Positions 1-64,000 of a stretch of DNA of 64,000 nt are shown here, one piece after another. A model generated the notes under the pieces. That model saw nothing but the letters and a program-made list of their open reading frames with translations. It was not told the DNA's origin and searched no databases. A program made the translations under genes and the position numbers. The DNA comes from Candidatus Aquidulcis sp. (lineage in GTDB: Bacteria; Chloroflexota; Anaerolineae; Anaerolineales; UBA4823). Every line of letters begins with the position of its first letter. Positions within the stretch are counted from its first letter, which is position 1. The stretch lies in contig DYIZ01000009.1 of assembly GCA_020723385.1 (NCBI GenBank), positions 3,676 through 67,675 on the forward strand, given 5' to 3'.

Positions 1-299
1 AGGAGAAAAAGCTCCTCGAATTGGAGGGGATCAGCCGCCCGCGGGACGATCTCCAGCGGGTAGGGTTGCCCGAGGAACAAAAACGTCTCGCCCACGGCGA
101 ACTGCCGGGGAGGGGAGGTGGGGCTGGCCGCGCGGGATTGGGCCTGCTTGCGGCGCACCCAATCGGCCTTCTGCTCCACCATTTCCTGGATGCGGGCGAG
201 CGAGAGGCGCAGCGGGGCGCGCACGGTCAACTGCCCGTCGCGTTCGACGATCAGCGCCACGGTTTTGCGGCGGGAGCGGATGAGCTGGTCAATGTGCAT
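1..299 (-). CDS. YgjP/DUF45-like (M48-type) metal-dependent hydrolase, N-terminal part only (gene runs off the window start)
   Basis: Not in the ORF track (no stop in window). The reverse complement starts at ATG ('cat' 297-299) and reads MHIDQLIRSRRKTVALIVERDGQLTVRAPLRLSLARIQEMVEQKADWVRRKQ...FAVGETFLFLGQPYPLEIV, the N-terminal pattern I recognise from YgjP/DUF45 proteins. The listed +ORF 21..326 is its antisense shadow. Confidence 0.6.
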   Translation of the reverse strand, partial: MHIDQLIRSRRKTVALIVERDGQLTVRAPLRLSLARIQEMVEQKADWVRRKQAQSRAASPTSPPRQFAVGETFLFLGQPYPLEIVPRAADPLQFEELFL

Positions 300-515
300 G
301 GGGTGAATTGTGCCACAGAATCATAGGATTTACAGGGGATTGTGTGAAAGTCTGTCACTATTGACTTGCTTTTGGATTCCGGTTAAGATTGCCGAGATAA
401 TCGGATAGAAATTATCCGATATTTCTTGCCTTCGATGAAGAGGGAGTTAACAGGATGAAAGGATAAAAAGATTCTGGTTCTGCCGGAGTTTGTGGTTTTG
501 CCATTTTTGCTCGAA

Positions 516-589
516 CCATCCACGAATATTCCACGAATACACGAAATGGGACGCATAAATTCGAGTATTCGTGGCCTATTCGTGGACGG
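516..589. repeat. Tandem-unit hairpin: CCACGAATAttCCACGAATA (520-539), spacer, TATTCGTGGccTATTCGTGG (566-585)
   Basis: Read directly. The two arms are exact reverse complements except for the 2-nt inter-unit spacer. A smaller hairpin AATCGGATA/TATCCGATA lies at 399-421. Confidence 0.75.
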
Positions 590-852
590 TTTGCAACCCA
601 ACCACAAAAAACATCAGAATCAGAAAAGGTAGTACCGCATAAGTCGCTATCAACGGTGACCAAAACGCCGGTTGAGTTTGTCGAAACCAGCGTTTTGGCG
701 CAATGTCTGGTCTCGATTACGGCAAAAAACGCCTACTCGACCAACGTAATAGCGAGTTATGCTCCATTGCCAGAAAAGATTGTTTCTATATCTTTTTATC
801 CTTGCATCCTGTTTCAACCCGATACACATGGAACGATGCATTGTGGTTTTAC

Positions 853-1587
853 ATGAAAAATTCAAATTTGCCAACCCACCATTTCAAATGGCTAGCCCTG
901 TTCGCCGTAGGGCTGGTCGTTATCTCCGCCTGTGGGGGAAACCCTGTGGTCACACCCACCAGCGCCCCCGCCGACACAGACGCTACCCCGCCAGCTGCTA
1001 CAGCCGCGGCGTATCCAATGCCGTCAGCTTCCCCGGCGACCGAGGCCACACCGACCCCTCCCGAAGCCTATCCTGGCCCGGTCGAGACAGCGCTTCCCGC
1101 GCCCAACTGCGCCAGCCCCGCGACCCCATTACCGGCGCTGACCGAAGGGCCGTATTTCAAGTCCGGCTCACCCGAACGCGCCTCGCTGCTTGATGAAGGT
1201 GTGGTAGGAACGCCGCTCATTCTCACCGGTTACGTTCTGACCCCGGACTGCCAACCCATCGCCAACGCATTGCTGGATTTCTGGCAGGCTGACGGCGATG
1301 GCGTGTACGACAACGCCGGTTACCGGCTGCGCGGCCATCAATTCACCGACGAAAACGGCTACTACCGGCTCGAAACGGTGGTTCCTGGGCTGTATCCAGG
1401 GCGGACGGAGCACATTCACGTCAAAGTGCAGCCGCCAGGCGGTGCGGTGTTGACCACTCAACTATTCTTCCCGGATGTGACCGAAAACCAGGGAGATGGC
1501 ATTTTCTCCCCGTTACTGCTGGTAACGTTCACCGAGTCAACCGATGGATTAACGGCTCGGTTCGATTTTGTGGTGGGTGGGGGTTGA
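853..1587 (+). CDS. Intradiol ring-cleavage dioxygenase-like lipoprotein
   Basis: ORF track 703..1587. Start trimmed to ATG 853 because MKNSNLPTHHFKWLALFAVGLVVISACGG is a lipoprotein-type signal. The C-terminal half (GTPLILTGYVL...DFWQADGDGVYD...YYRLETVVPGLYPGRTEHIHVKV) matches the intradiol dioxygenase-like family. Confidence 0.7.
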   Translation: MKNSNLPTHHFKWLALFAVGLVVISACGGNPVVTPTSAPADTDATPPAATAAAYPMPSASPATEATPTPPEAYPGPVETALPAPNCASPATPLPALTEGPYFKSGSPERASLLDEGVVGTPLILTGYVLTPDCQPIANALLDFWQADGDGVYDNAGYRLRGHQFTDENGYYRLETVVPGLYPGRTEHIHVKVQPPGGAVLTTQLFFPDVTENQGDGIFSPLLLVTFTESTDGLTARFDFVVGGG

Positions 1588-1630
1588 AAGTTATCTATCG
1601 GCCGCTGATGAATGAGAATTAAATTCATAC

Positions 1631-1690
1631 TTGACAAGGGGTGAATTATTGGGTATATTGAATGCGAACGTTCGCCCGAACGCTCGCATT
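1631..1690 (+). promoter_or_regulatory. Sigma70-like promoter plus LacI-type operator upstream of the first LacI gene
   Basis: TTGACA (1631-1636), 17 bp, TATATT (1654-1659). This is followed by a 30-bp near-palindrome AATGCGAACGTTCG...CGAACGCTCGCATT (1661-1690) containing the perfect GCGAACGTTCGC (1664-1675). Confidence 0.55.
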
Positions 1691-1707
1691 TGTCCGAGGA
1701 GATACTG

Positions 1708-2772
1708 ATGGCGCAACGAGTGACTTTGAAACAGGTAGCGGTACAGGCGGGGGTGAGCTATCAAACCGTTTCTAAAGTTCTCAATAAGCAGGCGCAGGTT
1801 TCCAAAGAAACGAAAGAACGTATCTTAGAGGCAGTCCAAACTCTTGGATACCACCCAAACTCGATCGCTCGCAATATGCGATTGCAGCAAAGCTGCTTGA
1901 TTGGCTACTCCTGGGCGCCGGCCCCACCCGATCAGGTCAACCCGATCCTCGACCAGTTATTGCAGAGCATGGCCCAGGCTGCGGAAACCGCTGGCTACCA
2001 TCTGCTGTGCTTCCCCCATCATTTCGATCAGGAAACTGTTACTGCTTACCGCGATTTGATTGATACCAATCGAGTTGATGGTTTTGTCATATCCAGCGTC
2101 GAATACGATGACCCGCGGGTGACATTTTTGCAAGAAAGAGGTTTTCCGTTTGTGGCGTTCGGCCGCTCGAATCCAGAGCTGTCGTTCCCATTTGTAGATA
2201 TAGATGGCGCGGCCGGTATGCAAATGGTTGTAGAGCATCTGGTGAGACTGGGACACCGCCATATTGCTGCCTTAGCCTGGCCGAAAGATTCGCGGGTCGG
2301 TCAAAACCGAATGGATGGCTATCTGAGCGGCCTTGCTGCTAACGGAATCTCCGTATCGCCGGGTTTGATCTTGCGTTGCGAGGGCAATTTCCAGGGCGGG
2401 TTGGAAGCGACTTCACGTTTGTTGGAATTGCCAGTTATCCAGCGCCCCACCGCGATCATGGCCTTCAATGATGTGATGGCAATCGGCGCTATACGTGCAG
2501 CCCAGGAACGAGGGCTGCAAGTGGGAGTGGATCTGGCAATCACAGGTTTCGATGACACGCCTATGGTCCAATATTTGACGCCCACCCTGACCTCCGTCAG
2601 GCAGCCGATCTGGGAGGTGGGCCAGCAGGTCATTTCTATCCTCTTGAGCATTCTGAATGAGACATCCCTGCCTGGAGCGCAGGTGCTTGTGCGTCCAGAA
2701 TTAATCGTTCGCGAATCCAGCCGTGGACAGAGTATCCAAAATGACAAGACAAAATTGGTCAATTACCCCTGA
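1708..2772 (+). CDS. LacI family transcriptional regulator
   Basis: N-terminal HTH VTLKQVAVQAGVSYQTVSKVLN plus a sugar-binding core (AFNDVMAIGAIRAAQERGLQVGVDLAITGFDD). ATG 1708 is preferred over TTG 1690 because GAGGAG lies 7 nt upstream. Confidence 0.9.
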   Translation: MAQRVTLKQVAVQAGVSYQTVSKVLNKQAQVSKETKERILEAVQTLGYHPNSIARNMRLQQSCLIGYSWAPAPPDQVNPILDQLLQSMAQAAETAGYHLLCFPHHFDQETVTAYRDLIDTNRVDGFVISSVEYDDPRVTFLQERGFPFVAFGRSNPELSFPFVDIDGAAGMQMVVEHLVRLGHRHIAALAWPKDSRVGQNRMDGYLSGLAANGISVSPGLILRCEGNFQGGLEATSRLLELPVIQRPTAIMAFNDVMAIGAIRAAQERGLQVGVDLAITGFDDTPMVQYLTPTLTSVRQPIWEVGQQVISILLSILNETSLPGAQVLVRPELIVRESSRGQSIQNDKTKLVNYP

Positions 2773-2796
2773 GGTTATCCAGGGAGAAGGCGATAT

Positions 2797-2844
2797 TTGA
2801 CAATCAGGCTTATCTCCCGTATAATGTACGTAACCGTTTACGTA
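2797..2844 (+). promoter_or_regulatory. Sigma70-like promoter plus LacI-type operator upstream of the second LacI gene
   Basis: TTGACA (2797-2802), 17 bp, TATAAT (2820-2825), then the imperfect palindrome TACGTAACCGTTTACGTA (2827-2844). Confidence 0.55.
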
Positions 2845-2870
2845 TGTTTTACTAAAATCAACACTGACTT

Positions 2871-3893
2871 ATGATCACCATCCGCGATTTAGCTGAACAA
2901 CTTGGGGTTTCCGTGGCAACTGTGTCGCGCGCCCTCAATGACCAGTTGGGTGTAAGCCCTGAATTGAGGCAAAGAGTGTTGGACCTGGCTGCGGAGATGA
3001 ATTACCGTCCGAATGTTGCCGCGCGCAACCTCAGTACCGATCGAACCCATACTGTCATTTTCATGGTTCACCGGCGTCGTTTCCCGGCTGCAGCAGATCC
3101 GTTCTATTCCTACATCATGCACGGGATGGAGGCAAGTCTCAGTCTGGAAGGTTACAGTATTATGCTGTTGACTGTGACTGATGAGCAGCTTGCACAGGGG
3201 CCTCAATCCCTACCGGCCTTACAAGAAAAACGAGCAGACGCAGTTGTTCTGGCTGGCCCGGAGTTTTTGCCGGGGTTCATTCTTTCGGTCGCCCGGTTAG
3301 GTTTGACTACCTTATTGGTTGATAATGCCTTGCGCGAGACCCCATTTCCTGCTGTATTGGCCGATAACGAAGGCGGCTCACGCACATTGACCGATCATCT
3401 CATCAAAGTGCATGGGCATACCCATATCGCTTTTTTACAAGGCCCGAAAGGGTGGATCAGTTGCGAGGAACGTTCTGCAGGATACCAATTTGCAGTCAAC
3501 GCCGCCGGATTGGAATCTCACATTGTCGAATCGGAAGACACGACACCTGAAACCGGGCAAGACGCCTTTTTGCGTGCGATCAAAGACAGGCCCGAAACGA
3601 CCGCGATTGTCGCATCCAATGATGCGATGGCTATTGGAGCCATGCGCGCCGCACGCCAGCTTGGCATCAAGATGCCGCAAGAGATGGCGATCGTTGGCTT
3701 CGATAATATCTTTTGGTCAGCCTACGCGGATCCATCATTGACGACTGTCAGTATTCCCACCATAGAAGTTGGCCGGCTGGCGGCTCGGTTATTGCTCGAG
3801 CGGCTGTACGGAACCGTAACTGCGTCATCCAGAACTATTGTGGCCACCCAGTTGGTTATTCGCAACTCTTGCGGGTGCATGGAAGCAGCATAA
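2871..3893 (+). CDS. LacI family transcriptional regulator
   Basis: HTH ITIRDLAEQLGVSVATVSRALN plus a periplasmic-binding-fold core (ASNDAMAIGAMRAARQLGIKMPQEMAIVGFDN). Confidence 0.9.
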   Translation: MITIRDLAEQLGVSVATVSRALNDQLGVSPELRQRVLDLAAEMNYRPNVAARNLSTDRTHTVIFMVHRRRFPAAADPFYSYIMHGMEASLSLEGYSIMLLTVTDEQLAQGPQSLPALQEKRADAVVLAGPEFLPGFILSVARLGLTTLLVDNALRETPFPAVLADNEGGSRTLTDHLIKVHGHTHIAFLQGPKGWISCEERSAGYQFAVNAAGLESHIVESEDTTPETGQDAFLRAIKDRPETTAIVASNDAMAIGAMRAARQLGIKMPQEMAIVGFDNIFWSAYADPSLTTVSIPTIEVGRLAARLLLERLYGTVTASSRTIVATQLVIRNSCGCMEAA

Positions 3894-3940
3894 GCGGTGT
3901 GATTTACCCCCTATCGCGGATAGGCGGAGAAAATTAACAA

Positions 3941-3984
3941 GGGAGTCACTCACCATCCCTGCCAGGAACGCATGAGTGACTCCC
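3941..3984 (+). terminator. Stem-loop after the second LacI gene (possible terminator/insulator)
   Basis: GGGAGTCACTCA (3941-3952) and TGAGTGACTCCC (3973-3984) form a 12-bp perfect stem with a 20-nt loop. There is no T-run, so the role is uncertain. Confidence 0.3.
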
Positions 3985-4171
3985 AACAACCAGCGGCGGT
4001 CGAATGCCCCTGATTTGGCGTCAGATTATAACAGATAACGAAACAAGAAATCGGAGATGCCGCGCTGGATGCTACCAGGAGGTTTTTGCTATTCCCACAA
4101 TAAAAGATCATTTTCCAGCGAAAAGAGAACATAACCCTGTTCATTCCCAACTAACCTGAAGGAGTATCGAG

Positions 4172-6718
4172 ATGAAGAAAACCAATCCCCTTTTTCTTGT
4201 TTTTAGCCTGCTGATGATCCTCAGCATGGTCCTGACTGCCTGCGGTAATGCAACTGAGACAGTAGTGACTGCACCCACTGATACAAGTGCGCCGCCGACA
4301 AAACCGCCTGCCTCCGAACCGACCAAGACACCCCTCCCCGAGGGCGTAATCGCGGTTGAAGAGGGCGCCAGCATCGTCTTCTCCGGCTGGGGCGACGAAA
4401 CCGAGCAGCAGATCTATCGCGACTCGATTGCGCGCTTCAACGAAGTTTACCCGAACGTTACCGTAGATTTTCAGCCTATCCCGGCAGACTTCCAGACCAA
4501 AATGAAAGCAGCCATGGCTGGCGGCACCGCCGCGGATGTTTTCTACGTAGACGACCAACTGATGACAGCTTTTGGCCCCACCGGCCAGCTCCTGCCGTTG
4601 GATGAGTACATGAAAGAGGCCGGCGTCAATCGCTCTGATTTCATCACTGCCTTGCTGTCTATCTTCACCCTCAACAATGTGACCTACGCGCTGCCCAAGG
4701 ACTGGGGCACGCTGGGTTTGGTGTACCTGCCCGAGGCCTTCGCCGAGGCCGGTATCCCCGAGCCAACCGCGGACTGGACGTGGGATGATCTGAAAACAGC
4801 GGCTGAGAAAATCAAGGCTACCGGAAAGTATGGCGGCTTCTGCCAGAACGCTGACTGGGCGCGCTTTGCCCCGTGGGCTTTCGGAAATGGCGGCGCTTAT
4901 GCTAACGCTGATTTCACTGCACCCATGATGAATACACCCGAAGTCAAGGGTGCGGCACTGTACCTCACCGATATGTACAAGCAGGGCTTGATCGTAACCG
5001 CCTCGGATGTAGGCGCAGGCTGGTGCGGCGAAGCCATCGGCAAGAAACTCGTGGGCATGACCTATGAAGGCGGCTGGATGGTCAACTTCATGCGCACAAG
5101 CTACGCAGATGTAACCTGGAAAGCTGTCTCGCTGCCCGCTGGCCCCAAAGGCAATGCCGATGTGATCTTCACCAATGGCATCGGCGTCAATGCGGCTACC
5201 AAGTACCCCAAGGCTGCCGCGGCCCTGGCGTTATTCCTCACTGGTAAAGACAACCAGGCTGAGATCGTCAAGACCGGCTTCGCTTACAGCACTCACCCCG
5301 ATCAGCTCGATATGGTTGTGGATCCCAATGACAAAGCTATCGCCCAGGGTGGGATGTTCGAGCTGACCCGTGTGGCCTATTGGGGTCCCAATACCGGTAA
5401 AGTCAACGACGCGGTTGGCAAAGCCCTCGAGCGTGTTTACCTCGGCGACCAGACCGTGGATGAGGCTTTCGCCCAGGCTGAGCAAGAAGCGTCCGAATTC
5501 CTCACCGGCGGCGGCGCTTCGGTCGGCACTGGCCTGACCGGGTTAGCCGTTTTGGAGGTCGAGGAAGGCGCCAGCATTGTCTTCTCCGGCTGGGGCGACG
5601 AGACCGAGCAGCAAATCTATCGTGACTCGATTACGCGTTTCAACGCGATTTACCCCAACGTCAAGGTGGATTTCCAACCGATCCCGGCAGACTTCCAGAC
5701 CAAGATGAAAGCAGCCATGGCTGGCGGCACCGCCGCGGATGTCTTCTACGTAGACGATCAACTGATGACGGCCTTCGGCTCCACCGGCCAACTGATGCCG
5801 CTGGACTCCTACATGGCCGCCGCGGGCACCGGGCGTGGCGATTTCATCCCCGCTTTGATGTCCATCTTCACCCTGGATGGCAAAACTTACGCGCTGCCCA
5901 AGGACTGGGGCACGCTGGGTTTGGTGTACCTGCCCGAGGCTTTCACCGAGGCGGGCATCCCCGAGCCAACCGCGGACTGGACATGGGATGATCTGAAAAC
6001 CGCAGCCGAGGCGATCCAGGCCACCGGCAAGTATAGCGGCTTCTGCCAGAATGCTGATTGGGCGCGCTTCGCCCCGTGGGCTTTCGGCAACGGCGGGGCG
6101 TATGTCAGCCCCGACTTCAAGACCGCTACGGTTGATACCCCTGAGATCAAAGCGGCTGCCACCTTCGTCGCCGACATGAAGAATAGCGGCGCTATCGTGA
6201 CCGCCTCGGACGTTGGTGCAGGCTGGTGCGGCGAGGCCATCGGCAAGAAACTCGTGGGTATGACCTACGAAGGCGGCTGGATGGTCAACTTCATGCGCAC
6301 GAGCTACGCGGATGTGGCGTGGAAAGCTGTCTCACTGCCCGCTGGCCCTCAAGGCAATGCCGACGTGATCTTCACCAATGGCATCGGCGTCAATGCGGCT
6401 ACCAAGTACCCCAAGGCTGCTGCAGCCCTGGCGATCTTCTTGACCAGCCGCGAGAATCAAGCCGAGATCGTCAAAACCGGCTTCGCTTACAGCACTCACC
6501 CGGATCAGGTGGATCTCGTTGTTGATGCCAACGACAAAGCCATCGCCCAGGGCGGCCTGTTCGACCTGACCCGCGTTGCTTACTGGGGACCCAACACCGG
6601 CAAGATCAACGACGCAGTCGGCAAGGCCCTGGAGCGCATCTACCTCGGCGATCAGACCGTGGATGAGGCTTTCGCCCAGGCGCAGCAAGAAATCCAGGAT
6701 ATCCTCGACGGAAAATAA
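4172..6718 (+). CDS. ABC transporter (CUT1-type sugar) solute-binding lipoprotein with two tandem full-length binding domains
   Basis: Lipobox LTAC and RBS AAGGAG upstream. Residues from VEEGASIVFSGWGDETEQQIYRDSI (nt 4355) recur from nt 5558, a period of 1203 nt (401 aa), with most positions identical. Confidence 0.9.
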   Translation: MKKTNPLFLVFSLLMILSMVLTACGNATETVVTAPTDTSAPPTKPPASEPTKTPLPEGVIAVEEGASIVFSGWGDETEQQIYRDSIARFNEVYPNVTVDFQPIPADFQTKMKAAMAGGTAADVFYVDDQLMTAFGPTGQLLPLDEYMKEAGVNRSDFITALLSIFTLNNVTYALPKDWGTLGLVYLPEAFAEAGIPEPTADWTWDDLKTAAEKIKATGKYGGFCQNADWARFAPWAFGNGGAYANADFTAPMMNTPEVKGAALYLTDMYKQGLIVTASDVGAGWCGEAIGKKLVGMTYEGGWMVNFMRTSYADVTWKAVSLPAGPKGNADVIFTNGIGVNAATKYPKAAAALALFLTGKDNQAEIVKTGFAYSTHPDQLDMVVDPNDKAIAQGGMFELTRVAYWGPNTGKVNDAVGKALERVYLGDQTVDEAFAQAEQEASEFLTGGGASVGTGLTGLAVLEVEEGASIVFSGWGDETEQQIYRDSITRFNAIYPNVKVDFQPIPADFQTKMKAAMAGGTAADVFYVDDQLMTAFGSTGQLMPLDSYMAAAGTGRGDFIPALMSIFTLDGKTYALPKDWGTLGLVYLPEAFTEAGIPEPTADWTWDDLKTAAEAIQATGKYSGFCQNADWARFAPWAFGNGGAYVSPDFKTATVDTPEIKAAATFVADMKNSGAIVTASDVGAGWCGEAIGKKLVGMTYEGGWMVNFMRTSYADVAWKAVSLPAGPQGNADVIFTNGIGVNAATKYPKAAAALAIFLTSRENQAEIVKTGFAYSTHPDQVDLVVDANDKAIAQGGLFDLTRVAYWGPNTGKINDAVGKALERIYLGDQTVDEAFAQAQQEIQDILDGK

Positions 6719-6884
6719 TTTGTTGTTCTTGACCCTCTCTTTGCCCACGCCTGTTCTTAGGTGATGAGAGGCCTTTCTTCTCCTCTCCCTCCATCCTCGT
6801 TTCTTGGCGAGGATGGAGGGACCCAAGGGGATCAAGATTCTCCACATCCCCAGCTTAAGCCCTCAGACCTTTCGGAGGTGTTCG

Positions 6885-7904
6885 ATGTCCACAGTCACAC
6901 GCACCGGCCGTAGTATTTGGCGAAATCCTCGCGCCCGCACTGAGGCGATGATGGCCTATTTATTCTTGTCGCCTTACCTGATCGTGACGTTGATATTCAC
7001 CATCGGCGTCATTCTCTTCGCGATCTATATCAGCTTTAATCATTTCGATTTGTATACCTGGCCGCCCAAATGGGCGGGGTTGGATAACTATATCAAGGCG
7101 CTCAATCCAAGCGGCAAGTTCATCCGGTCGTTGGTCAACGTTCTCTGGTACGTGGTGATCGTCGTGCCAACTCAAACCGCGTTGGCCCTGGCTCTGGCAA
7201 CACTCATCAATGTCAAGGTAAAGGGGTCACAACTTTTTCGCACGCTGTTCTACGCGCCCAGTGTGACCTCATCGGTTGTGATCACCATGATCTTCTGGTG
7301 GTTGTATCTGAAGACTGGTTATCTCAACTTCGGTTTGTCCAAACTTTGGGCGGTTTTTGGCGGCAATTGGCTCCCCGTCGAGTGGCTGAATAACCCCCGG
7401 GGTTTGATTCAACTGTTTGTCACCGCCTTTGGGGGCAATATCCCCTCTAATCTTTGGTATCTGCGCGGCCCCAGTGTGACCTGGATGGCGATCATGTTCC
7501 AGAATATCTTCACCACCGCACCGACCTTCATGATCATGTTCCTGGCCGCTTTGCAGGAAGTCTCACCCTCCTTGTATGAAGCCGCTTCGATTGATGGCGC
7601 CAATAAATGGCAGCAGTTCTGGAAAATTACCCTGCCCATGCTGCGACCAGTGCTTTTATTGGTTATCGTGTTGGGCACAATCGGCACCTGGCAGATTTTC
7701 GACCAGGTGAAAATACTCACCGCCGGTGGGCCTCTCGATACCACGTTGGTGCCGGTCTACCTGATTTACTCGGAGGCCCTGGGAACCAATGGACCGCCAA
7801 CGATGGGGTATGCCAGCGCCATGGCCTTCGTTCTGGCGGCGGTTATCTTTTTCTTTACCTTCGTCCAGCGCCGCTTCATCGAGCGTGGCACGGAACAATA
7901 CTAA
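6885..7904 (+). CDS. Carbohydrate ABC transporter permease (MalF/UgpA-type)
   Basis: Track ORF 6804..7904. ATG 6885 is preferred (GGAGGTG 5 nt upstream). It is a multi-TM protein with the EAA-loop context LYEAASIDGANKWQQFWKITLPMLRP. Confidence 0.88.
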   Translation: MSTVTRTGRSIWRNPRARTEAMMAYLFLSPYLIVTLIFTIGVILFAIYISFNHFDLYTWPPKWAGLDNYIKALNPSGKFIRSLVNVLWYVVIVVPTQTALALALATLINVKVKGSQLFRTLFYAPSVTSSVVITMIFWWLYLKTGYLNFGLSKLWAVFGGNWLPVEWLNNPRGLIQLFVTAFGGNIPSNLWYLRGPSVTWMAIMFQNIFTTAPTFMIMFLAALQEVSPSLYEAASIDGANKWQQFWKITLPMLRPVLLLVIVLGTIGTWQIFDQVKILTAGGPLDTTLVPVYLIYSEALGTNGPPTMGYASAMAFVLAAVIFFFTFVQRRFIERGTEQY

Positions 7905-7919
7905 ATCCAGGAGGCGACG

Positions 7920-9194
7920 ATGGCTACCGTATCTCTCGCACGTCCTGTTCGACCGATTTCCCCGGCTGTGGCTTCTGCGCAGCGGCGGATCAGCCGGGCA
8001 ATCGTCTATATCGTTTTGATCGTCATCGGGTTGATTCTCTTCACCCCATTCATTTTGGCATTTCTGGGCACCTTCAAGACCGATGCCGAGATCATTGCCT
8101 GGCCGCCGACCTTCTTCCCGGTCAAATGGCTGGTAGAAAACTGGCCCAGGTTGTGGCGCACTGATCTCGGCGGGCAGCCGCGCCCGGAGGGGTCTACCTC
8201 GCTGGGGTTGGTGGCGGGTGTATTCATATTCTTCGTCACCTTCCTGTTCGCCGGTCTGAGCAGCGAGGAAAAGGGCAAGGGATTGCCGGCCGCCATCGGC
8301 CTGCCGATTTGCCTGGGACTGGCTATCCTCACCGGTTTTGGAAGCTCCCTCTACCTGCGCCTGAGCTTCGAGGTCAAAAATACCACCTTCCTTTGGACCA
8401 CCGGTATCGCAGTCTCCATTTTTGCTCTGCTGGCAGTGGGCATCCTCTATATGTCTCGCCCCGATTGGCAGCGCGTGATCCTCGCCATGCTGCTGGGGAT
8501 TGCGATTGGCGCGGTCACGACGGTCCTGTTCCAACAATTGGCGGTTCTGGCCGGGGGCGGGCGGTTCTTCCGCTGGTTGTTCAATACGGCCTTGCTTTCG
8601 GTCATCCGCGCTTTCACAATGCTGGTTTTCTGCTCTATGGCCGCCTACGCCCTGGCCCGGTTGAGATTCCCGGGTAAAGGGTTGATCTTCAACTTCATGC
8701 TGCTTTCCATGATGATCCCCGGCGCTGTCACGCTGATTCCGACCTACGTTATCATCTCCAAGATGGGTTGGGTGAACATGGCTTATGCCTTGATCTTCCC
8801 CAGTATCGTCAATGCTTTCGGCATTTTCATGCTGACGCAGTTCCTCAAGGCCATTCCGCATGAACTGGAGGAGGCCGCCTTTATTGACGGGGCCTCCTAT
8901 TTCCAGATCTACAAAGACGTGATCCTGCCGCTGGCGCGCCCTGCCCTGCTGACACTGTTCATCCTGCAATTCCAGGGGATGTGGAATGACTTCCTGGCCC
9001 CGCTGCTGTACTTGAACACTCCGGATATGTTTGTCCTCAACGTGGCGCTGAGCACCTTCCAACAGCAGTACAAGGCTCAGTGGAACCTGACCCTGGTCGG
9101 CGCAATGATCAACGCCGTGGTGCCGTTGGCGATGTTCTTCTTCTTCAGCCGGTATTACATCGAGGGCGTGAGCTACGCAGGGGTAAAGGGATAG
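7920..9194 (+). CDS. Carbohydrate ABC transporter permease (MalG/UgpE-type) with about 140 extra hydrophobic residues after TM1
   Basis: EAA loop LEEAAFIDGASYFQIYKDVILPLARP. At 424 aa it is longer than the roughly 280 aa I expect. The extra region carries four hydrophobic helices by eye (res ~95-225). Confidence 0.88.
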   Translation: MATVSLARPVRPISPAVASAQRRISRAIVYIVLIVIGLILFTPFILAFLGTFKTDAEIIAWPPTFFPVKWLVENWPRLWRTDLGGQPRPEGSTSLGLVAGVFIFFVTFLFAGLSSEEKGKGLPAAIGLPICLGLAILTGFGSSLYLRLSFEVKNTTFLWTTGIAVSIFALLAVGILYMSRPDWQRVILAMLLGIAIGAVTTVLFQQLAVLAGGGRFFRWLFNTALLSVIRAFTMLVFCSMAAYALARLRFPGKGLIFNFMLLSMMIPGAVTLIPTYVIISKMGWVNMAYALIFPSIVNAFGIFMLTQFLKAIPHELEEAAFIDGASYFQIYKDVILPLARPALLTLFILQFQGMWNDFLAPLLYLNTPDMFVLNVALSTFQQQYKAQWNLTLVGAMINAVVPLAMFFFFSRYYIEGVSYAGVKG

Positions 9195-9303
9195 TGGTCA
9201 GTGAACAGTAATCAGTGAACAGTGATCAGTAAATCAATAAGCAGTGGTTCGTCATGCCTCGTCACGGATGACTGATCACTGATAACTGATCACTGATCAC
9301 CGG
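9193..9303. repeat. Tandem-unit hairpin built from CAGTGA(A/T)CAGT units, between the permease and DUF624 genes
   Basis: Left arm GTGGTCAGTGAACAGTAATCAGTGAACAGT (9195-9224). Right arm ACTGATCACTGATAACTGATCACTGATCAC (9271-9300). The reverse complements match at about 26 of 30 positions by eye. Confidence 0.75.
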
Positions 9304-9312
9304 AAATAAACC

Positions 9313-9936
9313 ATGCTCAAAGCCTTTCACTTTTTCGGCCGCGCGATTTCCCTTTGGTGGCGTGAATGGGTGCATTTGACCTTCCTCAATATTGCCTGGC
9401 TGGCGTTGCAAGTCACCATCGTCGCCGGGCCGCCAGCTACCGCAGCAATGTACGCGGTTGCCCGGCGTTTGGCAGATGATGAATACCTGGAGCTGCGTCA
9501 TTATTGGCAGGCGATGCGCCAGATGTTCTGGCCAGCCTGGCGGTGGGGCGCAGTCAACCTGGTGGTGATCGGCGTCATCGTGGGTAACTTCTGGTTTTAT
9601 CAACATACCAGCGGCCTTCTAGTGACTCTCCTGCGGGTGATTTGGGCGACGATTGCCATCTACTGGTTTATCGCCAACCTGTTCTACTGGCCTTTCTGGC
9701 TGATCCAGGAAGACCACCGCATGGTTACAACTTATCGCAATTGCCTGTTGTTACTGGGCAAAAAGCCCGTACTCATCCTGACCATTTCTGTGCTTTGCGC
9801 CGTTTTGATCGTTGCCAGTATTCTCATCACCCTGCCGCTGGCGGCTTTGTTGATGATCTGGCTGGCCATTATCGGTATTGTGTTGGTCAAGGACGAAGTG
9901 AAGGGAATATCCAAACCAATTCAGAACACGGATTGA
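9313..9936 (+). CDS. DUF624 (YesL-like) membrane protein
   Basis: [32 protein letters not shown]... plus four or more TM helices. This family typically accompanies CUT1 sugar ABC operons. Confidence 0.7.
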
Positions 9937-9940
9937 AATA

Positions 9941-10879
9941 ATGAAATTGCAACGTACCTCAATTACCCCAATTCTCATCCCCGATCCAACCTCGGATTGG
10001 GAGACCTATAATGTTTTCAACCCGGCGGTGATCCACCACAACGGGCTGTTCCACATGCACTACCGAGCCCAGGGGCTGGATTGGGTCAGCCGCATCGGGT
10101 ACGCCGTCAGCGCCGACGGGCTTTACTGGAACCGCCTGCGCCGCCCGGTGTTGGAGCCGCAAGACGGCTTTGATTCGCGTGGTCTGGAAGACCCGCGCGT
10201 GACCGAAATTGATGGCGCGTTTTTCATGACTTATACCGCCTTCGGAAGCGAGTTCAGCGGCTCCGGGGAACCGACTCACACCGGGGGCGGCGTGCTGCCC
10301 ATGATCGCGCGCAGCCAGAATCTGATCACCTGGGAACGGCTTGGCCCCATCGTGACCGGCGAGGACAATAAAGATCATGTGCTGTTCCCCAGGAAAATCA
10401 ACGGGCGCTACGTTGCCCTGCACCGCCGGCCGCCCCAGGTCTGGGTGGCTGAAAGCGACGATATGATCACCTGGCCCGAGAAATATATGCGCCCGATCTT
10501 TGGCCCGCGGCCTTCTGAGAGTGAGAATAGCCGCCTCGGCTGGGATTCCTTGCGGGTTGGCAACGGCGGCGTACCCATCGAAACCGATTACGGCTGGCTG
10601 ATGCTCTATCATGCTTATGATCCAGGCCGCACGTATCGCCTCGGCGTGTGCCTGCTCGACCGGGATGATCCAGCAAAAGTTATCCACCGCCCGCAGGATT
10701 TTATCTTCGAGCCGCAGGAACTCTGGGAGCTGCGCGGCGATGTGCCCAACGTGGTCTTTAGCTGCGCCAATCCGGTTGTGAATGGCACTGTGTATATATA
10801 TTATGGCGGCGGCGATCACGTTATCGGTCTGGCGACCGCACCGTTGGCCGATTTGCTGAACTTTGCCCGATTTGGATGA
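9941..10879 (+). CDS. Glycoside hydrolase family 130 (beta-mannoside phosphorylase-like)
   Basis: [36 protein letters not shown]...[21 protein letters not shown] is the GH130 five-bladed propeller signature. Confidence 0.8.
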
Positions 10880-13059
10880 AAACAATGACCGACCTTTGGA
10901 CTCTCTCCGAAACTACTTTCGATCCCAATACCCAACACCATAAAGAGACGATCTTTACGATCGGTAACGGCTACCTCGCCACGCGCGGCGCGTTCGAGGA
11001 GGGCTATCCCAATGACCGGCGGGCGACATTCGTGCATGGCGTGTTCGATGCGGTGCCGGTTGTCTTCACCGAGCTTGCCAACGCCCCCGATTGGCTGCCA
11101 TTTACCGTGCTGCTCGACGGCGAGCGCTTCTCGCTCGACAGCGGAACGGTGGAAAGCTTCAATCGGTCGCTCGATCTGCGCACCGGGGTGCTGACTCGCA
11201 GCGTCCGGTGGATTTCTCCCGCCGGGCGGGCCGCTACGATCAAATTCGAGCGCTTCGCTTCTCTCGCCGACGAGCACGTTCTGCTCATCCGCTGCCAGGT
11301 CACCCCGGATTTCGAAGGCACGGTTGAGTGCCGCGCCGCCATCAACGGCAACACCGATAACGAAGGCATCGCTCACTGGCGCTGGATCTCACAAGGCTCA
11401 CGCGGCGAATCGGTCTACCTTCGCACCCGCACCCGCACGTCCAATATTGATTTCGTTTCTGCGATGCGGCTGGTTGGCGTCGCGGGTAATTGTCTGGATT
11501 CGAGTTTCTGCGACGTGGAGAATGCGCCGACTCTCTTGATGAAAATGGCTGCCGAGCCAGGCAAAGCCATCATCGTGGATAAGTTTGTGGCGGTCGCCAC
11601 CATGCGTGAGTCCGTTGACCCACTGGACCTGGCTCTCCGCCGCCTCGAGGCCGTCGTGGATTGGCCGGCTGCTTTCGAAGCCAACGCTGCTGCCTGGGCG
11701 CGTGAGTGGGAGCGCACCGACGTTATCATCGAGGGCGACGATGAAGCGCAGATTGCCTTGCGATTTAACCTGTTTCAGATGCTCATCGCCGCGCCGCGGC
11801 ACGACGCCGCCAAGAGCGGCGGGGTCAACATTGGGGCCAAGACCCTCTCCGGCTTTGGCTACCGAGGCCATGCCTTTTGGGATACCGAAATTTTCATGCT
11901 CCCGCTATTCACCTATACTGCGCCGCATATTGCCAAAAACCTGCTGAACTACCGTCACCACCGGCTGCCCGCTGCCCGCAGGAAGGCGCACGACAATGGC
12001 TGGGAAGGGGCGATGTTCCCCTGGGAAAGCGCTGACACCGGCGAAGAAGTCACCCCGCGCTGGGTGCCGCACTACGCCGAACCGGCTAAAATGGTGCGCA
12101 TTTGGACCGGCGACATCGAAATTCACATCTCTGCTGATATCGCCTACGCTGCCCATCAGTATTGGCAGGCTGCCGGCGACGACGCCTGGTTCATCGAGAA
12201 AGGCGCTGAGTTGATCCTCGACACGGCCAAATTCTGGGCCTCGCGCGCTGAATGGAACGCCTCGGCAAGCCGCTATGAATACACCGACGTTATCGGCCCC
12301 GATGAGTATCACGAGCATGTGGATAACAACTTCTTCACCAACCGCATGGCGCAGTGGAATTTGCAGACCGCGCTCGATGTTTTGGATTGGCTGAAGATAC
12401 ATGCTCCGGCGAAAGCTGGCGACCTGGTTGATCGTCTCGACCTGAATGAAACCCGCCTGGGCCGCTGGCGGGAGGTGATCGATAAGATTTACCTCCCCCT
12501 GGGGAAAAATGGCCTCATCGAGCAGTTCGAGGGCTACTACCAGCGCAAGGATGTTGACCTGGAAGCCCTGGAGCCGCGCGACCGCTCGGCGCAGACTATC
12601 TTCGGCATCGAAGGCTGCAACGAGACGCAGGTGCTCAAGCAGCCAGACGTGCTCATGCTGTTCTACTTGTTGAATTCGATCTACTCCAACGGGATCGTGC
12701 GCGCCAACTACGATTACTATACCCCCCGCACCGATCATACCTACGGTTCATCGCTCGGCCCGGCGATCCAGGCGATCATGGCCTGCGAAGTGGGCCAACC
12801 CGACGAAGCCTATGAGCATTTCATCCGCGCCGGCCGCGCGGACTTGCGCGATGTGCGCGGCAACGCCGGAGATGGCATTCACGCCGCATCGGCGGGCGGC
12901 ATGTGGCAGGCAGTGGTTTTCGGCTTCGCCGGGCTGCGCGTCTCACCTGATGGCTGGACGATCAACACACGTCTGCCAAAACACTGGAAGCGCGTGGCAT
13001 TCAAGTTTTTCCGCCGGGGAAAACAAGAAGTCGTAGATATCAAGATTGATAACAGATAA
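10876..13059 (+). CDS. Glycoside hydrolase family 65 disaccharide phosphorylase (kojibiose/maltose/trehalose phosphorylase family)
   Basis: [22 protein letters not shown]...[18 protein letters not shown]...[16 protein letters not shown]. The ATGA overlap with the GH130 stop suggests translational coupling. Confidence 0.88.
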
Positions 13060-13086
13060 AGTGAACCTCAAAACCTGGAACTACCT

Positions 13087-13740
13087 ATGACCATTTCAGG
13101 CTTTATATTCGATCTCGACGGCGTCCTCACCGATACCGCCGAATACCATTACCGGGGCTGGAAGCGGCTGGCGGACGAGGCGGGACTGCCCTTCACGCGG
13201 GAGGACAACGAGGCGCTGCGCGGCATCCCGCGCCGCGAGTCGCTGCTGCTCATTTTGAAAGGCCGCCTGTACCCCGAAGAAAAAATCCGGGAGATGATGG
13301 AACGCAAGAACCGCTATTACCTGGAATTCATCAAAGAAATCACCCCGCGCGATCTTCTGCCCGGCGCGGTCGCGCTTCTCGAAGAAATCCGAGCGGCCGG
13401 GATGAAAACGGCCATCGGCTCAGCGAGCAAGAACACCGGCGAAGTTGTAGACCGCCTGGGCATCCGCTCCTTGCTCGACGCCATCTCGGATGGTTACAGC
13501 GTCGAGCGGCAGAAGCCCGCTCCCGATCTGTTTCTGCACGCCGCGGCGCAATTGGGCCTGCCGCCCGGCGAGTGCGTGGTGGTGGAGGATGCCGCGGCCG
13601 GGGTGGAAGCTGCTCTCGCCGGAGGTTTTCGCACCATCGGGCTGGGGCCGGTCGAGCGGGTGGGTCAAGCCGAGCTGGTGCTGCCGAGTTTGGAAGGGGC
13701 GCGGTTGGCCAATGTCCTGGCAGCACTGGCAAATCGCTGA
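13087..13740 (+). CDS. pgmB: Beta-phosphoglucomutase
   Basis: HAD motif I FIFDLDGVLTDTAEYHY, then SASKN and the VVVEDAAAGVEAA motifs. It has the canonical position after a GH65 phosphorylase. Confidence 0.88.
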   Translation: MTISGFIFDLDGVLTDTAEYHYRGWKRLADEAGLPFTREDNEALRGIPRRESLLLILKGRLYPEEKIREMMERKNRYYLEFIKEITPRDLLPGAVALLEEIRAAGMKTAIGSASKNTGEVVDRLGIRSLLDAISDGYSVERQKPAPDLFLHAAAQLGLPPGECVVVEDAAAGVEAALAGGFRTIGLGPVERVGQAELVLPSLEGARLANVLAALANR

Positions 13741-13852
13741 AGAGAATTACATTTCTCAGCCCAGACAAAGCAAGCCGTTAGCGGCTCCCGCCTATTGTGC
13801 AACCTGAATTTAAGTGGTTTTGCATCCTCCACTACAAACTTGGATCGAAGGA

Positions 13853-14557
13853 TTAATACGGCGGCTCGGCTGGCCCCTCATAACCGCACATTCCGGTGCG
13901 TGGCGAATTGAATAAGGGCATCAGCTCGCCATAATTATCGTGCGGATGTTCTTCGACATGCTCATCGCATAAATGGCCGGTTTTATTGTCTTCGTATAGG
14001 CATTCGATGCACAGCCATTTTGCCGGTTGTCCGCATTCCTGGCAAACGGCCTCAGGCATCTGGGTGCGCGCCAGCAGCGCAATCGGGTGTTTGCTGGCTG
14101 CCCGGCCTTCCCGAAATCCCACCACTTTGATATCGGTTTCGGAGGTGGTGCCAAAATCATACAAATGGTGCAGCACCCGGCCTGCCTCGAAGATCGAATC
14201 AGCCTTGCGCGTTTTGCCTACATCCATGCCGCCCCAGCCGCCGAGGGTGAATTTACTCAAATGGCCGCAGCATTCCAGCCAGATGGCGCGCAAATATTTG
14301 TCCAGCTTGTCGAGCGAGGTTGAGCCGGTCATTTCCAGGTCGAGTCAAAAATCTTTGTCATAGGCGTCATGCACACGCAAATGCCAGAGCGTTTCCACTG
14401 GCCAGCTGCTGGCCGCCGCGCTGGCGAGTGCTTCTTGCCGTTTGGGGCATTTGTCCAAATGTTTGATTACGCTGCGCTTGGTGATGCTTTCACCGCAGTA
14501 AGCGCAGGTTCCAGGGTTTTCGGGTTTGCGGGGCATGGATACATCCCCTTCTGTCAA
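13853..14557 (-). pseudogene. Cys-rich (CxxC) protein, possibly pRiA4b-ORF3-like, interrupted by one in-frame TGA
   Basis: Track ORFs 14345..14557 and 13853..14332 are in the same frame. The junction reads ...AYDKDF-TGA(14345-14347)-LDLEMTGSTSLDKL. The family assignment is tentative (LWHLRV...LDLEM...LRAIWLECCGHLSKF). Confidence 0.6.
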
Positions 14558-14671
14558 AACTCGCCTTTATACGTCGAAGATCAACCAAACAAGGCGCGCC
14601 ATTTCTGGCATGGACTGAACTTGATTTTAGTCCCCAGCGAGAAGTGCGTCGCAATCAGGCCGCGACCGTAA

Positions 14672-15280
14672 TTATATCCAGCCATGTGCGCGCCAACGCC
14701 CCATCAACGCCGAGCGGGCGGAGTACTTCTCGGCCAACCGCCGCAATCGCTGTTGGAAGATGTCGCGGCGGATGCTCGCATCCGACGTATCTTGAAATTC
14801 CGATAACTGCTGGAGCTTTTCCAAAAGCCCGGTGGCTTCATCGTAGACCGAAGCGATCTTGCGGCCATTATCCAACAGGTCTTCCACTTTTCGCCAAGTC
14901 TGCTCTTCTCGGGCGGCCAGGGCTTTCATCTCGGCGATGTGCTTTTGGCGGGCAGCCTCAGCCTGGCGTTTATTCTCGGCTTTTTCGAGTTGTTCGGAGC
15001 GTTGCAGCAATTGCTGGATCGTGCGTGGTTGCACGGCCAGGCCTTTTGGGAAACGGAACATCAGGTGCAGGCTGCCCCAATTGTCCAGGTATAAATGGGC
15101 GTCGAACTATTTCAGCAGCACTTCTTTGGGATCGTGCTTGAAATCGCCCCAATTGTAGGTGACCACCGCCTGGCTGGAACTGACATCAATATGGCTGGAA
15201 AGATGGTTGACCGCAGCCTGCTCTTCGGCGGTTAGGATACGGTCTACAGTTTGCCATTCGTAATATTGATACTCGCTCAT
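14672..15280 (-). pseudogene. Conserved hypothetical (MSEYQYYEWQTVDR... family) interrupted by one in-frame TAG
   Basis: The reverse complement from ATG 15280 reads MSEYQYYEWQTVDRILTAEEQAAVNHLSSHIDVSSSQAVVTYNWGDFKHDPKEVLLK-TAG(15107-15109)-FDAHLYLDNWGSLHLMFRFPKGL, continuing into track ORF 14672..15061. It starts 3 nt after the Fic stop. Confidence 0.6.
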
Positions 15281-15283
15281 CGC

Positions 15284-16486
15284 TTACGCACTCTCCAATA
15301 TCTTCAGGATTTCATCGGCCCGGTAAACGCGGTTACGCCGGCCGCCGGTGATCTCGCGCAGCAAACCTGCCTGAACCAACTGATCAATCAGGCGCTGAGC
15401 TCCGACAAAGTTGGTTTCTAATGCGGTTTCTACCAGGCGCGTGGTGATCACCGGCTGGGCAAAGAGCAGGTCAACCACCCGTAACAGCCTGGCTGGGGCG
15501 CGCCGGGCCTGGATTTGTGCCTGGTATTGGACTCGCAGCGCTTGCAAACGGTCAATCCGGTCCACTGCATCCTGAGATTGCTGCTTCACCCCTTCCAGGA
15601 AATAGAGCAGCCAGTCTTCCCAGGCCGCCCGCCGGCTGACTGCCAGGAGCAGATCATAATAGTCGCGGCGGTTGCTCTCGAAATAGGCGCTCAGGTAAAG
15701 CAGCGGCTGCGGCAGGAGCTGCCAGGCTGAGAGGAGCAGCGCTATCAGCAGGCGGCCCACTCGCCCGTTGCCATCCAGGAAGGGGTGAATGGCCTCGAAT
15801 TGGTAATGGATCAATCCCAGGCGCAGCAGCGGCGGCAGATCAGAGGGCGCGTGGATGAAATTCTCCAAAGCGCTGAGCGCCGCTAACATATCGTCTACGG
15901 GTGGGGGAACATAGGGCGCGGTTTCGAGCGTGCTGCCGGCAGGCCCGATCCAATTCTGGCTGCGGCGGAATTCTGAAGCGGCGTTCTCTGCCGCAGGAGT
16001 CCAGACATCGCCGCCCAGGTGTTCTTTACCTGCCACGCCCTCCATCAACCTGGCGTGCATTTCCCGGATCAGGCGCAGGCTGACAGGCAGGGTGTTGAGG
16101 CGCTCCAGGCCGTATTCCAGTGCGCGCACATAGTTGTGTACTTCGCGCACATCTGAACCTGTCTCAAGGAATGACAGCGGCGAATTTTTCGCTTCGGTGG
16201 CCTCATACGCCAGCAGGTCATCCAGCGAAGCACGCGTGCCTTCGATGCGTGAAGAAAGCACGGCTTCCCGGCGCGCCAGGGGCCGGATGAGCAGGTGCGG
16301 GTTGGCAAGCGTGCCCCCTAAACCTTTCAATTCGCCTAAAGCTCGATCAGCGTCGGAAAGCGCGGCGACCAGGGATGGAGAAAAGGTCAACGCCGGCGGC
16401 AGCGAAGCCGGCACAAACGCCCAATAGCCCTGCGGTAGGTGGATCACTTTCCCTGAAGTGGATGCCTGAAATTTGGATGGATCCAT
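15284..16486 (-). CDS. Fic family protein (AMPylase-type Fic/DOC domain)
   Basis: Fic motif HPFLDGNGRVGRLL, an N-terminal Fic-associated region and a C-terminal wHTH-like tail. Confidence 0.88.
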   Translation of the reverse strand: MDPSKFQASTSGKVIHLPQGYWAFVPASLPPALTFSPSLVAALSDADRALGELKGLGGTLANPHLLIRPLARREAVLSSRIEGTRASLDDLLAYEATEAKNSPLSFLETGSDVREVHNYVRALEYGLERLNTLPVSLRLIREMHARLMEGVAGKEHLGGDVWTPAAENAASEFRRSQNWIGPAGSTLETAPYVPPPVDDMLAALSALENFIHAPSDLPPLLRLGLIHYQFEAIHPFLDGNGRVGRLLIALLLSAWQLLPQPLLYLSAYFESNRRDYYDLLLAVSRRAAWEDWLLYFLEGVKQQSQDAVDRIDRLQALRVQYQAQIQARRAPARLLRVVDLLFAQPVITTRLVETALETNFVGAQRLIDQLVQAGLLREITGGRRNRVYRADEILKILESA

Positions 16487-16507
16487 GTCTGGGCTCCTAA
16501 TGCTCAG

Positions 16508-16540
16508 AAATGATAATAAGCTGACCCCATATTATCATTT
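16508..16540 (-). promoter_or_regulatory. Perfect 10-bp inverted repeat upstream of the Fic gene (possible operator)
   Basis: AAATGATAAT (16508-16517) and ATTATCATTT (16531-16540) with a 13-nt spacer, 22-54 nt upstream of the Fic ATG in an AT-rich leader. Confidence 0.4.
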
Positions 16541-16660
16541 TGTGCGTAATATGTAAATAAGAAACCTCCTAATTCCCTTATTCTTGTTCATGCCGAGGGT
16601 CAATATCCAATACCGCAATATGCTGCACCATTGGGTAAACGGCATACAGGTCAGAACTGT

Positions 16661-17123
16661 CCTCAGGCCGGCCTATAAGCCGCATTCTGTAGCGGACCCG
16701 GAGGCCCGCCGGTGTTCATCTCTCTGGGACGCAGGTCTCCCTGCGCCTCGTGCAGCCTACCCGGGACTCGAATGGTACGAGCAGCACCGTTGTCCCTGTT
16801 TGGCCTTGCTCCGGGCGGGGGTTGCCTGGCCGCGGACATTGCTGTCTGAATCCAGCTACGCTGGATCCGCGCCGGTGGTCTCTTACACCGCCTTTTCACC
16901 CTGACTGGCGGATGGCGTATAGCTTATGGCATATAGCAAATGGCTTTCGCCATAAGCTATAGGCCATTTGCTATTGGCCATCGGCCAGCGGTCTGTTTCT
17001 GTGGCCCGATCCAGTAAATTACTTCGCTCCGGGGTTTCCCCGGCGCCCTGCTCTGCGGAGTGCGGACTTTCCTCCAGTATCCCAGTGTCCCAGGATACCA
17101 GCGAACACCCGGCCGGCCTGAGG
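16661..17123 (-). ncRNA. rnpB: RNase P RNA, bacterial type A
   Basis: The minus strand carries GGAGGAAAGTCCGCACTCC, CACAGAAACAGACCGC, GGGTGAAAAGGCGGTGTAAGAGACCACC and ACAGAATGCGGCTTATAG. P1 pairs CCTCAGGCCGGCC (17123-17111) with GGCCGGCCTGAGG (16673-16661). Confidence 0.9.
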
Positions 17124-17192
17124 TAAACCCATCATACCCCCACGTACATCTCACGTCAACGCTATCAAACAGCTTCCTTTTGGAGAAATATC

Positions 17193-17277
17193 GGACGCGG
17201 ACGAACGCTGACAAACGCGGAATCCGGTTTTGTGTTTTACCAGGTTTTTCAGCGTGAGTCTGCGTCAATCCGCGTCC
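17193..17277. repeat. Long imperfect hairpin (GGACGCGGA-CGAACGCTGA ... TCAGCGTGAG-...-TCCGCGTCC)
   Basis: GGACGCGGA (17193-17201) is the exact complement of TCCGCGTCC (17269-17277). The inner units are partially complementary. It lies between rnpB and the lipoprotein gene. Confidence 0.6.
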
Positions 17278-17304
17278 AATTTTGTGGTCGCCTGCGGATA
17301 AATC

Positions 17305-18156
17305 TCACGGCCACGGAATTTCTATCGGATCCGTATATCCGTGCTTCTCCACCGTGTAAAGCAGCCCGTGGGAGGGGCTGTCGCACCCGTCTTCGTCGGT
17401 GAAAGTATAGGTTAACTCGTCGGTCGCCACAACCATGAAGATCAGGTTACCATCCTTGCACACATAGGCTTCGATCATGTAACCGCGGTCATCATCTTCG
17501 GTCATATTCACTTTTTCCCAGGTCACGGTCACCTCGTCGCCATCGCGGGTGGCAGTCACCCAGCCGGGCGGGCCGTACAACGTCGAATGCGGCAGCACCA
17601 CCGGCGCAACCTTCACCGAAAAGATATCGCCTGTGACTTCCACCACCGAAGCGGCAATCCAGCACTGGTAGTTGATATTGTCCGGCTGGATCCACAGCCA
17701 TGTGCCCGAAGTATTGCGTCCCCACACCGTTCCCGTGTCGCCTTCGTACATGCCCCAGGCGTAGAGGTAGCCCTTCGCCGGGCCGTAGCGGCAGTTGGCC
17801 TGCATTAAGACTTTGATCCTCGGAAAGCTGTAAGTTGGTGATGGTGTGATAGTGGGAGTCGGCGTCACCGTGGGCGTCGGGGTCTCGGTGGGTGTGGGCG
17901 TCCCGGTGGGAGTCAGCGTCTCGGTTGGCGTCGCGCTGGGAGTGGCGGTCTCCGTCGGGGTGGGCGAAGCCGTGGGCGTGGGAGTCTCAGTGGGTGTGGG
18001 GGTTTCTGTGGCGGTCGGCGTGCCGGTGTCTGTGGGGATTAGCGTCGGCGCGGCGGTATCCTCCGGCAGCGACCCGGCCGCGCCGGCCAGATTGCAGGCC
18101 ATGAGCGATAGAATCAACGGTACGATCAGCCAATAGATTTTCGTTTTTCGAGACAT
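17305..18156 (-). CDS. Secreted lipoprotein with a Thr/Pro-rich linker and SH3b-like plus Ig/FN3-like C-terminal region
   Basis: Start trimmed to ATG 18156 ([21 protein letters not shown] lipobox, GGAGGA RBS). There is a long TPTxTxTP repeat linker. No specific family was recognised. Confidence 0.7.
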
Positions 18157-18324
18157 AGCCGCTATCCTCCGAGGAAATGAAACAACCATCGTAAAGGCAA
18201 AGCGTGAAGGTGTCAACCGACAAATTGGTTTGTAGTATGCGCTTTAGCGCATACTACAAACCTGTAATCTATTGGTCGTGATGGCGGGCGTAAAGGGGTC
18301 ATCCGCGCTATAATTCCACTAACC

Positions 18325-20172
18325 ATGAGCGACATTTTCGATGACCGGCTGCGCCAGCTCGCGGCGCTCTTCCCCGAAGCCTTCGCCGATGGGGTTCTCG
18401 ACCTCGACGGGCTGCGCGCCTCCCTGGGTTTGGCTGCCCCCTCCGGCCCCGAACGTTTTTCCTTCACCTGGGCGGGCAAACAAGCCAGCCTGCAACTGCT
18501 CCAATCGCCCTCACGCGCTACGCTTGTCCCTGCATCCGAAATCTCATCACCTTCGGATGGCGTTTTCATCGCCGGCGACAACCTCGAGGTGCTCCGCCTG
18601 CTCTACAAGCCCTACTTCGGGCGTGTTCGCCTGATCTACATTGATCCCCCGTATAACACCGGCTCCGATTTCGTTTACCGCGACAACTACGCTGACCCGC
18701 TGGATGCCTACCTGCGTCTCACCGGGCAAGCCGACGCGGCTGGCAACTGGCTCACCTCCAATCCCGAAACGGGCGGGCGTTTCCACTCGGCCTGGCTTTC
18801 GATGATGTATCCCCGGCTGTTCGTGGCCCGCCAACTGCTGCGCGACGACGGCGTGATCTGCGTCAGCATTGACGATCACGAGCTGCCCCACTTGCGCCTG
18901 TTGATGAACGAGATTTTCGGCGAGACGTGTTTTAAAAACACGATCATTGTGCGGCGCGGCGTCAAGAGTGTGCAGGCGCAATTCGAGAATGTGGACGCCC
19001 TGGCGGTTGGGCATGAGTACATCGTCGTTTACGCTAAAAGCCCGGAAGCGCGTTTCCGCCACCTGCGCCTGCCGCTCGACGAGCCGAAGCCGGGCGGCTG
19101 GAACAATCACTGGCGCGGCACCGAGCGCCCGACGATGCGCTACGAGCTGTTCGGCATCACCCCCGATCGCGGCCAGTGGCGCTGGAGCCACGCCCGCAGC
19201 CTGCGCGCCGTCGAAGCTTACCGCCGCCTGGCGGCTGACCTCGGCCCCAACCCCTCGCAGGCTGAAATTGATGAATGGTGGCGGGCGGAGGGCGCCCGGC
19301 TGGGGGGAGAAGTTGACCTGCTGCGCCTGTCGAAGACCGGCAAGCCGGAGCATTACGTGCCCCCCACCGAGACGCGGCTGGGCAGCGACCTGTGGGCGGA
19401 TCTCAGCCCGCGGGGCAATGCGGACCTGGAGGCTCTGCTGGGCCAAAAGGTGTTCGACAACCCCAAGCCGGTAGCGCTCATCCGCCGCCTGGTTGAATGG
19501 ATTACCGGCCCGCAGGGGGGCGACTTAGTGCTGGATTTCTTCGCCGGGTCGTGCGCCACAGCCCAGGCAGTGATGGAAGCCAACGCCGACGACGGCGGCG
19601 ACCGGCGCTGGATCATGGTGCAAATCCCTGAACCTTTGCGTTCCCCTGTCCTCCTCCCTCACCCCCAGCCCATCTCCCAGGGGGAAAGAGAAGAGGATGA
19701 GCTTCAAACCATCGCCGATATCGGATTAGCGCGGATACGCGCGGTCATCGAGCGGATGGAAAACCCGGCGGGCGTGCGCGTCTTTCGGCTGGCGGCCTCG
19801 CACTTTCGGGAGTGGCAGCCCCCCGAGGATGGCGACCCCGCCCGGTACGCGGAATCGCTCGCCAAAGCCGTTGACCCCCTTCTGCCCGGCTGGACTGATG
19901 CGGGGGTGCTCTACGAGGTTGCGCTGCGAGAGGGGTTGGGCCTCGATTTGCAAATCGAGACGATCCCGCTGCCCGGCCAGCCGGATTCCCCGCTCTATCG
20001 GATCGTTGACCGCCAGCAGGTTTTCTATCTTTCGCTGGCCGATGATTTGACGGGCGTCGCAGGCCTCGAAACGCTCATTCCCCCCGGAGCGCGCTTCATC
20101 TGCCGGGACGCGGCGCTTGACGATACGACCGCTGCCCGGTTGGCGCTCTACTGCCGGTTGAAGACGATTTGA
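18325..20172 (+). CDS. Site-specific DNA methyltransferase, N6-adenine, beta class (type III Mod-like)
   Basis: Motif IV IYIDPPYNTGSDFVYRDNY lies N-terminal to motif I LVLDFFAGSCATAQAV. Size and motif order match Mod-type enzymes. Confidence 0.85.
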   Translation: MSDIFDDRLRQLAALFPEAFADGVLDLDGLRASLGLAAPSGPERFSFTWAGKQASLQLLQSPSRATLVPASEISSPSDGVFIAGDNLEVLRLLYKPYFGRVRLIYIDPPYNTGSDFVYRDNYADPLDAYLRLTGQADAAGNWLTSNPETGGRFHSAWLSMMYPRLFVARQLLRDDGVICVSIDDHELPHLRLLMNEIFGETCFKNTIIVRRGVKSVQAQFENVDALAVGHEYIVVYAKSPEARFRHLRLPLDEPKPGGWNNHWRGTERPTMRYELFGITPDRGQWRWSHARSLRAVEAYRRLAADLGPNPSQAEIDEWWRAEGARLGGEVDLLRLSKTGKPEHYVPPTETRLGSDLWADLSPRGNADLEALLGQKVFDNPKPVALIRRLVEWITGPQGGDLVLDFFAGSCATAQAVMEANADDGGDRRWIMVQIPEPLRSPVLLPHPQPISQGEREEDELQTIADIGLARIRAVIERMENPAGVRVFRLAASHFREWQPPEDGDPARYAESLAKAVDPLLPGWTDAGVLYEVALREGLGLDLQIETIPLPGQPDSPLYRIVDRQQVFYLSLADDLTGVAGLETLIPPGARFICRDAALDDTTAARLALYCRLKTI

Positions 20173-20178
20173 ACGATT

Positions 20179-20643
20179 ATGCCCGCGCACAGCAAACCTC
20201 TCGCCGCCGGTGATACCTCAGCTTTCGAGTTCGTCCAGGAAATGCTGGCGGGCGACCCCACGTTTGGCATCAACTTCGACCGCATCCAATGGGACAGCCG
20301 CGATAATTGTTACGCCATCGTCGAGTTTCTGCTGTGCGACGAAGTGCAGTTCGAGCGCGGCGTCACGCCGCACACCAGCCATCCCAACCGCTATTTTCAT
20401 AAGAACGCGCAGAAATTCATCTCGCTCTGGCGATTGGCGCAGCGCATCGGGGCGAAGCTGTACCTGGTCAATTACGCTAAAGGGGGAACGCAATACGCCG
20501 ATCAGGTGATGGTGATGGTGGTTAAAACAGTTGATCCCCAGTCCGAAACGCCCGTGCAGACCGAGGATCACCCGCTCACCCGCCAGCAATTTTCACGCTG
20601 GTTCCGGCGGCTCAACCGGCGGGGAGATGGGTCGCCAGCGTAA
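20179..20643 (+). CDS. Hypothetical protein, 154 aa, probably co-transcribed with the methyltransferase
   Basis: It starts 6 nt after the MTase stop and is followed by a strong terminator. No family was recognised (…NCYAIVEFLLCDEVQFERG…HPNRYFHKNAQKFISLWRLAQ…LYLVNYAKGG). Confidence 0.65.
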   Translation: MPAHSKPLAAGDTSAFEFVQEMLAGDPTFGINFDRIQWDSRDNCYAIVEFLLCDEVQFERGVTPHTSHPNRYFHKNAQKFISLWRLAQRIGAKLYLVNYAKGGTQYADQVMVMVVKTVDPQSETPVQTEDHPLTRQQFSRWFRRLNRRGDGSPA

Positions 20644-20656
20644 ATTCCAAAGACTC

Positions 20657-20694
20657 AAAAGCCCCGAATGGCGGTCAGGCCATTCGGGGCTTTT
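20657..20694. terminator. Bidirectional intrinsic terminator between convergent genes
   Basis: AAAAGCCCCGAATGGC (20657-20672), loop GGTCAG, GCCATTCGGGGCTTTT (20679-20694), with a T-run on the + strand and an A-run on the other side. Confidence 0.8.
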
Positions 20695-20739
20695 GATTGT
20701 TTCGTTGTCAACCATCGCGGGAGATTGGATGACCCAGGG

Positions 20740-22158
20740 TTATCCTTCGAAAATTGCGGGGGGCGCTTCGTCGAGGGTGGGTGGGCCGCTCCGGCGGCGG
20801 ACGCGCCAATCATTGACCAACAGCACCATCGCGCCAAATCCCATAAAGGCCAGGATGATATGCAAGATGAGGCCCAGGCAGGGAATGCCCTGGATTGCCA
20901 CGAATATGAATATGCCCACGATGAGCGGCCAATACTTCGGCCCGGCGTAGGCTGGGGAGAAACGCCGGAACAGCCAATCGCCAACCAGATAGGAGACCGC
21001 CAGGATGCTGCCGAATACGATCAGCGCCCAGATGATCGTTGCTCCCAATCCCCAAACGCCGAAACCAATCCCGGCAATGACCTGCGATAACTCGGAAAGA
21101 GTCACCACACTCAATAGCAGCCAAACGAGTAACAGGGTAAAGAGGAGCGCCGAAGCGATCACAATCGCAGCGATGAAGGCTAACAGGCCTCCTCCCAGGG
21201 ATTGCAGCGGCTTGCGCTTGATTTTGTCGGCAGTCATTTGCAGCGGAGCGGGCAGCAGCCAGGCTATCAGGCTGCCCAACACTAACAGAGTGACCAAAGA
21301 GCGGATGCGCCCGGCAATCCAGTTGCCGAATTGCACCGTAAAGCTGACCTGGGGAGTCTTCTGGGTTGTTTCGGGCAGGCGGTATTCGATCCCGCCAGCG
21401 GGTTGGGATGCAATTGCTTCAGCCTGCTCGACGGGACTGGTATAGGTCAGCTTGCCTTGGATGTCAGCGCTTTCGAGCACGCGCAGCCCGGCTGGAATGA
21501 ATGTGGGCATGTTCGGGAAGGCCATGGGGGGCATGCTCTGTTGATCCGGTTTGCTAACAATGGCGTTCACATCCCCGCCGATCACGCCGCCCAATTCCAG
21601 CGCGCTGACATCCACCTGCACGTGACGGCCTGTTTCGCCATGGAGCACTGCCTGGTAGCCTGTCATCAATACATCACGCTCGACCTGGGAGCCATTTTCC
21701 GTAGAGATACCAAATCCCACGAAATACAGGTTATTCCCAACGACAGCAGCCTCGCCCAGGTCCACCGCCATGCCCATGGCGTAGATGCTGCCTTCCACTT
21801 TCGCGTTGATGGTGGCCGTTTGACCGGTGAAGATCAGGCTGCCGCCCACCGGCCCATTGAGCACCAGGGTCGAGCCGCTGACGATCAGGTTGCCTTGAAC
21901 CGGGCCGTTGACGGTGACGGTTGCGCCGTTCAGAAATAAGTCGCCGTTGACTGTGCCGTCTATAAGGATGGTCCCGGTCGAGATGAACACATCGTCGTCA
22001 ATGACCTCGCCGGCGGGGATCACGCCATCCTCGTCGAATTCGACCGCCTGGGCCGTGCGGGCCACGCTCAACGAGATGAGACATACCAGCCCCAGGATAG
22101 CCGCCAGCCGCTTCCAGAGTGATGGGCGTTTTCTTTGGGTGGTCGAATTTTTGGTCAT
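20740..22158 (-). CDS. Membrane protein with signal peptide, bactofilin-like (polymer-forming/DUF583-type) beta-helical repeats and a multi-TM C-terminus
   Basis: Signal LGLVCLISLSVARTAQA. Repeats read DDVFISTGTILIDGTVNGDLFLNGATVTVNGPVQGNLIVSGSTLVLNGPVGGSLIFTG. The C-terminal roughly 200 aa contain several hydrophobic helices. Confidence 0.7.
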   Translation of the reverse strand: MTKNSTTQRKRPSLWKRLAAILGLVCLISLSVARTAQAVEFDEDGVIPAGEVIDDDVFISTGTILIDGTVNGDLFLNGATVTVNGPVQGNLIVSGSTLVLNGPVGGSLIFTGQTATINAKVEGSIYAMGMAVDLGEAAVVGNNLYFVGFGISTENGSQVERDVLMTGYQAVLHGETGRHVQVDVSALELGGVIGGDVNAIVSKPDQQSMPPMAFPNMPTFIPAGLRVLESADIQGKLTYTSPVEQAEAIASQPAGGIEYRLPETTQKTPQVSFTVQFGNWIAGRIRSLVTLLVLGSLIAWLLPAPLQMTADKIKRKPLQSLGGGLLAFIAAIVIASALLFTLLLVWLLLSVVTLSELSQVIAGIGFGVWGLGATIIWALIVFGSILAVSYLVGDWLFRRFSPAYAGPKYWPLIVGIFIFVAIQGIPCLGLILHIILAFMGFGAMVLLVNDWRVRRRSGPPTLDEAPPAIFEG

Positions 22159-22219
22159 AGTAATTTCCTTTCACAGAGATGGTACAGCATATATCAACTC
22201 AATTGCTGTTTTATTTCAG

Positions 22220-22249
22220 GGCCTAACCCATGCGATCTGTGCAGAAAAA
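22220..22249. repeat. 30-nt exact repeat, copy A (GGCCTAACCCATGCGATCTGTGCAGAAAAA)
   Basis: Identical to 40066-40095. It lies 51 nt downstream of the ATPase-kinase stop and 61 nt upstream of the next minus-strand gene. Confidence 0.85.
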
Positions 22250-22300
22250 GCACAAAATTGGGAGAAGGAAAGGGCCGGGGATGAATGAGAGCCTCCCCGA

Positions 22301-24274
22301 TCATTCGAACAACCTATCCCTTTCCATCGCCTTGAACATATCTCCCGCTGATTTGAAGCGGTCGTTTGGATCTTTCTCCAAGGCCTGCAAGATGGCGTCA
22401 GCTACCCCATTGGGGATAGACGCCGTTACGTCGCGCGGGTCTGCGGGGGGTTGCTGCAAGTGAGCGAGCATCATCGCCCCGGGGTTATCGGCCAGAAACG
22501 GCAGTTGCCCGGTGAGCATCTGGTACAGCATCACCCCCAGGGCGTAGATGTCGGCGCGCCCGTCCACCTCGCCTGCCGAGCGGATCTGCTCGGGGGCCAT
22601 GTAATTCAGCGTGCCCATCATCAGCCCGGTTTTGGTCGCGCCCGTGTCGCCGCCCAACATCTTGGCGATGCCGAAATCCGTCAAGACCGCTGACAGATGA
22701 CCGATAACCGGCGACAAACTGACTCCTGCCATCGGCCGCCCGTCATCTGTCAATCGCAGCAACACATTCGACGGTTTCACATCTCGGTGAACCAGCCCCT
22801 GGGCGTGGGCGTAATCCAGCGCTTCGCATAAATCCCGGATGACAGGCCGGGCTTGCTCATAAGAGATTGGGCCGGAGTCGGTCATGAACTGCCCCAAATC
22901 CTTCCCCGAGATGAATTCCATAACCATGTAATAGGTGCCGCTCACATCCCCAAAATCGAACACCTGCACAATGTTCGGATGGCGCAAACTGGCGACCGAT
23001 TGCGCCTCACGCTCGAAACGGGCGCGGAAATCGGCGTCGGCGGCCAGGCTGGCGGGCAGGATTTTGATCGCTACCCAGCGGTTCAGCCGCGTGTGGCGGC
23101 CTTTGTACACCTCCGCCATGCCGCCGCGTCCCAATCGTTCGAGCACTTCGTACGGGCCAAACTGTGTGCCGGTGAGCAGCCCGGTGATCTGCGACGGCGA
23201 AGGTTGCACCGCTTGCTGGGAGGCCACATAACTGGCCCAGGCTTTCGACGGGTACTGATAAGTTTGACCGTCATAGACCAGCATACATTTTTGCGACAGG
23301 TCACGCAGCAAGCCGCGCAGCGTGGTATCGCTGGCGGCGCGCCAGGCCAGCTCGTTGATCTGGCGCAGCGTAGATTGCTCCGCGCCGGTCAGGTTGCGCC
23401 AGTAATATTCGAAGTGCGCGGACAATTCCTGCATGGCGCGGGTTTCGATGTCGCGTGAGACATTGGAGCCCCCAGGGGTTTCTAAAACCCCTGGGGGCTG
23501 GAGTATCTCGAAGGCGTGGAAGCAGGCGACTTGCAGCCCGAGTGGGAAGCCGCCTGCGAATTGGAAAATGAAATCTTCGACCGGTTGGGAGAAAGCCACC
23601 CCGGCGGCTTGCGCCGGCCCGCAGATGATCTGCCGCGCCTCGGCTTCGGATAGCAGCCCCAGGAACAGAGGGGCAAAGATGTTGAAGAACGGGCTGGACA
23701 AGATTTCCTGCGATTTGCCGGAATAGGTCAGTTGGATGAGCGGCCGGGCCGAAGCGGTGATGAAGGCCAGTTGATAGCGCCCGGCAGCCGAGCGCAGCGC
23801 GTTGAAGAAGTTGACATCCAGGCCGGAGTTGCTGCTCAACCGCTCGAATTCGTCGAGCATCAGGATCACTTTCAGGCTGCGTTGGTTCAACCGGCGGATT
23901 GCCCGCTCGAAGGCCAGACGCCCCGGGGTCGCCACCGCCGCGTCGAGAATGGCATCCCCTTCCAGCCCGCGATCGTCGAGCGTCGCCGCAATCTCTCCTG
24001 CCAATGCGCCGAAAATCTCGTCGTGGCTGCCCTCGCCGAGAACTTCACAATCCAGGTAAACCAGCAAATAATCCGTTCCCAGCCCCAATCGCTCCAGCGT
24101 TGCGGGCCGCATTAGGTGAAACAGCAGCGAAGTCTTGCCGATCTTGCGCGGGCCAACAATCGAGACCGACTGGTTGCCTTTAAGAAAGGCCGCGATCTCG
24201 CCCAACTCGTGTTCACGGCCAAAGAATAACTCGGGCGAGCGGACGGGGCCGCGGGAGACGTAGGGGTTGGTCAT
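22301..24274 (-). CDS. STAND/AAA-like ATPase fused to a C-terminal Hanks-type Ser/Thr protein kinase
   Basis: N-terminus NPYVSRGPVRSPELFFGREHE, Walker A GPRKIGKTS, Walker B ILMLDEFE. C-terminal kinase motifs GRGGMAEVYKG, VAIK, HRDVKPSNVL, DFGIAK, MAPE. Confidence 0.88.
   Translation of the reverse strand: MTNPYVSRGPVRSPELFFGREHELGEIAAFLKGNQSVSIVGPRKIGKTSLLFHLMRPATLERLGLGTDYLLVYLDCEVLGEGSHDEIFGALAGEIAATLDDRGLEGDAILDAAVATPGRLAFERAIRRLNQRSLKVILMLDEFERLSSNSGLDVNFFNALRSAAGRYQLAFITASARPLIQLTYSGKSQEILSSPFFNIFAPLFLGLLSEAEARQIICGPAQAAGVAFSQPVEDFIFQFAGGFPLGLQVACFHAFEILQPPGVLETPGGSNVSRDIETRAMQELSAHFEYYWRNLTGAEQSTLRQINELAWRAASDTTLRGLLRDLSQKCMLVYDGQTYQYPSKAWASYVASQQAVQPSPSQITGLLTGTQFGPYEVLERLGRGGMAEVYKGRHTRLNRWVAIKILPASLAADADFRARFEREAQSVASLRHPNIVQVFDFGDVSGTYYMVMEFISGKDLGQFMTDSGPISYEQARPVIRDLCEALDYAHAQGLVHRDVKPSNVLLRLTDDGRPMAGVSLSPVIGHLSAVLTDFGIAKMLGGDTGATKTGLMMGTLNYMAPEQIRSAGEVDGRADIYALGVMLYQMLTGQLPFLADNPGAMMLAHLQQPPADPRDVTASIPNGVADAILQALEKDPNDRFKSAGDMFKAMERDRLFE
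23467..23499. repeat. Perfect 15-bp-stem palindrome inside the ATPase-kinase coding sequence (in-frame)
   Basis: AGCCCCCAGGGGTTT-CTA-AAACCCCTGGGGGCT. It encodes ...LQPPGVLETPGGSN... in the linker between the ATPase core and the helical region. Confidence 0.85.
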
Positions 24275-24293
24275 AAGTTATTCCTCGAGATTT

Positions 24294-24368
24294 GGTAAAA
24301 CGTAATCCGTAAAACGTAATCCGTAAACCACCTCTTACGTTTTACGTCATTACGTTTTACGTGTTTAC
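24294..24368. repeat. Tandem-unit hairpin built from GTAAAACGTAAT units (2 direct + 2 inverted)
   Basis: GGTAAAACGTAATCCGTAAAACGTAATCCGTAAACC (24294-24329), ACCTC, TTACGTTTTACGTCATTACGTTTTACGTGTTTAC (24335-24368). It occupies most of the 97-bp spacer between the two ATPase genes. Confidence 0.8.
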
Positions 24369-24371
24369 TCT

Positions 24372-27300
24372 CTACAGCTTATTCTCGTCAATCACCCGGC
24401 TCAGCGACTTGTACTTCTCGACCCACAAGCCAAGCAAGCCCAATTTCCAGCGGTAGATTTCAGCGGCGGCGTCGGATTCGCGGCTTTCGATCAGGATATC
24501 GCGCAGCGACAGGTGGTGCAGGGCGTCGCCAATCGCCTGCCGCTCGACCGAGACGCCGCGCTCGGACAGGTAATCTACCAACGAGATGGCGGTGGCTTGC
24601 CCGGTGAGCGGCGCCATCCGGCTGAGGGCGGTCAGCACCAGCCGCTCTACGGAGGTGGATTCGGCCCACAGGTACATGAAATGCGCCTCGCCGGAAGCCA
24701 GGATTTCTTCGAGCGCATCGTTGACGTTGGCGACGGTGATGTAAGAATGCTGGGATTTGTTGTGCTGGTTGACCAGGCTGTGGCAGAGCAGTTGCAGGAA
24801 ATAGGGGTGGCCGGCAGTGACCCGCCAGATTTTATCCAGCGCCAGGTCGTCGTAACGCATGTTGAAGGGCGCGACCGGCTCCTGAATGAGCCGCATTGCC
24901 TCGGTTTTTTCGAGGAAACCGATGTGGCGGTACAGGCTTATATTGAACAGCACGTTCCAGTAATCGGCGGCCAACTCTTCCAGGCGGTGCGTACCGCAGA
25001 AGATGACGCTCAGGTTTTCGGTGTGCTGGATGAGATGGCGCAAGAAGCCGAAGATGGACGGCTCCAAATCGCCGCGGCGTACAGCCGATTCCAGCTCTTC
25101 GAATTCATCGAGCATGAGCAGCAAATGCCGCTCGCCGATGGCCTGGCGCACATTGGCCAGGAACACCCGCTCGAAATATGCAGCCGGGCTGTCGGCAAAA
25201 TCGCTCATTTCGGGCGGGGTGATTTCGAATTTCCGGTCTTCCAACGCGAAGGCAATTTCCGTCGCCAGGCTGAGAAAGAAGTTAGGCAGGCCAGGGTCGA
25301 GGCCGAGCGCCTGACCGTCAATGTACACGGCCTGGTAATTGTCACCCAGCCGGACGGGGAGCTGTTTGAGCAATGAGGTCTTGCCAGTGCGGCGCTGGCT
25401 GATGAGCACCAGGTTGTTGCGGTGCAGTGCAGCCAGGTTTTCCTTGACGAAGGCGATGGTGTCTTCCCGCCCAAAGAACAATGGGGAGCCGGTTTGCAGC
25501 GGCGTACCGACCACGTAGGGGTTGGGGATATGCTGGAACTCGCCCTCGGTGGGCAGCAGGCGGGTGATGTCGGCGAAGTTTTCAACCTGGTCGGGGCCGC
25601 GCGGGTCGGTATACAGGATGACAAAACGGGCGCGGAACTGGTCAACGCCCTTTTCGAGGCGCGGCCGCACCCGCAGGCGCACCTGTATTTCTTCGCCGGG
25701 AGCCACCCGCTCGACTTTGGCCTGGTGATCCACCACCGTGTAATCGGGGTCCGGGGCGATGGTGACGCGCAGGTTGAGCGCCGCGCCGCGCCCGTTATTC
25801 GTCAGGCAAAGCACCAGTGAGACAATATCATCCTGCCAGGTGTGGCGGGTGAGCAGTTGGCAGGCCAGTTGGGCACGGGTTTGCAGCTCGCCCATAGCCC
25901 CAGTGACCACCAGCAGCCAGCTTTCGGCGATACGCTGGACAAGCGGGCGGTCGGCGCTGCCCAGCTCGGTGCGGGCAAAGCGGTCAATGTGGCGCAGCCG
26001 CTCGACGGCGCCTGCCAGGTAAGCGAGCTTGTCTTGGGCGGTGTCCACCCGCTCGTAGGCGCCCAGGGCGCTGATGACGGGCTGGAATTGGGTGAGGGCG
26101 GCGCTGAGGTCTGAAAGGAATGGGGGGATAGGGGGCAGGGGATAGGGGGCAGGGGATTGGCTGGTCGTGGTTCTGTCCCCTGTTCCCTTATCCCCTATCC
26201 CCTTCTCCCCTGTAATTTGAGCAATCGAGTTGGCCTCCAGCGCCGAATGGCAGCGGCGGTAGAGCGAGAGCGCTTCGGCAGCGCCATTCCACTGACTGCT
26301 CTCGGGACTGACCAACTGGACGATGATATTGCGCAGCCCAACCGGCAATAATTCGGGGGTGGAGAAGCCGCTGAATAAATAGTAATAGCCTTCAGCCAGG
26401 GTTGCCAGCGATTGGCTGCGGCCTCCTTCCTGGTTGGTGAGCGCCCCCGGCAGGTTGGCAAGCACGCTGGCCGCGTCGGGATCTTTCCCGGCAGCCTGGG
26501 CTTGCACATGCAGGCGTTCCAGAACGCTGAATGGCTCCGTGATGAGCTGCTGCGCCAGGGTTTCGGCGCGCCCAATGGGTGAATCGCGGTACTCTTCCAG
26601 GCGATGCTCGGCTGCCTCGCGGCGTTTGACCTCGCTTTGGCGATCTTCGATCAGCCAGGCGACCTGGATGGATGTGCCCGCCTGGTCAGCCAGGTCGAGC
26701 AGGAGCGCCTGATCCTCGCGGGAGTAATCCTGCCCCGAGAGCCGCGGCCCCAGGGCGAGGACTCCTACCAGGGTGGAGGTAGCTTTTTCGGCCTGGAATC
26801 TTGGGGAGAGGGTCGTGCTTTCGATCTCCGGGGCGATCAATGGCACGAGCAATTTATAGACCGCGCCTTTGGGAAGCGAGACCACCTGCCCATTGTTCAG
26901 CCGGTTCATGGTGACGATGTCCAGCGGCAGCGCCGGATTCTCCTCGGGCAAGCCGTGCGCGTCGGCGATCTCGAATTTCTTGTCGGCTTGGAGCAGGTAG
27001 ACGGCTCCGTACTGGATGTGCAGCATCTCGGTGGTGCGCTCGACCAGGGTGTGGACCAACTCGCCTAAATCAATGATCGTGCGCACGCAGCGCGAGAATT
27101 CCATGAACATCTGCCGGAAATCCACTTTCTCCCGGTAGAAGCTGCGGTCAATGATGCTTTGCACGCGCCCGCGCATGGGCATGAACAAGGCCGCGATAAC
27201 CAGAGTGGTCACCGCAATGACCAGCGCGGATTGTGTCTGGGTGACCGAGCGCAGTAGCTGCTGAACGATAATGACCACGCCGAAATAGCCTGCCCCGAGC

Positions 27301-28322
27301 AGGCCGGTGACGACGCCGTAAACCAGGGCGCGGTTGATCAGCGTGTCAATATCCCACAGCCGGTAGTGCGTGATAGAGATGGTCAGCGCCAGCGGGACGA
27401 GCAGCAACAAAATCAGATAAATCGGCTGGCCGATAATGGTAAATAGAAGAGACGGCAGTCCGGGGGTCTTGAGCGGCGGCAGAACGAGGGGCGAGACATG
27501 AAAGTAGAAATATCCCAGGAACGCTCCTACCAAAGCGATCACCACCCATTTGGTTTGCTGGCGTTGGATGAGAGTATTGCAGCGATAACGCAAAATTTGA
27601 GCGAGGATGCCGCTGCCAAACCAGCCCAAAATGACAGCCAGCAGGCTGGCTATGCGGACGAAACCATAACCCCGTGCAAATACATCTGGATCACGTGAAA
27701 AAATGAATGCGAAAAAGCGGGCGGGAGTGGACATCTGGGATATGTCCGGCGAGTGACTGGGAATGATCGCCCACAGCGCCAGCCAGCCAACCCAAAACCA
27801 GGCCAGTAGACGCGTCCAGCGCGGGTAGAATTGTCCATCGGGGAAAAGATAAAACACCAGCAGGGTAGAGCCAACGCCAATCCCCTGGATGATCGTGATG
27901 ATCAAAGCGCGGCCGGGCGGTCCAATTTTGAGGACTTCCATATTCGGTGTAATGACGGTTGGGAAGGTAAGCAGCGCCAGGGAGAGCAGCACCGCCATCC
28001 AGTCGTCGGAGCGCCGCCAGAAGATGAGCGCCGCAGTGATGATGAAGAGCAGCAGGGTGAGCAGATCGAGAGCGGTTGTGTAAATGATGAATGCTTCGGG
28101 GCTGAATCCAAGCTGTTCGAGCCACATTCTTTCGATCTGTGGGATGATCGCGGCTTGCCCCATCCGGGCTGGAACCGAGATCGCCAGCATGAACAAGATG
28201 ATAGCTGCCAGCGCCATCCATACCGTGCGAATGAAATGGAGCGCTGCGCCGCGCAGCGGCGGGCGTTCTGTGGTAATCGGTTGGACGGCCTTGATGGGTG
28301 GGTGGGGGAGGGGATGGCTCAT
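24372..28322 (-). CDS. Polytopic membrane / GAF-like sensor protein with a C-terminal STAND/AAA-like ATPase module
   Basis: About 10 hydrophobic helices in res 30-390, then IDRSFYREKVDF. A GAF-like block follows (…YGAVYLLQADKKFEIADAHGLP…LVGVLALGPRLSGQDYSREDQALLLDLADQAG). The C-terminus reads NPYVVGTPLQTGSPLFFGRED, SQRRTGKTS, LLMLDEFEELE. Confidence 0.85.
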   Translation of the reverse strand: MSHPLPHPPIKAVQPITTERPPLRGAALHFIRTVWMALAAIILFMLAISVPARMGQAAIIPQIERMWLEQLGFSPEAFIIYTTALDLLTLLLFIITAALIFWRRSDDWMAVLLSLALLTFPTVITPNMEVLKIGPPGRALIITIIQGIGVGSTLLVFYLFPDGQFYPRWTRLLAWFWVGWLALWAIIPSHSPDISQMSTPARFFAFIFSRDPDVFARGYGFVRIASLLAVILGWFGSGILAQILRYRCNTLIQRQQTKWVVIALVGAFLGYFYFHVSPLVLPPLKTPGLPSLLFTIIGQPIYLILLLLVPLALTISITHYRLWDIDTLINRALVYGVVTGLLGAGYFGVVIIVQQLLRSVTQTQSALVIAVTTLVIAALFMPMRGRVQSIIDRSFYREKVDFRQMFMEFSRCVRTIIDLGELVHTLVERTTEMLHIQYGAVYLLQADKKFEIADAHGLPEENPALPLDIVTMNRLNNGQVVSLPKGAVYKLLVPLIAPEIESTTLSPRFQAEKATSTLVGVLALGPRLSGQDYSREDQALLLDLADQAGTSIQVAWLIEDRQSEVKRREAAEHRLEEYRDSPIGRAETLAQQLITEPFSVLERLHVQAQAAGKDPDAASVLANLPGALTNQEGGRSQSLATLAEGYYYLFSGFSTPELLPVGLRNIIVQLVSPESSQWNGAAEALSLYRRCHSALEANSIAQITGEKGIGDKGTGDRTTTSQSPAPYPLPPIPPFLSDLSAALTQFQPVISALGAYERVDTAQDKLAYLAGAVERLRHIDRFARTELGSADRPLVQRIAESWLLVVTGAMGELQTRAQLACQLLTRHTWQDDIVSLVLCLTNNGRGAALNLRVTIAPDPDYTVVDHQAKVERVAPGEEIQVRLRVRPRLEKGVDQFRARFVILYTDPRGPDQVENFADITRLLPTEGEFQHIPNPYVVGTPLQTGSPLFFGREDTIAFVKENLAALHRNNLVLISQRRTGKTSLLKQLPVRLGDNYQAVYIDGQALGLDPGLPNFFLSLATEIAFALEDRKFEITPPEMSDFADSPAAYFERVFLANVRQAIGERHLLLMLDEFEELESAVRRGDLEPSIFGFLRHLIQHTENLSVIFCGTHRLEELAADYWNVLFNISLYRHIGFLEKTEAMRLIQEPVAPFNMRYDDLALDKIWRVTAGHPYFLQLLCHSLVNQHNKSQHSYITVANVNDALEEILASGEAHFMYLWAESTSVERLVLTALSRMAPLTGQATAISLVDYLSERGVSVERQAIGDALHHLSLRDILIESRESDAAAEIYRWKLGLLGLWVEKYKSLSRVIDENKL
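26122..26212. repeat. Tandem-unit inverted repeat (GGGGATAGGGGGCAG units) inside the 1316-aa coding sequence, in-frame
   Basis: GGGGGGATAGGGGGCAGGGGATAGGGGGCAGGGGA (26122-26156) faces TCCCCTGTTCCCTTATCCCCTATCCCCTTCTCCCCTG (26176-26212). It encodes GEKGIGDKGTGDRTTTSQSPAPYPLPPIPP. Confidence 0.75.
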
Positions 28323-28416
28323 GAGAAATCCGCGTGGGAGGATGACGCGCCAACAGGAACTACCGTATTATACGATGAGATGGTGGATTGGGTTCTAACG
28401 GAATTGCAGGTAATGG

Positions 28417-28887
28417 CTAATCCTTGATCAGCCCGCCGTGGTAGATCAGCTCGTACACTTTGACATCTTCCCGCACGATCCACTCCCGCCCGGTGAAGGA
28501 AGCCAGGTCGCCCTCGCTGGTGTCGAAGTAGGTGCAATCGCCGGAAGTATGCTGGAAGCCGCCCAGAAAGCGCCCCTGCCGGTACATTTCTGACAGGCTT
28601 TCCTGGATAACCTGACCGGCCCGCCAGGATGCAATGCGGCCAGGATCGAGGATGCGCCCATAGTAATTCATGGCCCAAACGGGCTTCTCTTCAAAATAGA
28701 TGACCTCCTCCCCGATGAAATCGGAGCCGCCAAAGTAGCTGTCAAGATAGATAAAAGGTCCCTGGCGGCACTGCAGATCGTGCGACCCCTGGCGGTAGGG
28801 CAGGCTGCGCTCACCACGCCCCACGTAGGTGGCCGCTTTGGCGCTGACGATGAACTCGTTGAGCTGTTCGAGTGTGAATTCACTCAT
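28417..28887 (-). CDS. DUF5680 domain-containing protein
   Basis: LNEFIVSAKAATYVGRGERSLPYRQGSHDLQ...YLDSYFGGSDFIGEEVIYFEEKPVWAMNYYGRIL resembles DUF5680 as I recall it. Confidence 0.6.
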   Translation of the reverse strand: MSEFTLEQLNEFIVSAKAATYVGRGERSLPYRQGSHDLQCRQGPFIYLDSYFGGSDFIGEEVIYFEEKPVWAMNYYGRILDPGRIASWRAGQVIQESLSEMYRQGRFLGGFQHTSGDCTYFDTSEGDLASFTGREWIVREDVKVYELIYHGGLIKD

Positions 28888-28956
28888 GGCAGGCCTCCTT
28901 AGAATCCCGCCCTCCGGCAGGCGGAGGGCGGCGATGGCTGCGGAATTACTGCAAGA

Positions 28957-29409
28957 TTACTGAGGTTTTTCTTCTTTCAAAGCCCGGATACCGTTGCGAA
29001 CCTGCGTCATCATCCGCTCCAGCTCCATCTCCAGGCGGGTGAGCGACTCCATCACATATTGGTCAACATCCTGGCGCGTCGAGCCGATGTCTACCAGCGC
29101 CGCCGATTTGATCTGCTCGGCTTTGACCTTGGCCGCTTCGACGACGGCATCGCGCTCGACAAGCTGCTCGCTCTTCTCCCGGGCGAGAGCCAGCGTGCGG
29201 TTAGCCTCCTCCTGCGCCTGGGCCAGGACGCGGTCGCGCTGCGCCAGCACCTGCTGGGCTTTCTTGACCTCCTCGGGGATAGCCACCCGCATCTGGTCAA
29301 TCAAATCCAACATCTTGTCTTCGTCTACGATGACGTTATGGGTAAAGGGAAAGGGACGGCTCTCGTTGAGCAACTCTTCCAGGCGGTCAATCAGGTGCAG
29401 GATATCCAT
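28957..29409 (-). CDS. Coiled-coil protein (ATP synthase subunit b/H-like hypothetical)
   Basis: MDILHLIDRLEELLNESRPFPFTHNVIVDEDKMLDLIDQMRVAIPEEVKKAQQVL followed by a long heptad-rich helix. A GC stem CCGCCCTCC/GGAGGGCGG (28907-28931) lies just downstream. Confidence 0.6.
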   Translation of the reverse strand: MDILHLIDRLEELLNESRPFPFTHNVIVDEDKMLDLIDQMRVAIPEEVKKAQQVLAQRDRVLAQAQEEANRTLALAREKSEQLVERDAVVEAAKVKAEQIKSAALVDIGSTRQDVDQYVMESLTRLEMELERMMTQVRNGIRALKEEKPQ

Positions 29410-29536
29410 TTGTTTCCTCCGCTTTGACGGGCAGTTTCAATGGTAAAACGTAGGATGCAAGTTTCGTGCAATCTCTGGAAATTTCTGTTATCAGCTAAAG
29501 ATTACACGCAAAACCCGAAAACGTCAACCGATTTTG

Positions 29537-30064
29537 TCAATCTCTCAACGAAGTCATCGGCACGAGGGTCTGGCCGGGGCCTAATTCTTTGAAGCGCGCT
29601 TTCAACGCGATCTCGACGTGCGGCGGGACCATGCTGCGGATGTCGCCGCCCAGCGAGGCGATTTCTCGCACCGTGGAGGACGACAGGAAAGTGTGTTCCT
29701 CGTTGGTGATGAGGGCAACCACCTCGATTTCGGGCGCCAGCCGGTGATTCGCCAGCGCCATGCGGAACTCATACTCGAAATCCGAGAACACCCGCAGCCC
29801 GCGTACGATCACCTGCGCGCCGATCTTGCGGCAAAACTCCACGGTCATGCCGCTGTAGCCCATCACGGTGACTTTTTGGTAATCCTGGAAAGCGATGCGC
29901 GCCAGGGAGATGCGCTCCTCGGGCGGGAAAACCAGCGATTTGAGCGGTTTATCGTAAACCGCGACGACCACCTCGTCAAATAGGCGCGCCGCCCGCAAGG
30001 CGATGTCCATGTGGCCGAAATGAATGGGGTCGAAAGTTCCAGGGAAAAGTGCGCGTACGGTCAT
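29537..30064 (-). CDS. coaD: Phosphopantetheine adenylyltransferase
   Basis: ALFPGTFDPIHFGHMDIALRAARLFDEVVVAV...RGLRVFSDFEYEF...SSSTVREI. Confidence 0.92.
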   Translation of the reverse strand: MTVRALFPGTFDPIHFGHMDIALRAARLFDEVVVAVYDKPLKSLVFPPEERISLARIAFQDYQKVTVMGYSGMTVEFCRKIGAQVIVRGLRVFSDFEYEFRMALANHRLAPEIEVVALITNEEHTFLSSSTVREIASLGGDIRSMVPPHVEIALKARFKELGPGQTLVPMTSLRD

Positions 30065-30069
30065 AATTT

Positions 30070-32673
30070 TTAACTGATGTCCGCTTTCTCGCTGGCCCAG
30101 AAACGCTGCAGGGCAGCCGCCAGGGGTTGGTGTTCGGGCAGACCAAGCTCAGGGTCTTGCTCGAAGAGGGTGTGAGCGGTCTTGCGGGCTTTCTCGATGA
30201 GGCGCACATCGGTCAGGCTGGCGAGTTTCAATTCGGAGAAGCCTGCCTGCCGGGTGCCGAGGAAGTCGCCGGGGCCGCGCTGCTCCAAATCACGTTCGGC
30301 CAGCACAAAGCCGTCATTCGTCTCGGCCATCGCCATCAGACGCTCGTTCTCGGCGGCGTCGGGGGTTTCCGGGATGAGGATGCAGAACGATTGCGCCTGG
30401 CCGCGCCCGACGCGCCCGCGGAACTGGTGAAGTTGCGCCAGCCCGAAGCGGTTAGCGCCCTCGATGAGCATGATCGTGGCGTTGGGCACGTCCACCCCCA
30501 CCTCGACCACCGAGGTGGAAACGAGAATATGCAGCTTGCCATCGCGGAAATCGGTCATCACCGCGTCTTTCTCGTCGGGTTTCATGCGCCCATGGAGCAG
30601 GCCAAGCCGCAGGGCTGGGAAGATTTCCTTTTGCAAGCGGGCGTGTTCTTCCACGGCGGCTTTGTCGGAATTTTCCGATTCTTCCACCAGCGGGTATATG
30701 ATAAATGCCTGGTGACCCCGTTCGATCTCGCTGCGGATTTTGGAATAAGCCCGTTCGCGCTCTCGGGGGAAGAAGACCGCCGTCTCGATGGGCTGCCTGC
30801 CAGGCGGCATCTCGTCCATCACCGAAAGATCGAGATCGCCGTAAACAGTGAGCGCCAGCGAGCGCGGGATAGGCGTGGCGGTCATCACCAGCAGGTGGGG
30901 ATTCTCGCCTTTCGAGCGCAGCAGCGCTCGCTGCTCGACGCCGAAGCGGTGCTGTTCGTCAATCACCGCCAGTTGCAGGTTGGCAAAGGTGACGGGGTCC
31001 TCGATGAGGGCGTGAGTCCCAATCACGAGCTGGATCCCGCCCTGTGCCAGGCCCTCTCGGATGTCGCGTTTCTCATTCTCAGGAGTCGCTCCCACCATCA
31101 GCCGAATCGCCTCAGGGGGAATAATCCCGTCCATCAATTTCAGGAAACTCCGGTAGTGCTGCTCGGCGAGGATGCCGGTGGGGGCCATGACGGCGGCTTG
31201 CGCGCCGTGCCGGACGATCATCGCCACAGCCAGCGCGGCGATCACGGTCTTGCCGGAGCCGACGTCGCCTTGCAGCAGGCGGTTCATCGGTCGGCCAGAG
31301 GCCAGGTCGGTGCGCGCATCGGACAGGGCGCGCTGCTGCGCCCCGGTGAGCGGGAAGGGCAGGCGGGCGATCTGCTCCGCCAGCCACTCATCGGGCGTGT
31401 CGAAGACATGCGCCGAGCGTTCCTGCCAGTGACGTTTTTGTCGCAGCACGCCAAGCTGCAACAAGAAGATTTCGTCGAACGCCAGTCGGTAGCGGGCGGA
31501 TTTGAGCAGGTCGTGCGAATCGGGAAAGTGCGCCTGCATGAGCGCCGTGGGCAAATCTATCACCTCGGCGGCGCGGCGCAGATCGGTGGTGAGGGGGTCC
31601 TGCACACGCGGCGCCCAGTGTTCCACAACGGCGTGCATGTGATTGCGCAGCCAGCGCTGGGTGATGTTGGCGGTGAGCGGGTAGATCGGCACGATACGGT
31701 TGGTGTGCAGGTTTTCCTGCTCCATCGGCTCGACTTCGGGGTTGGTCATCACCAACCGGCCCAGGTATTGCTCGATTTTGCCTGAGAGCACCACGTACAT
31801 GCCGGTGCGCACGCGTTTGGCGATGTAGGGATTCCACCAGGTGACGCGCAGCGCGCCAGAGCCGTCGGTGACGACCGCTTCGACCAACTCGCGCCGTCCC
31901 GAGTGGATGCGGCGGGTGACGACGCTCTCGGCCTTGCCGATGATGGTCACTTCGTCGCCGTAATCCAGGCGGTTGATGGGCTTGAGCTGGCTGTAATCGT
32001 CGTATCGGCGTGGGAAGAAATAGAGCATATCGCCGAGATTGTGCAAGCCGAGACGCGCCAGGGTTTGACCGTGCTTGGGGCCGACGCCGGGCAGTACGGT
32101 GACGGAGGCATCCAGCGCCGCAGGAGGGCCAGACGGTATCGGAGGGGATACGCGCTTTTGGGGGCGCATCTCAACCCTGGGGGCGGGGGGAGCGGGGGGC
32201 GAAGGCCGAGGGCCGAGGGCCGAAGGCCGAGGGCCGAGGGGCGGATCGCCGGAGGGGATGATATCCCCGCTGGGAGCAACTTCGGCGGGCTGAGATGGGG
32301 GAGTGGGCGCGCGGGGTTCTGTTTTCTGCCGCGGCTCGATTTTGGGGCGGGGAGGCCGGTCAACCGGCTTGGGTGATGGTTTTTCGCCGCCCGGCTGAGT
32401 CGGCAGGCTGGGGATGGGTTCGCCAGCTTCGCGTTGAATGCGTTTCCAAAGGCCCTCCAGCGCATCGGAGCGTCCCTGCGGGCTGAGATGGGGATAATCG
32501 TGGAGGCGAGATACCACTGCCTGGACGATGGCTTCGGGCAAATTATTGGCGCGGGCTTCAGCTTCCCACGGGCCGAGCATCTTGTCCAGCCCGCCGATGA
32601 TGGCGCGGTTTTCGTAGCCTTGTTCGACTTCGAGCTTGAGAAAGTTGTATAGTTTCTTGAGGGAAGGGTTCAT
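30070..32673 (-). CDS. recG: ATP-dependent DNA helicase RecG with an extended Pro-rich N-terminal region
   Basis: Motifs GDVGSGKT, DEQHRFG, TATPIPR, QLHQFRGRVGRG and a wedge/OB region. Start trimmed from 32841 to ATG 32673 (MNPSLKKLYNF…), which removes the overlap with the + gene at 32817. Confidence 0.88.
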   Translation of the reverse strand: MNPSLKKLYNFLKLEVEQGYENRAIIGGLDKMLGPWEAEARANNLPEAIVQAVVSRLHDYPHLSPQGRSDALEGLWKRIQREAGEPIPSLPTQPGGEKPSPKPVDRPPRPKIEPRQKTEPRAPTPPSQPAEVAPSGDIIPSGDPPLGPRPSALGPRPSPPAPPAPRVEMRPQKRVSPPIPSGPPAALDASVTVLPGVGPKHGQTLARLGLHNLGDMLYFFPRRYDDYSQLKPINRLDYGDEVTIIGKAESVVTRRIHSGRRELVEAVVTDGSGALRVTWWNPYIAKRVRTGMYVVLSGKIEQYLGRLVMTNPEVEPMEQENLHTNRIVPIYPLTANITQRWLRNHMHAVVEHWAPRVQDPLTTDLRRAAEVIDLPTALMQAHFPDSHDLLKSARYRLAFDEIFLLQLGVLRQKRHWQERSAHVFDTPDEWLAEQIARLPFPLTGAQQRALSDARTDLASGRPMNRLLQGDVGSGKTVIAALAVAMIVRHGAQAAVMAPTGILAEQHYRSFLKLMDGIIPPEAIRLMVGATPENEKRDIREGLAQGGIQLVIGTHALIEDPVTFANLQLAVIDEQHRFGVEQRALLRSKGENPHLLVMTATPIPRSLALTVYGDLDLSVMDEMPPGRQPIETAVFFPRERERAYSKIRSEIERGHQAFIIYPLVEESENSDKAAVEEHARLQKEIFPALRLGLLHGRMKPDEKDAVMTDFRDGKLHILVSTSVVEVGVDVPNATIMLIEGANRFGLAQLHQFRGRVGRGQAQSFCILIPETPDAAENERLMAMAETNDGFVLAERDLEQRGPGDFLGTRQAGFSELKLASLTDVRLIEKARKTAHTLFEQDPELGLPEHQPLAAALQRFWASEKADIS
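32200..32241. repeat. 21-bp tandem duplication (2 copies, 20/21 identical) inside recG
   Basis: CGAAGGCCGAGGGCCGAGGGC (32200-32220) and CGAAGGCCGAGGGCCGAGGGG (32221-32241). They encode GPRPSAL/GPRPSPP on the minus strand. Confidence 0.85.
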
Positions 32674-32816
32674 CAGAGGGTTTCGATCAATAGGATTTTC
32701 AACCGCCCATTGGCGTGTGATTTTTATCGCAGCCGTGATTATAACAGACGCTTGCCCGCTCTTGCCTCTCCATCCGTAATCGCATATACTATTCGAGCCC
32801 CGGAGACCTGCCAGCC

Positions 32817-33065
32817 ATGACACTTCCACGACGATTGACACTTTGGCTTCTCGCTGCTCTTATCTTATCGTTTCTGGCTGCAACCAGCTTTTTTTCCAAC
32901 GCCTTTGCTCAACAGCCCTCACCCACCCCTGGCCCTGACCCTACCTCGGTCGTCATCGGCGTCATGGATGCGCCGCGTCCTGGGCTGATCATGGTGGTCG
33001 CCTTCGTGCTGGTTGCGGGCTGGATCGCCTTTTGGACGATCAAGAACAGAATCAGGCGCGGGTGA
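32817..33065 (+). CDS. Small secreted/membrane-anchored hypothetical protein (82 aa)
   Basis: Signal-like LTLWLLAALILSFLAATSFFSNAFA, a Pro-rich spacer and a C-terminal TM LIMVVAFVLVAGWIAFW followed by basic residues. Confidence 0.5.
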   Translation: MTLPRRLTLWLLAALILSFLAATSFFSNAFAQQPSPTPGPDPTSVVIGVMDAPRPGLIMVVAFVLVAGWIAFWTIKNRIRRG

Positions 33066-33163
33066 ATTAAGACTATCAAAGTAGCTGGCGTGCAGACTTT
33101 TGTCTGCCAATTTACGGGCTGAAGCCCGCAATCCAATACACCCCAATTCCCTCTCATCAGGAC

Positions 33164-34720
33164 GTGCCCATGAACTTTCTTGCCCTTCTGCTGGCTTTGC
33201 TTCCCGTTGTCGTCATCTTACTCCTGCTCGTTTTGCGCCGTACCGCCGCCGATACTGCCGGACTGATTGGCTGGGTGGCCACCGTGCTGGTCGCATGGTT
33301 GTACTTCCGCACGCCGTTGACCATCGTTCTGCTCATCAGCCTGGCGGGTGTCGTCGCCTCGTTTCCGATCACGATCATGGTCGCCGCCTCGCTCTTGCAA
33401 GTCGCGGTAATGAAAGAGACCGGCGCGATTGACCGCATCGTGGCGCTGGTCAAGACCGTCGCGCCCAAAGACCAGGTCGTGCAGATCATGATCGTCAACA
33501 TCGGTTTTGGCACGCTGCTGGCGGCGATGGGTGCTACGCCGGTTTCGATCCTGCCTCCGATCATGCTGGCGCTGGGCTACACCTCGTTCGTCGCCATCGC
33601 CCTGCCGGCCCTGGGTTACGACGCGCTGTGTACCTACGCGCTGCTCGGCATCCCGGTGGTAGTTTTTTCCAGTTTCGTTGGTAAACCGGTGAACGAAGTT
33701 GGCGGCTATTTTGCCCGTTTCATGCCCATCATCAGCACCTGCATCGCCCTGGGGATGTTGTGGATTGTCGGGCGGTGGAAGCTGGTGTGGCAGGGGTTGA
33801 TCCCCACCCTGCTGGCGGGCGTAACCGCCGGGGCGATTGCGATTGGGATGAATGCCATTGGGATGGTGACGCTCACCGGTGTGGCGGCTGGCCTGGGCGT
33901 GATCGTGGTGATGATCCTGTACCTGATAGTAACGCGCAAACCCCTCATGGATCGCCGCGTCCTGACGGATGCCGACCGGGCCGCGGAGGGCCGGATATCC
34001 CTGTGGGCGGCGCTCTCCCCCTGGGTTCTGCTGACCCTGTTCGCTCTGCTGGTCAACGCCCCTTTTCTGCCATTCTTCGACCTGACCTTCAAGACCTGGG
34101 CGATGCCGGTCGCTATAATTCCCGACGCCCCGGAGAAAGTGCGGCTGTTCTGGCAGGCCTATTTCTGGATCTTCGTCACCACCCTGCTGGCGCTGCCCTT
34201 CCTCAAACCGACGCGGGCGCATCTCATCGGCTCGATGGAAAAGTGGCTCAAGCGCGCCCCGCGTCCCATGCTGGCTTCGGCGGTGTTCTTCGCCATTGCC
34301 TACCTGATCAACCATTCGGGCAAAGGGCTGGACTGGACGCTGACTGACCCCAATAACAACATGGTTTATGTAATCGCCAGCGCTTCCGCCGCCGCTTTCG
34401 GCAAGCTATACCCGGTGGTCGCGCCGTTCCTGGGGTTGTTGGGCGGCTTCATCAGCGGCTCGGAGACATCGGCGATTGCCATGCTCACCGCCATTCATCT
34501 CTCCACTGCCGAGAAGATTGGCGCAGTGGGGCTGCTGATCGCTGCGGCGAGCGGGATCGGCGGCGGGCTGGCAAGCGTAATCTCCCCCGCCAAATTACAG
34601 AACGCCGCCGCCAGCATTGACCGCATCGGCGAGGAGGGCCACGTGCTGCGGGTTACGTTCGTCGTGTCGCTTGTCATTACCGCGGTCTGTGCGGTGATGG
34701 CGCTGATTTGGGCCTTTTAG
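33164..34720 (+). CDS. L-lactate/glycolate permease (LctP family)
   Basis: 518 aa with 12 or more TM helices. The N-terminus LALLPVVVILLLLVLRRTAADTAGLIGWV and overall pattern are typical of LctP. Confidence 0.8.
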   Translation: MPMNFLALLLALLPVVVILLLLVLRRTAADTAGLIGWVATVLVAWLYFRTPLTIVLLISLAGVVASFPITIMVAASLLQVAVMKETGAIDRIVALVKTVAPKDQVVQIMIVNIGFGTLLAAMGATPVSILPPIMLALGYTSFVAIALPALGYDALCTYALLGIPVVVFSSFVGKPVNEVGGYFARFMPIISTCIALGMLWIVGRWKLVWQGLIPTLLAGVTAGAIAIGMNAIGMVTLTGVAAGLGVIVVMILYLIVTRKPLMDRRVLTDADRAAEGRISLWAALSPWVLLTLFALLVNAPFLPFFDLTFKTWAMPVAIIPDAPEKVRLFWQAYFWIFVTTLLALPFLKPTRAHLIGSMEKWLKRAPRPMLASAVFFAIAYLINHSGKGLDWTLTDPNNNMVYVIASASAAAFGKLYPVVAPFLGLLGGFISGSETSAIAMLTAIHLSTAEKIGAVGLLIAAASGIGGGLASVISPAKLQNAAASIDRIGEEGHVLRVTFVVSLVITAVCAVMALIWAF

Positions 34721-34743
34721 CCATGAAAAACAAGGAGTAAGTC

Positions 34744-35085
34744 ATGTCAGACAATCTTTGGGTCAAAGGTTTTCCCGGCGCGATCACAGTGTGTGACGCT
34801 GAAGGCACGATCATCGAAATGAACGACGCCTCAATCGAAGTTTTTCGCGAAGATGGCGGCGCACAATTGATCGGCAGCAATGTGCTCGACTGTCACCCCG
34901 AGCCGTCACGCACCCTGCTCGAAGGGATGATGAAATCCCAGACCCAACACGTTTACACGATCGAAAAACGCGGCAAGAAGAAACTCATCTACCAGACCCC
35001 GTGGTATAAAGATGGGCAGTACGCCGGATTTATCGAATTATCAGTGGAAATTCCGTTCGAGATGCCCCATTTCGTGCGGGATTGA
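34744..35085 (+). CDS. Stand-alone PAS domain protein
   Basis: 113 aa. GAITVCDAEGTIIEMNDASIEVFREDGGAQLIGSNVLDCHPEPS...YTIEKRGKKKLIYQTPWYKDGQYAGFIEL is a PAS fold pattern. Confidence 0.7.
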   Translation: MSDNLWVKGFPGAITVCDAEGTIIEMNDASIEVFREDGGAQLIGSNVLDCHPEPSRTLLEGMMKSQTQHVYTIEKRGKKKLIYQTPWYKDGQYAGFIELSVEIPFEMPHFVRD

Positions 35086-35104
35086 AAGAGAGGCTATTTC
35101 CTTC

Positions 35105-35956
35105 TCATCCCTCGGCTGCGACTGCCGCAAACCCGAGCGCATTCGGCCCCAAATGAGCGCCGATGACGGTAGTCACGTTGACCAGCATCGGCGCGCTGGC
35201 TAACGCCATCGTCAGGCCTTCGAGAATTTGCTGCGCTTCCGTCTCGGCGTTGGTGTGTAGGATCGCCAGGCGTTCCAGCGGCCCGATGGCGTACAGCATA
35301 TCAAGCAGGCGCTCGATGCCCTTGCGGCGGGTGCGCGTCTCGCCAAAGCGCAAAACCTCCCCGTTCTTCAACCCCACGAACGGCTTGAGACTGAGCAGCG
35401 CCCCGATGCTGGCGCGCGCCCACGAAACGCGCCCGCTGCGCCGTACATATTCCAGTGTGTCCAGCATGGCGACTACATGAATGCGCGGCTGCATGGCTTG
35501 CATCACTGCCAGGATCGAGTCGAGCGGCAGGCCTTTCACCGCAGACTCGGCGGCGGCCAATACTTGAAACCCCAACCCCAACGATAACTGCCCGCTGTCA
35601 AATACGTGCACACAGTCATCGAATGATTCTGCTGCCAGCCGCGCCGCATTGAAAATCCCGCTCAACGGGCTGGCAACGTGAATGGAAATGATCTGCACGA
35701 ATCCTTGCTGGAACAGCTTTTCATACACCCTCAAAAAAGTGCCTGTCGAGGGGGCAGAGGTGGTTGGCAGAACATGCAGAATCGGCAGCCGTTCGTAAAA
35801 CGTTTGCCGGGCGATACCTGGCCCATCTTCCATGCTTTTTCCTTCCATAACCAAAATCGCTGGCACAACCTGAATATCATGCGCGGCGGCGATGTCCGCG
35901 GGCAGGTCGGCGGTGCTGTCAGTGACGATGGCAATGGCAGGATGGACGGCGTTCAT
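35105..35956 (-). CDS. DegV family (fatty-acid-binding) protein
   Basis: IAIVTDSTADLP…SAPSTGTF…ISIHVASPLSGIFNAA, the DegV signature. Confidence 0.85.
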   Translation of the reverse strand: MNAVHPAIAIVTDSTADLPADIAAAHDIQVVPAILVMEGKSMEDGPGIARQTFYERLPILHVLPTTSAPSTGTFLRVYEKLFQQGFVQIISIHVASPLSGIFNAARLAAESFDDCVHVFDSGQLSLGLGFQVLAAAESAVKGLPLDSILAVMQAMQPRIHVVAMLDTLEYVRRSGRVSWARASIGALLSLKPFVGLKNGEVLRFGETRTRRKGIERLLDMLYAIGPLERLAILHTNAETEAQQILEGLTMALASAPMLVNVTTVIGAHLGPNALGFAAVAAEG

Positions 35957-35981
35957 AAAATCATCTCTTCAAATCATCTAT

Positions 35982-36845
35982 TCAAACTATCTCTTCGGAA
36001 CAGTTCTCCATAATAACGACCCCCAGGCTGCGCGGTCCGATCAATGATGCCAGGGCAGGCCCCAGGCTGTGCTCGCTGATCGCTCGCGCCGGGATGTGCC
36101 CGTTGATGCGCTCACGCAAGTTGTGCGCCTCCTGCTTGAAAGGAGGCCATCCTTGCAGCAGCGCCACATGCCGGATATCGTCGAATTCGGCAATGAACTC
36201 GTGCAGCAAATCAACCAAATGGCGCACACTGCGTACTTTTTGGATTGCAGACAGGCGCCCATTTTCCAGCACCATCAACGGCATTACCCCAAGCATCTCT
36301 CCAACGACTGCCTGCGCCGGGTCAATCAGCCCCGATGCGGCCAGGTAAGTCAGGCTTTGCACACAAAATGCCGTATAGATGTGAGGCACCAGACTGCGCG
36401 CCATCCGGCTGATAGCCGCTCCCGAGTGGCCTTGCAGGCTGGCCTCGGATGCCGCTTGCACCAGCAGGCCCAAACCGACCGCACAACTTTGCGAATCCAC
36501 CACATGCACCGATGCGCCGTATTTTCCATCTACCACCGCTTTTTGAGCGTTAGCCACCACCTGGCTTAAATGTGACGAAGACAGGATGGCCACGATTTCC
36601 CGAAAGCGGCTGCCCAGGATGTTGAAGGATTGTTGGAAAACCTCGGGAGAGGGAATCACCAATTGAGGACGGGATGTGTTCCCGATGGATGCCGGCAGTT
36701 GGGATGTTTTGACCTCGCCCGCATCGGCTTCAATCCCCTGCCCCAGGATGACACGCAGCGGAATCACGCTCACCAGCTCGTGACCCGGAAAGGCTGGCGC
36801 GGGAAACTGTGCGGTGCTGTCGGTAAGAATACAAACCTGGGGCAT
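35982..36845 (-). CDS. DegV family protein (divergent paralog)
   Basis: VCILTDSTAQFP…SSHLSQVVANAQKA… has the same fold pattern as the neighbouring DegV. Confidence 0.75.
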   Translation of the reverse strand: MPQVCILTDSTAQFPAPAFPGHELVSVIPLRVILGQGIEADAGEVKTSQLPASIGNTSRPQLVIPSPEVFQQSFNILGSRFREIVAILSSSHLSQVVANAQKAVVDGKYGASVHVVDSQSCAVGLGLLVQAASEASLQGHSGAAISRMARSLVPHIYTAFCVQSLTYLAASGLIDPAQAVVGEMLGVMPLMVLENGRLSAIQKVRSVRHLVDLLHEFIAEFDDIRHVALLQGWPPFKQEAHNLRERINGHIPARAISEHSLGPALASLIGPRSLGVVIMENCSEEIV

Positions 36846-36860
36846 TCGATTTTATGCAGT

Positions 36861-38546
36861 CTACTCGATAGAAATAATAAACTGGTAGTGCGGCTGCCCG
36901 CCCTCTTGCACTTCGACTTCCTGCTCTGGATAGATCGTGCGAATCACATCCGCGATGCGGAAAGCTTCCTGCCGGGAAATATCAGCTCCGTAGAAGAGTG
37001 TAACCAGCTCGAAATGATCCGCGTGAGCTTTTTCCAGCAGTCCCAGGCAGGCCTCCTCTAAATTGTCAGCCGAAAGCACCAGCTTGCCATTCAATAGGGC
37101 GATGATCTCCCCTGCCTGAACGGAGACCCCGTCAATCTCGACGCTGCGGGTGGCTGTCGTAATCTCGCCGGTTTCCACATCGTCCAGTGCAGCTACCATT
37201 TCCTCGGCAACCTCGCCAAACTCGCCATGCGGCACCAGCTTCAGCATAGCCGATAATCCCTGTGGCACAGTCTTGCTGGGCACGACAGTCACTTTCTTGA
37301 CCGTCAGTTGGGCGGCATTCTGCGCGGCCAGGACGATATTCTTATTGTTGGGCAGGATGATGATCTTGTCGGTAGGGAGATTTTCGAAGGCGTTGATGAT
37401 CTCCTGTGTGGAAGGATTCATCGTTTGGCCGCCCTCCACGACGGCGGTGACCCCCAGGCTGGCAAAGACACGCGCAAGCCCCGGCCCTGGAGCAACCGCT
37501 ACGGTCGCAATTTGCCCTGGCTCGACCGGTGTCAGTTGCAGCTTGCTGCCGCCCCGTTTTTGATCCATCTCTTCCATCTGCGCCACCAGATTTTCCATGG
37601 CGACTTTGGTGATCGTGCCCAGGGTCATCGCATATTCGATCGGCTCGTAGCGTTTCTCCGCCGGCACATGAATGTGCATACGGTACATGCCCTCCCCCTC
37701 GCCGAGTTGGATAGATGTGCCCATCATCTCCAGGTCAGTATAGAATGCCTCCAGGTCGAGTTGGTCGCGTGGGCGAAAATCTACCACCACCTCATAATCC
37801 TGCCCCGGCTCGACAGATTCGAGCATCTCTTCTTTCATTGCAGCGAGCGGCAAAATTGTACCCACCGCGACATCCAGGTTTTGCCCGTTGATAAACCGTA
37901 CCATGCCTTCCAGGATGTAGAACAAGCCTTTCCCGCCGGAATCCACCACGCCGGCTTCTTTAAGTACCGGCAGCAATTCTGGGGTGTGCTGAACGGAAAT
38001 ATCGGCGGCGGGGATGATGCGTTCCAAAATTTCCACCGCGTCGCAGGTATCGGCCAGGGCTTTCTCGGCAGCCGCGGCGGAATCCTTGGCGACTGTCAGG
38101 ATAGTGCCTTCTACCGGGCGGACCACGCCTTTGTAGGCTGTGTCGCGTCCCAGGTTGAGTGCGCGCACCAGGCTGGGACCATCAATTGTATCCTGGTGAT
38201 CCAAGGCCCGGGCGAATCCTCGCCACAATTGTGAGAGAATCACGCCTGAGTTGCCGCGCGCCCCCATCAGTGCGCCGTGGGCAATTTGGTGAGCCATGGC
38301 GCCCGCGTTGCGTTCGGGTGAATTTGCCACCTCGTCCAGAGCGGCTTGCATGGTCAGCACCATATTGGTGCCAGTATCGCCATCGGGTACGGGAAAAACG
38401 TTCAAAGCATTGACCGTTTGCTGGTTGGTGCGCAGCCAGGTCAGCCCAGCTTCGGTCAGGGCTTTGAGCACCTGGCCGTCAATTGGCGTACTGCGGATTT
38501 GCTCGCGTCGTTTTTGAGGGGGAACAGCCTGTAAAATTGAATCCAT
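36861..38546 (-). CDS. DAK2 domain-containing protein (YloV/FakA-like)
   Basis: VFPVPDGDTGTNM…MGARGNSGVILSQ… is the Dak phosphatase-like domain. Conserved synteny with Asp23 and rpmB. Confidence 0.85.
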   Translation of the reverse strand: MDSILQAVPPQKRREQIRSTPIDGQVLKALTEAGLTWLRTNQQTVNALNVFPVPDGDTGTNMVLTMQAALDEVANSPERNAGAMAHQIAHGALMGARGNSGVILSQLWRGFARALDHQDTIDGPSLVRALNLGRDTAYKGVVRPVEGTILTVAKDSAAAAEKALADTCDAVEILERIIPAADISVQHTPELLPVLKEAGVVDSGGKGLFYILEGMVRFINGQNLDVAVGTILPLAAMKEEMLESVEPGQDYEVVVDFRPRDQLDLEAFYTDLEMMGTSIQLGEGEGMYRMHIHVPAEKRYEPIEYAMTLGTITKVAMENLVAQMEEMDQKRGGSKLQLTPVEPGQIATVAVAPGPGLARVFASLGVTAVVEGGQTMNPSTQEIINAFENLPTDKIIILPNNKNIVLAAQNAAQLTVKKVTVVPSKTVPQGLSAMLKLVPHGEFGEVAEEMVAALDDVETGEITTATRSVEIDGVSVQAGEIIALLNGKLVLSADNLEEACLGLLEKAHADHFELVTLFYGADISRQEAFRIADVIRTIYPEQEVEVQEGGQPHYQFIISIE

Positions 38547-38629
38547 TAAGAAAGGCTCCTGACTTTATTCGAAGTAAAACATGCCACACCGGTGAGACCA
38601 TCTGCCGCGGCGCGCATGGCGTACGATAA

Positions 38630-38986
38630 TCAATCCAGGTCGCTGATGCGCAATCCCTGGACGTGAATATTGACCTCGTGAATGGGCATCCCCAGCGCTT
38701 TCTCGACCTGGTAACGGATGGTACTGGATACGCTGCTGGCGACCGATTTTACGTTCGTGCCATACTCGACGACTACGTACACGTCAATGGTGATATGCTG
38801 GCCATCATAGTGGACCTCGATGCCGTGCGTTGGGTCCTTCACCAAAACATGCGCCAGCCCGCTGACCAGGTTTTTCGAAGTCAGCCCAACGATGCCGTAA
38901 GATTGTCGCGCCGCATGATAAGCGATGGTTGCAATTGCGCGTGGGGAGATATGGATACTTCCGATTGGGGTTGTTTCGTCGCTCAT
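38630..38986 (-). CDS. Asp23/Gls24 family envelope stress protein
   Basis: GSIHISPRAIATIAYHAARQSYGIVGL…VNIHVQGL. Start trimmed to ATG 38986. Confidence 0.85.
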   Translation of the reverse strand: MSDETTPIGSIHISPRAIATIAYHAARQSYGIVGLTSKNLVSGLAHVLVKDPTHGIEVHYDGQHITIDVYVVVEYGTNVKSVASSVSSTIRYQVEKALGMPIHEVNIHVQGLRISDLD

Positions 38987-39016
38987 AGACACCTCTGATG
39001 GAATTAACAACGCGAC

Positions 39017-39045
39017 TTGTAAAAGGATACGATGTGTGGTAAGAT
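39017..39045 (+). promoter_or_regulatory. Candidate promoter for rpmB
   Basis: TTGTAA (39017-39022), 17 bp, TAAGAT (39040-39045), about 40 nt upstream of the rpmB ATG. Confidence 0.35.
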
Positions 39046-39083
39046 TGCGTCGCTTTTGGCTAGTTCATGAAAGGATGTGAGAT

Positions 39084-39266
39084 ATGGCAAAGTGCGCTCA
39101 TTGTGGTAAAGCTACGACATTCGGTCATAATCGCCCATGGTCGAAGAAGGCTACCCGGCGGACATTCCGCCCGAACCTTCAGACCATTTCTGTGATGGAT
39201 AACGGCCGTATGGTTCAAAAAGTCTTGTGCGCCAAGTGCATTCGCACATTGGTCAAGACGGCTTGA
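39084..39266 (+). CDS. rpmB: 50S ribosomal protein L28
   Basis: MAKCAHCGKATTFGHNRPWSKKATRRTFRPNLQ…. Confidence 0.92.
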   Translation: MAKCAHCGKATTFGHNRPWSKKATRRTFRPNLQTISVMDNGRMVQKVLCAKCIRTLVKTA

Positions 39267-39292
39267 AAGGTTCTCAACCGTTGGTCAGAAAG

Positions 39293-39320
39293 TCACGGCG
39301 CAGGCCGTGATTTTCTTTTT
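39293..39320. terminator. Intrinsic terminator shared by convergent rpmB and rpe
   Basis: TCACGGC (39293-39299), loop GCAG, GCCGTGA (39304-39310), then TTTTCTTTTT. The T-run abuts the rpe stop codon. Confidence 0.7.
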
Positions 39321-39987
39321 AACCGGGCATGGCGGCTCGGAGGGCCCGGATGCCGGCAGCAATCCCCTGGGGGTAATTGAAAACCGCGCTGGCAACGACA
39401 AAAGCCTGCGCTCCTGCTTCCAGCGCGCCTGGCAGCGTTTCGGTGTTGATGCCGCCGTCAATCTCCACAATCGCCTTCGGGTTCACGCGGTCGAACATCT
39501 GGCGCAATGCAGTCACTTTGGGTAGAACATCGGGGATGAATTGCTGCCCGGAGAAACCTGGGTTGACGCTCATCACCAGCGCCAGATCGGCCAGGGGGAG
39601 CACTGGCTCCAGCAGGGAGACGGGTGTTCCGGGATTGAGCGTGACGCCGGCTTTGCAGCCGAGTTGACGAATAGTCTGCAATGTGCGGTACAGGTGAGGG
39701 CAGGTTTCGACGTGAACTGTGAGATGGGTGGCTCCCGCTTCGGCGAAAGCCTCCAACAACCGTTCGGGGGATTCCACCATAAGGTGAACATCCAGGGGCA
39801 GAGTAGTCGCTCTCCGGCAGGCTGCGACAATGAACGGCCCCATTGTCAAATTGGGGGCGAAATGCCCATCTATCACGTCCACATGAATCCAGTCGGCTCC
39901 GGCGGCTTCGGCTTCGGCGATCTGTTCGCCAAGGCGGGTAAAATCCGCCGACAGGATGGATGGGGCAATCAGATAGGGGCCGCTCAT
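39319..39987 (-). CDS. rpe: Ribulose-phosphate 3-epimerase
   Basis: IAPSILSADFTRLGEQI…HVDVIDGHFAPNLT…DVHLMV…MSVNPGFSGQ…VEIDGGI. Confidence 0.92.
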   Translation of the reverse strand: MSGPYLIAPSILSADFTRLGEQIAEAEAAGADWIHVDVIDGHFAPNLTMGPFIVAACRRATTLPLDVHLMVESPERLLEAFAEAGATHLTVHVETCPHLYRTLQTIRQLGCKAGVTLNPGTPVSLLEPVLPLADLALVMSVNPGFSGQQFIPDVLPKVTALRQMFDRVNPKAIVEIDGGINTETLPGALEAGAQAFVVASAVFNYPQGIAAGIRALRAAMPG

Positions 39988-40065
39988 GGTGGGCGTATGA
40001 TAACCGGGGCAGGGGCAGTTGGCAAGGGTAGATTACACTCGCCACTTGTCACACTGCGCGGTTAT

Positions 40066-40095
40066 GGCCTAACCCATGCGATCTGTGCAGAAAAA
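40066..40095. repeat. 30-nt exact repeat, copy B (GGCCTAACCCATGCGATCTGTGCAGAAAAA)
   Basis: Identical to 22220-22249. It lies 63 nt downstream of the PknB-like kinase stop and 78 nt upstream of the rpe ATG. Confidence 0.85.
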
Positions 40096-40158
40096 ATACA
40101 CGGATGTTCTTTATTCGAAATTCCGAGATCAGGTTATAGCTGTTCCGCTTTATGCGGG

Positions 40159-41256
40159 TTAGGAGGTATATAACAGGATAATCCCAACCCACAAAGGAAT
40201 TAAACCCCCGAGCATGATGAATGCCAGAAGCGCCAGCCCCCAGGTGATCCAATCAACGTCGAGCGGGTTTTCTTCTGGTTCAACTGCTGGCCGGAAGGCG
40301 GCGGCGGTGTGAACGGGCGGTACAGGGCCTGGCTGCTGCGGTTTGGGCCGGGAGATCGGCGGGAGCGGTTGTCTGGGCTGGGGAGGTTCCGGCTCGGAGA
40401 TCGCCTCTGGCACAGCCACGAGGCGCGTCGGGCGGTTGAAGCTCATCAACACCCGTCCTAGCTGGTCGGCTGTGCGGTATCGTTGTGAAGGTTCTTTGGA
40501 CAATATCTTGAGCAGCACCTGTTCGAGCGTGGGCGGGATGTGCGGGTTGACCTGCCGCGGGCGGGGCGGCGGCGCGAAGCGGTGCAGACGCGCTAACTCG
40601 GTAGCAGATTCTGCCGTGAAGGGAAGTTGACCGGTGAGCATTTCGTAAATGACCACACCCAGCGAGTATACGTCTGAGGCCGGGGAGGGCGCGCCGCCCG
40701 CGGCTTGTTCAGGCGAGAAGAATTGCGGCGACCCCCAAACGACATCGGTTTTTTCATCGGGATGGATCGAAGCCAGGGCGCGGGCGATGCCGAAATCCGC
40801 CACTTTCAGGCGTTTGTCGGGGGTGATGAGCATGTTGTGCGGCTTTACGTCGCAGTGTACCAGCCCGGCGCGGTGAGCATACCCAATCCCGGCGCAGGCC
40901 TGGATGATGAGAGGCATGGCCTCCTCGACGGTGAATCGTCCCCGTTGTTGCAGGATCGTTTTCAGGTCAGTGCCAGGCACGTATTCCATCACAATAAACA
41001 AGCGTCCCGCATCCAGCCCGAAATCGTGCACGGTGACGATATTGGGATGGGTGAGGTTGGCAGCGGCTTTCGCTTCTTGATGGAATCGCTCGCGGAAAGC
41101 TGAATCTGCGGAGAAATCTTCGCGCAGCACTTTGATCGCTACAGTGCGCTCCAGGGTGAGATCGCGTGCCTGATAGACGACCGCCATGCCGCCGCTGCCC
41201 AGGCGGTGCTCCAGGCGATAACGGTTGTTGAGGAGGGTGGGTTCGGTCATCAACAC
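40159..41256 (-). CDS. Hanks-type Ser/Thr protein kinase with a Pro-rich linker and C-terminal TM anchor
   Basis: GSGGMAVVYQARD, VAIKVL, HCDVKPHNML, DFGIAR, SPEQ. The C-terminus reads WGLALLAFIMLGGLIPLWVGIILLY. Confidence 0.88.
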   Translation of the reverse strand: MLMTEPTLLNNRYRLEHRLGSGGMAVVYQARDLTLERTVAIKVLREDFSADSAFRERFHQEAKAAANLTHPNIVTVHDFGLDAGRLFIVMEYVPGTDLKTILQQRGRFTVEEAMPLIIQACAGIGYAHRAGLVHCDVKPHNMLITPDKRLKVADFGIARALASIHPDEKTDVVWGSPQFFSPEQAAGGAPSPASDVYSLGVVIYEMLTGQLPFTAESATELARLHRFAPPPRPRQVNPHIPPTLEQVLLKILSKEPSQRYRTADQLGRVLMSFNRPTRLVAVPEAISEPEPPQPRQPLPPISRPKPQQPGPVPPVHTAAAFRPAVEPEENPLDVDWITWGLALLAFIMLGGLIPLWVGIILLYTS

Positions 41257-41410
41257 GATTTTAGCACGTTTTGGCTAATCGCGAGGGGGCCAAGCGGATA
41301 AACCGAATTTTGATATTTGCGCCCGCGAAGCAGGCGCAAATATCAAAATTTCGGCAAATCCGGTGGGGAAATGGCTAAGAAACAGATTTTTCGGTTAAAA
41401 TCAAGCCAAG

Positions 41411-42388
41411 ATGCTCACTGCCGATTTCATCTACAATCCCACTGCCGGGCGGTTCCCCTCCGCGATGCTGGCCGAACGCGCAGCCAACGTGTTCCGTCAA
41501 CAGGGCTGGGAGATTCGCCTCGAACAGACGCAGGATGGCGACCACCTGACCCGCCTGGCGCGCCGAGCCGCCGAGGAAGGCCGTGCCGTGGCGCTCGTGG
41601 CGGGCGGCGACGGTTCGGTCAACCTGGCGGTTGCCGGGCTGATCGGCTCGGATACAGCGCTGGGTGTGCTCCCGGCGGGCACTTTCAACGTTTGGGCGCA
41701 GGAGCTGGGTCTGCCGGGATTGAGCTGGACGCGTTGGATGGCGTTGGAAGAGAGCGCCCGTCTGCTGGTCGCGGGTCAATCTCGCCGGGTGGATGTGGGC
41801 GTCTGCAACGGGCGGCCCTTTCTCCTATGGGCTGGCGTGGGGCTGGATGCTTTTGTCGTCCACCGGTTGGAGCCGCGCGACCGATGGCAAAAACATGCTG
41901 GCGCGCTGTACGCCGCCGCCTCGACCGTTTGGAATGCAGCCATCTGGCATGGGATGAATCTGAGCGTCGAAGCCGACGGTCATGAAATCAGCGGGCATTT
42001 TCTGGTAGCAGTCATCAGCAACATCCATTTGTATGCCGGGGGACTGGCAGAAATCTCCCCGTGGGCGCTGCTGGACGATGGGGTGATGGATCTGTGGCTG
42101 TTCAAAGGCGAGACGATGGCCGATACGGTGGCGCGAGCGATTGACTTGCTGGCGGGGACGCACCTCGAATCTGACGCTGTGCTGCCCATTCCTTTCCAAC
42201 GCCTGGTATTGCGCTCAGATGCGCCGATGTATCTGCAAGTGGATGGGGAACCCATGGAATTTACCGGGGAGGCCGCTATCGAAATCAAACCACTGGCGCT
42301 CAAGATTCTCGTCCCGCAGAAAACCCGGCATACGCTGTTCAAATACCCCACGCAGGAATTTCTATTTCAAGGAGAAGACCTCACGTGA
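41411..42388 (+). CDS. Diacylglycerol/lipid kinase family protein (YegS/DAGK catalytic domain)
   Basis: IYNPTAGR…VALVAGGDGSVNLAVAGL…LGVLPAGTFNVWA. Confidence 0.85.
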   Translation: MLTADFIYNPTAGRFPSAMLAERAANVFRQQGWEIRLEQTQDGDHLTRLARRAAEEGRAVALVAGGDGSVNLAVAGLIGSDTALGVLPAGTFNVWAQELGLPGLSWTRWMALEESARLLVAGQSRRVDVGVCNGRPFLLWAGVGLDAFVVHRLEPRDRWQKHAGALYAAASTVWNAAIWHGMNLSVEADGHEISGHFLVAVISNIHLYAGGLAEISPWALLDDGVMDLWLFKGETMADTVARAIDLLAGTHLESDAVLPIPFQRLVLRSDAPMYLQVDGEPMEFTGEAAIEIKPLALKILVPQKTRHTLFKYPTQEFLFQGEDLT

Positions 42389-43554
42389 AAATCATTGCTT
42401 ATCTACGCTCGAAACCGGTGGCCTGGCTGCTGATCTTCATCCCGGCGGCCATTCTGGCCGAACTACTGCATCTTAGCCCCACCCTGGTTTTTGCTCTTTC
42501 GGCGCTGGCAGTCGTTCCCCTGGCAAGCTATATTGGCGAATCAACCGAGGCGCTGGCGCACTACACCGGGCCGCGCCTGGGCGGGCTGCTCAATGCCACG
42601 CTGGGTAACGCCGCCGAGTTGATCATCACCATCGTCGCCATCCGCGCCGGACTTTTGGAACTGGTCAAAGCCTCTATCACTGGCTCGATCCTGGGCAACC
42701 TGCTGCTGGTGCTGGGCATGGCCATCCTGCTGGGAGGCATCCGAAACGGACGGCAAACCTTCGACCGCCGCCAGGCCAGCCATAATGCTATTTTACTGGT
42801 GATGACGGTGCTGACGCTGATGGTGCCGTCGCTGTTCAGTCATTACATTGGAACCGGGCTGGATAGCGATCCGAAGGTGGAAGCGCTCAGCCTGGGGACG
42901 GCAGCCGTGATGATTTTGTTGTACGGGCTGGGCGTGTTCTACAGCTTCAAAGGTGAAAGCCCGGTGATGGTCGAGGAGAGCGGGCATGTCCTTGATGCGG
43001 ATGCCAGCCAGCGTAACAAGAAACCGGCCCAGCGTGAAATCGCTGCTGCTGAAAGCCGGCCTCACGCCGAGCCGCAGCCCACCTGGTCGGTGCGCTTCTC
43101 GCTGCTGATATTGGGCCTCTCCACCGTGGGTGTGGCGTATATGTCCGAGATTCTGGTCGGGGCGGTCGAGCCGGTTGTGGAGGCGCTGGGAATCTCTGAA
43201 TTCTTCATCGGCATCATCTTCATCCCCATCATCGGCAACGTGGCTGAACATCTTGTGGCGGTGCAGGTAGCCATCCGCAATAAGATGACGCTGAGTGTGG
43301 AAATTGCGGTGGCATCGTCCCTGCAAATTGCTCTGTTCGTGGCCCCGGTGCTGGTCTTCGTCAGCCTGTTGATGGGCCACCCGCTGACGCTGGTGTTCAA
43401 CCAGTTCGAATTGCTGGCGCTGATCGCAGGTGTGCTGATCGCCGCGTTGGTCTCGGCGGATGGCGAGTCGAACTGGCTGGAAGGAGCCGAACTGCTGGCA
43501 GTCTATGTTATCCTAGGACTGGCATTCTTCTTGCTGCCAATGGCGGGGATGTAA
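42385..43554 (+). CDS. Ca2+/H+ antiporter (CaCA family, ChaA/Cax-type)
   Basis: Two alpha-repeats, [16 protein letters not shown] and [17 protein letters not shown]. The GTGA overlap with the upstream stop links the two genes. Confidence 0.85.
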
Positions 43555-43556
43555 TC

Positions 43557-44045
43557 ATGGCGCGCAGGCTGAATTTTCTGACTCCAGGGGTGTTCGCCGG
43601 CGCAATCGTGGTTGGTGGATTGCTGTTCGCGGCGCTTGTCCTGGGGTTGTGGCTCACCCGCCCGTCGCCGACCCCCAAGGGGCCAGCGACCGCCGTGGTC
43701 AAGATCATCCCGGCTCCCAGTTCCACCCCGCTCGTCCCCACCTCGCCCCCAATTCCAACGCCGACTCCCACCACGCCGATTACCATTCCTCCGGTATCGG
43801 GCGTTATCCAGGTTGGCAATTACGTCCAGGTGACGGGTACGGGCGGCGACGGGCTGCGCGTGCGCGCCGAGCCTGGTTTGCAGGGGAAAATGGTATTTCT
43901 CGCGATCGAGGCGGAAGTGCTGCGAGTGGATGATGGCCCGCGTGAGATTGACGGTTATACCTGGTGGCACCTGGTCGCCCCATACGATGAGAAGCTGCAA
44001 GGCTGGGCGGTGGCTAATTTTCTGGTGGCAATTCAGAACCCATAG
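43557..44045 (+). CDS. Membrane-anchored SH3b-like domain protein
   Basis: N-terminal TM, a PT-rich linker, then IQVGNYVQVTGTGGDGLRVRAEPG…DGYTWWHLV… (bacterial SH3-like). Confidence 0.6.
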   Translation: MARRLNFLTPGVFAGAIVVGGLLFAALVLGLWLTRPSPTPKGPATAVVKIIPAPSSTPLVPTSPPIPTPTPTTPITIPPVSGVIQVGNYVQVTGTGGDGLRVRAEPGLQGKMVFLAIEAEVLRVDDGPREIDGYTWWHLVAPYDEKLQGWAVANFLVAIQNP

Positions 44046-44120
44046 CGAGTTGCGCGTTCCGCGCTTTGGGTATATATTAGAGAGGGATGGCGACATCCCT
44101 CTCGTTTTATTGGAGGTTCT

Positions 44121-44498
44121 GTGGATCAATTGGCTCCCAAAGGGATCAAAGCAAACCGTCTGGCGGGGGAATTGACGATTCAGTGGGCTGACGGGCATCT
44201 CAGTGTGTATCCATTCTCACTGGTGAGAGCGGCTTGCCCGTGCGCCGAGTGCCGCGGGGGGCACGACAACATGCGGGATACACCCGACCCGGAAGTGTTT
44301 ACCCGCCCGCGCGAAGATTCGCCTGCCACGCGCATGACGAGCCTGGAAGCGGTTGGTGCGTATGCCCTGACCATCACTTGGGAAGATGGGCATCATTACG
44401 GCATTTACACCTGGTCGTTCCTGCGGGCGTTATGCCCGTGCCCAATATGCCGAGGGGAGGCAGCGCAAGGAGACAGCGCATGGCCGAAGACCCTCTGA
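44121..44498 (+). CDS. DUF971 domain protein
   Basis: LTIQWADGHLSVYPFSLVRAACPCAEC…LTITWEDGHHYGIYTWSFLRALCPCPIC. GTG start. Confidence 0.75.
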   Translation: MDQLAPKGIKANRLAGELTIQWADGHLSVYPFSLVRAACPCAECRGGHDNMRDTPDPEVFTRPREDSPATRMTSLEAVGAYALTITWEDGHHYGIYTWSFLRALCPCPICRGEAAQGDSAWPKTL

Positions 44499-45016
44499 AC
44501 ACGGTTTATGCCTATGCGGAGCGCGCCTATGTGCGGCTGCAAGCCGGTGATTTGCTGATTCGATGTATCGAAGAAGGCAGCCCCGCGCCGATGCAGCAGA
44601 TGGTCGAGGGGCTGGTGCTGGCTGGCCCGCAAAGCCTGAGCGCCTTGCAGGAGATGCTGGCCGTCACCGGCCAGCAGAAATCCCAGGCGATGGATGATAT
44701 CCACCAGGTTTTTGCGGAATTCGAGAACAATCTCAAAAAATATGGGGTCAGGCTAAAAGGGATCAAAACGCCGTTGGCGCTGGCTCGGCTTTCGCCGGTG
44801 CGTTTCTTGAAGATTCTGCGTGACCAGCAGATCGCTGACGAAAAGATGCAGATTGCCTGTATGCAGTTATTGAAAGACAGCCGTGAAGTGATGCGCAGCC
44901 TGGCGGCGCATCTTCAGTTATTGGAAGATATCGAGACGTATTTGCAGGATTGGATGTGGGGGCTGGCGTATCAATCGGCGCGCCAGGGGGATCAAAGCGA
45001 ACGCCCGGCGCACTGA
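44480..45016 (+). CDS. Hypothetical helical protein (178 aa)
   Basis: Track ORF 44234..45016 trimmed to ATG 44480 (AAGGAG 6-13 nt upstream), overlapping the DUF971 end by 19 nt. No family was recognised. Confidence 0.55.
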   Translation: MAEDPLNTVYAYAERAYVRLQAGDLLIRCIEEGSPAPMQQMVEGLVLAGPQSLSALQEMLAVTGQQKSQAMDDIHQVFAEFENNLKKYGVRLKGIKTPLALARLSPVRFLKILRDQQIADEKMQIACMQLLKDSREVMRSLAAHLQLLEDIETYLQDWMWGLAYQSARQGDQSERPAH

Positions 45017-45017
45017 G

Positions 45018-45067
45018 GGTGCAAAAGCGCCCACTACGAACAGGCTCGTAGTGGGCGCTTTTGCACC
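45018..45067. terminator. Bidirectional terminator (22-bp perfect stem)
   Basis: GGTGCAAAAGCGCCCACTACGA-ACAGGC-TCGTAGTGGGCGCTTTTGCACC between convergent genes, with TTT following on the + strand. Confidence 0.8.
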
Positions 45068-45084
45068 TTTGCTCGCCTATCTCT

Positions 45085-45741
45085 TTACAAGTAATCTTTG
45101 AGATTGTGCTCGACCGCGTAGGCGGCGGCTTCGGCGCGGTTGCTGACTCCCAGCTTGGAGAGGATGCTGCTGACGTAGTTTCGCACGGTGCCTTCCCCCA
45201 GGAATAGGGCTTTGGCGATCTCCCGGTTGGTCTTGCCCTCCGAGACGAGCAGCAGCACGTGCCTTTCTTGCTGAGTCAGCGCCGAGAAGGCAGATGCTTC
45301 TTCTTCGCGGGCGGCTTTGCGCACTTCCTGGAAGATGCGCTGGGTGACCGCCGGGTCCAGCAGCGCCTCGCCCCGGCTGACGGCTTCGATAGCCCGCACC
45401 AGATCTTCGCCGCCAATCTGCTTCAAGACATAGCCCGAAGCGCCCGCCCGGATGGCTGAGAACAACATCTCATCTTCTGCGTAAGAAGTGAGCATGATAA
45501 CTTTCGAGCTGGGGTATTTCTCGGCGATTTCCTGGCAGGCTTCGATGCCTGACCCTCCCGGCAGCCGGATATCCATGACAACCACATCGGGGTTATAGGT
45601 AGCCACACGCTCGACGGCTTCCCGCGCGGTGCCAGCTTCGGCTACAACCTCGAAATTGGGGTGGCGTTCCAACAAGGCTTTCAAGCCAAGGCGAACCACT
45701 TCGTGATCGTCAACCAGTAAGATGCGTTGTTTTGAATTCAT
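45085..45741 (-). CDS. Response regulator, NarL/LuxR family
   Basis: Receiver [14 protein letters not shown]…[13 protein letters not shown] plus a C-terminal LuxR HTH ([29 protein letters not shown]). Confidence 0.9.
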
Positions 45742-45800
45742 AGTTAGGCTTCTCGCGAGGAGAGTATAGCCGAGAGTATCTGGACTGGCAAGGTCTGAAT

Positions 45801-46541
45801 TTATCCGCCGGGTTCTTCAGCTTTGGAGCGGCGGAAATCCACAAAACGGTAGCCGGCGCCGCGTTCGGTCAAGATATATTTGGGGTCAGCCGGGTCTTCT
45901 TCGAGCTTCTTCCGCAGGTAGTTGATATACAGGCGCACATAATGGGGCTGGTCGCGGTATTCGTAACCCCAGACGTTGGTCAATACCTGATCGTGAGAAA
46001 CAACCCACCCTGTATTCTGAACCAGGTAGTAAAGCAGGCGATATTCGGTGGGGCGGAGATTGACCAGCTTGCCGTCTACCCAAACTTCATGACGGTCGAA
46101 ATCAATTTTGAGGCGCTTATCCACTTCGATCAAACCATGCGTCGCGCCGCTGCTGCTCATTTCAGTGCGGCGCAGTACGGCGCGCACACGGCTGACCAGC
46201 TCGCGAGGGCTGAATGGTTTGGTGATGTAATCGTCCGCTCCGAGTTCGAGGCCGCGCACGCGGTCTTCCTCTTCTCCTTTGGCGGTCAGCATAATCACCG
46301 GGATGGCGCTGATTTCGCGGATCATTTTTAGCACTTCGAAGCCGTCAATGTCTGGCATCATGACGTCCAGTATGACGAGATCGGGCAGGGCGGTGCGCAA
46401 GCGGTCAATCGCCTGGGCGCCGCGATACGCATCGGTCACGCGAAACCCATCGTGTTCGAGATTCAACCGGATGAAACGAACCATCCGTTCTTCGTCATCC
46501 ACCACCAGGATGCGGCGATTCTTGAATGTCTCAGTAGGCAT
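45801..46541 (-). CDS. Response regulator, OmpR/PhoB family
   Basis: Receiver [14 protein letters not shown]…[13 protein letters not shown]…ITKPF plus a winged helix ([12 protein letters not shown]…RGAGYRF). Confidence 0.9.
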
Positions 46542-46544
46542 GGC

Positions 46545-46787
46545 TCATTCCCGGACGAAGCCGATGATTTCCTCTTCCTCTTTGGTTGGCATGATCTCGA
46601 TGAAGTTGATGCGCGAAGTCGGCCAAATAACGGTCGTGACGTTTTCGGCGAGGAAGAAGAGGTCCTTGCCATCCAAACGGCGGGGGTTGGAGACGGTAAT
46701 GAGAAGGTCGGATCCTGAGGGGAGTTGTTCTATTTCACCGACCACGGGGTCTTCGTTTTGAATGTGGATGATAACGGTGTTAGCCAT
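46545..46787 (-). CDS. Hypothetical 80-aa protein embedded in the kinase/FHA operon
   Basis: Tightly packed, 11 nt after the FHA gene and 3 nt before the OmpR-type regulator. Beta-rich sequence with an acidic tail. No family was recognised. Confidence 0.55.
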   Translation of the reverse strand: MANTVIIHIQNEDPVVGEIEQLPSGSDLLITVSNPRRLDGKDLFFLAENVTTVIWPTSRINFIEIMPTKEEEEIIGFVRE

Positions 46788-46798
46788 GTCAGCCTCAC

Positions 46799-47308
46799 CT
46801 ATTGGCGAATCAGCACCTGGACTTTTAATTTACCCAGTGTAACCACATCCCCATGATTGATCGAATGGCTTTGATGGGGTGGGATTTTCTTGCCGTTGAG
46901 GAGCGTCCCGTTGACCGATCCCAGGTCTGTCACGGCGATTTGTTTGCCGGCCTTGATCGAAGCGTGCAGCCGCGAGACCCCGTTTTCGTAAGCTTTGAAG
47001 GGGGTCAGATCAATATCAGGGAGGATTGGCTGTCCCTGGGCCGATCGGCCGAGTGTGTATTCTTCACGCCCGACCAGGGGGATGATTTGCCCATTCTCGA
47101 GGAGATATAACGATACCTGGGATTCAGGCAGCGCAATCGGCATGGGTATTTCTGGCACAGGCAGGTGAGTATCCTGGAGCTGGTTGGTGGACCCACGCTG
47201 GATATTCTGAGTCGAGGTGCCTTCGCCCTCGACCAGTTGGGCGCCGCAGTTACTGCAAAACAAGGCCCCTGGGATTTCTTGATGTTGACAATTAGGACAA
47301 AGGATCAT
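46799..47308 (-). CDS. Zinc-ribbon plus FHA domain protein
   Basis: N-terminus CPNCQHQEIPGALFCSNCG. C-terminal FHA: YTLGRSA…DLTPF…GVSRLHASI…VTDLGSVNGTLLNGKKI. Confidence 0.88.
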   Translation of the reverse strand: MILCPNCQHQEIPGALFCSNCGAQLVEGEGTSTQNIQRGSTNQLQDTHLPVPEIPMPIALPESQVSLYLLENGQIIPLVGREEYTLGRSAQGQPILPDIDLTPFKAYENGVSRLHASIKAGKQIAVTDLGSVNGTLLNGKKIPPHQSHSINHGDVVTLGKLKVQVLIRQ

Positions 47309-48783
47309 GGCAATTTCTCCTCCGCTGGTGCGGGCAAGAGCAGGCTCCGCGTTCCGTATTTGATACGTTTGTCGCCTGCTTCGCTGAAGGATTGTTTTTT
47401 CTGGATGTGATCGGCTTCGTTGAGAACGGTTTTAGCAAGCTCGTATTTGCCCTGGGAAAGAAGGTTCGTGGCGATATTTTGAAGCCGCCGGGTGGCTTCA
47501 CGGAGATTCCCTTCGGCGACATCCTGGCGGGCGCGCTCTTGCATCCGGTATAAAGTCAGGCGGGACATTGCTTGAACAATGATTGCTGGCGGCGGTTCGT
47601 TGTCTGCGTCGTTAGCCGTGGGGCGATCTAAATTCACCCGGATTGTGTAAGTAGGCTCGGCGCGGCTTGGAATATCCAGGGTCAACCGGCCCTCAGCCAG
47701 GGAAACGTGTGCGGCATCCGTTGGAACGGATTCAACCAGGAATTCGAGCAAGATGTTCAGGTTGATATCGCGCGGCACATTTCCTAGCTGTAAAGGCGGT
47801 TCGGTGTCCAGAGGGGATGTTTCGGGTTGCAGCCTGAAAGCATATTTCAATTGGACATTTGGCCCGGTTTCACAATCATAGATGGCGCGTTCGGCGTAAC
47901 TTTGCCCCAGCCCGCTGAATTTTTCGATGAGAAACCGGCGGATGTCACGCGGCTTGGATACGAACATGCTGCTCCCGCCGGTATGTTTTGCTAAATTGTC
48001 GAGGAATTGGTCATTCCATTGGCTGCCGATACCCATCGCGCTGATGCCGATACCGTGGAGAACGGCGTCAGCGGCCAGTTTCATACATTGGGCTTCATCA
48101 CCATAGGTGCGTCCATCCGTGATTAGGATGATGTGGTTGGTATATTTCGATGAGCGGTGACGCCGGACTTCGGAAAACCCCGCTTCAAGTCCCTTGAAAA
48201 TCTCGGTGCCGCCGTAGGGCTGCATCAGGCGGATGCTGGTCTCGATTTTCTCCCGGTCGTTGTGCGTTCCAGAGGGGACCAGCACTTCAGCGCGATCGCT
48301 GAAGGTGATGATGGAAAGTAAATCATTCGGTCTGAGCTGGCGAACCAGTTCGATGGCGGTTGATTTTACCGTGTCGAGGTGCGGTCCCTGCATGGAGGTG
48401 GAACAATCCAGAACCAGGGCGAGATTCACCGGGGTGGTGGCGATTTCTTCCAGGTTGACGCGGGCAGCGATCTCGACCAGGGCGTAGATCAACTGCGGTT
48501 CGCTGCTGCGGGGGAGAGATGCGCGGCTGAATATGGTAGAAATCGTTACCGCGGGCGGGGTGGTGTACTCAGGGGGCAGGCGGTCATCGTAGGCCATCCG
48601 TTTGGATGGATCTGAGAGAATTTCATAAGCTTCCTGGGCATCAATAAACAGCCTGGTATCGCCGCCTTCGCGTGTGTCTGGGTGAAGCCGGCGCGCCGCC
48701 AGACGGTATGCGCGCCGGATTTCTTCTGGCGTGGCATCCAGAGGCAGTCCCAGTCGAGCGTAATAATTCGGGATCAAAGACAT
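47305..48783 (-). CDS. J-domain (DnaJ N-terminal) plus von Willebrand factor A domain protein
   Basis: NYYARLGLPLDATPEEIRRAYRLAARRLHPD (HPD motif). vWA MIDAS context LALVLDCSTSM…LITDGRTYGD. Confidence 0.85.
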   Translation of the reverse strand: MSLIPNYYARLGLPLDATPEEIRRAYRLAARRLHPDTREGGDTRLFIDAQEAYEILSDPSKRMAYDDRLPPEYTTPPAVTISTIFSRASLPRSSEPQLIYALVEIAARVNLEEIATTPVNLALVLDCSTSMQGPHLDTVKSTAIELVRQLRPNDLLSIITFSDRAEVLVPSGTHNDREKIETSIRLMQPYGGTEIFKGLEAGFSEVRRHRSSKYTNHIILITDGRTYGDEAQCMKLAADAVLHGIGISAMGIGSQWNDQFLDNLAKHTGGSSMFVSKPRDIRRFLIEKFSGLGQSYAERAIYDCETGPNVQLKYAFRLQPETSPLDTEPPLQLGNVPRDINLNILLEFLVESVPTDAAHVSLAEGRLTLDIPSRAEPTYTIRVNLDRPTANDADNEPPPAIIVQAMSRLTLYRMQERARQDVAEGNLREATRRLQNIATNLLSQGKYELAKTVLNEADHIQKKQSFSEAGDKRIKYGTRSLLLPAPAEEKLP

Positions 48784-48799
48784 CTGGTGTTTTGGCCTT

Positions 48800-49768
48800 T
48801 CAGTCAGGCATTTTTACCAGGACGGCAGTAATATTATCAGGTCCGCCAGTTTCGTTGGCTGAGTCGAGCAATTTCTGACAGGCAATTTGCGGCGATGGAT
48901 TGGCGAGAACGATTTTGGCCATATCTTTGTCGGACACGGTACCCCATAATCCATCGGAGCAAATTAGCAGGCAGCCAGAGTGGGTCAATGGGAAGGTGCC
49001 GATATCTGGCTCGAAAGGTTCTCCCTGGCCCAGGGCGCGGTAAAGCACGTTTCTCTGTGGGTGGACGGCAGCCTCATCGGATGTGATTTGCCCCAACTCT
49101 TCGAGACGTTTTACCAAGGAGTGATCACGCGTCAGCACTTGCATGTAACCATCCGGATGAACGGTGTATGCCCGGCTGTCGCCGACGTGGGCAATGGTCA
49201 TCTGGCTGCCCATAATCATGACGGCTGTCAGTGTCGTCCCGCCTCCAGGGGCGTGTTTGAGTATCGCCCGGTGAGCTTCGAGGATGCCATCTTGCATGAT
49301 TTCCTGGAGCGAATCGGACGGTGGTTCGGGGATCAGGCTGAATAAAGGCAGATAGAGCCGGGATGTGACATAGCTCGCCAGGGCGCGGACTGCCACCCCG
49401 CTGGCGACTTCTCCATGTTGATGCCCGCCCATCCCATCAGCGACGATGTACAACCCGAAGGGAATTTGCGTTGTATCGCTGGCCAGCATCGTCGTCAGGG
49501 TGAACAGCGCATCTTCGTTGTGGTCTCGCTGTTTACCAACCGATTGCCCGCAGCCGGCAATGAGCTGGGGCAATTCTAATTGATTATCACAAGGCGGAGC
49601 AATCTCAACCGGCTTTTTTTCGATGAGGGGCATGGTAGCAATGTTGACGCCGGTATTGTGCTCCTCGACGACTTCATCGGTTTTCGGTCTCTTGACCAGT
49701 GATTTGAGTGAGAGCTTGACTTTACCCAGTATCGTTTTTTCAGCGTCCGACACGAGCACTACCTCCAA
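48800..49768 (-). CDS. PP2C-family Ser/Thr phosphatase
   Basis: RDHNEDA…VADGMGGHQHGEVAS…GTTLTAV…VGDSRAY…LICSDGLW…GGPDNITAV. Confidence 0.9.
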   Translation of the reverse strand: MEVVLVSDAEKTILGKVKLSLKSLVKRPKTDEVVEEHNTGVNIATMPLIEKKPVEIAPPCDNQLELPQLIAGCGQSVGKQRDHNEDALFTLTTMLASDTTQIPFGLYIVADGMGGHQHGEVASGVAVRALASYVTSRLYLPLFSLIPEPPSDSLQEIMQDGILEAHRAILKHAPGGGTTLTAVMIMGSQMTIAHVGDSRAYTVHPDGYMQVLTRDHSLVKRLEELGQITSDEAAVHPQRNVLYRALGQGEPFEPDIGTFPLTHSGCLLICSDGLWGTVSDKDMAKIVLANPSPQIACQKLLDSANETGGPDNITAVLVKMPD

Positions 49769-49780
49769 AGGGCGGCTGCA

Positions 49781-51676
49781 TTATGCAGTCAGCGCATAGA
49801 TGCGATGATCCGTAGAACCGATATAAATAATATCATCGCTGGCGATGGCAGTGCCAGTGATGGGTTTTGTCGTGTTGAATTTCCACCGCAGACGGCCTGT
49901 CCGATATTCGAGACAGTATACGTGTCCGTCTACCGAACCGAAATAGACTGAATCTTTGTAAATGATGGGTGAGCTGGTGATCTGGTTATCGGCGCCGTAG
50001 TGCCAGACATCTTTCGATGATCGGACGTCAATGCAATACAGGTTGCTGTCGGCTGACCCGGTGAACACGAAATTTTCGGCAACGCATGGCGTCGAAATGG
50101 ATGGTTTTCCCATGCGAAATCGCCAAATGACGAAGCCGGTTTTGGCATCGAGAGCGTAGACAACCGAATCCATCGCGGTAAAGAAGACGATGCCTTGCGA
50201 TATCGTTGCAGAGGAAGTGATCGCGCGCTTGGCTTTGAAGCGCCACTTGATCGAGCCGCGAAAATCGAGACAAAAGAAATCGCCGTTCTCGCTGCCAAAA
50301 TAGACGAAGTCGTTTTGCACCAATGGGGTCGAGCGAATGGGGGAACCGGCTTCCATCCGCCAGGCGCGTCTCCCGGAGATTGCATTGACGGCGTGGATGG
50401 AGCCATCATCGGAGCCAACAAAGATATGCCCTTCCGCTGCAAACGGTGAGGAGCGCACCGGGCCTTCTGTGTAATAGGTCCAGACGATCTTTCCGGAGCG
50501 CGCCGAGATGGCGTAGAGGCATTTATCCTCGGAACCGAACACCGCATTTCCGTCTTGGACAACCGGTTTGCTGACAATGCCGCCGTCGGTTGGGAATTTC
50601 CAGATAAATTCACCGGAAGCAGCGTTCAGCGCATACAGGTTGTTATCGTAGGATCCAATGTAGATGACGCCATTGTTGTAAGTGGGGGTGCCCCGAATTT
50701 CGTCTTCGCATTCGAAGCTCCACAGGCATTTGGTGCGATTATCCCCTTCGCCAATTAAAGCCGTTGCAGATGAAAACTGCGGCAGCGCACCGGTTTTGCG
50801 TGCAACGTTCAAAAGAGCATCCTTCATGGCCTGCGTGCTGGGAAAGCGGCTTTCGGGATTGTACTGAAGCGAGGTGTATATGAGCGTTTCCAATTCCAGG
50901 GAGACACTGGGGTTGATCTGGCGAATGGGACGCTCGCTGAAGGAGAATGGCGGCTCGAGGCGGGGATCGCGGCGGGTCAGTACGTGGTGGACCGTGGCCC
51001 CAAGCGCGTAGATGTCTGCTAACGGGGTGGCTTCACCCTTATACTGCTCCGGGGGCGAGTAACCTTCGGTTCCAATCATCGTCCCCTTTTGGCCGGTTTG
51101 GAATGTCTTGGCAATCCCGAAGTCAACCAACACGATATGGTTGTGGGGATTGACCATGACGTTGGATGGCTTCATATCCCGGAAGATAATCGGCTCCGGC
51201 TTGTGATTGTGGAGATAACTCAAAACGTCGCAGAGCTCGACCGCCCATTGAATGACCTGGGCTTCCGCAATGAAGCCCTGGCTTTCGTTCAGCAGCGCTT
51301 CCAGATCCTTACCCTCGATGAATTCCAGGATCAGGTAGGATCGTTCGTTATGGGTGAAGTAATCGTAAATGCGGGGAATTGCCGGATGGTTCAGCGTGGC
51401 CAGGATGTTTGCTTCCCGCTCGAAGTTCCGTACAATCGTATCGCGGATAATTTGATCGCGGGCCTGGTTGACCATCTCTTTGACAGCAACCTGCTTGACG
51501 ACATTGGGGAAGTGCAAATCACGGGCGCGATAGACTGCTCCCATCCCACCGACGCCAACCACACTCTGCACCAGATACCGGTTGATCAGGGTAGTTCCGG
51601 GCTGAAGTTGTTGCTCAGGCTTACGACCTGAAGCTGGCTCAAGGTTTTGAGTGATACGTTGTGTATCCAGGGCCAA
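49781..51676 (-). CDS. Hanks-type Ser/Thr kinase fused to a PQQ-like beta-propeller
   Basis: Kinase GVGGMGAVYRARD, VAVKE, FRDMKPSNVM, DFGIAK, SPPE. The C-terminus has about 7 repeats of the form G…V…Y.GS.D..LYA.DA.TG….W. Confidence 0.9.
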   Translation of the reverse strand: MALDTQRITQNLEPASGRKPEQQLQPGTTLINRYLVQSVVGVGGMGAVYRARDLHFPNVVKQVAVKEMVNQARDQIIRDTIVRNFEREANILATLNHPAIPRIYDYFTHNERSYLILEFIEGKDLEALLNESQGFIAEAQVIQWAVELCDVLSYLHNHKPEPIIFRDMKPSNVMVNPHNHIVLVDFGIAKTFQTGQKGTMIGTEGYSPPEQYKGEATPLADIYALGATVHHVLTRRDPRLEPPFSFSERPIRQINPSVSLELETLIYTSLQYNPESRFPSTQAMKDALLNVARKTGALPQFSSATALIGEGDNRTKCLWSFECEDEIRGTPTYNNGVIYIGSYDNNLYALNAASGEFIWKFPTDGGIVSKPVVQDGNAVFGSEDKCLYAISARSGKIVWTYYTEGPVRSSPFAAEGHIFVGSDDGSIHAVNAISGRRAWRMEAGSPIRSTPLVQNDFVYFGSENGDFFCLDFRGSIKWRFKAKRAITSSATISQGIVFFTAMDSVVYALDAKTGFVIWRFRMGKPSISTPCVAENFVFTGSADSNLYCIDVRSSKDVWHYGADNQITSSPIIYKDSVYFGSVDGHVYCLEYRTGRLRWKFNTTKPITGTAIASDDIIYIGSTDHRIYALTA

Positions 51677-51855
51677 TTCTCCGGTCTAAAATGTGACTCG
51701 TAGCCTGTCAGATGATATTTTCAATAGACCCCCAAAGTTCTGCTTTCCATGATGATGATTGGCGACAAACGACTGATCTTCTCATTGGTTGCAAGAGGGG
51801 CAAGATTTTGGCAGGTAACGGCTACGAACACAATGTTTCGCCAATTATAGCATAG

Positions 51856-51898
51856 CCAGGGAATGGCACATAGTTTTATGCCCGTCCTGGTTTTTTTT
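51856..51898 (+). terminator. Intrinsic terminator on the + strand with no annotated + gene upstream
   Basis: CCAGGGAATGGCA…TGCCCGTCCTGG stem (6 + 4 bp with an internal loop) followed by T8 (51891-51898). Confidence 0.55.
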
Positions 51899-52019
51899 CT
51901 CCCCATTGGCTTAAAAATGGATGGTTTTTAGCCACAGAGCGCACAGAAAGACAGAACCGTTTTATCCTACCTGAATTCTTGGTTTGCTCCCCTGCGCTCT
52001 CTGTGGCTGTCTTGAACGT

Positions 52020-52460
52020 TTAATATTGCCCAATGAGCTTGGCGAAAAACCGGTGGAAGCTGTGGAATGACTTCACTGGCTCGGCGTACATCAAAATGCA
52101 CTTGCCGGAAACCATGTCTAACCCCAGATCCTTGCCCAGCTTCACCATTTCCGGCGTTTGCGCGCCTTGTTGCAGCCAAATCGCCTTCATCCCGATGGCA
52201 GCGGCTTCCCGTAAGACTGGCTCGACATGCTTGGGCGATACACATACCACCGCGCCATCTATCTGCCCTTGTAGAGCGGTCAGATTGGGGTAGCATTTCT
52301 CACCGTTGACTTCTGTTGCCGTGGGATTCACTGGATAAACCTGATAGCCGCGGCCTTTCAGTTCTGTATAAATTGCGCTGCCAAACTTTTGACTGTTGCG
52401 TGAAACGCCTACCACCGCGAGCCGTTTGGCTTGAACGAAATTTTGTGTTGCCTGATCCAT
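52020..52460 (-). CDS. CoA-binding domain protein (YccU-like)
   Basis: KRLAVVGVSRNSQKFGSAIYTELKGRGYQVYPVNP…AIWLQQG. Confidence 0.85.
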   Translation of the reverse strand: MDQATQNFVQAKRLAVVGVSRNSQKFGSAIYTELKGRGYQVYPVNPTATEVNGEKCYPNLTALQGQIDGAVVCVSPKHVEPVLREAAAIGMKAIWLQQGAQTPEMVKLGKDLGLDMVSGKCILMYAEPVKSFHSFHRFFAKLIGQY

Positions 52461-52636
52461 GATGGTCCTCCAAAGATAAAATCGGATAATGTTCTATTCC
52501 TAAAAGAACGAACAGAATTATTTTAGTATACGAGTAAATGATGCGACGAGTTTTGCAATATTGTTAATCGGCCCCATCGAATGGTGAGCCGATCACAAAA
52601 GATGAGAGTGAAAGATGTATCCTCCCGCACAGATTC

Positions 52637-53131
52637 TCACACGTCTTTGCTGGGGCTGTAGAGCAGCTTTTCCCGAACGAAAAAGGAAGTCTGCCTGATT
52701 TTGAGACACAGGTCAGCCGCCAGGTTGGACATCACAATGAATCCCAACTCGACATCTTTCTTGATGATCGCCATGAAATCTTTACGGTCAATTACAAAGA
52801 CCCGGCAGGTGTCGGAATTACAGCGCACCGAGGCCGAGCGTAAGCCCTGGTCAACCAGCGCCACTTCCCCAAAGGATTGCCCTTTTTGAAGCAGCGCAAT
52901 GCGTTGGAAATCGCGCCCCTCCTTGCCCCGCTCGAATTTGTTGGGATCAACGATAACCTCGACATCGCCTTCCAGGATGACGTACATTTCCTTGCTTGGA
53001 GTATTTTCCTCGACGATGAAAGTCCCCTGGCTGTAAATGCGCTCTTTGCAGATGTTATAAACCATCTCCAATTGCTTGGGTTTCAAATCCTGAAAGATGT
53101 CTACCAGTTCGAGAATGCGTGCATCGGTCAT
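52637..53131 (-). CDS. Cyclic nucleotide-binding domain protein
   Basis: GTFIVEENTPSKEMYVILEGDVEV…GQSFGEVALVDQGLRSASVRC is the cNMP-binding beta-barrel pattern. Confidence 0.8.
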   Translation of the reverse strand: MTDARILELVDIFQDLKPKQLEMVYNICKERIYSQGTFIVEENTPSKEMYVILEGDVEVIVDPNKFERGKEGRDFQRIALLQKGQSFGEVALVDQGLRSASVRCNSDTCRVFVIDRKDFMAIIKKDVELGFIVMSNLAADLCLKIRQTSFFVREKLLYSPSKDV

Positions 53132-53257
53132 AGCGTGCCTCCTTAGAGTCTGTTTAGAAGGCGTAGCCTAGGGCCTTGTGCCCGCCCACAAAGGGCTAAA
53201 CTACACTTCAGGGTGCTAATAGTGTATCACTCGAAAAAGCGCGGGGCAAGGTGAATT

Positions 53258-54289
53258 TCACAACAAACGCGGCTGCGCTCCCTCGTCGTACACGATCCCC
53301 AGGTGCTCGTAAGCCAGCTTCGTCGCCAGACGGCCCTGTGAGGTGCGCTCGAGGAAACCCAATTGCAGCAAATACGGCTCGACCACATCCATGATCGTGT
53401 CCGGCTCCTCGCTGATCGAGGCGGCGATCGTGCTCAGGCCCACCGGCCCGCCGCGATACTTCTCGATGATGGTGCGCAGCACCCGGTTGTCCATCTCGTC
53501 CAGCCCGAGCGGGTCTACGTTGAGCAGATCGAGCGCCTGCTGCGCCACCGGGCGATTGATCGCTCCATCGAAGCGCACCTGAGCGAAGTCGCGCACCCGC
53601 CGCAGGAGACGCAGCGCCACCCGTGGGGTGCCGCGACCCCGCCGGGCGATTTCGTCTATCCCCTCCGGGTCAATCGTCACCCCCAGGACGCCCGCCGCCC
53701 GTTTCACAATCGCCCGCATGGCCTCGATATCGTAGAAATCCAGGCGGTACACAGCCCCGAAGCGGGCGCGCAGCGGCGCTGTGAGCAGCGCCAGCCGGGT
53801 AGTCGCCCCGGTCACGGTGAAGTGCGGCAGCTTGAGCCGGATGGATCGCGCCGACGGTCCCTTGCCGATGATGATGTCCAAGGCGAAATCCTCCATCGCC
53901 GGGTAGAGCACTTCCTCGATGGCGCGCCCCAACCGGTGGACTTCGTCAATGAAAAGCACATCGCCCGCCCGCAGGTTGGTGAGAATCGCCGCCAGATCGC
54001 CAGCTTTTTCGATAGCCGGCCCGGAGGTGACTTTGATGTTGACCCCCATCTCGTTGGCGAGCACGTGCGCCAGAGTCGTTTTTCCAAGGCCCGGCGGCCC
54101 ATAAAACAGCACGTGATCGAGCGCCTCGCCGCGCTGGCGGGCTGCGGCGATGAGGATCGCCAGGTTCTCTTTGACGCGATCCTGCCCGATGAGGTCTGCC
54201 AGCATGCGCGGGCGCAGGGATGTGTCTTGCCGATCTTCTTGTTGCGGTTGGGGGTTGACGAGACGGGGGGGGGGGGGGACGTCAGTCAT
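53258..54289 (-). CDS. ruvB: Holliday junction branch migration helicase RuvB
   Basis: [52 protein letters not shown]. Start trimmed to ATG 54289; the longer track start is encoded by a repeat element. Confidence 0.9.
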
Positions 54290-54311
54290 AAAAAGGATTA
54301 TAACGCGGGTT

Positions 54312-54384
54312 GCGTAAAACGTAGTGCGAAAAACGTGAAACGTAGACCGTAAATCGGGATACATTACGCTTTACGTTTTACTCG
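54312..54384. repeat. Degenerate member of the CGTAAAACGTA hairpin family, in the ruvB/upp divergent spacer
   Basis: GCGTAAAACGTAGTGCGAAAAACGTGAAACGTAGACCGTAAATCG (54312-54356) faces ATTACGCTTTACGTTTTACTCG (54363-54384). It shares the unit with 24294-24368. Confidence 0.65.
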
Positions 54385-54436
54385 TCTGGGCTATAATAAT
54401 CACAATCCCCCTGGCGCTATTCTATGGAGACCCCTA

Positions 54437-55063
54437 ATGCCCAACCTATTCCCTTCACCTCATCCGCTAGTTGCCCACAAACTCAGCCGCCTGCGCGACA
54501 AAGCCACCGATCCCAAGAAATTCCGCGAGCTGGTGCGCGAGATCGCTGCACTGATTACCTATGAAGCCACTGCCGATCTGTTGCTTTCGCCACGCCTGGT
54601 GGAGACACCCCTGATCAACACCCAGGGTTTTGAGCTTCAGGAAAAAATTGGCCTTGTGCCGATCTTGCGCGCCGGTCTGGGTATGGTCGAAGGTGTCTGG
54701 AACCTGATGCCTTCCGCAGAAGTGTGGCACATTGGCCTGTATCGCGACGAGCGCACCCTCAAGCCGGTTCAATACTACAACAAATTGCCCGTCGCGCCGA
54801 CCGTCACTGTTTGCCTGGTGCTCGATCCCATGCTGGCGACCGGCGGTTCCGCCGTAGCGACTGTGGACATCCTCAAAAAGTGGGGCGTGACCAAGATCAA
54901 ATTCGTCGGGCTGATCGGCGCGCCGGAGGGTATTCACGCCCTGCAGGCCGCCCACCCCGATGTGCCGATTCACCTGGCGGCGGTAGACGACCATCTCAAC
55001 GAGCGCGGCTACATCGTGCCCGGGCTGGGCGATGCGGGCGACCGCCAGTTTGGGACGGGATAG
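54437..55063 (+). CDS. upp: Uracil phosphoribosyltransferase
   Basis: [25 protein letters not shown]…ILRAGLGM…[11 protein letters not shown]…[12 protein letters not shown]. Confidence 0.92.
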
Positions 55064-55113
55064 AGGTTGCAAGTAGCAGGTTGCAGGTTGAAAGTTTAAA
55101 ATCTTTGGCGGCT

Positions 55114-55139
55114 CCCCTCTCCCAGAATTGGGAGAGGGG
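55114..55139. repeat. REP-like GC hairpin (CCCCTCTCCCA-GAAT-TGGGAGAGGGG)
   Basis: 11-bp perfect stem about 50 nt after the upp stop. It is preceded by AGGTTGCA tandem units (55064-55092) and followed by a G-rich tail. Confidence 0.7.
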
Positions 55140-55254
55140 CCGGTAGAGAACACCGGGGCCGGGGGTGAGGGCGGAAATGCTGTTTAGAAAGACCGATATT
55201 CCTCGGAATAATTGCCGGTTTGCCACGACTCATTGAGTGAAAAGGAGGGCCACA

Positions 55255-57837
55255 ATGTTCAGAAAACGACGCAATCCAATCATCACAATCGTCGTATTGT
55301 TTGCCATTTTGAGTAATTCCACCCCGGTCAACCCGATAGTCGCTGCACCGAATAATTATCCTTATACTCGAACGCCGAGCGATAATTCGACCGCGTACCT
55401 GCCAATAATCAGGAAACCTCAGCAAGTGACTCTCCATTTTTGGGAGCAAGAAGACGATATAGCTGATGCTTTATTAGATGATTTAATCCATGATTTTGAG
55501 TTGACTCATCCCAACACCGTCATAAAACGGATCCATTTCACAAATGATGATCTGCTTCAGCAATTTGAATCGGCTTCGTTGTTGGAATCGCCCCCAGAAG
55601 TTGTACGTGTTCCCAACGATTTTACGGACAATTTCGTTGAACCGGGATTCCTGGCCGAAATTGGGGAAATCATTGAGCCATCCTATTTCGACGATTTCAT
55701 TGCGGGTTCGCTCGAGGCGGTAACCATCAGTCAAACGATTTGGGGACTCCCGGATAACTATGGCAATCACTTGATGCTGTTTTACAACAAAGACCTGATT
55801 CCCACCCCTCCTCTCACCTTCGATGAATTGATCACCCAAGCTCTGACGCTGACAACCGGTGATATCCAGGGTTTTGCCTACAACCTGAACGAACCCTCTT
55901 GGGGCGCTGGTTTTTGGGGAGCCTTTGGAGGCTGGCCGCTGGATGAATACGACCAGCCTCAGTTCGATCAAACCTTCGTTGATTACCTGATCTTCGTCAA
56001 GTCGCTCAAGGACAATGGGGTTGTGTCGTCGGAGTGTGATTTCACTTGCGCCGATTTCCTCTTCAGAAGCGGCCAGATGGCCATGATTATCAACGGAGAA
56101 TGGACATTGGGAGATTACTATCTGATTTTGAGAGATAAACTGGGTACAGCCCCGGTACCCCCAATCAATGGACACACCTACACGGAAATGACATCTGGTA
56201 AATATTATATGGTCGCCGCTCCGGTGCAAGACGATCCTGTCAAAAAAGCCGCGGTAGCTGAATTCATCCTTTACATGACCTCTTCCCAGGCGCAGCAACG
56301 ATGGCTCGAAACGTTTGGGAGACTGCCGTCCAATAAATCTGTCGCTAACGATCCCTTGATAACCAGCGATCCTCTCCTGGCAGGCTCGATGGCTGCCCTG
56401 GCAAATGGGCGTGGATACCCGCCTGCGAAAGAGATGATCTGCGCCTTGAACGCCTGGCGTCCCAATCTTGAAGGTGTGATGCAGGGCACTCTCTCCCCAG
56501 AAGAGGCAGCTCAGGCTGCACAATTATATGTGGACATGTGCGATGATGTGCCTGTGACCCTTGCTTTTTGGGAGCAAGAAAGCGATGAAGTTGATGATTT
56601 TATAGACGACTTGATTGCCGAATTCGAAGTAATACATCCCTTCATTACAGTAAGTCGAACCCATTATGCTAATGAAGATCTCCGTGATCAGTTTATGACT
56701 GCTTCGCTGGCGGAGGCTCCCCCAGAAGTTGTACGTGTTCCCAATGATTTTACTTATGATTTTGCTGAGCCAGGATTCTTGGCCGAGATGAGTGCAATTG
56801 TTGATCCCGTTTATTTCAACGAATTCTTTGCGGGTTCATTGGAGCCGGCAACTCTCGATCAAACGATCTGGGGCCTCCCGGATAACTATGGGAATCATTT
56901 GATGCTGTATTACAACAAGGATCTGATTGCCTCGCCGCCGCTGACCTTCGAAGAATTGATCACCCAGGCTCTGACCCTGACCGTTGGTGATATCCAGGGT
57001 TTTGCTTTTAACCTGAATGAGCCATTTTGGGGCGCTGGCTTTTGGGGCGCTTTTGGCGGTTGGCCGCTGGATGAATACGATCAGCCGCAGTTCGATAACC
57101 AAACCTTTGTTGATTACTTGACCTTCGTCAAATCGCTGAAGATCAACGGAGTCGTGCCGGAAGAATGTGACTACGCCTGCGCTGATACGCTTTTCAAAGA
57201 TGGTCAGGCGGCCATGATCATCAATGGCGATTGGGCGATGAAGGATTACGATCAAGCGTTAGGCGACAAGCTCGGCACAGCCCCAGTGCCCCCAATCAAT
57301 GGACATGCCTATACAGAAATGACCGCCGGTAAGTATTACATGGTTTCCTCACCCGTAATAGACGATCCGGATAAAAAAGCCGCGGTAGCCAAATTCGTCC
57401 TATTCATGACCTCCGCCCAGACGCAGCGACGATGGCTCGAAACGTTTGGAAAACTGCCATCCAATATATCTGTTGCCAACGACCCATTGATCACCGGCGA
57501 CCCGCTCCTGGCAGGCTCGATGGCTGCCCTGGCAAATGGGCGCGGAATGCCCCCCGCGAAAGAGATGCGCTGTGCCTGGAATGCCTGGCGTCCCAATCTG
57601 GAAGGTGTCATGCAGGGATCTCTCTCGCCCCAGGATGCAGCCCAGGCCGCACAAGAAGCCGCCGACGATTGTATCGCCACATTGTATCCGCACCCGACGA
57701 GCACCCCCATCCTGCCGAGGGGAACTAATTCGCCGACAACCGTATTGCCATATTGGGGCTTTGACCCATTTGTTCCGGAGTCCCCATTCACCCTCATTCG
57801 CGCCTTCGTGATCCATTCGTGGATGGTTGATCCTTGA
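55255..57837 (+). CDS. ABC transporter (CUT1-type) solute-binding protein with two tandem binding domains; no adjacent permease genes
   Basis: VTLHFWEQEDD… (nt 55426) recurs as VTLAFWEQESD… (nt 56554), a period of 1128 nt (376 aa), with clear collinear similarity throughout. The start is either ATG 55255 or 55237. Confidence 0.85.
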   Translation: MFRKRRNPIITIVVLFAILSNSTPVNPIVAAPNNYPYTRTPSDNSTAYLPIIRKPQQVTLHFWEQEDDIADALLDDLIHDFELTHPNTVIKRIHFTNDDLLQQFESASLLESPPEVVRVPNDFTDNFVEPGFLAEIGEIIEPSYFDDFIAGSLEAVTISQTIWGLPDNYGNHLMLFYNKDLIPTPPLTFDELITQALTLTTGDIQGFAYNLNEPSWGAGFWGAFGGWPLDEYDQPQFDQTFVDYLIFVKSLKDNGVVSSECDFTCADFLFRSGQMAMIINGEWTLGDYYLILRDKLGTAPVPPINGHTYTEMTSGKYYMVAAPVQDDPVKKAAVAEFILYMTSSQAQQRWLETFGRLPSNKSVANDPLITSDPLLAGSMAALANGRGYPPAKEMICALNAWRPNLEGVMQGTLSPEEAAQAAQLYVDMCDDVPVTLAFWEQESDEVDDFIDDLIAEFEVIHPFITVSRTHYANEDLRDQFMTASLAEAPPEVVRVPNDFTYDFAEPGFLAEMSAIVDPVYFNEFFAGSLEPATLDQTIWGLPDNYGNHLMLYYNKDLIASPPLTFEELITQALTLTVGDIQGFAFNLNEPFWGAGFWGAFGGWPLDEYDQPQFDNQTFVDYLTFVKSLKINGVVPEECDYACADTLFKDGQAAMIINGDWAMKDYDQALGDKLGTAPVPPINGHAYTEMTAGKYYMVSSPVIDDPDKKAAVAKFVLFMTSAQTQRRWLETFGKLPSNISVANDPLITGDPLLAGSMAALANGRGMPPAKEMRCAWNAWRPNLEGVMQGSLSPQDAAQAAQEAADDCIATLYPHPTSTPILPRGTNSPTTVLPYWGFDPFVPESPFTLIRAFVIHSWMVDP

Positions 57838-57935
57838 TTTTGCACTCATGTGCTTGCTCCTCCAATCAATCTCAGGTACACTGTCGTTAGCAGCGAGTCA
57901 GATACACATCTCCCGGTTTCACTGGAGACCGCCCC

Positions 57936-60900
57936 GTGGTCTGTCCGAAGTGCCAACACACTGAGTTCGACTCTCACGCGCCGTGCCCCAGGTGCGGCTT
58001 CAGCGGCGACGCGGCGCGGCTCGAACGCCTCTCGCAGCTAAACTTTTTGCTCGATGAGCTGGGCAAGTGGGGGGATGTGCCCGCCAGCGAGCGCGAAAAT
58101 CTTCGCCGGATTTATGGCCTGCAGCGGCGCAAGCTCGAAGTCGAGTTGAATCTGCGCCAGCCGCCCCTCGACCCGAAAGCGGCGGCAGAATCCCGGCTGA
58201 AACTCATTCAACTCACTGGTTTTCTGCAAGCCATCCCGCAATTCGTCAACGACCGGGTGCTGGCAGTTAATGTCGCCCAGGCGCTGCGCGATTATTTGTA
58301 CGCCGAGCGCCAAACCCTCGCCGACCAGCTCCTCGACGCGCCTCCCACCCCCGAGCCGATGGCCGGAATAGCTGCCCTGGCGCGCTTGAAATTCCGCCTC
58401 GAATCGCTCGAAAAGTTGCACAACGATGGCAAGCTGCTTGCATCCGATAAAACCTTTACCCGCATTCAGGCCGAACTGAATCGCGCCATAGGGCAGTACG
58501 AAGACTCCCTCGGCTTGCGCCACCGCCCCGCGCTTTCCCCCTCTCGCCCCTCGCCCCACCCTCCACCCTCCACCCTCCACCCTCCACAACCCTCACACTC
58601 CGCCCCTCGCCCCTCGGCCCCCGCGCCTCGCCCCCCGCGTCCCCCGCTCACCTTCGACCGCATCTGGCGCACGCTCCTCTCCGAGCGCACTCTCAACGTC
58701 ATGCTCTTCCTCGGCGTGGCGCTGCTCTTCGCCGCGGCTGTCTCGCTCGTCGTCTGGAACTGGCAGGCCTTCCCGCCCTGGCTGCAACTGACCTTCATCG
58801 CCCTGTTCACCGGCATTTTCTACGCCCTGGGTTGGTACGTGCGCACCCGCATGAAACTGCGCGGCTCCGGCCTGGCGCTGACCGCTGTGGCCTCGCTGCT
58901 CGTCCCGCTCGATTTCTACGTCGTTTATCTCTACGGCGATTTCCCCCGCGCCATCTGGCCAGATGTCTGGCTGCTGGCATCGGGCGTGTGCCTGGTTTTG
59001 TATTTGCTCACCGCGCTTTTCGTACAGGCTGAATTCTTCGGCTACCTGGTTGCGCTGGCTGGCGGGAGCGCCCTGGCTGCGGCTATGCAGGTAGGCGGGA
59101 TCAGCGCCGATGTGTGGCACGGCGTGCTGGGTGTGCTGGCCTTAGCGTATGCCTTCGCCGGGGAGGGATTGTTCTCGGCGCGCGGGCGCTGGCGGCTGCT
59201 GGCTGGGCCGTTGTGGCGTTCAGCGATGGCTGGCGCGGCGGTGCTGATGCTGTTGATGCTCGGACGTGGCTGGCAGACGGACGCCAGCGATGCGTTTTAC
59301 CTGGCATTGGCAGGGGATTGGTGGCTTGGTGGGATTATCTTCGCCCTGGGAGTGGCCCGCTTCCGCAGCCGGACGATTGCGTTGGCCGCCGCGATCAGCT
59401 TTCCCGCCGCAGCGCTGCTCACCCAGCGGGTAATCTTCTCCCATTGGGGCATCGAGACCGCCTGGAATGGCGTGGGCCTGGCGCTGCTGGCCCCCGTTTA
59501 CCAGTGGGTCGGGTGGAAGTTGATCGTGCCTGCCGTAAAACAACCCTCCGCGGGGAGTGATGAAAAACCGCCCGCCCCGGACGCAGCCCAATCGAAGGCG
59601 GCCGATTTCCGCCGCGCCTGCGGGCGGATTATTCTTGGGATGGGAATTTTAGTGATGGCGGTTGCCGCTGCCTGGTCGCTGGCCGACGCCAGCGCGGTGG
59701 GCGTGGTTCACCCCCTGTTGGCGGCGAGTGTTGCGCTGATTGCCGCGTTGTGGCGGCGTCCCTGGCTGACGCTGATCGCTAGTGGATTGCTGCTCTCCGG
59801 CTCGGCCGGTCTGACCTCCGCCCTGGGCGGGGCGCTGTCGCAATTGGGTCTGACCTGGTCGCTGCTGTCGGTTTTGCACGTGATCGCAGCGGTGAGGCTG
59901 GGGAGCGGAGGGCGAGGGGCGGAGGGCGAGGGCCGAAGGGCGAAGGCCGCCAGGCAGGCTGAGCGTAGTCGAAGCCCGCTGCTCCTCTCCGGCTGGATCA
60001 TCGCCGCGCTGGCGCTGCTGCCGCCATTGTTAATGCTCGACCGCCCGATCTCCACCAACGCCCTCGGTAACTGGATTTTGCTCAACGGCTGGCTGGCCTA
60101 CCTGTCGGCGAAAGAATCGCCCCGGCGCACGTCAGGCTGGCTCGATGCGCGCCTGTTCCAGTGGTTGTCGGCGCTGTCTATCCTGCCGTGGGTGTGGCTG
60201 CTGTGGGAGCGTTGGAAGCCTGCCGACAGCCAGTTGCCATTGGCTTATAGCGCGACCGCCTGGGCGCTGCTGGCGTTTGGGCTGTGGGCGCAGCGACGCG
60301 CTCATGCTTTCGGTTTGCCGTGGAAGGTTGCGGCGCACCTGGCAGCATTACTGGCGCTGGCGGTCAGCGTCGTCTATTACGATCCGCTCTGGCTGGCGAT
60401 CACATTCTTGCTGGCTTCGGCGTTCTATTTCGCGGCCGCGCCGCTGCTCCACGAGCGCTGGTGGCTAGCCGCCGGGGGAGCAACCTTCGCCGTGGGTTGG
60501 ATGGAAGGGTTGGACTGGCTGAAGCTGCCCGCCGATTTCCAAAGCCTGGCGCTGGCGGCCGTCGTATTGGCTTTCGTCGCGGCGGGCAGCCTGTTGCAGC
60601 GCCGCCGGGTTCATTCGAGGGAATTTTTCTGGCCGCTGTACCTTGCGGCGCTGGCTATCGGATTGGCGGCCTTCGGTTGGGGATTGATCAATATTCTCGA
60701 TACCGGAGGCAGCGACGCTGCGCTGACCTGGGCGGCGGTGGGGCAGTTGGTTTTGGCCGTCGCGGCAGGCTGGTACGCCTGGCTAACGGGAAGTGAGCAT
60801 TACGGGCATATCGCTGCCTGGCTGGGCGTGTTCGCCGGGGCGCTGCTTGCCTCTGCATACAGCCGCGGCAGCGGGCGCTCGGCGGCGCTGGCCGCGCTGA

Positions 60901-63900
60901 CTGCGGTGGTGTACGTGCTGGCGGAGCGGGGAATGTATTGGGTTGGGAGGGGCAGCAGGGGCAGACACGTAGGTCTGCCCATACGGGGGTGGCCCCTGCG
61001 GGGGTTGCCCCTGCGTGGGTGGGCGCGGCGGGCGTGGCGATTGTTCCGCCGCCCGCTGATCGTGGCGGGCTGGGCAGTATCCGTTGGCGCGATTGGGCTG
61101 TGCCTGCTGCGCAATCTCGTGCTGCTGCATGGCGGCCCGACGCGCGAAACCTGGGCTATTGTTGGGCTGACGTTGGTGACGGCGCTGTACGCAGTTTCGG
61201 CGGTGATGTATCGCAAGCAGAAGAAGATTGCCCCACGGTTCGTCTGGCTGGCGGCGGCGCTGATCTTCGCCCCATGGACGCTGCTCACTCACCAGGGGTT
61301 ATATTTTTGGCCGCGACCGGCTGCGCCCGATTACGCTATCAGTTGGATGATCCTGGCGCTGCTGGAAATTGGCCTGGGGGCGGGATTATCTGCCGTGTTG
61401 GGCGATCCCAACCGGCGTTGGACTCGCCCGCTGTGGGCGATCCCCCATCTCTTGACGCCGTTCGCCCTGCTGTGGGGCATCGCCAGCCCGCAGGCATCGT
61501 CAGTCTCAGTGATGTTGGGGATCGTCTTTTATCTCATCGCGACGGCGCTGGATTACATCAATCGCCCATCGCCCGATGCGGCGCCGCGCGCCCGCTTCCT
61601 GTACCCGGCGGCGCTGCTCATCCCGCTGTGGGCGGTGTATCTGCTGGCTCGATACGTTCCCGACGCGCCGCAGACGACTTACGGCTGGCTGGTATTGGGC
61701 TTCACGCTGCCCATGCTCGTGGCGGGGGTGTGGCTGGCGGAGCGGGAAAAGGTTTTTCGCATTCCATTTTACGCCGCGGCTTATCTCTCGATGCTGGTTG
61801 GCACGGCGCTGCTGGCCCACGACCGCCCGGCGCTGATCGGGGCGCTGCTGTTCGATGTGCTGGTGGCGCTGGTATCGGCCTGGCAGTTCCGCGAGAGCCT
61901 TTGGCTATATCTGGTCTGCGCCGAGCTGCCCGCTGCGCTGCTGCTGGCCTCGCTGGAAATCGGCATCCCGGTTGACCGGCAAGGTTGGGTGGCGATTGCC
62001 ATCGCGGGCGTATATTTGCTGGCGGCGCGGCTGCTTGGCAGAAACCTGACAGGTCTATCCCGCAGCCCGATCAAACCCGGTGACGCACAAAAGACAACAA
62101 CTGAAGCAGGTCTGAGTATCAAGAAAGACCTGTCAGGTCTTGACTTCATCTCCCCATTGCTCGTCACCGCCTTCGCGCTGACGGCGATCGGACTGCCGCT
62201 GTCCAGCCGCGACCGGGTGGGGGCGCTCGTCGGGTATGGGGCGGCGGCGGTGATCTACGCGCTGACCTCGGTCTGGCTGCGGCAGCCGCTGCTGCTCGCC
62301 CCGGCTATCGGACTGGCGGCTGTGCCGTATTGGGTGGGGGTGCTGGAATTGGGTGTGGCGCAGCGTGAGTATGGGCTGTCGGTCTGGCCGTTCATTGCGA
62401 TTGTGCTGCTGCTGGCCTATGGGATTGATTATTTGTCCCGGCCTGGTGGAGAACCCCCTCCCCAGCCATCCCCCATTTCGACTACGGAAATGGGGGGAAG
62501 CGGAGGGGGCCAGGGGTTCCCGTGGTATTCCCCGGAGCGGTGGCTTTCCGCGTTGTGGGATCGCATCAACGGTTGGTGGGCGCTGTATTTCTACGCGGCA
62601 GCCTACCTCGGCGCGGCGGCGAGTGTGGCGTTGTCGCTGGCTTACCCCGACCGGCAGCCGATCGCGCTGGCGCTGGCGGCAATCGTGTTCAGCCTGGCGC
62701 TGTGGCGCTTCCGGCTGCGCGGCTGGCTGCTGATTGCGGCGGGCGCGTGGCAGTTGTCGGTGTTGGCGGCTATCTACTGGTATTTTTGGGCGAACGAGAT
62801 GCCCCTCGGCTGGGCGACGACCGCCCTGGCCTTTTTGCCCGTCGTGTGGGTCACGGCGATCTGCGGGCTGGTGTTGCAGCGCCAATTGGGCGAGCCGTCT
62901 CCCCTGGGGCTGGGCGGGGCAGCGCTTTTCAAAGGCTGGTCGCGCCCGTTGTATCTGCTGGCGGCGGTGGATGTCGTTCTCACGCAGACCGGCGCATTCT
63001 CGTCGAGCGGCGATAGCGCCTGGGTGACGTTATCGAACGCGCTGTTGCTGGCGGCGCTGGCGACAGCCTGGGCGTCGCGACCTCTCGGCTGGCTGTCGGC
63101 GGGATTGGGGTTGCTCTCACTGATCCAGGGTTTAGCATGGGTGAAAGCCGACGAGACCATTTGGCCGTGGGCGCTGGCGCTGCTGGCATTGGGGTATGGC
63201 TCGGCGGGTTACGGACTGAAAGCGGCGCGGCAGATCCAGGCCAAAACCTGGATCCCGGCCTGGGTGGAGCCGCTGTCAGGAGTGTGGGAGCGCCCGCTGC
63301 GCCTGGGCGGTTGGTGGCTGTCGTTCGCCAGTCTGCTTCCGGCGTTGTTGAACGGCGCAATCGAAATCATCAAGGTTGTGGTATTGCGGAGCCTGCCCAA
63401 CGAATTCCTCGAGATGGCATCCATCCGGTCGAACATCCCTCAAGTTCAGATGACGGTAGCCGTCTTTGCCATTTTGGGCTTATTCTACCTCCTATCCGCT
63501 TTTGCCGACCGGCGGCGCTGGCTGGGGTATGGGGCGGTGGGATTGCTGCTGATGGCCTGGTCGCTGGAATTTTTGTTGGTGTGGGGCGAGCGCGATGTGC
63601 AGGTGTATGTTCTCCCGGCGGGGCTGTATCTTCTGGGGATCGGCTGGCTGGAGTGGCGCTTCGGCAGCCGCACGCTGGCGCGCTGGGTGGACTATGCCGC
63701 TCTGCTGCTCCTGCTCGGCCCGGCCTTCTACCAATCATTGGGCGATAACGGCTGGCGCTATGCGCTGGTGATGGGCGCAGCCGGTTTGTTCGTCATCTGG
63801 TGGGGCAGCGCCCGGCGGCTGCGGCGCTTCCTGTACGTGGGCGTCCTCGGGGTGACGCTGGACATCGCCGGGCAGCTCATCGAGCCACTGCTGTCGGTCA

Positions 63901-64000: not shown

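Follow-up and report, generated by a model that had tools for sequence, protein, structure and literature searches.

Small repetitive elements in the hydrophilic loops of a giant membrane protein of Anaerolineae

We studied a gene for a giant membrane protein in the 64-kb stretch of DNA presented above (the window) and concluded that four of its loops have probably gained DNA from small repetitive elements, which are dispersed in Chloroflexota and environmental genomes and would be neutral passengers that arrived by transposition. The added segments are absent from the orthologs of the protein and belong, wholly or in part, to families of dispersed elements, two of which have in-frame copies in unrelated genes.

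The host gene and its repeat tracts

The initial annotation of the window described five in-frame insertions between hydrophobic segments of one giant ORF, each encoding a Pro/Gly/Arg-rich peptide. All five tracts were found, at the coordinates of the annotation, within a single ORF on the positive strand, in a stop-free frame of 2036 codons (57891-63998). The ORF starts with GTG at 57936, has a GC content of 65.3% and is open at the window edge; its product is identical to the database protein P0001 (2030 aa), so that just 9 codons lie outside the window. The N-terminus presents a CxxC...CxxC zinc-ribbon-like motif followed by a soluble helical region and a Pro-rich linker, hydropathy revealed about 35 hydrophobic blocks, and a Pfam search of the protein found no domain. 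Homologs of 1900-2000 aa numbered 161 and came from Chloroflexota/Anaerolineae MAGs. The ORF encodes a membrane protein conserved in Anaerolineae, and additional sequence is probably tolerated in its short hydrophilic loops. The features discussed here are the following:

57936..63998, + strand: host gene, polytopic membrane protein of 2030 aa (stop-free frame, identity to P0001, hydropathy)
58543..58647, + strand: E1, C-rich heptanucleotide tandem arrays (TRF), encoding the Pro-rich linker ahead of the first transmembrane segment
59905..59949, + strand: E2a, G-rich heptamer array (GCGGAGGGCGAGGG x2.8) of period 7/14 (TRF), encoding GGRGAEGEGRRAK
59957..59976, + strand: E2b, small hairpin GGCT-GAGCGTAGTCGA-AGCC, its 12-nt loop conserved and its 4-bp stem variable
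60958..60984, + strand: E3a, 27-nt GTAG-type REP hairpin GGGGCAGAC-ACGTAG-GTCTGCCC-ATAC (hairpin confirmed)
60984..61038, + strand: E3b, 15-nt (5-codon) tandem repeat x3.7, CGGGGGTGGCCCCTG (TRF), encoding RGWPL RGLPL RGWAR
62042..62140, + strand: E4, inverted-repeat element with exact 13-bp ends, encoding NLTGLSRSPIKPGDAQKTTTEAGLSIKKDLSG
62454..62509, + strand: E5, nested C-rich/G-rich palindrome CCCCCTCC..TCCCCCATTTC-GACTACG-GAAATGGGGGG..GGAGGGGG, encoding PPPQPSPISTTEMGGSGGG
32179..32245, - strand: RecG heptamer array (GGGCCGA x6.4 on the + strand), encoding the Pro-rich linker PPLGPRPSALGPRPSPPAPP of RecG
26123..26210, - strand: hairpin with heptamer-array arms, an in-frame part of the linker in a GAF/STAND-NTPase protein of 1316 aa

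All five tracts indeed lie in hydrophilic stretches, with hydrophobic blocks on both sides of E2 to E5 and only 3' of E1. The proposed peptide composition did not extend to E4, whose peptide is rich in Lys/Thr/Ser/Gly. The E4 inverted repeat around a lower-GC insert was confirmed: ACCTGACAGGTCT at 62044-62056 has its exact complement at 62126-62138, and the 69 nt in between have 50.7% GC vs the 65.3% of the ORF. The hairpin core of E3, GGCAGAC-ACGTAG-GTCTGCC, is located at 60960-60979, and each E3b unit forms a small G/C hairpin. E5 has a perfect core, CCCCCATTTC-N7-GAAATGGGGG, at 62470-62496 within 23-nt arms that are 74% complementary. When folded as single-stranded DNA and compared with shuffles, E4 and E5 had z-scores of -2.7 and -4.1, while none of E1 (-1.35), E2 (+1.4) and the whole of E3 (-0.2) surpassed the shuffles. 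Five of the six frames were free of stop codons in each of E1, E2, E3 and E5, and two of six in E4; the absence of stops is unremarkable in the first four, which are GC-rich.

Loop lengths among orthologs

Loop lengths were measured in 99 orthologs. The E2 loop has 46 residues, 17 above the commonest ortholog length of 29, and seven orthologs were as long; the E3 loop, also of 46 residues, compares with a usual 26-28 (commonest 26; three orthologs as long), and at E3b it exceeds the loops of the orthologs by 13-20 aa. For E4 the query has 51 residues vs 22 in 66 of the 99 orthologs, and for E5 46 vs 25 in 56 of them, with a single ortholog as long in each case. The extra sequence of the four loops was present in 0/99 orthologs, and these longer loops therefore correspond to lineage-specific insertions. 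Excision of the E4 element returns the loop to within 3 residues of the commonest length, and removal of 21 aa from E5 leaves exactly the 25-aa loop of the majority. The same loops of the orthologs carry other repeat insertions: P0018 has a REP-like CCTGAGCGTAGCCGAAGGG, P0020 four 33-nt C7/G7 hairpins and P0028 a AGACTTGGCAAGTCT hairpin. The closest ortholog is only ~50% identical, so that the giant ORF has no close-range empty site for comparison, which counts against our interpretation.

The proposal of five insertions thus stands for E2 to E5 and was rejected for E1, a Pro-rich linker that is family-wide and does not lie between two hydrophobic segments: every ortholog has it, with 12-70 aa (median 44; query 51), and 18/99 equal or exceed the query.

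Related sequences in the window and in other genomes

Further copies of the elements, which the initial annotation expected in the same genome, were found in other genomes; the 64-kb window has no second copy of E3, E4 or E5, and this counts against the preferred explanation. A search for a target-site duplication, a flanking transposase gene and, in the window, a RAYT gene found none, which also counts against it.

The E4 ends, at 55-85 nt spacing, occurred in at least 138 copies in at least 120 genome contigs; 75 of 80 contigs, among the titles listed, were Chloroflexota. The usual length is 91-93 nt (94/138 copies); the interior is hypervariable across genomes but of constant length, and its mean GC of ~0.51 is about that of the E4 interior. 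In 130 of the 138 copies, mostly intergenic, no long open frame runs across the element. This multi-copy, non-coding family appears at times in tandem clusters and includes a subfamily with ~25-bp terminal inverted repeats and a short form with the two ends only 3-5 nt apart. The family profile matched the E4 site at E=1e-8 and nothing else in the window; the E4 interior showed no significant similarity to the family interior profile, so that membership rests on the two ends and the length. In-frame copies were found in PKS, reverse transcriptase, Type ISP restriction-modification and DNA methylase genes, where they yield shared NLTGL..DLSG or KPDRS..RPVRF peptides. E4 is an element of roughly 95-99 nt with invariant ACCTGACAGGTCT inverted ends.

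The 11-bp stem of E5 is identical to that of at least 124 metagenome copies of the hairpin, 89 of them with the CCCCCTCC or GGAGGGGG outer arm. Seventeen copies lie inside long ORFs, among them a LeuRS editing domain, a DEAD/MrfA helicase and a MobA-like transferase, and the intragenic copies are read in E5's own frame (PPP..SPIS..GGG); E5 is a nested C-run/G-run hairpin. A search with GGGGCAGAC-N4-8-GTCTGCCC-N-TAC gave 11 matches in nine viral contigs, two of the matches with an identical loop; seven of the 11 read CCCCTAC, i.e., GTAG on the opposite strand, where the E3a tag is GTAT and differs by one base. The 27-nt unit is one base off copies in viral contigs, and similar units were present in L038 and L097. 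E3 is a REP-type hairpin with a GTAG-type tag, next to which 15-nt duplications have arisen locally. The E2b motif, CTGAGCG.AG.CGAAG, had four further copies in ~0.9 Mb of Anaerolineae loci (L002 twice, L012 and L033) vs an estimated chance expectation of ~0.007, with stems CCCT/AGGG, TGCT/AGCA and CACT/AGTG elsewhere; ortholog P0018 has one of these copies in its E3 loop.

In E1 and most of E2 we find heptanucleotide simple-sequence arrays, not palindromic mobile units. E1 consists of CTCGCCC x2.1, CCACCCT x4.6 (58556-58587, 100% matches) and CGCCCCT x5.4 (58601-58638), as detected by TRF, and no heptamer array was seen at this position in the DNA of the three orthologs checked. E2a is the reverse-complement type of the unit CGCCCCT; as annotated, E2 is of the complement type of E1 (78% complementary across 55 nt), and E2a is 84% identical across 50 nt to the array at 32187-32236 within RecG. 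The window contained 22 tandem-array entries of period 7, 14 or 21 vs a mean of 1.9 in 20 shuffles (maximum 6), and its heptamer periodicity is about tenfold enriched. The array at 9262-9300 includes TAACTGA/TCACTGA units. The RecG array, outside the giant ORF, is absent from the syntenic relative L244, as is one intergenic hairpin, indicating that such elements come and go. The STAND-linker hairpin (fold z-score -4.1) lies in a linker that varies among 22 orthologs and is 7 aa (21 nt) shorter and without hairpin in a 77%-identical one; given this homologous non-hairpin counterpart, some hairpins may form in situ. The E1 and E2 arrays most likely derive from replication slippage within an existing linker (E1) or loop (E2).

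Origin of the elements and comparison with known systems

Had all the tracts arisen in place by slippage or template switching in fast-evolving low-complexity loops, with nothing mobile involved, their likeness to sequences elsewhere would be convergence under GC-rich composition. The tandem heptamers of E1 and E2a, the local 15-nt triplication of E3b and the window-wide heptamer excess favor this, as do the STAND-linker hairpin, whose 21-nt difference from the non-hairpin sequence of L244 equals three heptamers, and the intergenic hairpins with tandem-repeat arms, the unit sequence being distinct in each. In-place origin probably holds for E1, E2a and E3b; for the whole set it is unlikely, since convergence is insufficient for the two exact 13-nt ends of E4 at the family spacing, for the stem and shared outer arms of E5 or for the near-identity of the 27-nt E3 unit to the viral-contig copies. 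Matches elsewhere as transferred fragments of the host gene are also unlikely because their flanks are unrelated.

Retention for a function is very improbable, either of structures (translational pause sites in co-translational membrane insertion, RNase or terminator signals, G-quadruplexes) or of peptides, for example Arg/Lys-rich cytoplasmic loops fixing membrane topology. The peptides of E2, E3 and E4 are net positive (K+R vs D+E of 7 vs 3, 13 vs 2 and 5 vs 3), the folding of E4 and E5 is far stronger than that of shuffles, and CCACCCT x4.6 complements (GGGTGGA)4, a G-tract heptamer array of four units and of a type shown to form G4 structures (PMC4692102); against this, most orthologs have minimal loops, none conserves the inserts, and the same families are found mainly between genes and also in unrelated proteins. 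More remote still is a phase-variation switch at E1, in which one 7-nt unit more or less would shift the frame right before TM1 and turn the whole membrane domain off. The unit length is no multiple of 3, the perfect unit identity suggests recent slippage, and the array separates the soluble N-terminal domain from TM1; yet it has just ~4 units, the three orthologs examined have no such arrays, and heptamer arrays are also common in non-coding DNA of the same genome.

The preferred explanation is that the E2 to E5 loops acquired small dispersed repeats in the host lineage, the one in E2 being its tail, a small conserved-loop hairpin. Arrival would be by transposition, which a RAYT-type HUH transposase would carry out for the GTAG unit and an enzyme of unspecified type for E4 and E5. 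Copies would persist because the net added length keeps the reading frame, because the frame read through the elements is free of stops, and because C-runs, G-runs and element ends give flexible Pro/Gly/Ser/Arg/Lys peptides, harmless in loops; the inserts would be neutral passengers, not functional parts of the protein.

Cyanobacterial STRR are heptameric simple-sequence repeats. Others are the GGGNATC repeats of Xanthomonas/Nostoc (PMC4692102) and the TAACTGA repeats of Beggiatoaceae (PMC4679880). E1, E2a, the RecG array and the intergenic arrays share with them the 7-nt tandem unit, and are often G-tract-rich and of about four units. The known families are reported to lie chiefly between genes and to be depleted in coding sequence, whereas three arrays here are translated, in both orientations (Pro-rich or Gly/Arg-rich), and several intergenic ones are inverted pairs forming long hairpins. 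E4 resembles MITEs and REPINs in its ~92-99 nt, 13-15-bp terminal inverted repeats, multi-copy nature and mostly intergenic location; it differs in that no target-site duplication or autonomous partner was found, in the hypervariable interior of constant length and in the existence of the short form, and from a REPIN hairpin in its family interior, which is not self-complementary (mean fold z-score -0.26). E3a is built in the manner that defines GTAG-tagged REPs (PMC3733652), with a GC-rich stem of 8-9 bp, a loop of 6 nt and, at one end, a tag that stays unpaired; unlike them, it has GTAT, a single window copy and no RAYT gene in the window.

The likeness to Rickettsia palindromic elements (RPEs) put forward in the initial annotation suits E3 to E5 and the E2 tail, as dispersed families, and not the heptamer arrays of E1 and most of E2. 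In the accounts cited here (Ogata et al. 2000, as related in PMC10969869 and PMC3733652), RPEs are small palindromic dispersed repeats in frame in coding genes, several per genome or gene, that add a hydrophilic peptide at permissive sites, as the present elements do. RPE-1 has ~150 bp and short RPEs carry a CGTC tag, according to the latter account (PMC3733652). Compared with the RPEs so described, the elements here have no sequence relationship and a different host phylum; E3 is of the GTAG type, and no GTAG or CGTC end tag was noticed in the family consensus of E4 or E5. A large share of R. conorii RPE copies is intragenic, whereas long ORFs hold 8/138 E4-family and 17/124 E5-family copies.

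The suggestion that this is an independent example, from another lineage, is less novel than it seemed: Di Nocera et al. 2013 (PMC3733652) report GTAG repeats from Chloroflexi, and intragenic GTAG/CGTC REPs from many phyla, with single or grouped intragenic REPs that encode 20-30 aa. The phenomenon is therefore already known, in Rickettsia and other bacteria, and it is the example that is new: a giant protein that holds several dispersed hairpin-forming repeats in its hydrophilic loops with the frame intact, and a good one.

Five repeat tracts in a giant membrane-protein gene

The five tracts studied here, E1 to E5, lie in a stop-free plus-strand frame (57891-63998, 2036 codons) whose translation from GTG 57936 was identical to database protein P0001 (2030 aa); therefore, only its last 9 codons are missing from the window. 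The protein presented an N-terminal CxxC...CxxC followed by ~190 soluble residues, a Pro-rich linker and ~35 hydrophobic blocks, and no domain was found in Pfam. This giant ORF is a real, conserved gene, with ~160 homologs of 1900-2000 aa (wherever named, all from Chloroflexota/Anaerolineae MAGs), the best of them just 48-52% identical. Its GC content was 65%, as compared with 52-60% across the remaining window (0.66, 0.51 and 0.79 at codon positions 1, 2 and 3), probably due to an Ala/Leu/Gly/Trp/Arg-rich composition. In four orthologous loci (L002, L003, L255 and L256) a PrsW-family protease gene followed directly 3' of the giant gene, sometimes overlapping it, and its product is a possible functional partner of the giant protein; the window stops short of the position where this gene would be.

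Giant gene and tracts within it
57936-63998, + strand: giant ORF, polytopic membrane protein, running past the window end
58543-58647, + strand: E1, C-rich heptamer array
59905-59976, + strand: E2, G-rich heptamer array (E2a) with a tail hairpin (E2b)
60958-61038, + strand: E3, hairpin (E3a) with a 15-nt tandem repeat (E3b)
62042-62140, + strand: E4, inverted-repeat ends around a long interior
62454-62509, + strand: E5, hairpin

All five tracts were confirmed as described in the initial annotation, except that E1, placed there between hydrophobic segments, proved to be the linker preceding the first one. Single-strand folding was significant relative to shuffled sequences for E4 (z = -2.7) and E5 (z = -4.1) only; E3 as a whole folded no better than shuffles (z = -0.2), its 8-bp hairpin being nonetheless real, and E1 and E2 were tandem arrays rather than hairpins. 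E1, E2, E3 and E5 were each stop-free in five of the six frames, hence their openness is unremarkable, and E4, with an interior of 51% GC, was open in just two, the sole tract passing a real stop-codon filter.

The protein was aligned with 38 and then 99 orthologs, and loop lengths were taken in windows bounded by conserved flanking residues.

Table. Loop lengths (aa) in the query and its orthologs
Region; ortholog length; query length; orthologs as long
E1 linker; median 44, range 12-70; 51; 18
E2 loop; commonest 29 (55/99); 46; 7
E3 loop; commonest 26-28; 46; 3
E4 loop; commonest 22 (66/99); 51; 1
E5 loop; commonest 25 (56/99); 46; 1

Relative to the most frequent length in orthologs, the loops of E2-E5 had 17-29 extra aa with the frame intact, and their inserted residues were not found in any aligned ortholog. 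Removal of GEPPPQPSPISTTEMGGSGGG left an E5 loop of exactly 25 residues, and removal of 32 E4 residues left 19, as compared with 22 in most orthologs. The claim that all five tracts were insertions was thus borne out for E2-E5, with polarity taken from distant outgroups only, and had to be given up for E1: all orthologs have a Pro-rich linker there, so E1 is a variable linker of low complexity rather than an insertion. The possibility that E1 and E2 were two arms of one giant hairpin was rejected, as the intervening 1.24 kb codes for transmembrane segments that are conserved throughout the orthologs. Further copies, expected in the initial annotation, were missing from the 64-kb window for E3, E4, E5 and the E2 tail, but E3, E4 and E5 each recurred in DNA outside it.

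Repeat families of E2-E5 in other genomes

E3a has 27 nt, with an 8-bp stem, a 6-nt loop and the tag GTAT in the window copy. With GGGGCAGAC-N4-8-GTCTGCCC-N-TAC as the pattern, 9 viral contigs yielded 11 matches, two with an identical ACGTAG loop. On the opposite strand most copies read GTAG-GGGCAGAC..., GTAG being present in 7 of the 11; only the fourth tag base is informative here, because the pattern itself demanded GTA. The E2 tail loop, GAGCG[A/T]AG[T/C]CGA, had four further copies, with different stems, in 0.9 Mb of Anaerolineae DNA, and one of these sits in ortholog P0018, within its E3 loop. Repeats unrelated to those of the query were inserted in the same loops of orthologs (REP-like in P0018, four 33-nt C7/G7 hairpins in P0020, LRSGQA/LRTGL-type peptides in several others); therefore, the loops are recurrent landing or tolerance sites. 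Ortholog P0028 (locus L255, aa ~530) carried in another loop an in-frame AGACTTGGCAAGTCT-TCT-AAGACTTGCCAAGTCTT hairpin with the architecture of the E4 short form and a different core. Elsewhere in the window, intergenic DNA at 55114-55180 contains an CCCCTCTCCC-N6-GGGAGAGGGG hairpin with GGGGGTGAGGGC after it; this hairpin type also occurs in two Anaerolineae loci (L092 and L094).

The E4 family was searched for in a species-representative genome collection with ACCTGACAGGTCT-N55-85-AGACCTGTCAGGT, which matched at least 138 copies in at least 120 contigs, the window's own E4 not included. Anaerolineae or other Chloroflexota accounted for 75 of the 80 contigs listed, and the remainder were mostly short-form arrays or length outliers. 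Among the 138 copies listed, 94 had a size of 91-93 nt, most frequently 92, and 130 were not spanned by a long open frame. The ends matched exactly over 13 bp and extended two further pairs to 15 bp, the outermost pair varying jointly on both sides as G:C (14) or A:T (13); the total length was ~96 nt. These 15-bp ends were constant across many genera, and the interior was hypervariable, unstructured and of fixed length: RNAalifold on 29 members supported the outer stem only (15 pairs), and 113 interiors folded no better than shuffles (mean z = -0.26). Interiors were alike within one genome (e.g., contigs of MAG H111_85) and very different between genomes; one subfamily had a common central TGTCC[A/G]CGC, and an nhmmer profile of the family interiors alone gave no match at E4 in the window. 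In a 33-nt short form the ends are 3-5 nt apart and arranged in tandem arrays, which were regular, with periods of 55-69 nt. Tandem clusters of the family occurred in L009, L023, L027, L031 and L037 (all MAG H111_85) and in L017, binned as Flavobacterium, and L042; in L031, five copies followed one another every ~138 nt, their flanks conserved, and in L009 four were packed into 1.1 kb. Two E4-type cores were also paired at 863-921 of L256, immediately before the start codon of the ortholog.

In-frame copies of the E4 family were found in two polyketide synthases (L044 and L096, the latter having three short forms in tandem behind its KS domain), a reverse transcriptase (L103), a Type ISP restriction enzyme (L041) and a DNA methylase (L091), encoding NLTGL...DLSG or KPDRS...RPVRF; the window copy uses the NLTGL...DLSG frame. 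An 'RPVRS' peptide in ortholog P0011 was a coincidence at the DNA level. No direct repeat (target-site duplication) was seen in the flanks of 70 copies, no transposase gene was bracketed by E4 ends in 8-kb loci, and no convincing longer element bounded by these ends was found. Rfam gave nothing relevant in 57000-64000 of the window at E<=1 and no match in six E4-family loci at the gathering threshold, and in the literature searched the arm sequence turned up in just two papers, neither of which concerns bacterial repeats. Several candidate identities were rejected: a hammerhead core (CUGAUGAG plus CGAAA), whose motif order and spacing fit no hammerhead topology and of which Rfam found none; an attC/Xer site, judged on inspection to be without a RYYYAAC/GTTRRRY motif and with the wrong spacer length; and a link to RAYT (the Y1 HUH transposase tied to REPs), as the one Y1_Tnp-like ORF near an E4 copy (L054) was flanked by a different repeat.

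The E5 pattern, TCCCCCATTTC-N5-9-GAAATGGGGGA, matched at least 124 copies in at least 120 metagenome contigs, with an estimated ~0.6 expected by chance. Either CCCCCTCC upstream or GGAGGGGG downstream was present in 89 of the copies listed and both in 10, as in E5. In-frame copies read PPP..SPIS..GGG, the same as in the window, and lay in the editing domain of LeuRS, immediately ahead of its TTRPDT motif (L172 and L194), a DEAD/MrfA helicase (L125) and a MobA-like transferase (L183). In 23 of the 124 copies listed (loci L124-L243, e.g., L142, L156 and L179) the hairpin was 10-25 nt upstream of a DUF559 (Vsr-like endonuclease) gene encoding ~120 aa and starting MHKRTTPK, with GGAGGGGG located like its ribosome-binding site. 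Many copies had an ATG exactly 40 nt upstream of the hairpin, a spacing which suggests that hairpin and DUF559 gene form a conserved unit. Neither the window nor the Anaerolineae loci contained a DUF559 gene.

Heptamer arrays and tandem-armed hairpins

E1 (C-rich), E2a (G-rich) and an array in the recG gene have a common degenerate unit, CGSCCCT or its complement AGGGSCG, whose translation is rich in Pro when read one way and in Gly/Arg/Glu when read the other way. Related structures elsewhere in the window were as follows:

32179-32245, in the - strand gene 30070-32841: RecG array, GGGCCGA x6.4, encoding the Pro-rich linker of an N-terminal extension
26123-26210, in the - strand gene 24372-28322: hairpin with heptamer arms, in frame, peptide GEKGIGDKGTGDRTTTSQSPAPYPLPPIPP, in the linker from GAF to STAND-NTPase domain in a 1316-aa protein
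514-591, 9194-9300, 16912-16981, 17187-17283 and 24295-24368: apparently intergenic hairpins with tandem arms

The RecG array was 84% identical to E2a over 50 nt. Period-7 rows comprised E1, E2a, 32196-32240 and nine others, and rows of period 7, 14 or 21 numbered 22 in the window versus 1.9 from shuffles, about tenfold more; period-7 arrays were frequent in other Anaerolineae DNA too. None was present in the E1 linker of the three orthologs examined. L244, a syntenic relative with 75-78% nucleotide identity, was without the RecG array and without the 74-nt hairpin of 24295-24368 (intergenic gap of 22 nt versus 98). It also encodes the closest ortholog of the STAND protein (77% identical), whose homologous linker has no hairpin and is 7 aa shorter (21 nt, three heptamers). 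The arms of the apparently intergenic hairpins were arrays of a 7-14-nt unit and its complement, the unit differing at each locus, and two of these hairpins that were tested folded with z = -5.4 and -6.6.

Built of head-to-tail 7-nt units in several recurring copies, the heptamer arrays most plausibly represent simple-sequence repeats generated by slippage, and they resemble in type the heptameric repeats known from cyanobacteria, Xanthomonas and Beggiatoaceae (PMC4692102, PMC4679880). The arm at 9262-9300 has TAACTGA/TCACTGA units like those of Beggiatoaceae and cyanobacteria (PMC4679880). CCACCCT x4.6 in E1 corresponds on the opposite strand to (GGGTGGA)4, and G-tract arrays of four units like this one have been shown able to form a G-quadruplex (PMC4692102).

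Origin of the inserts

In occurring in frame within genes at sites where orthologs are without them, E2-E5 behave as Rickettsia palindromic elements (RPEs) and intragenic REPs or MITEs do (PMC10969869, PMC3733652). The Rickettsia-like reading of the initial annotation holds for this behaviour, seen in E2-E5 and in the same families within other genes, but membership of the RPE family was unsupported: the likeness is one of behaviour, and the E3 tag is on inspection of GTAG type, unlike the CGTC of RPEs. GTAG-tagged REPs are units of 20-40 bp in which a stem of 5-13 bp encloses a loop of 2-20 nt and one end carries an unpaired GTAG (PMC3733652). E3a would fit this layout if its GTAT is a mutated tag, and it is the one copy of this type in the 64 kb. 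An enzyme of the RAYT type is the textbook candidate for moving a GTAG unit (PMC3733652); tblastn with one query found no Y1_Tnp-like ORF in the 64-kb window. E4 resembles MITEs in its terminal inverted repeats, small size, lack of coding capacity and multiple copies, and differs from them in having neither a target-site duplication nor a partner IS sharing its ends. Nor is it a REPIN, in which the whole unit is one long hairpin, as its interiors are not self-complementary.

We consider it probable that small non-autonomous palindromic repeats landed, by a putative transposition step, in permissive loops of the giant protein and survived there because the frame was kept and flexible hydrophilic peptides were encoded, while heptamer slippage would have reshaped the Pro-rich linker and one loop. 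Purely local generation of the tracts would suit E1, E2a and E3b, but it cannot account for how exactly E3a, E4 and E5 match their families and seems doubtful as a general explanation. That the inserts have a functional role is contradicted by their absence from orthologs and is highly improbable, and phase variation at the perfect heptamer array is more improbable still.

Beyond this landing of repeats in permissive loops, it is conceivable, if rather unlikely, that the E4-type element (AAACCTGACAGGTCT ... AGACCTGTCAGGTTT) represents a class of small elements, mobile or recombinogenic, that spans the Chloroflexota, is undescribed and is distinct from ordinary MITEs and REPINs and, separately, that the E5-type hairpin is a mobile or regulatory end of the DUF559 gene unit. 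The E4-type element could be moved by some site-specific enzyme.

The general picture is unchanged, because intragenic repeats of the REP and RPE kinds were established before, and both the presence of REPs within genes and the occurrence of GTAG repeats in Chloroflexi have been published (PMC3733652); what is new is the host lineage and families that are apparently undescribed. One essential-looking, deeply conserved Anaerolineae membrane protein has absorbed small palindromic repeats from three or more separate families as well as heptamer arrays, and the same loops were struck independently in different orthologs. In Chloroflexota proteomes, alignments and the limits of domains are inflated and distorted by such inserts, which also mark permissive, probably exposed loops of this 2000-aa protein. 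The two well-populated, apparently undescribed families, that of the element with ACCTGACAGGTCT ends and that of the TCCCCCATTTC hairpin frequently located ahead of DUF559 genes, could both serve as bait for the enzymes that move them.
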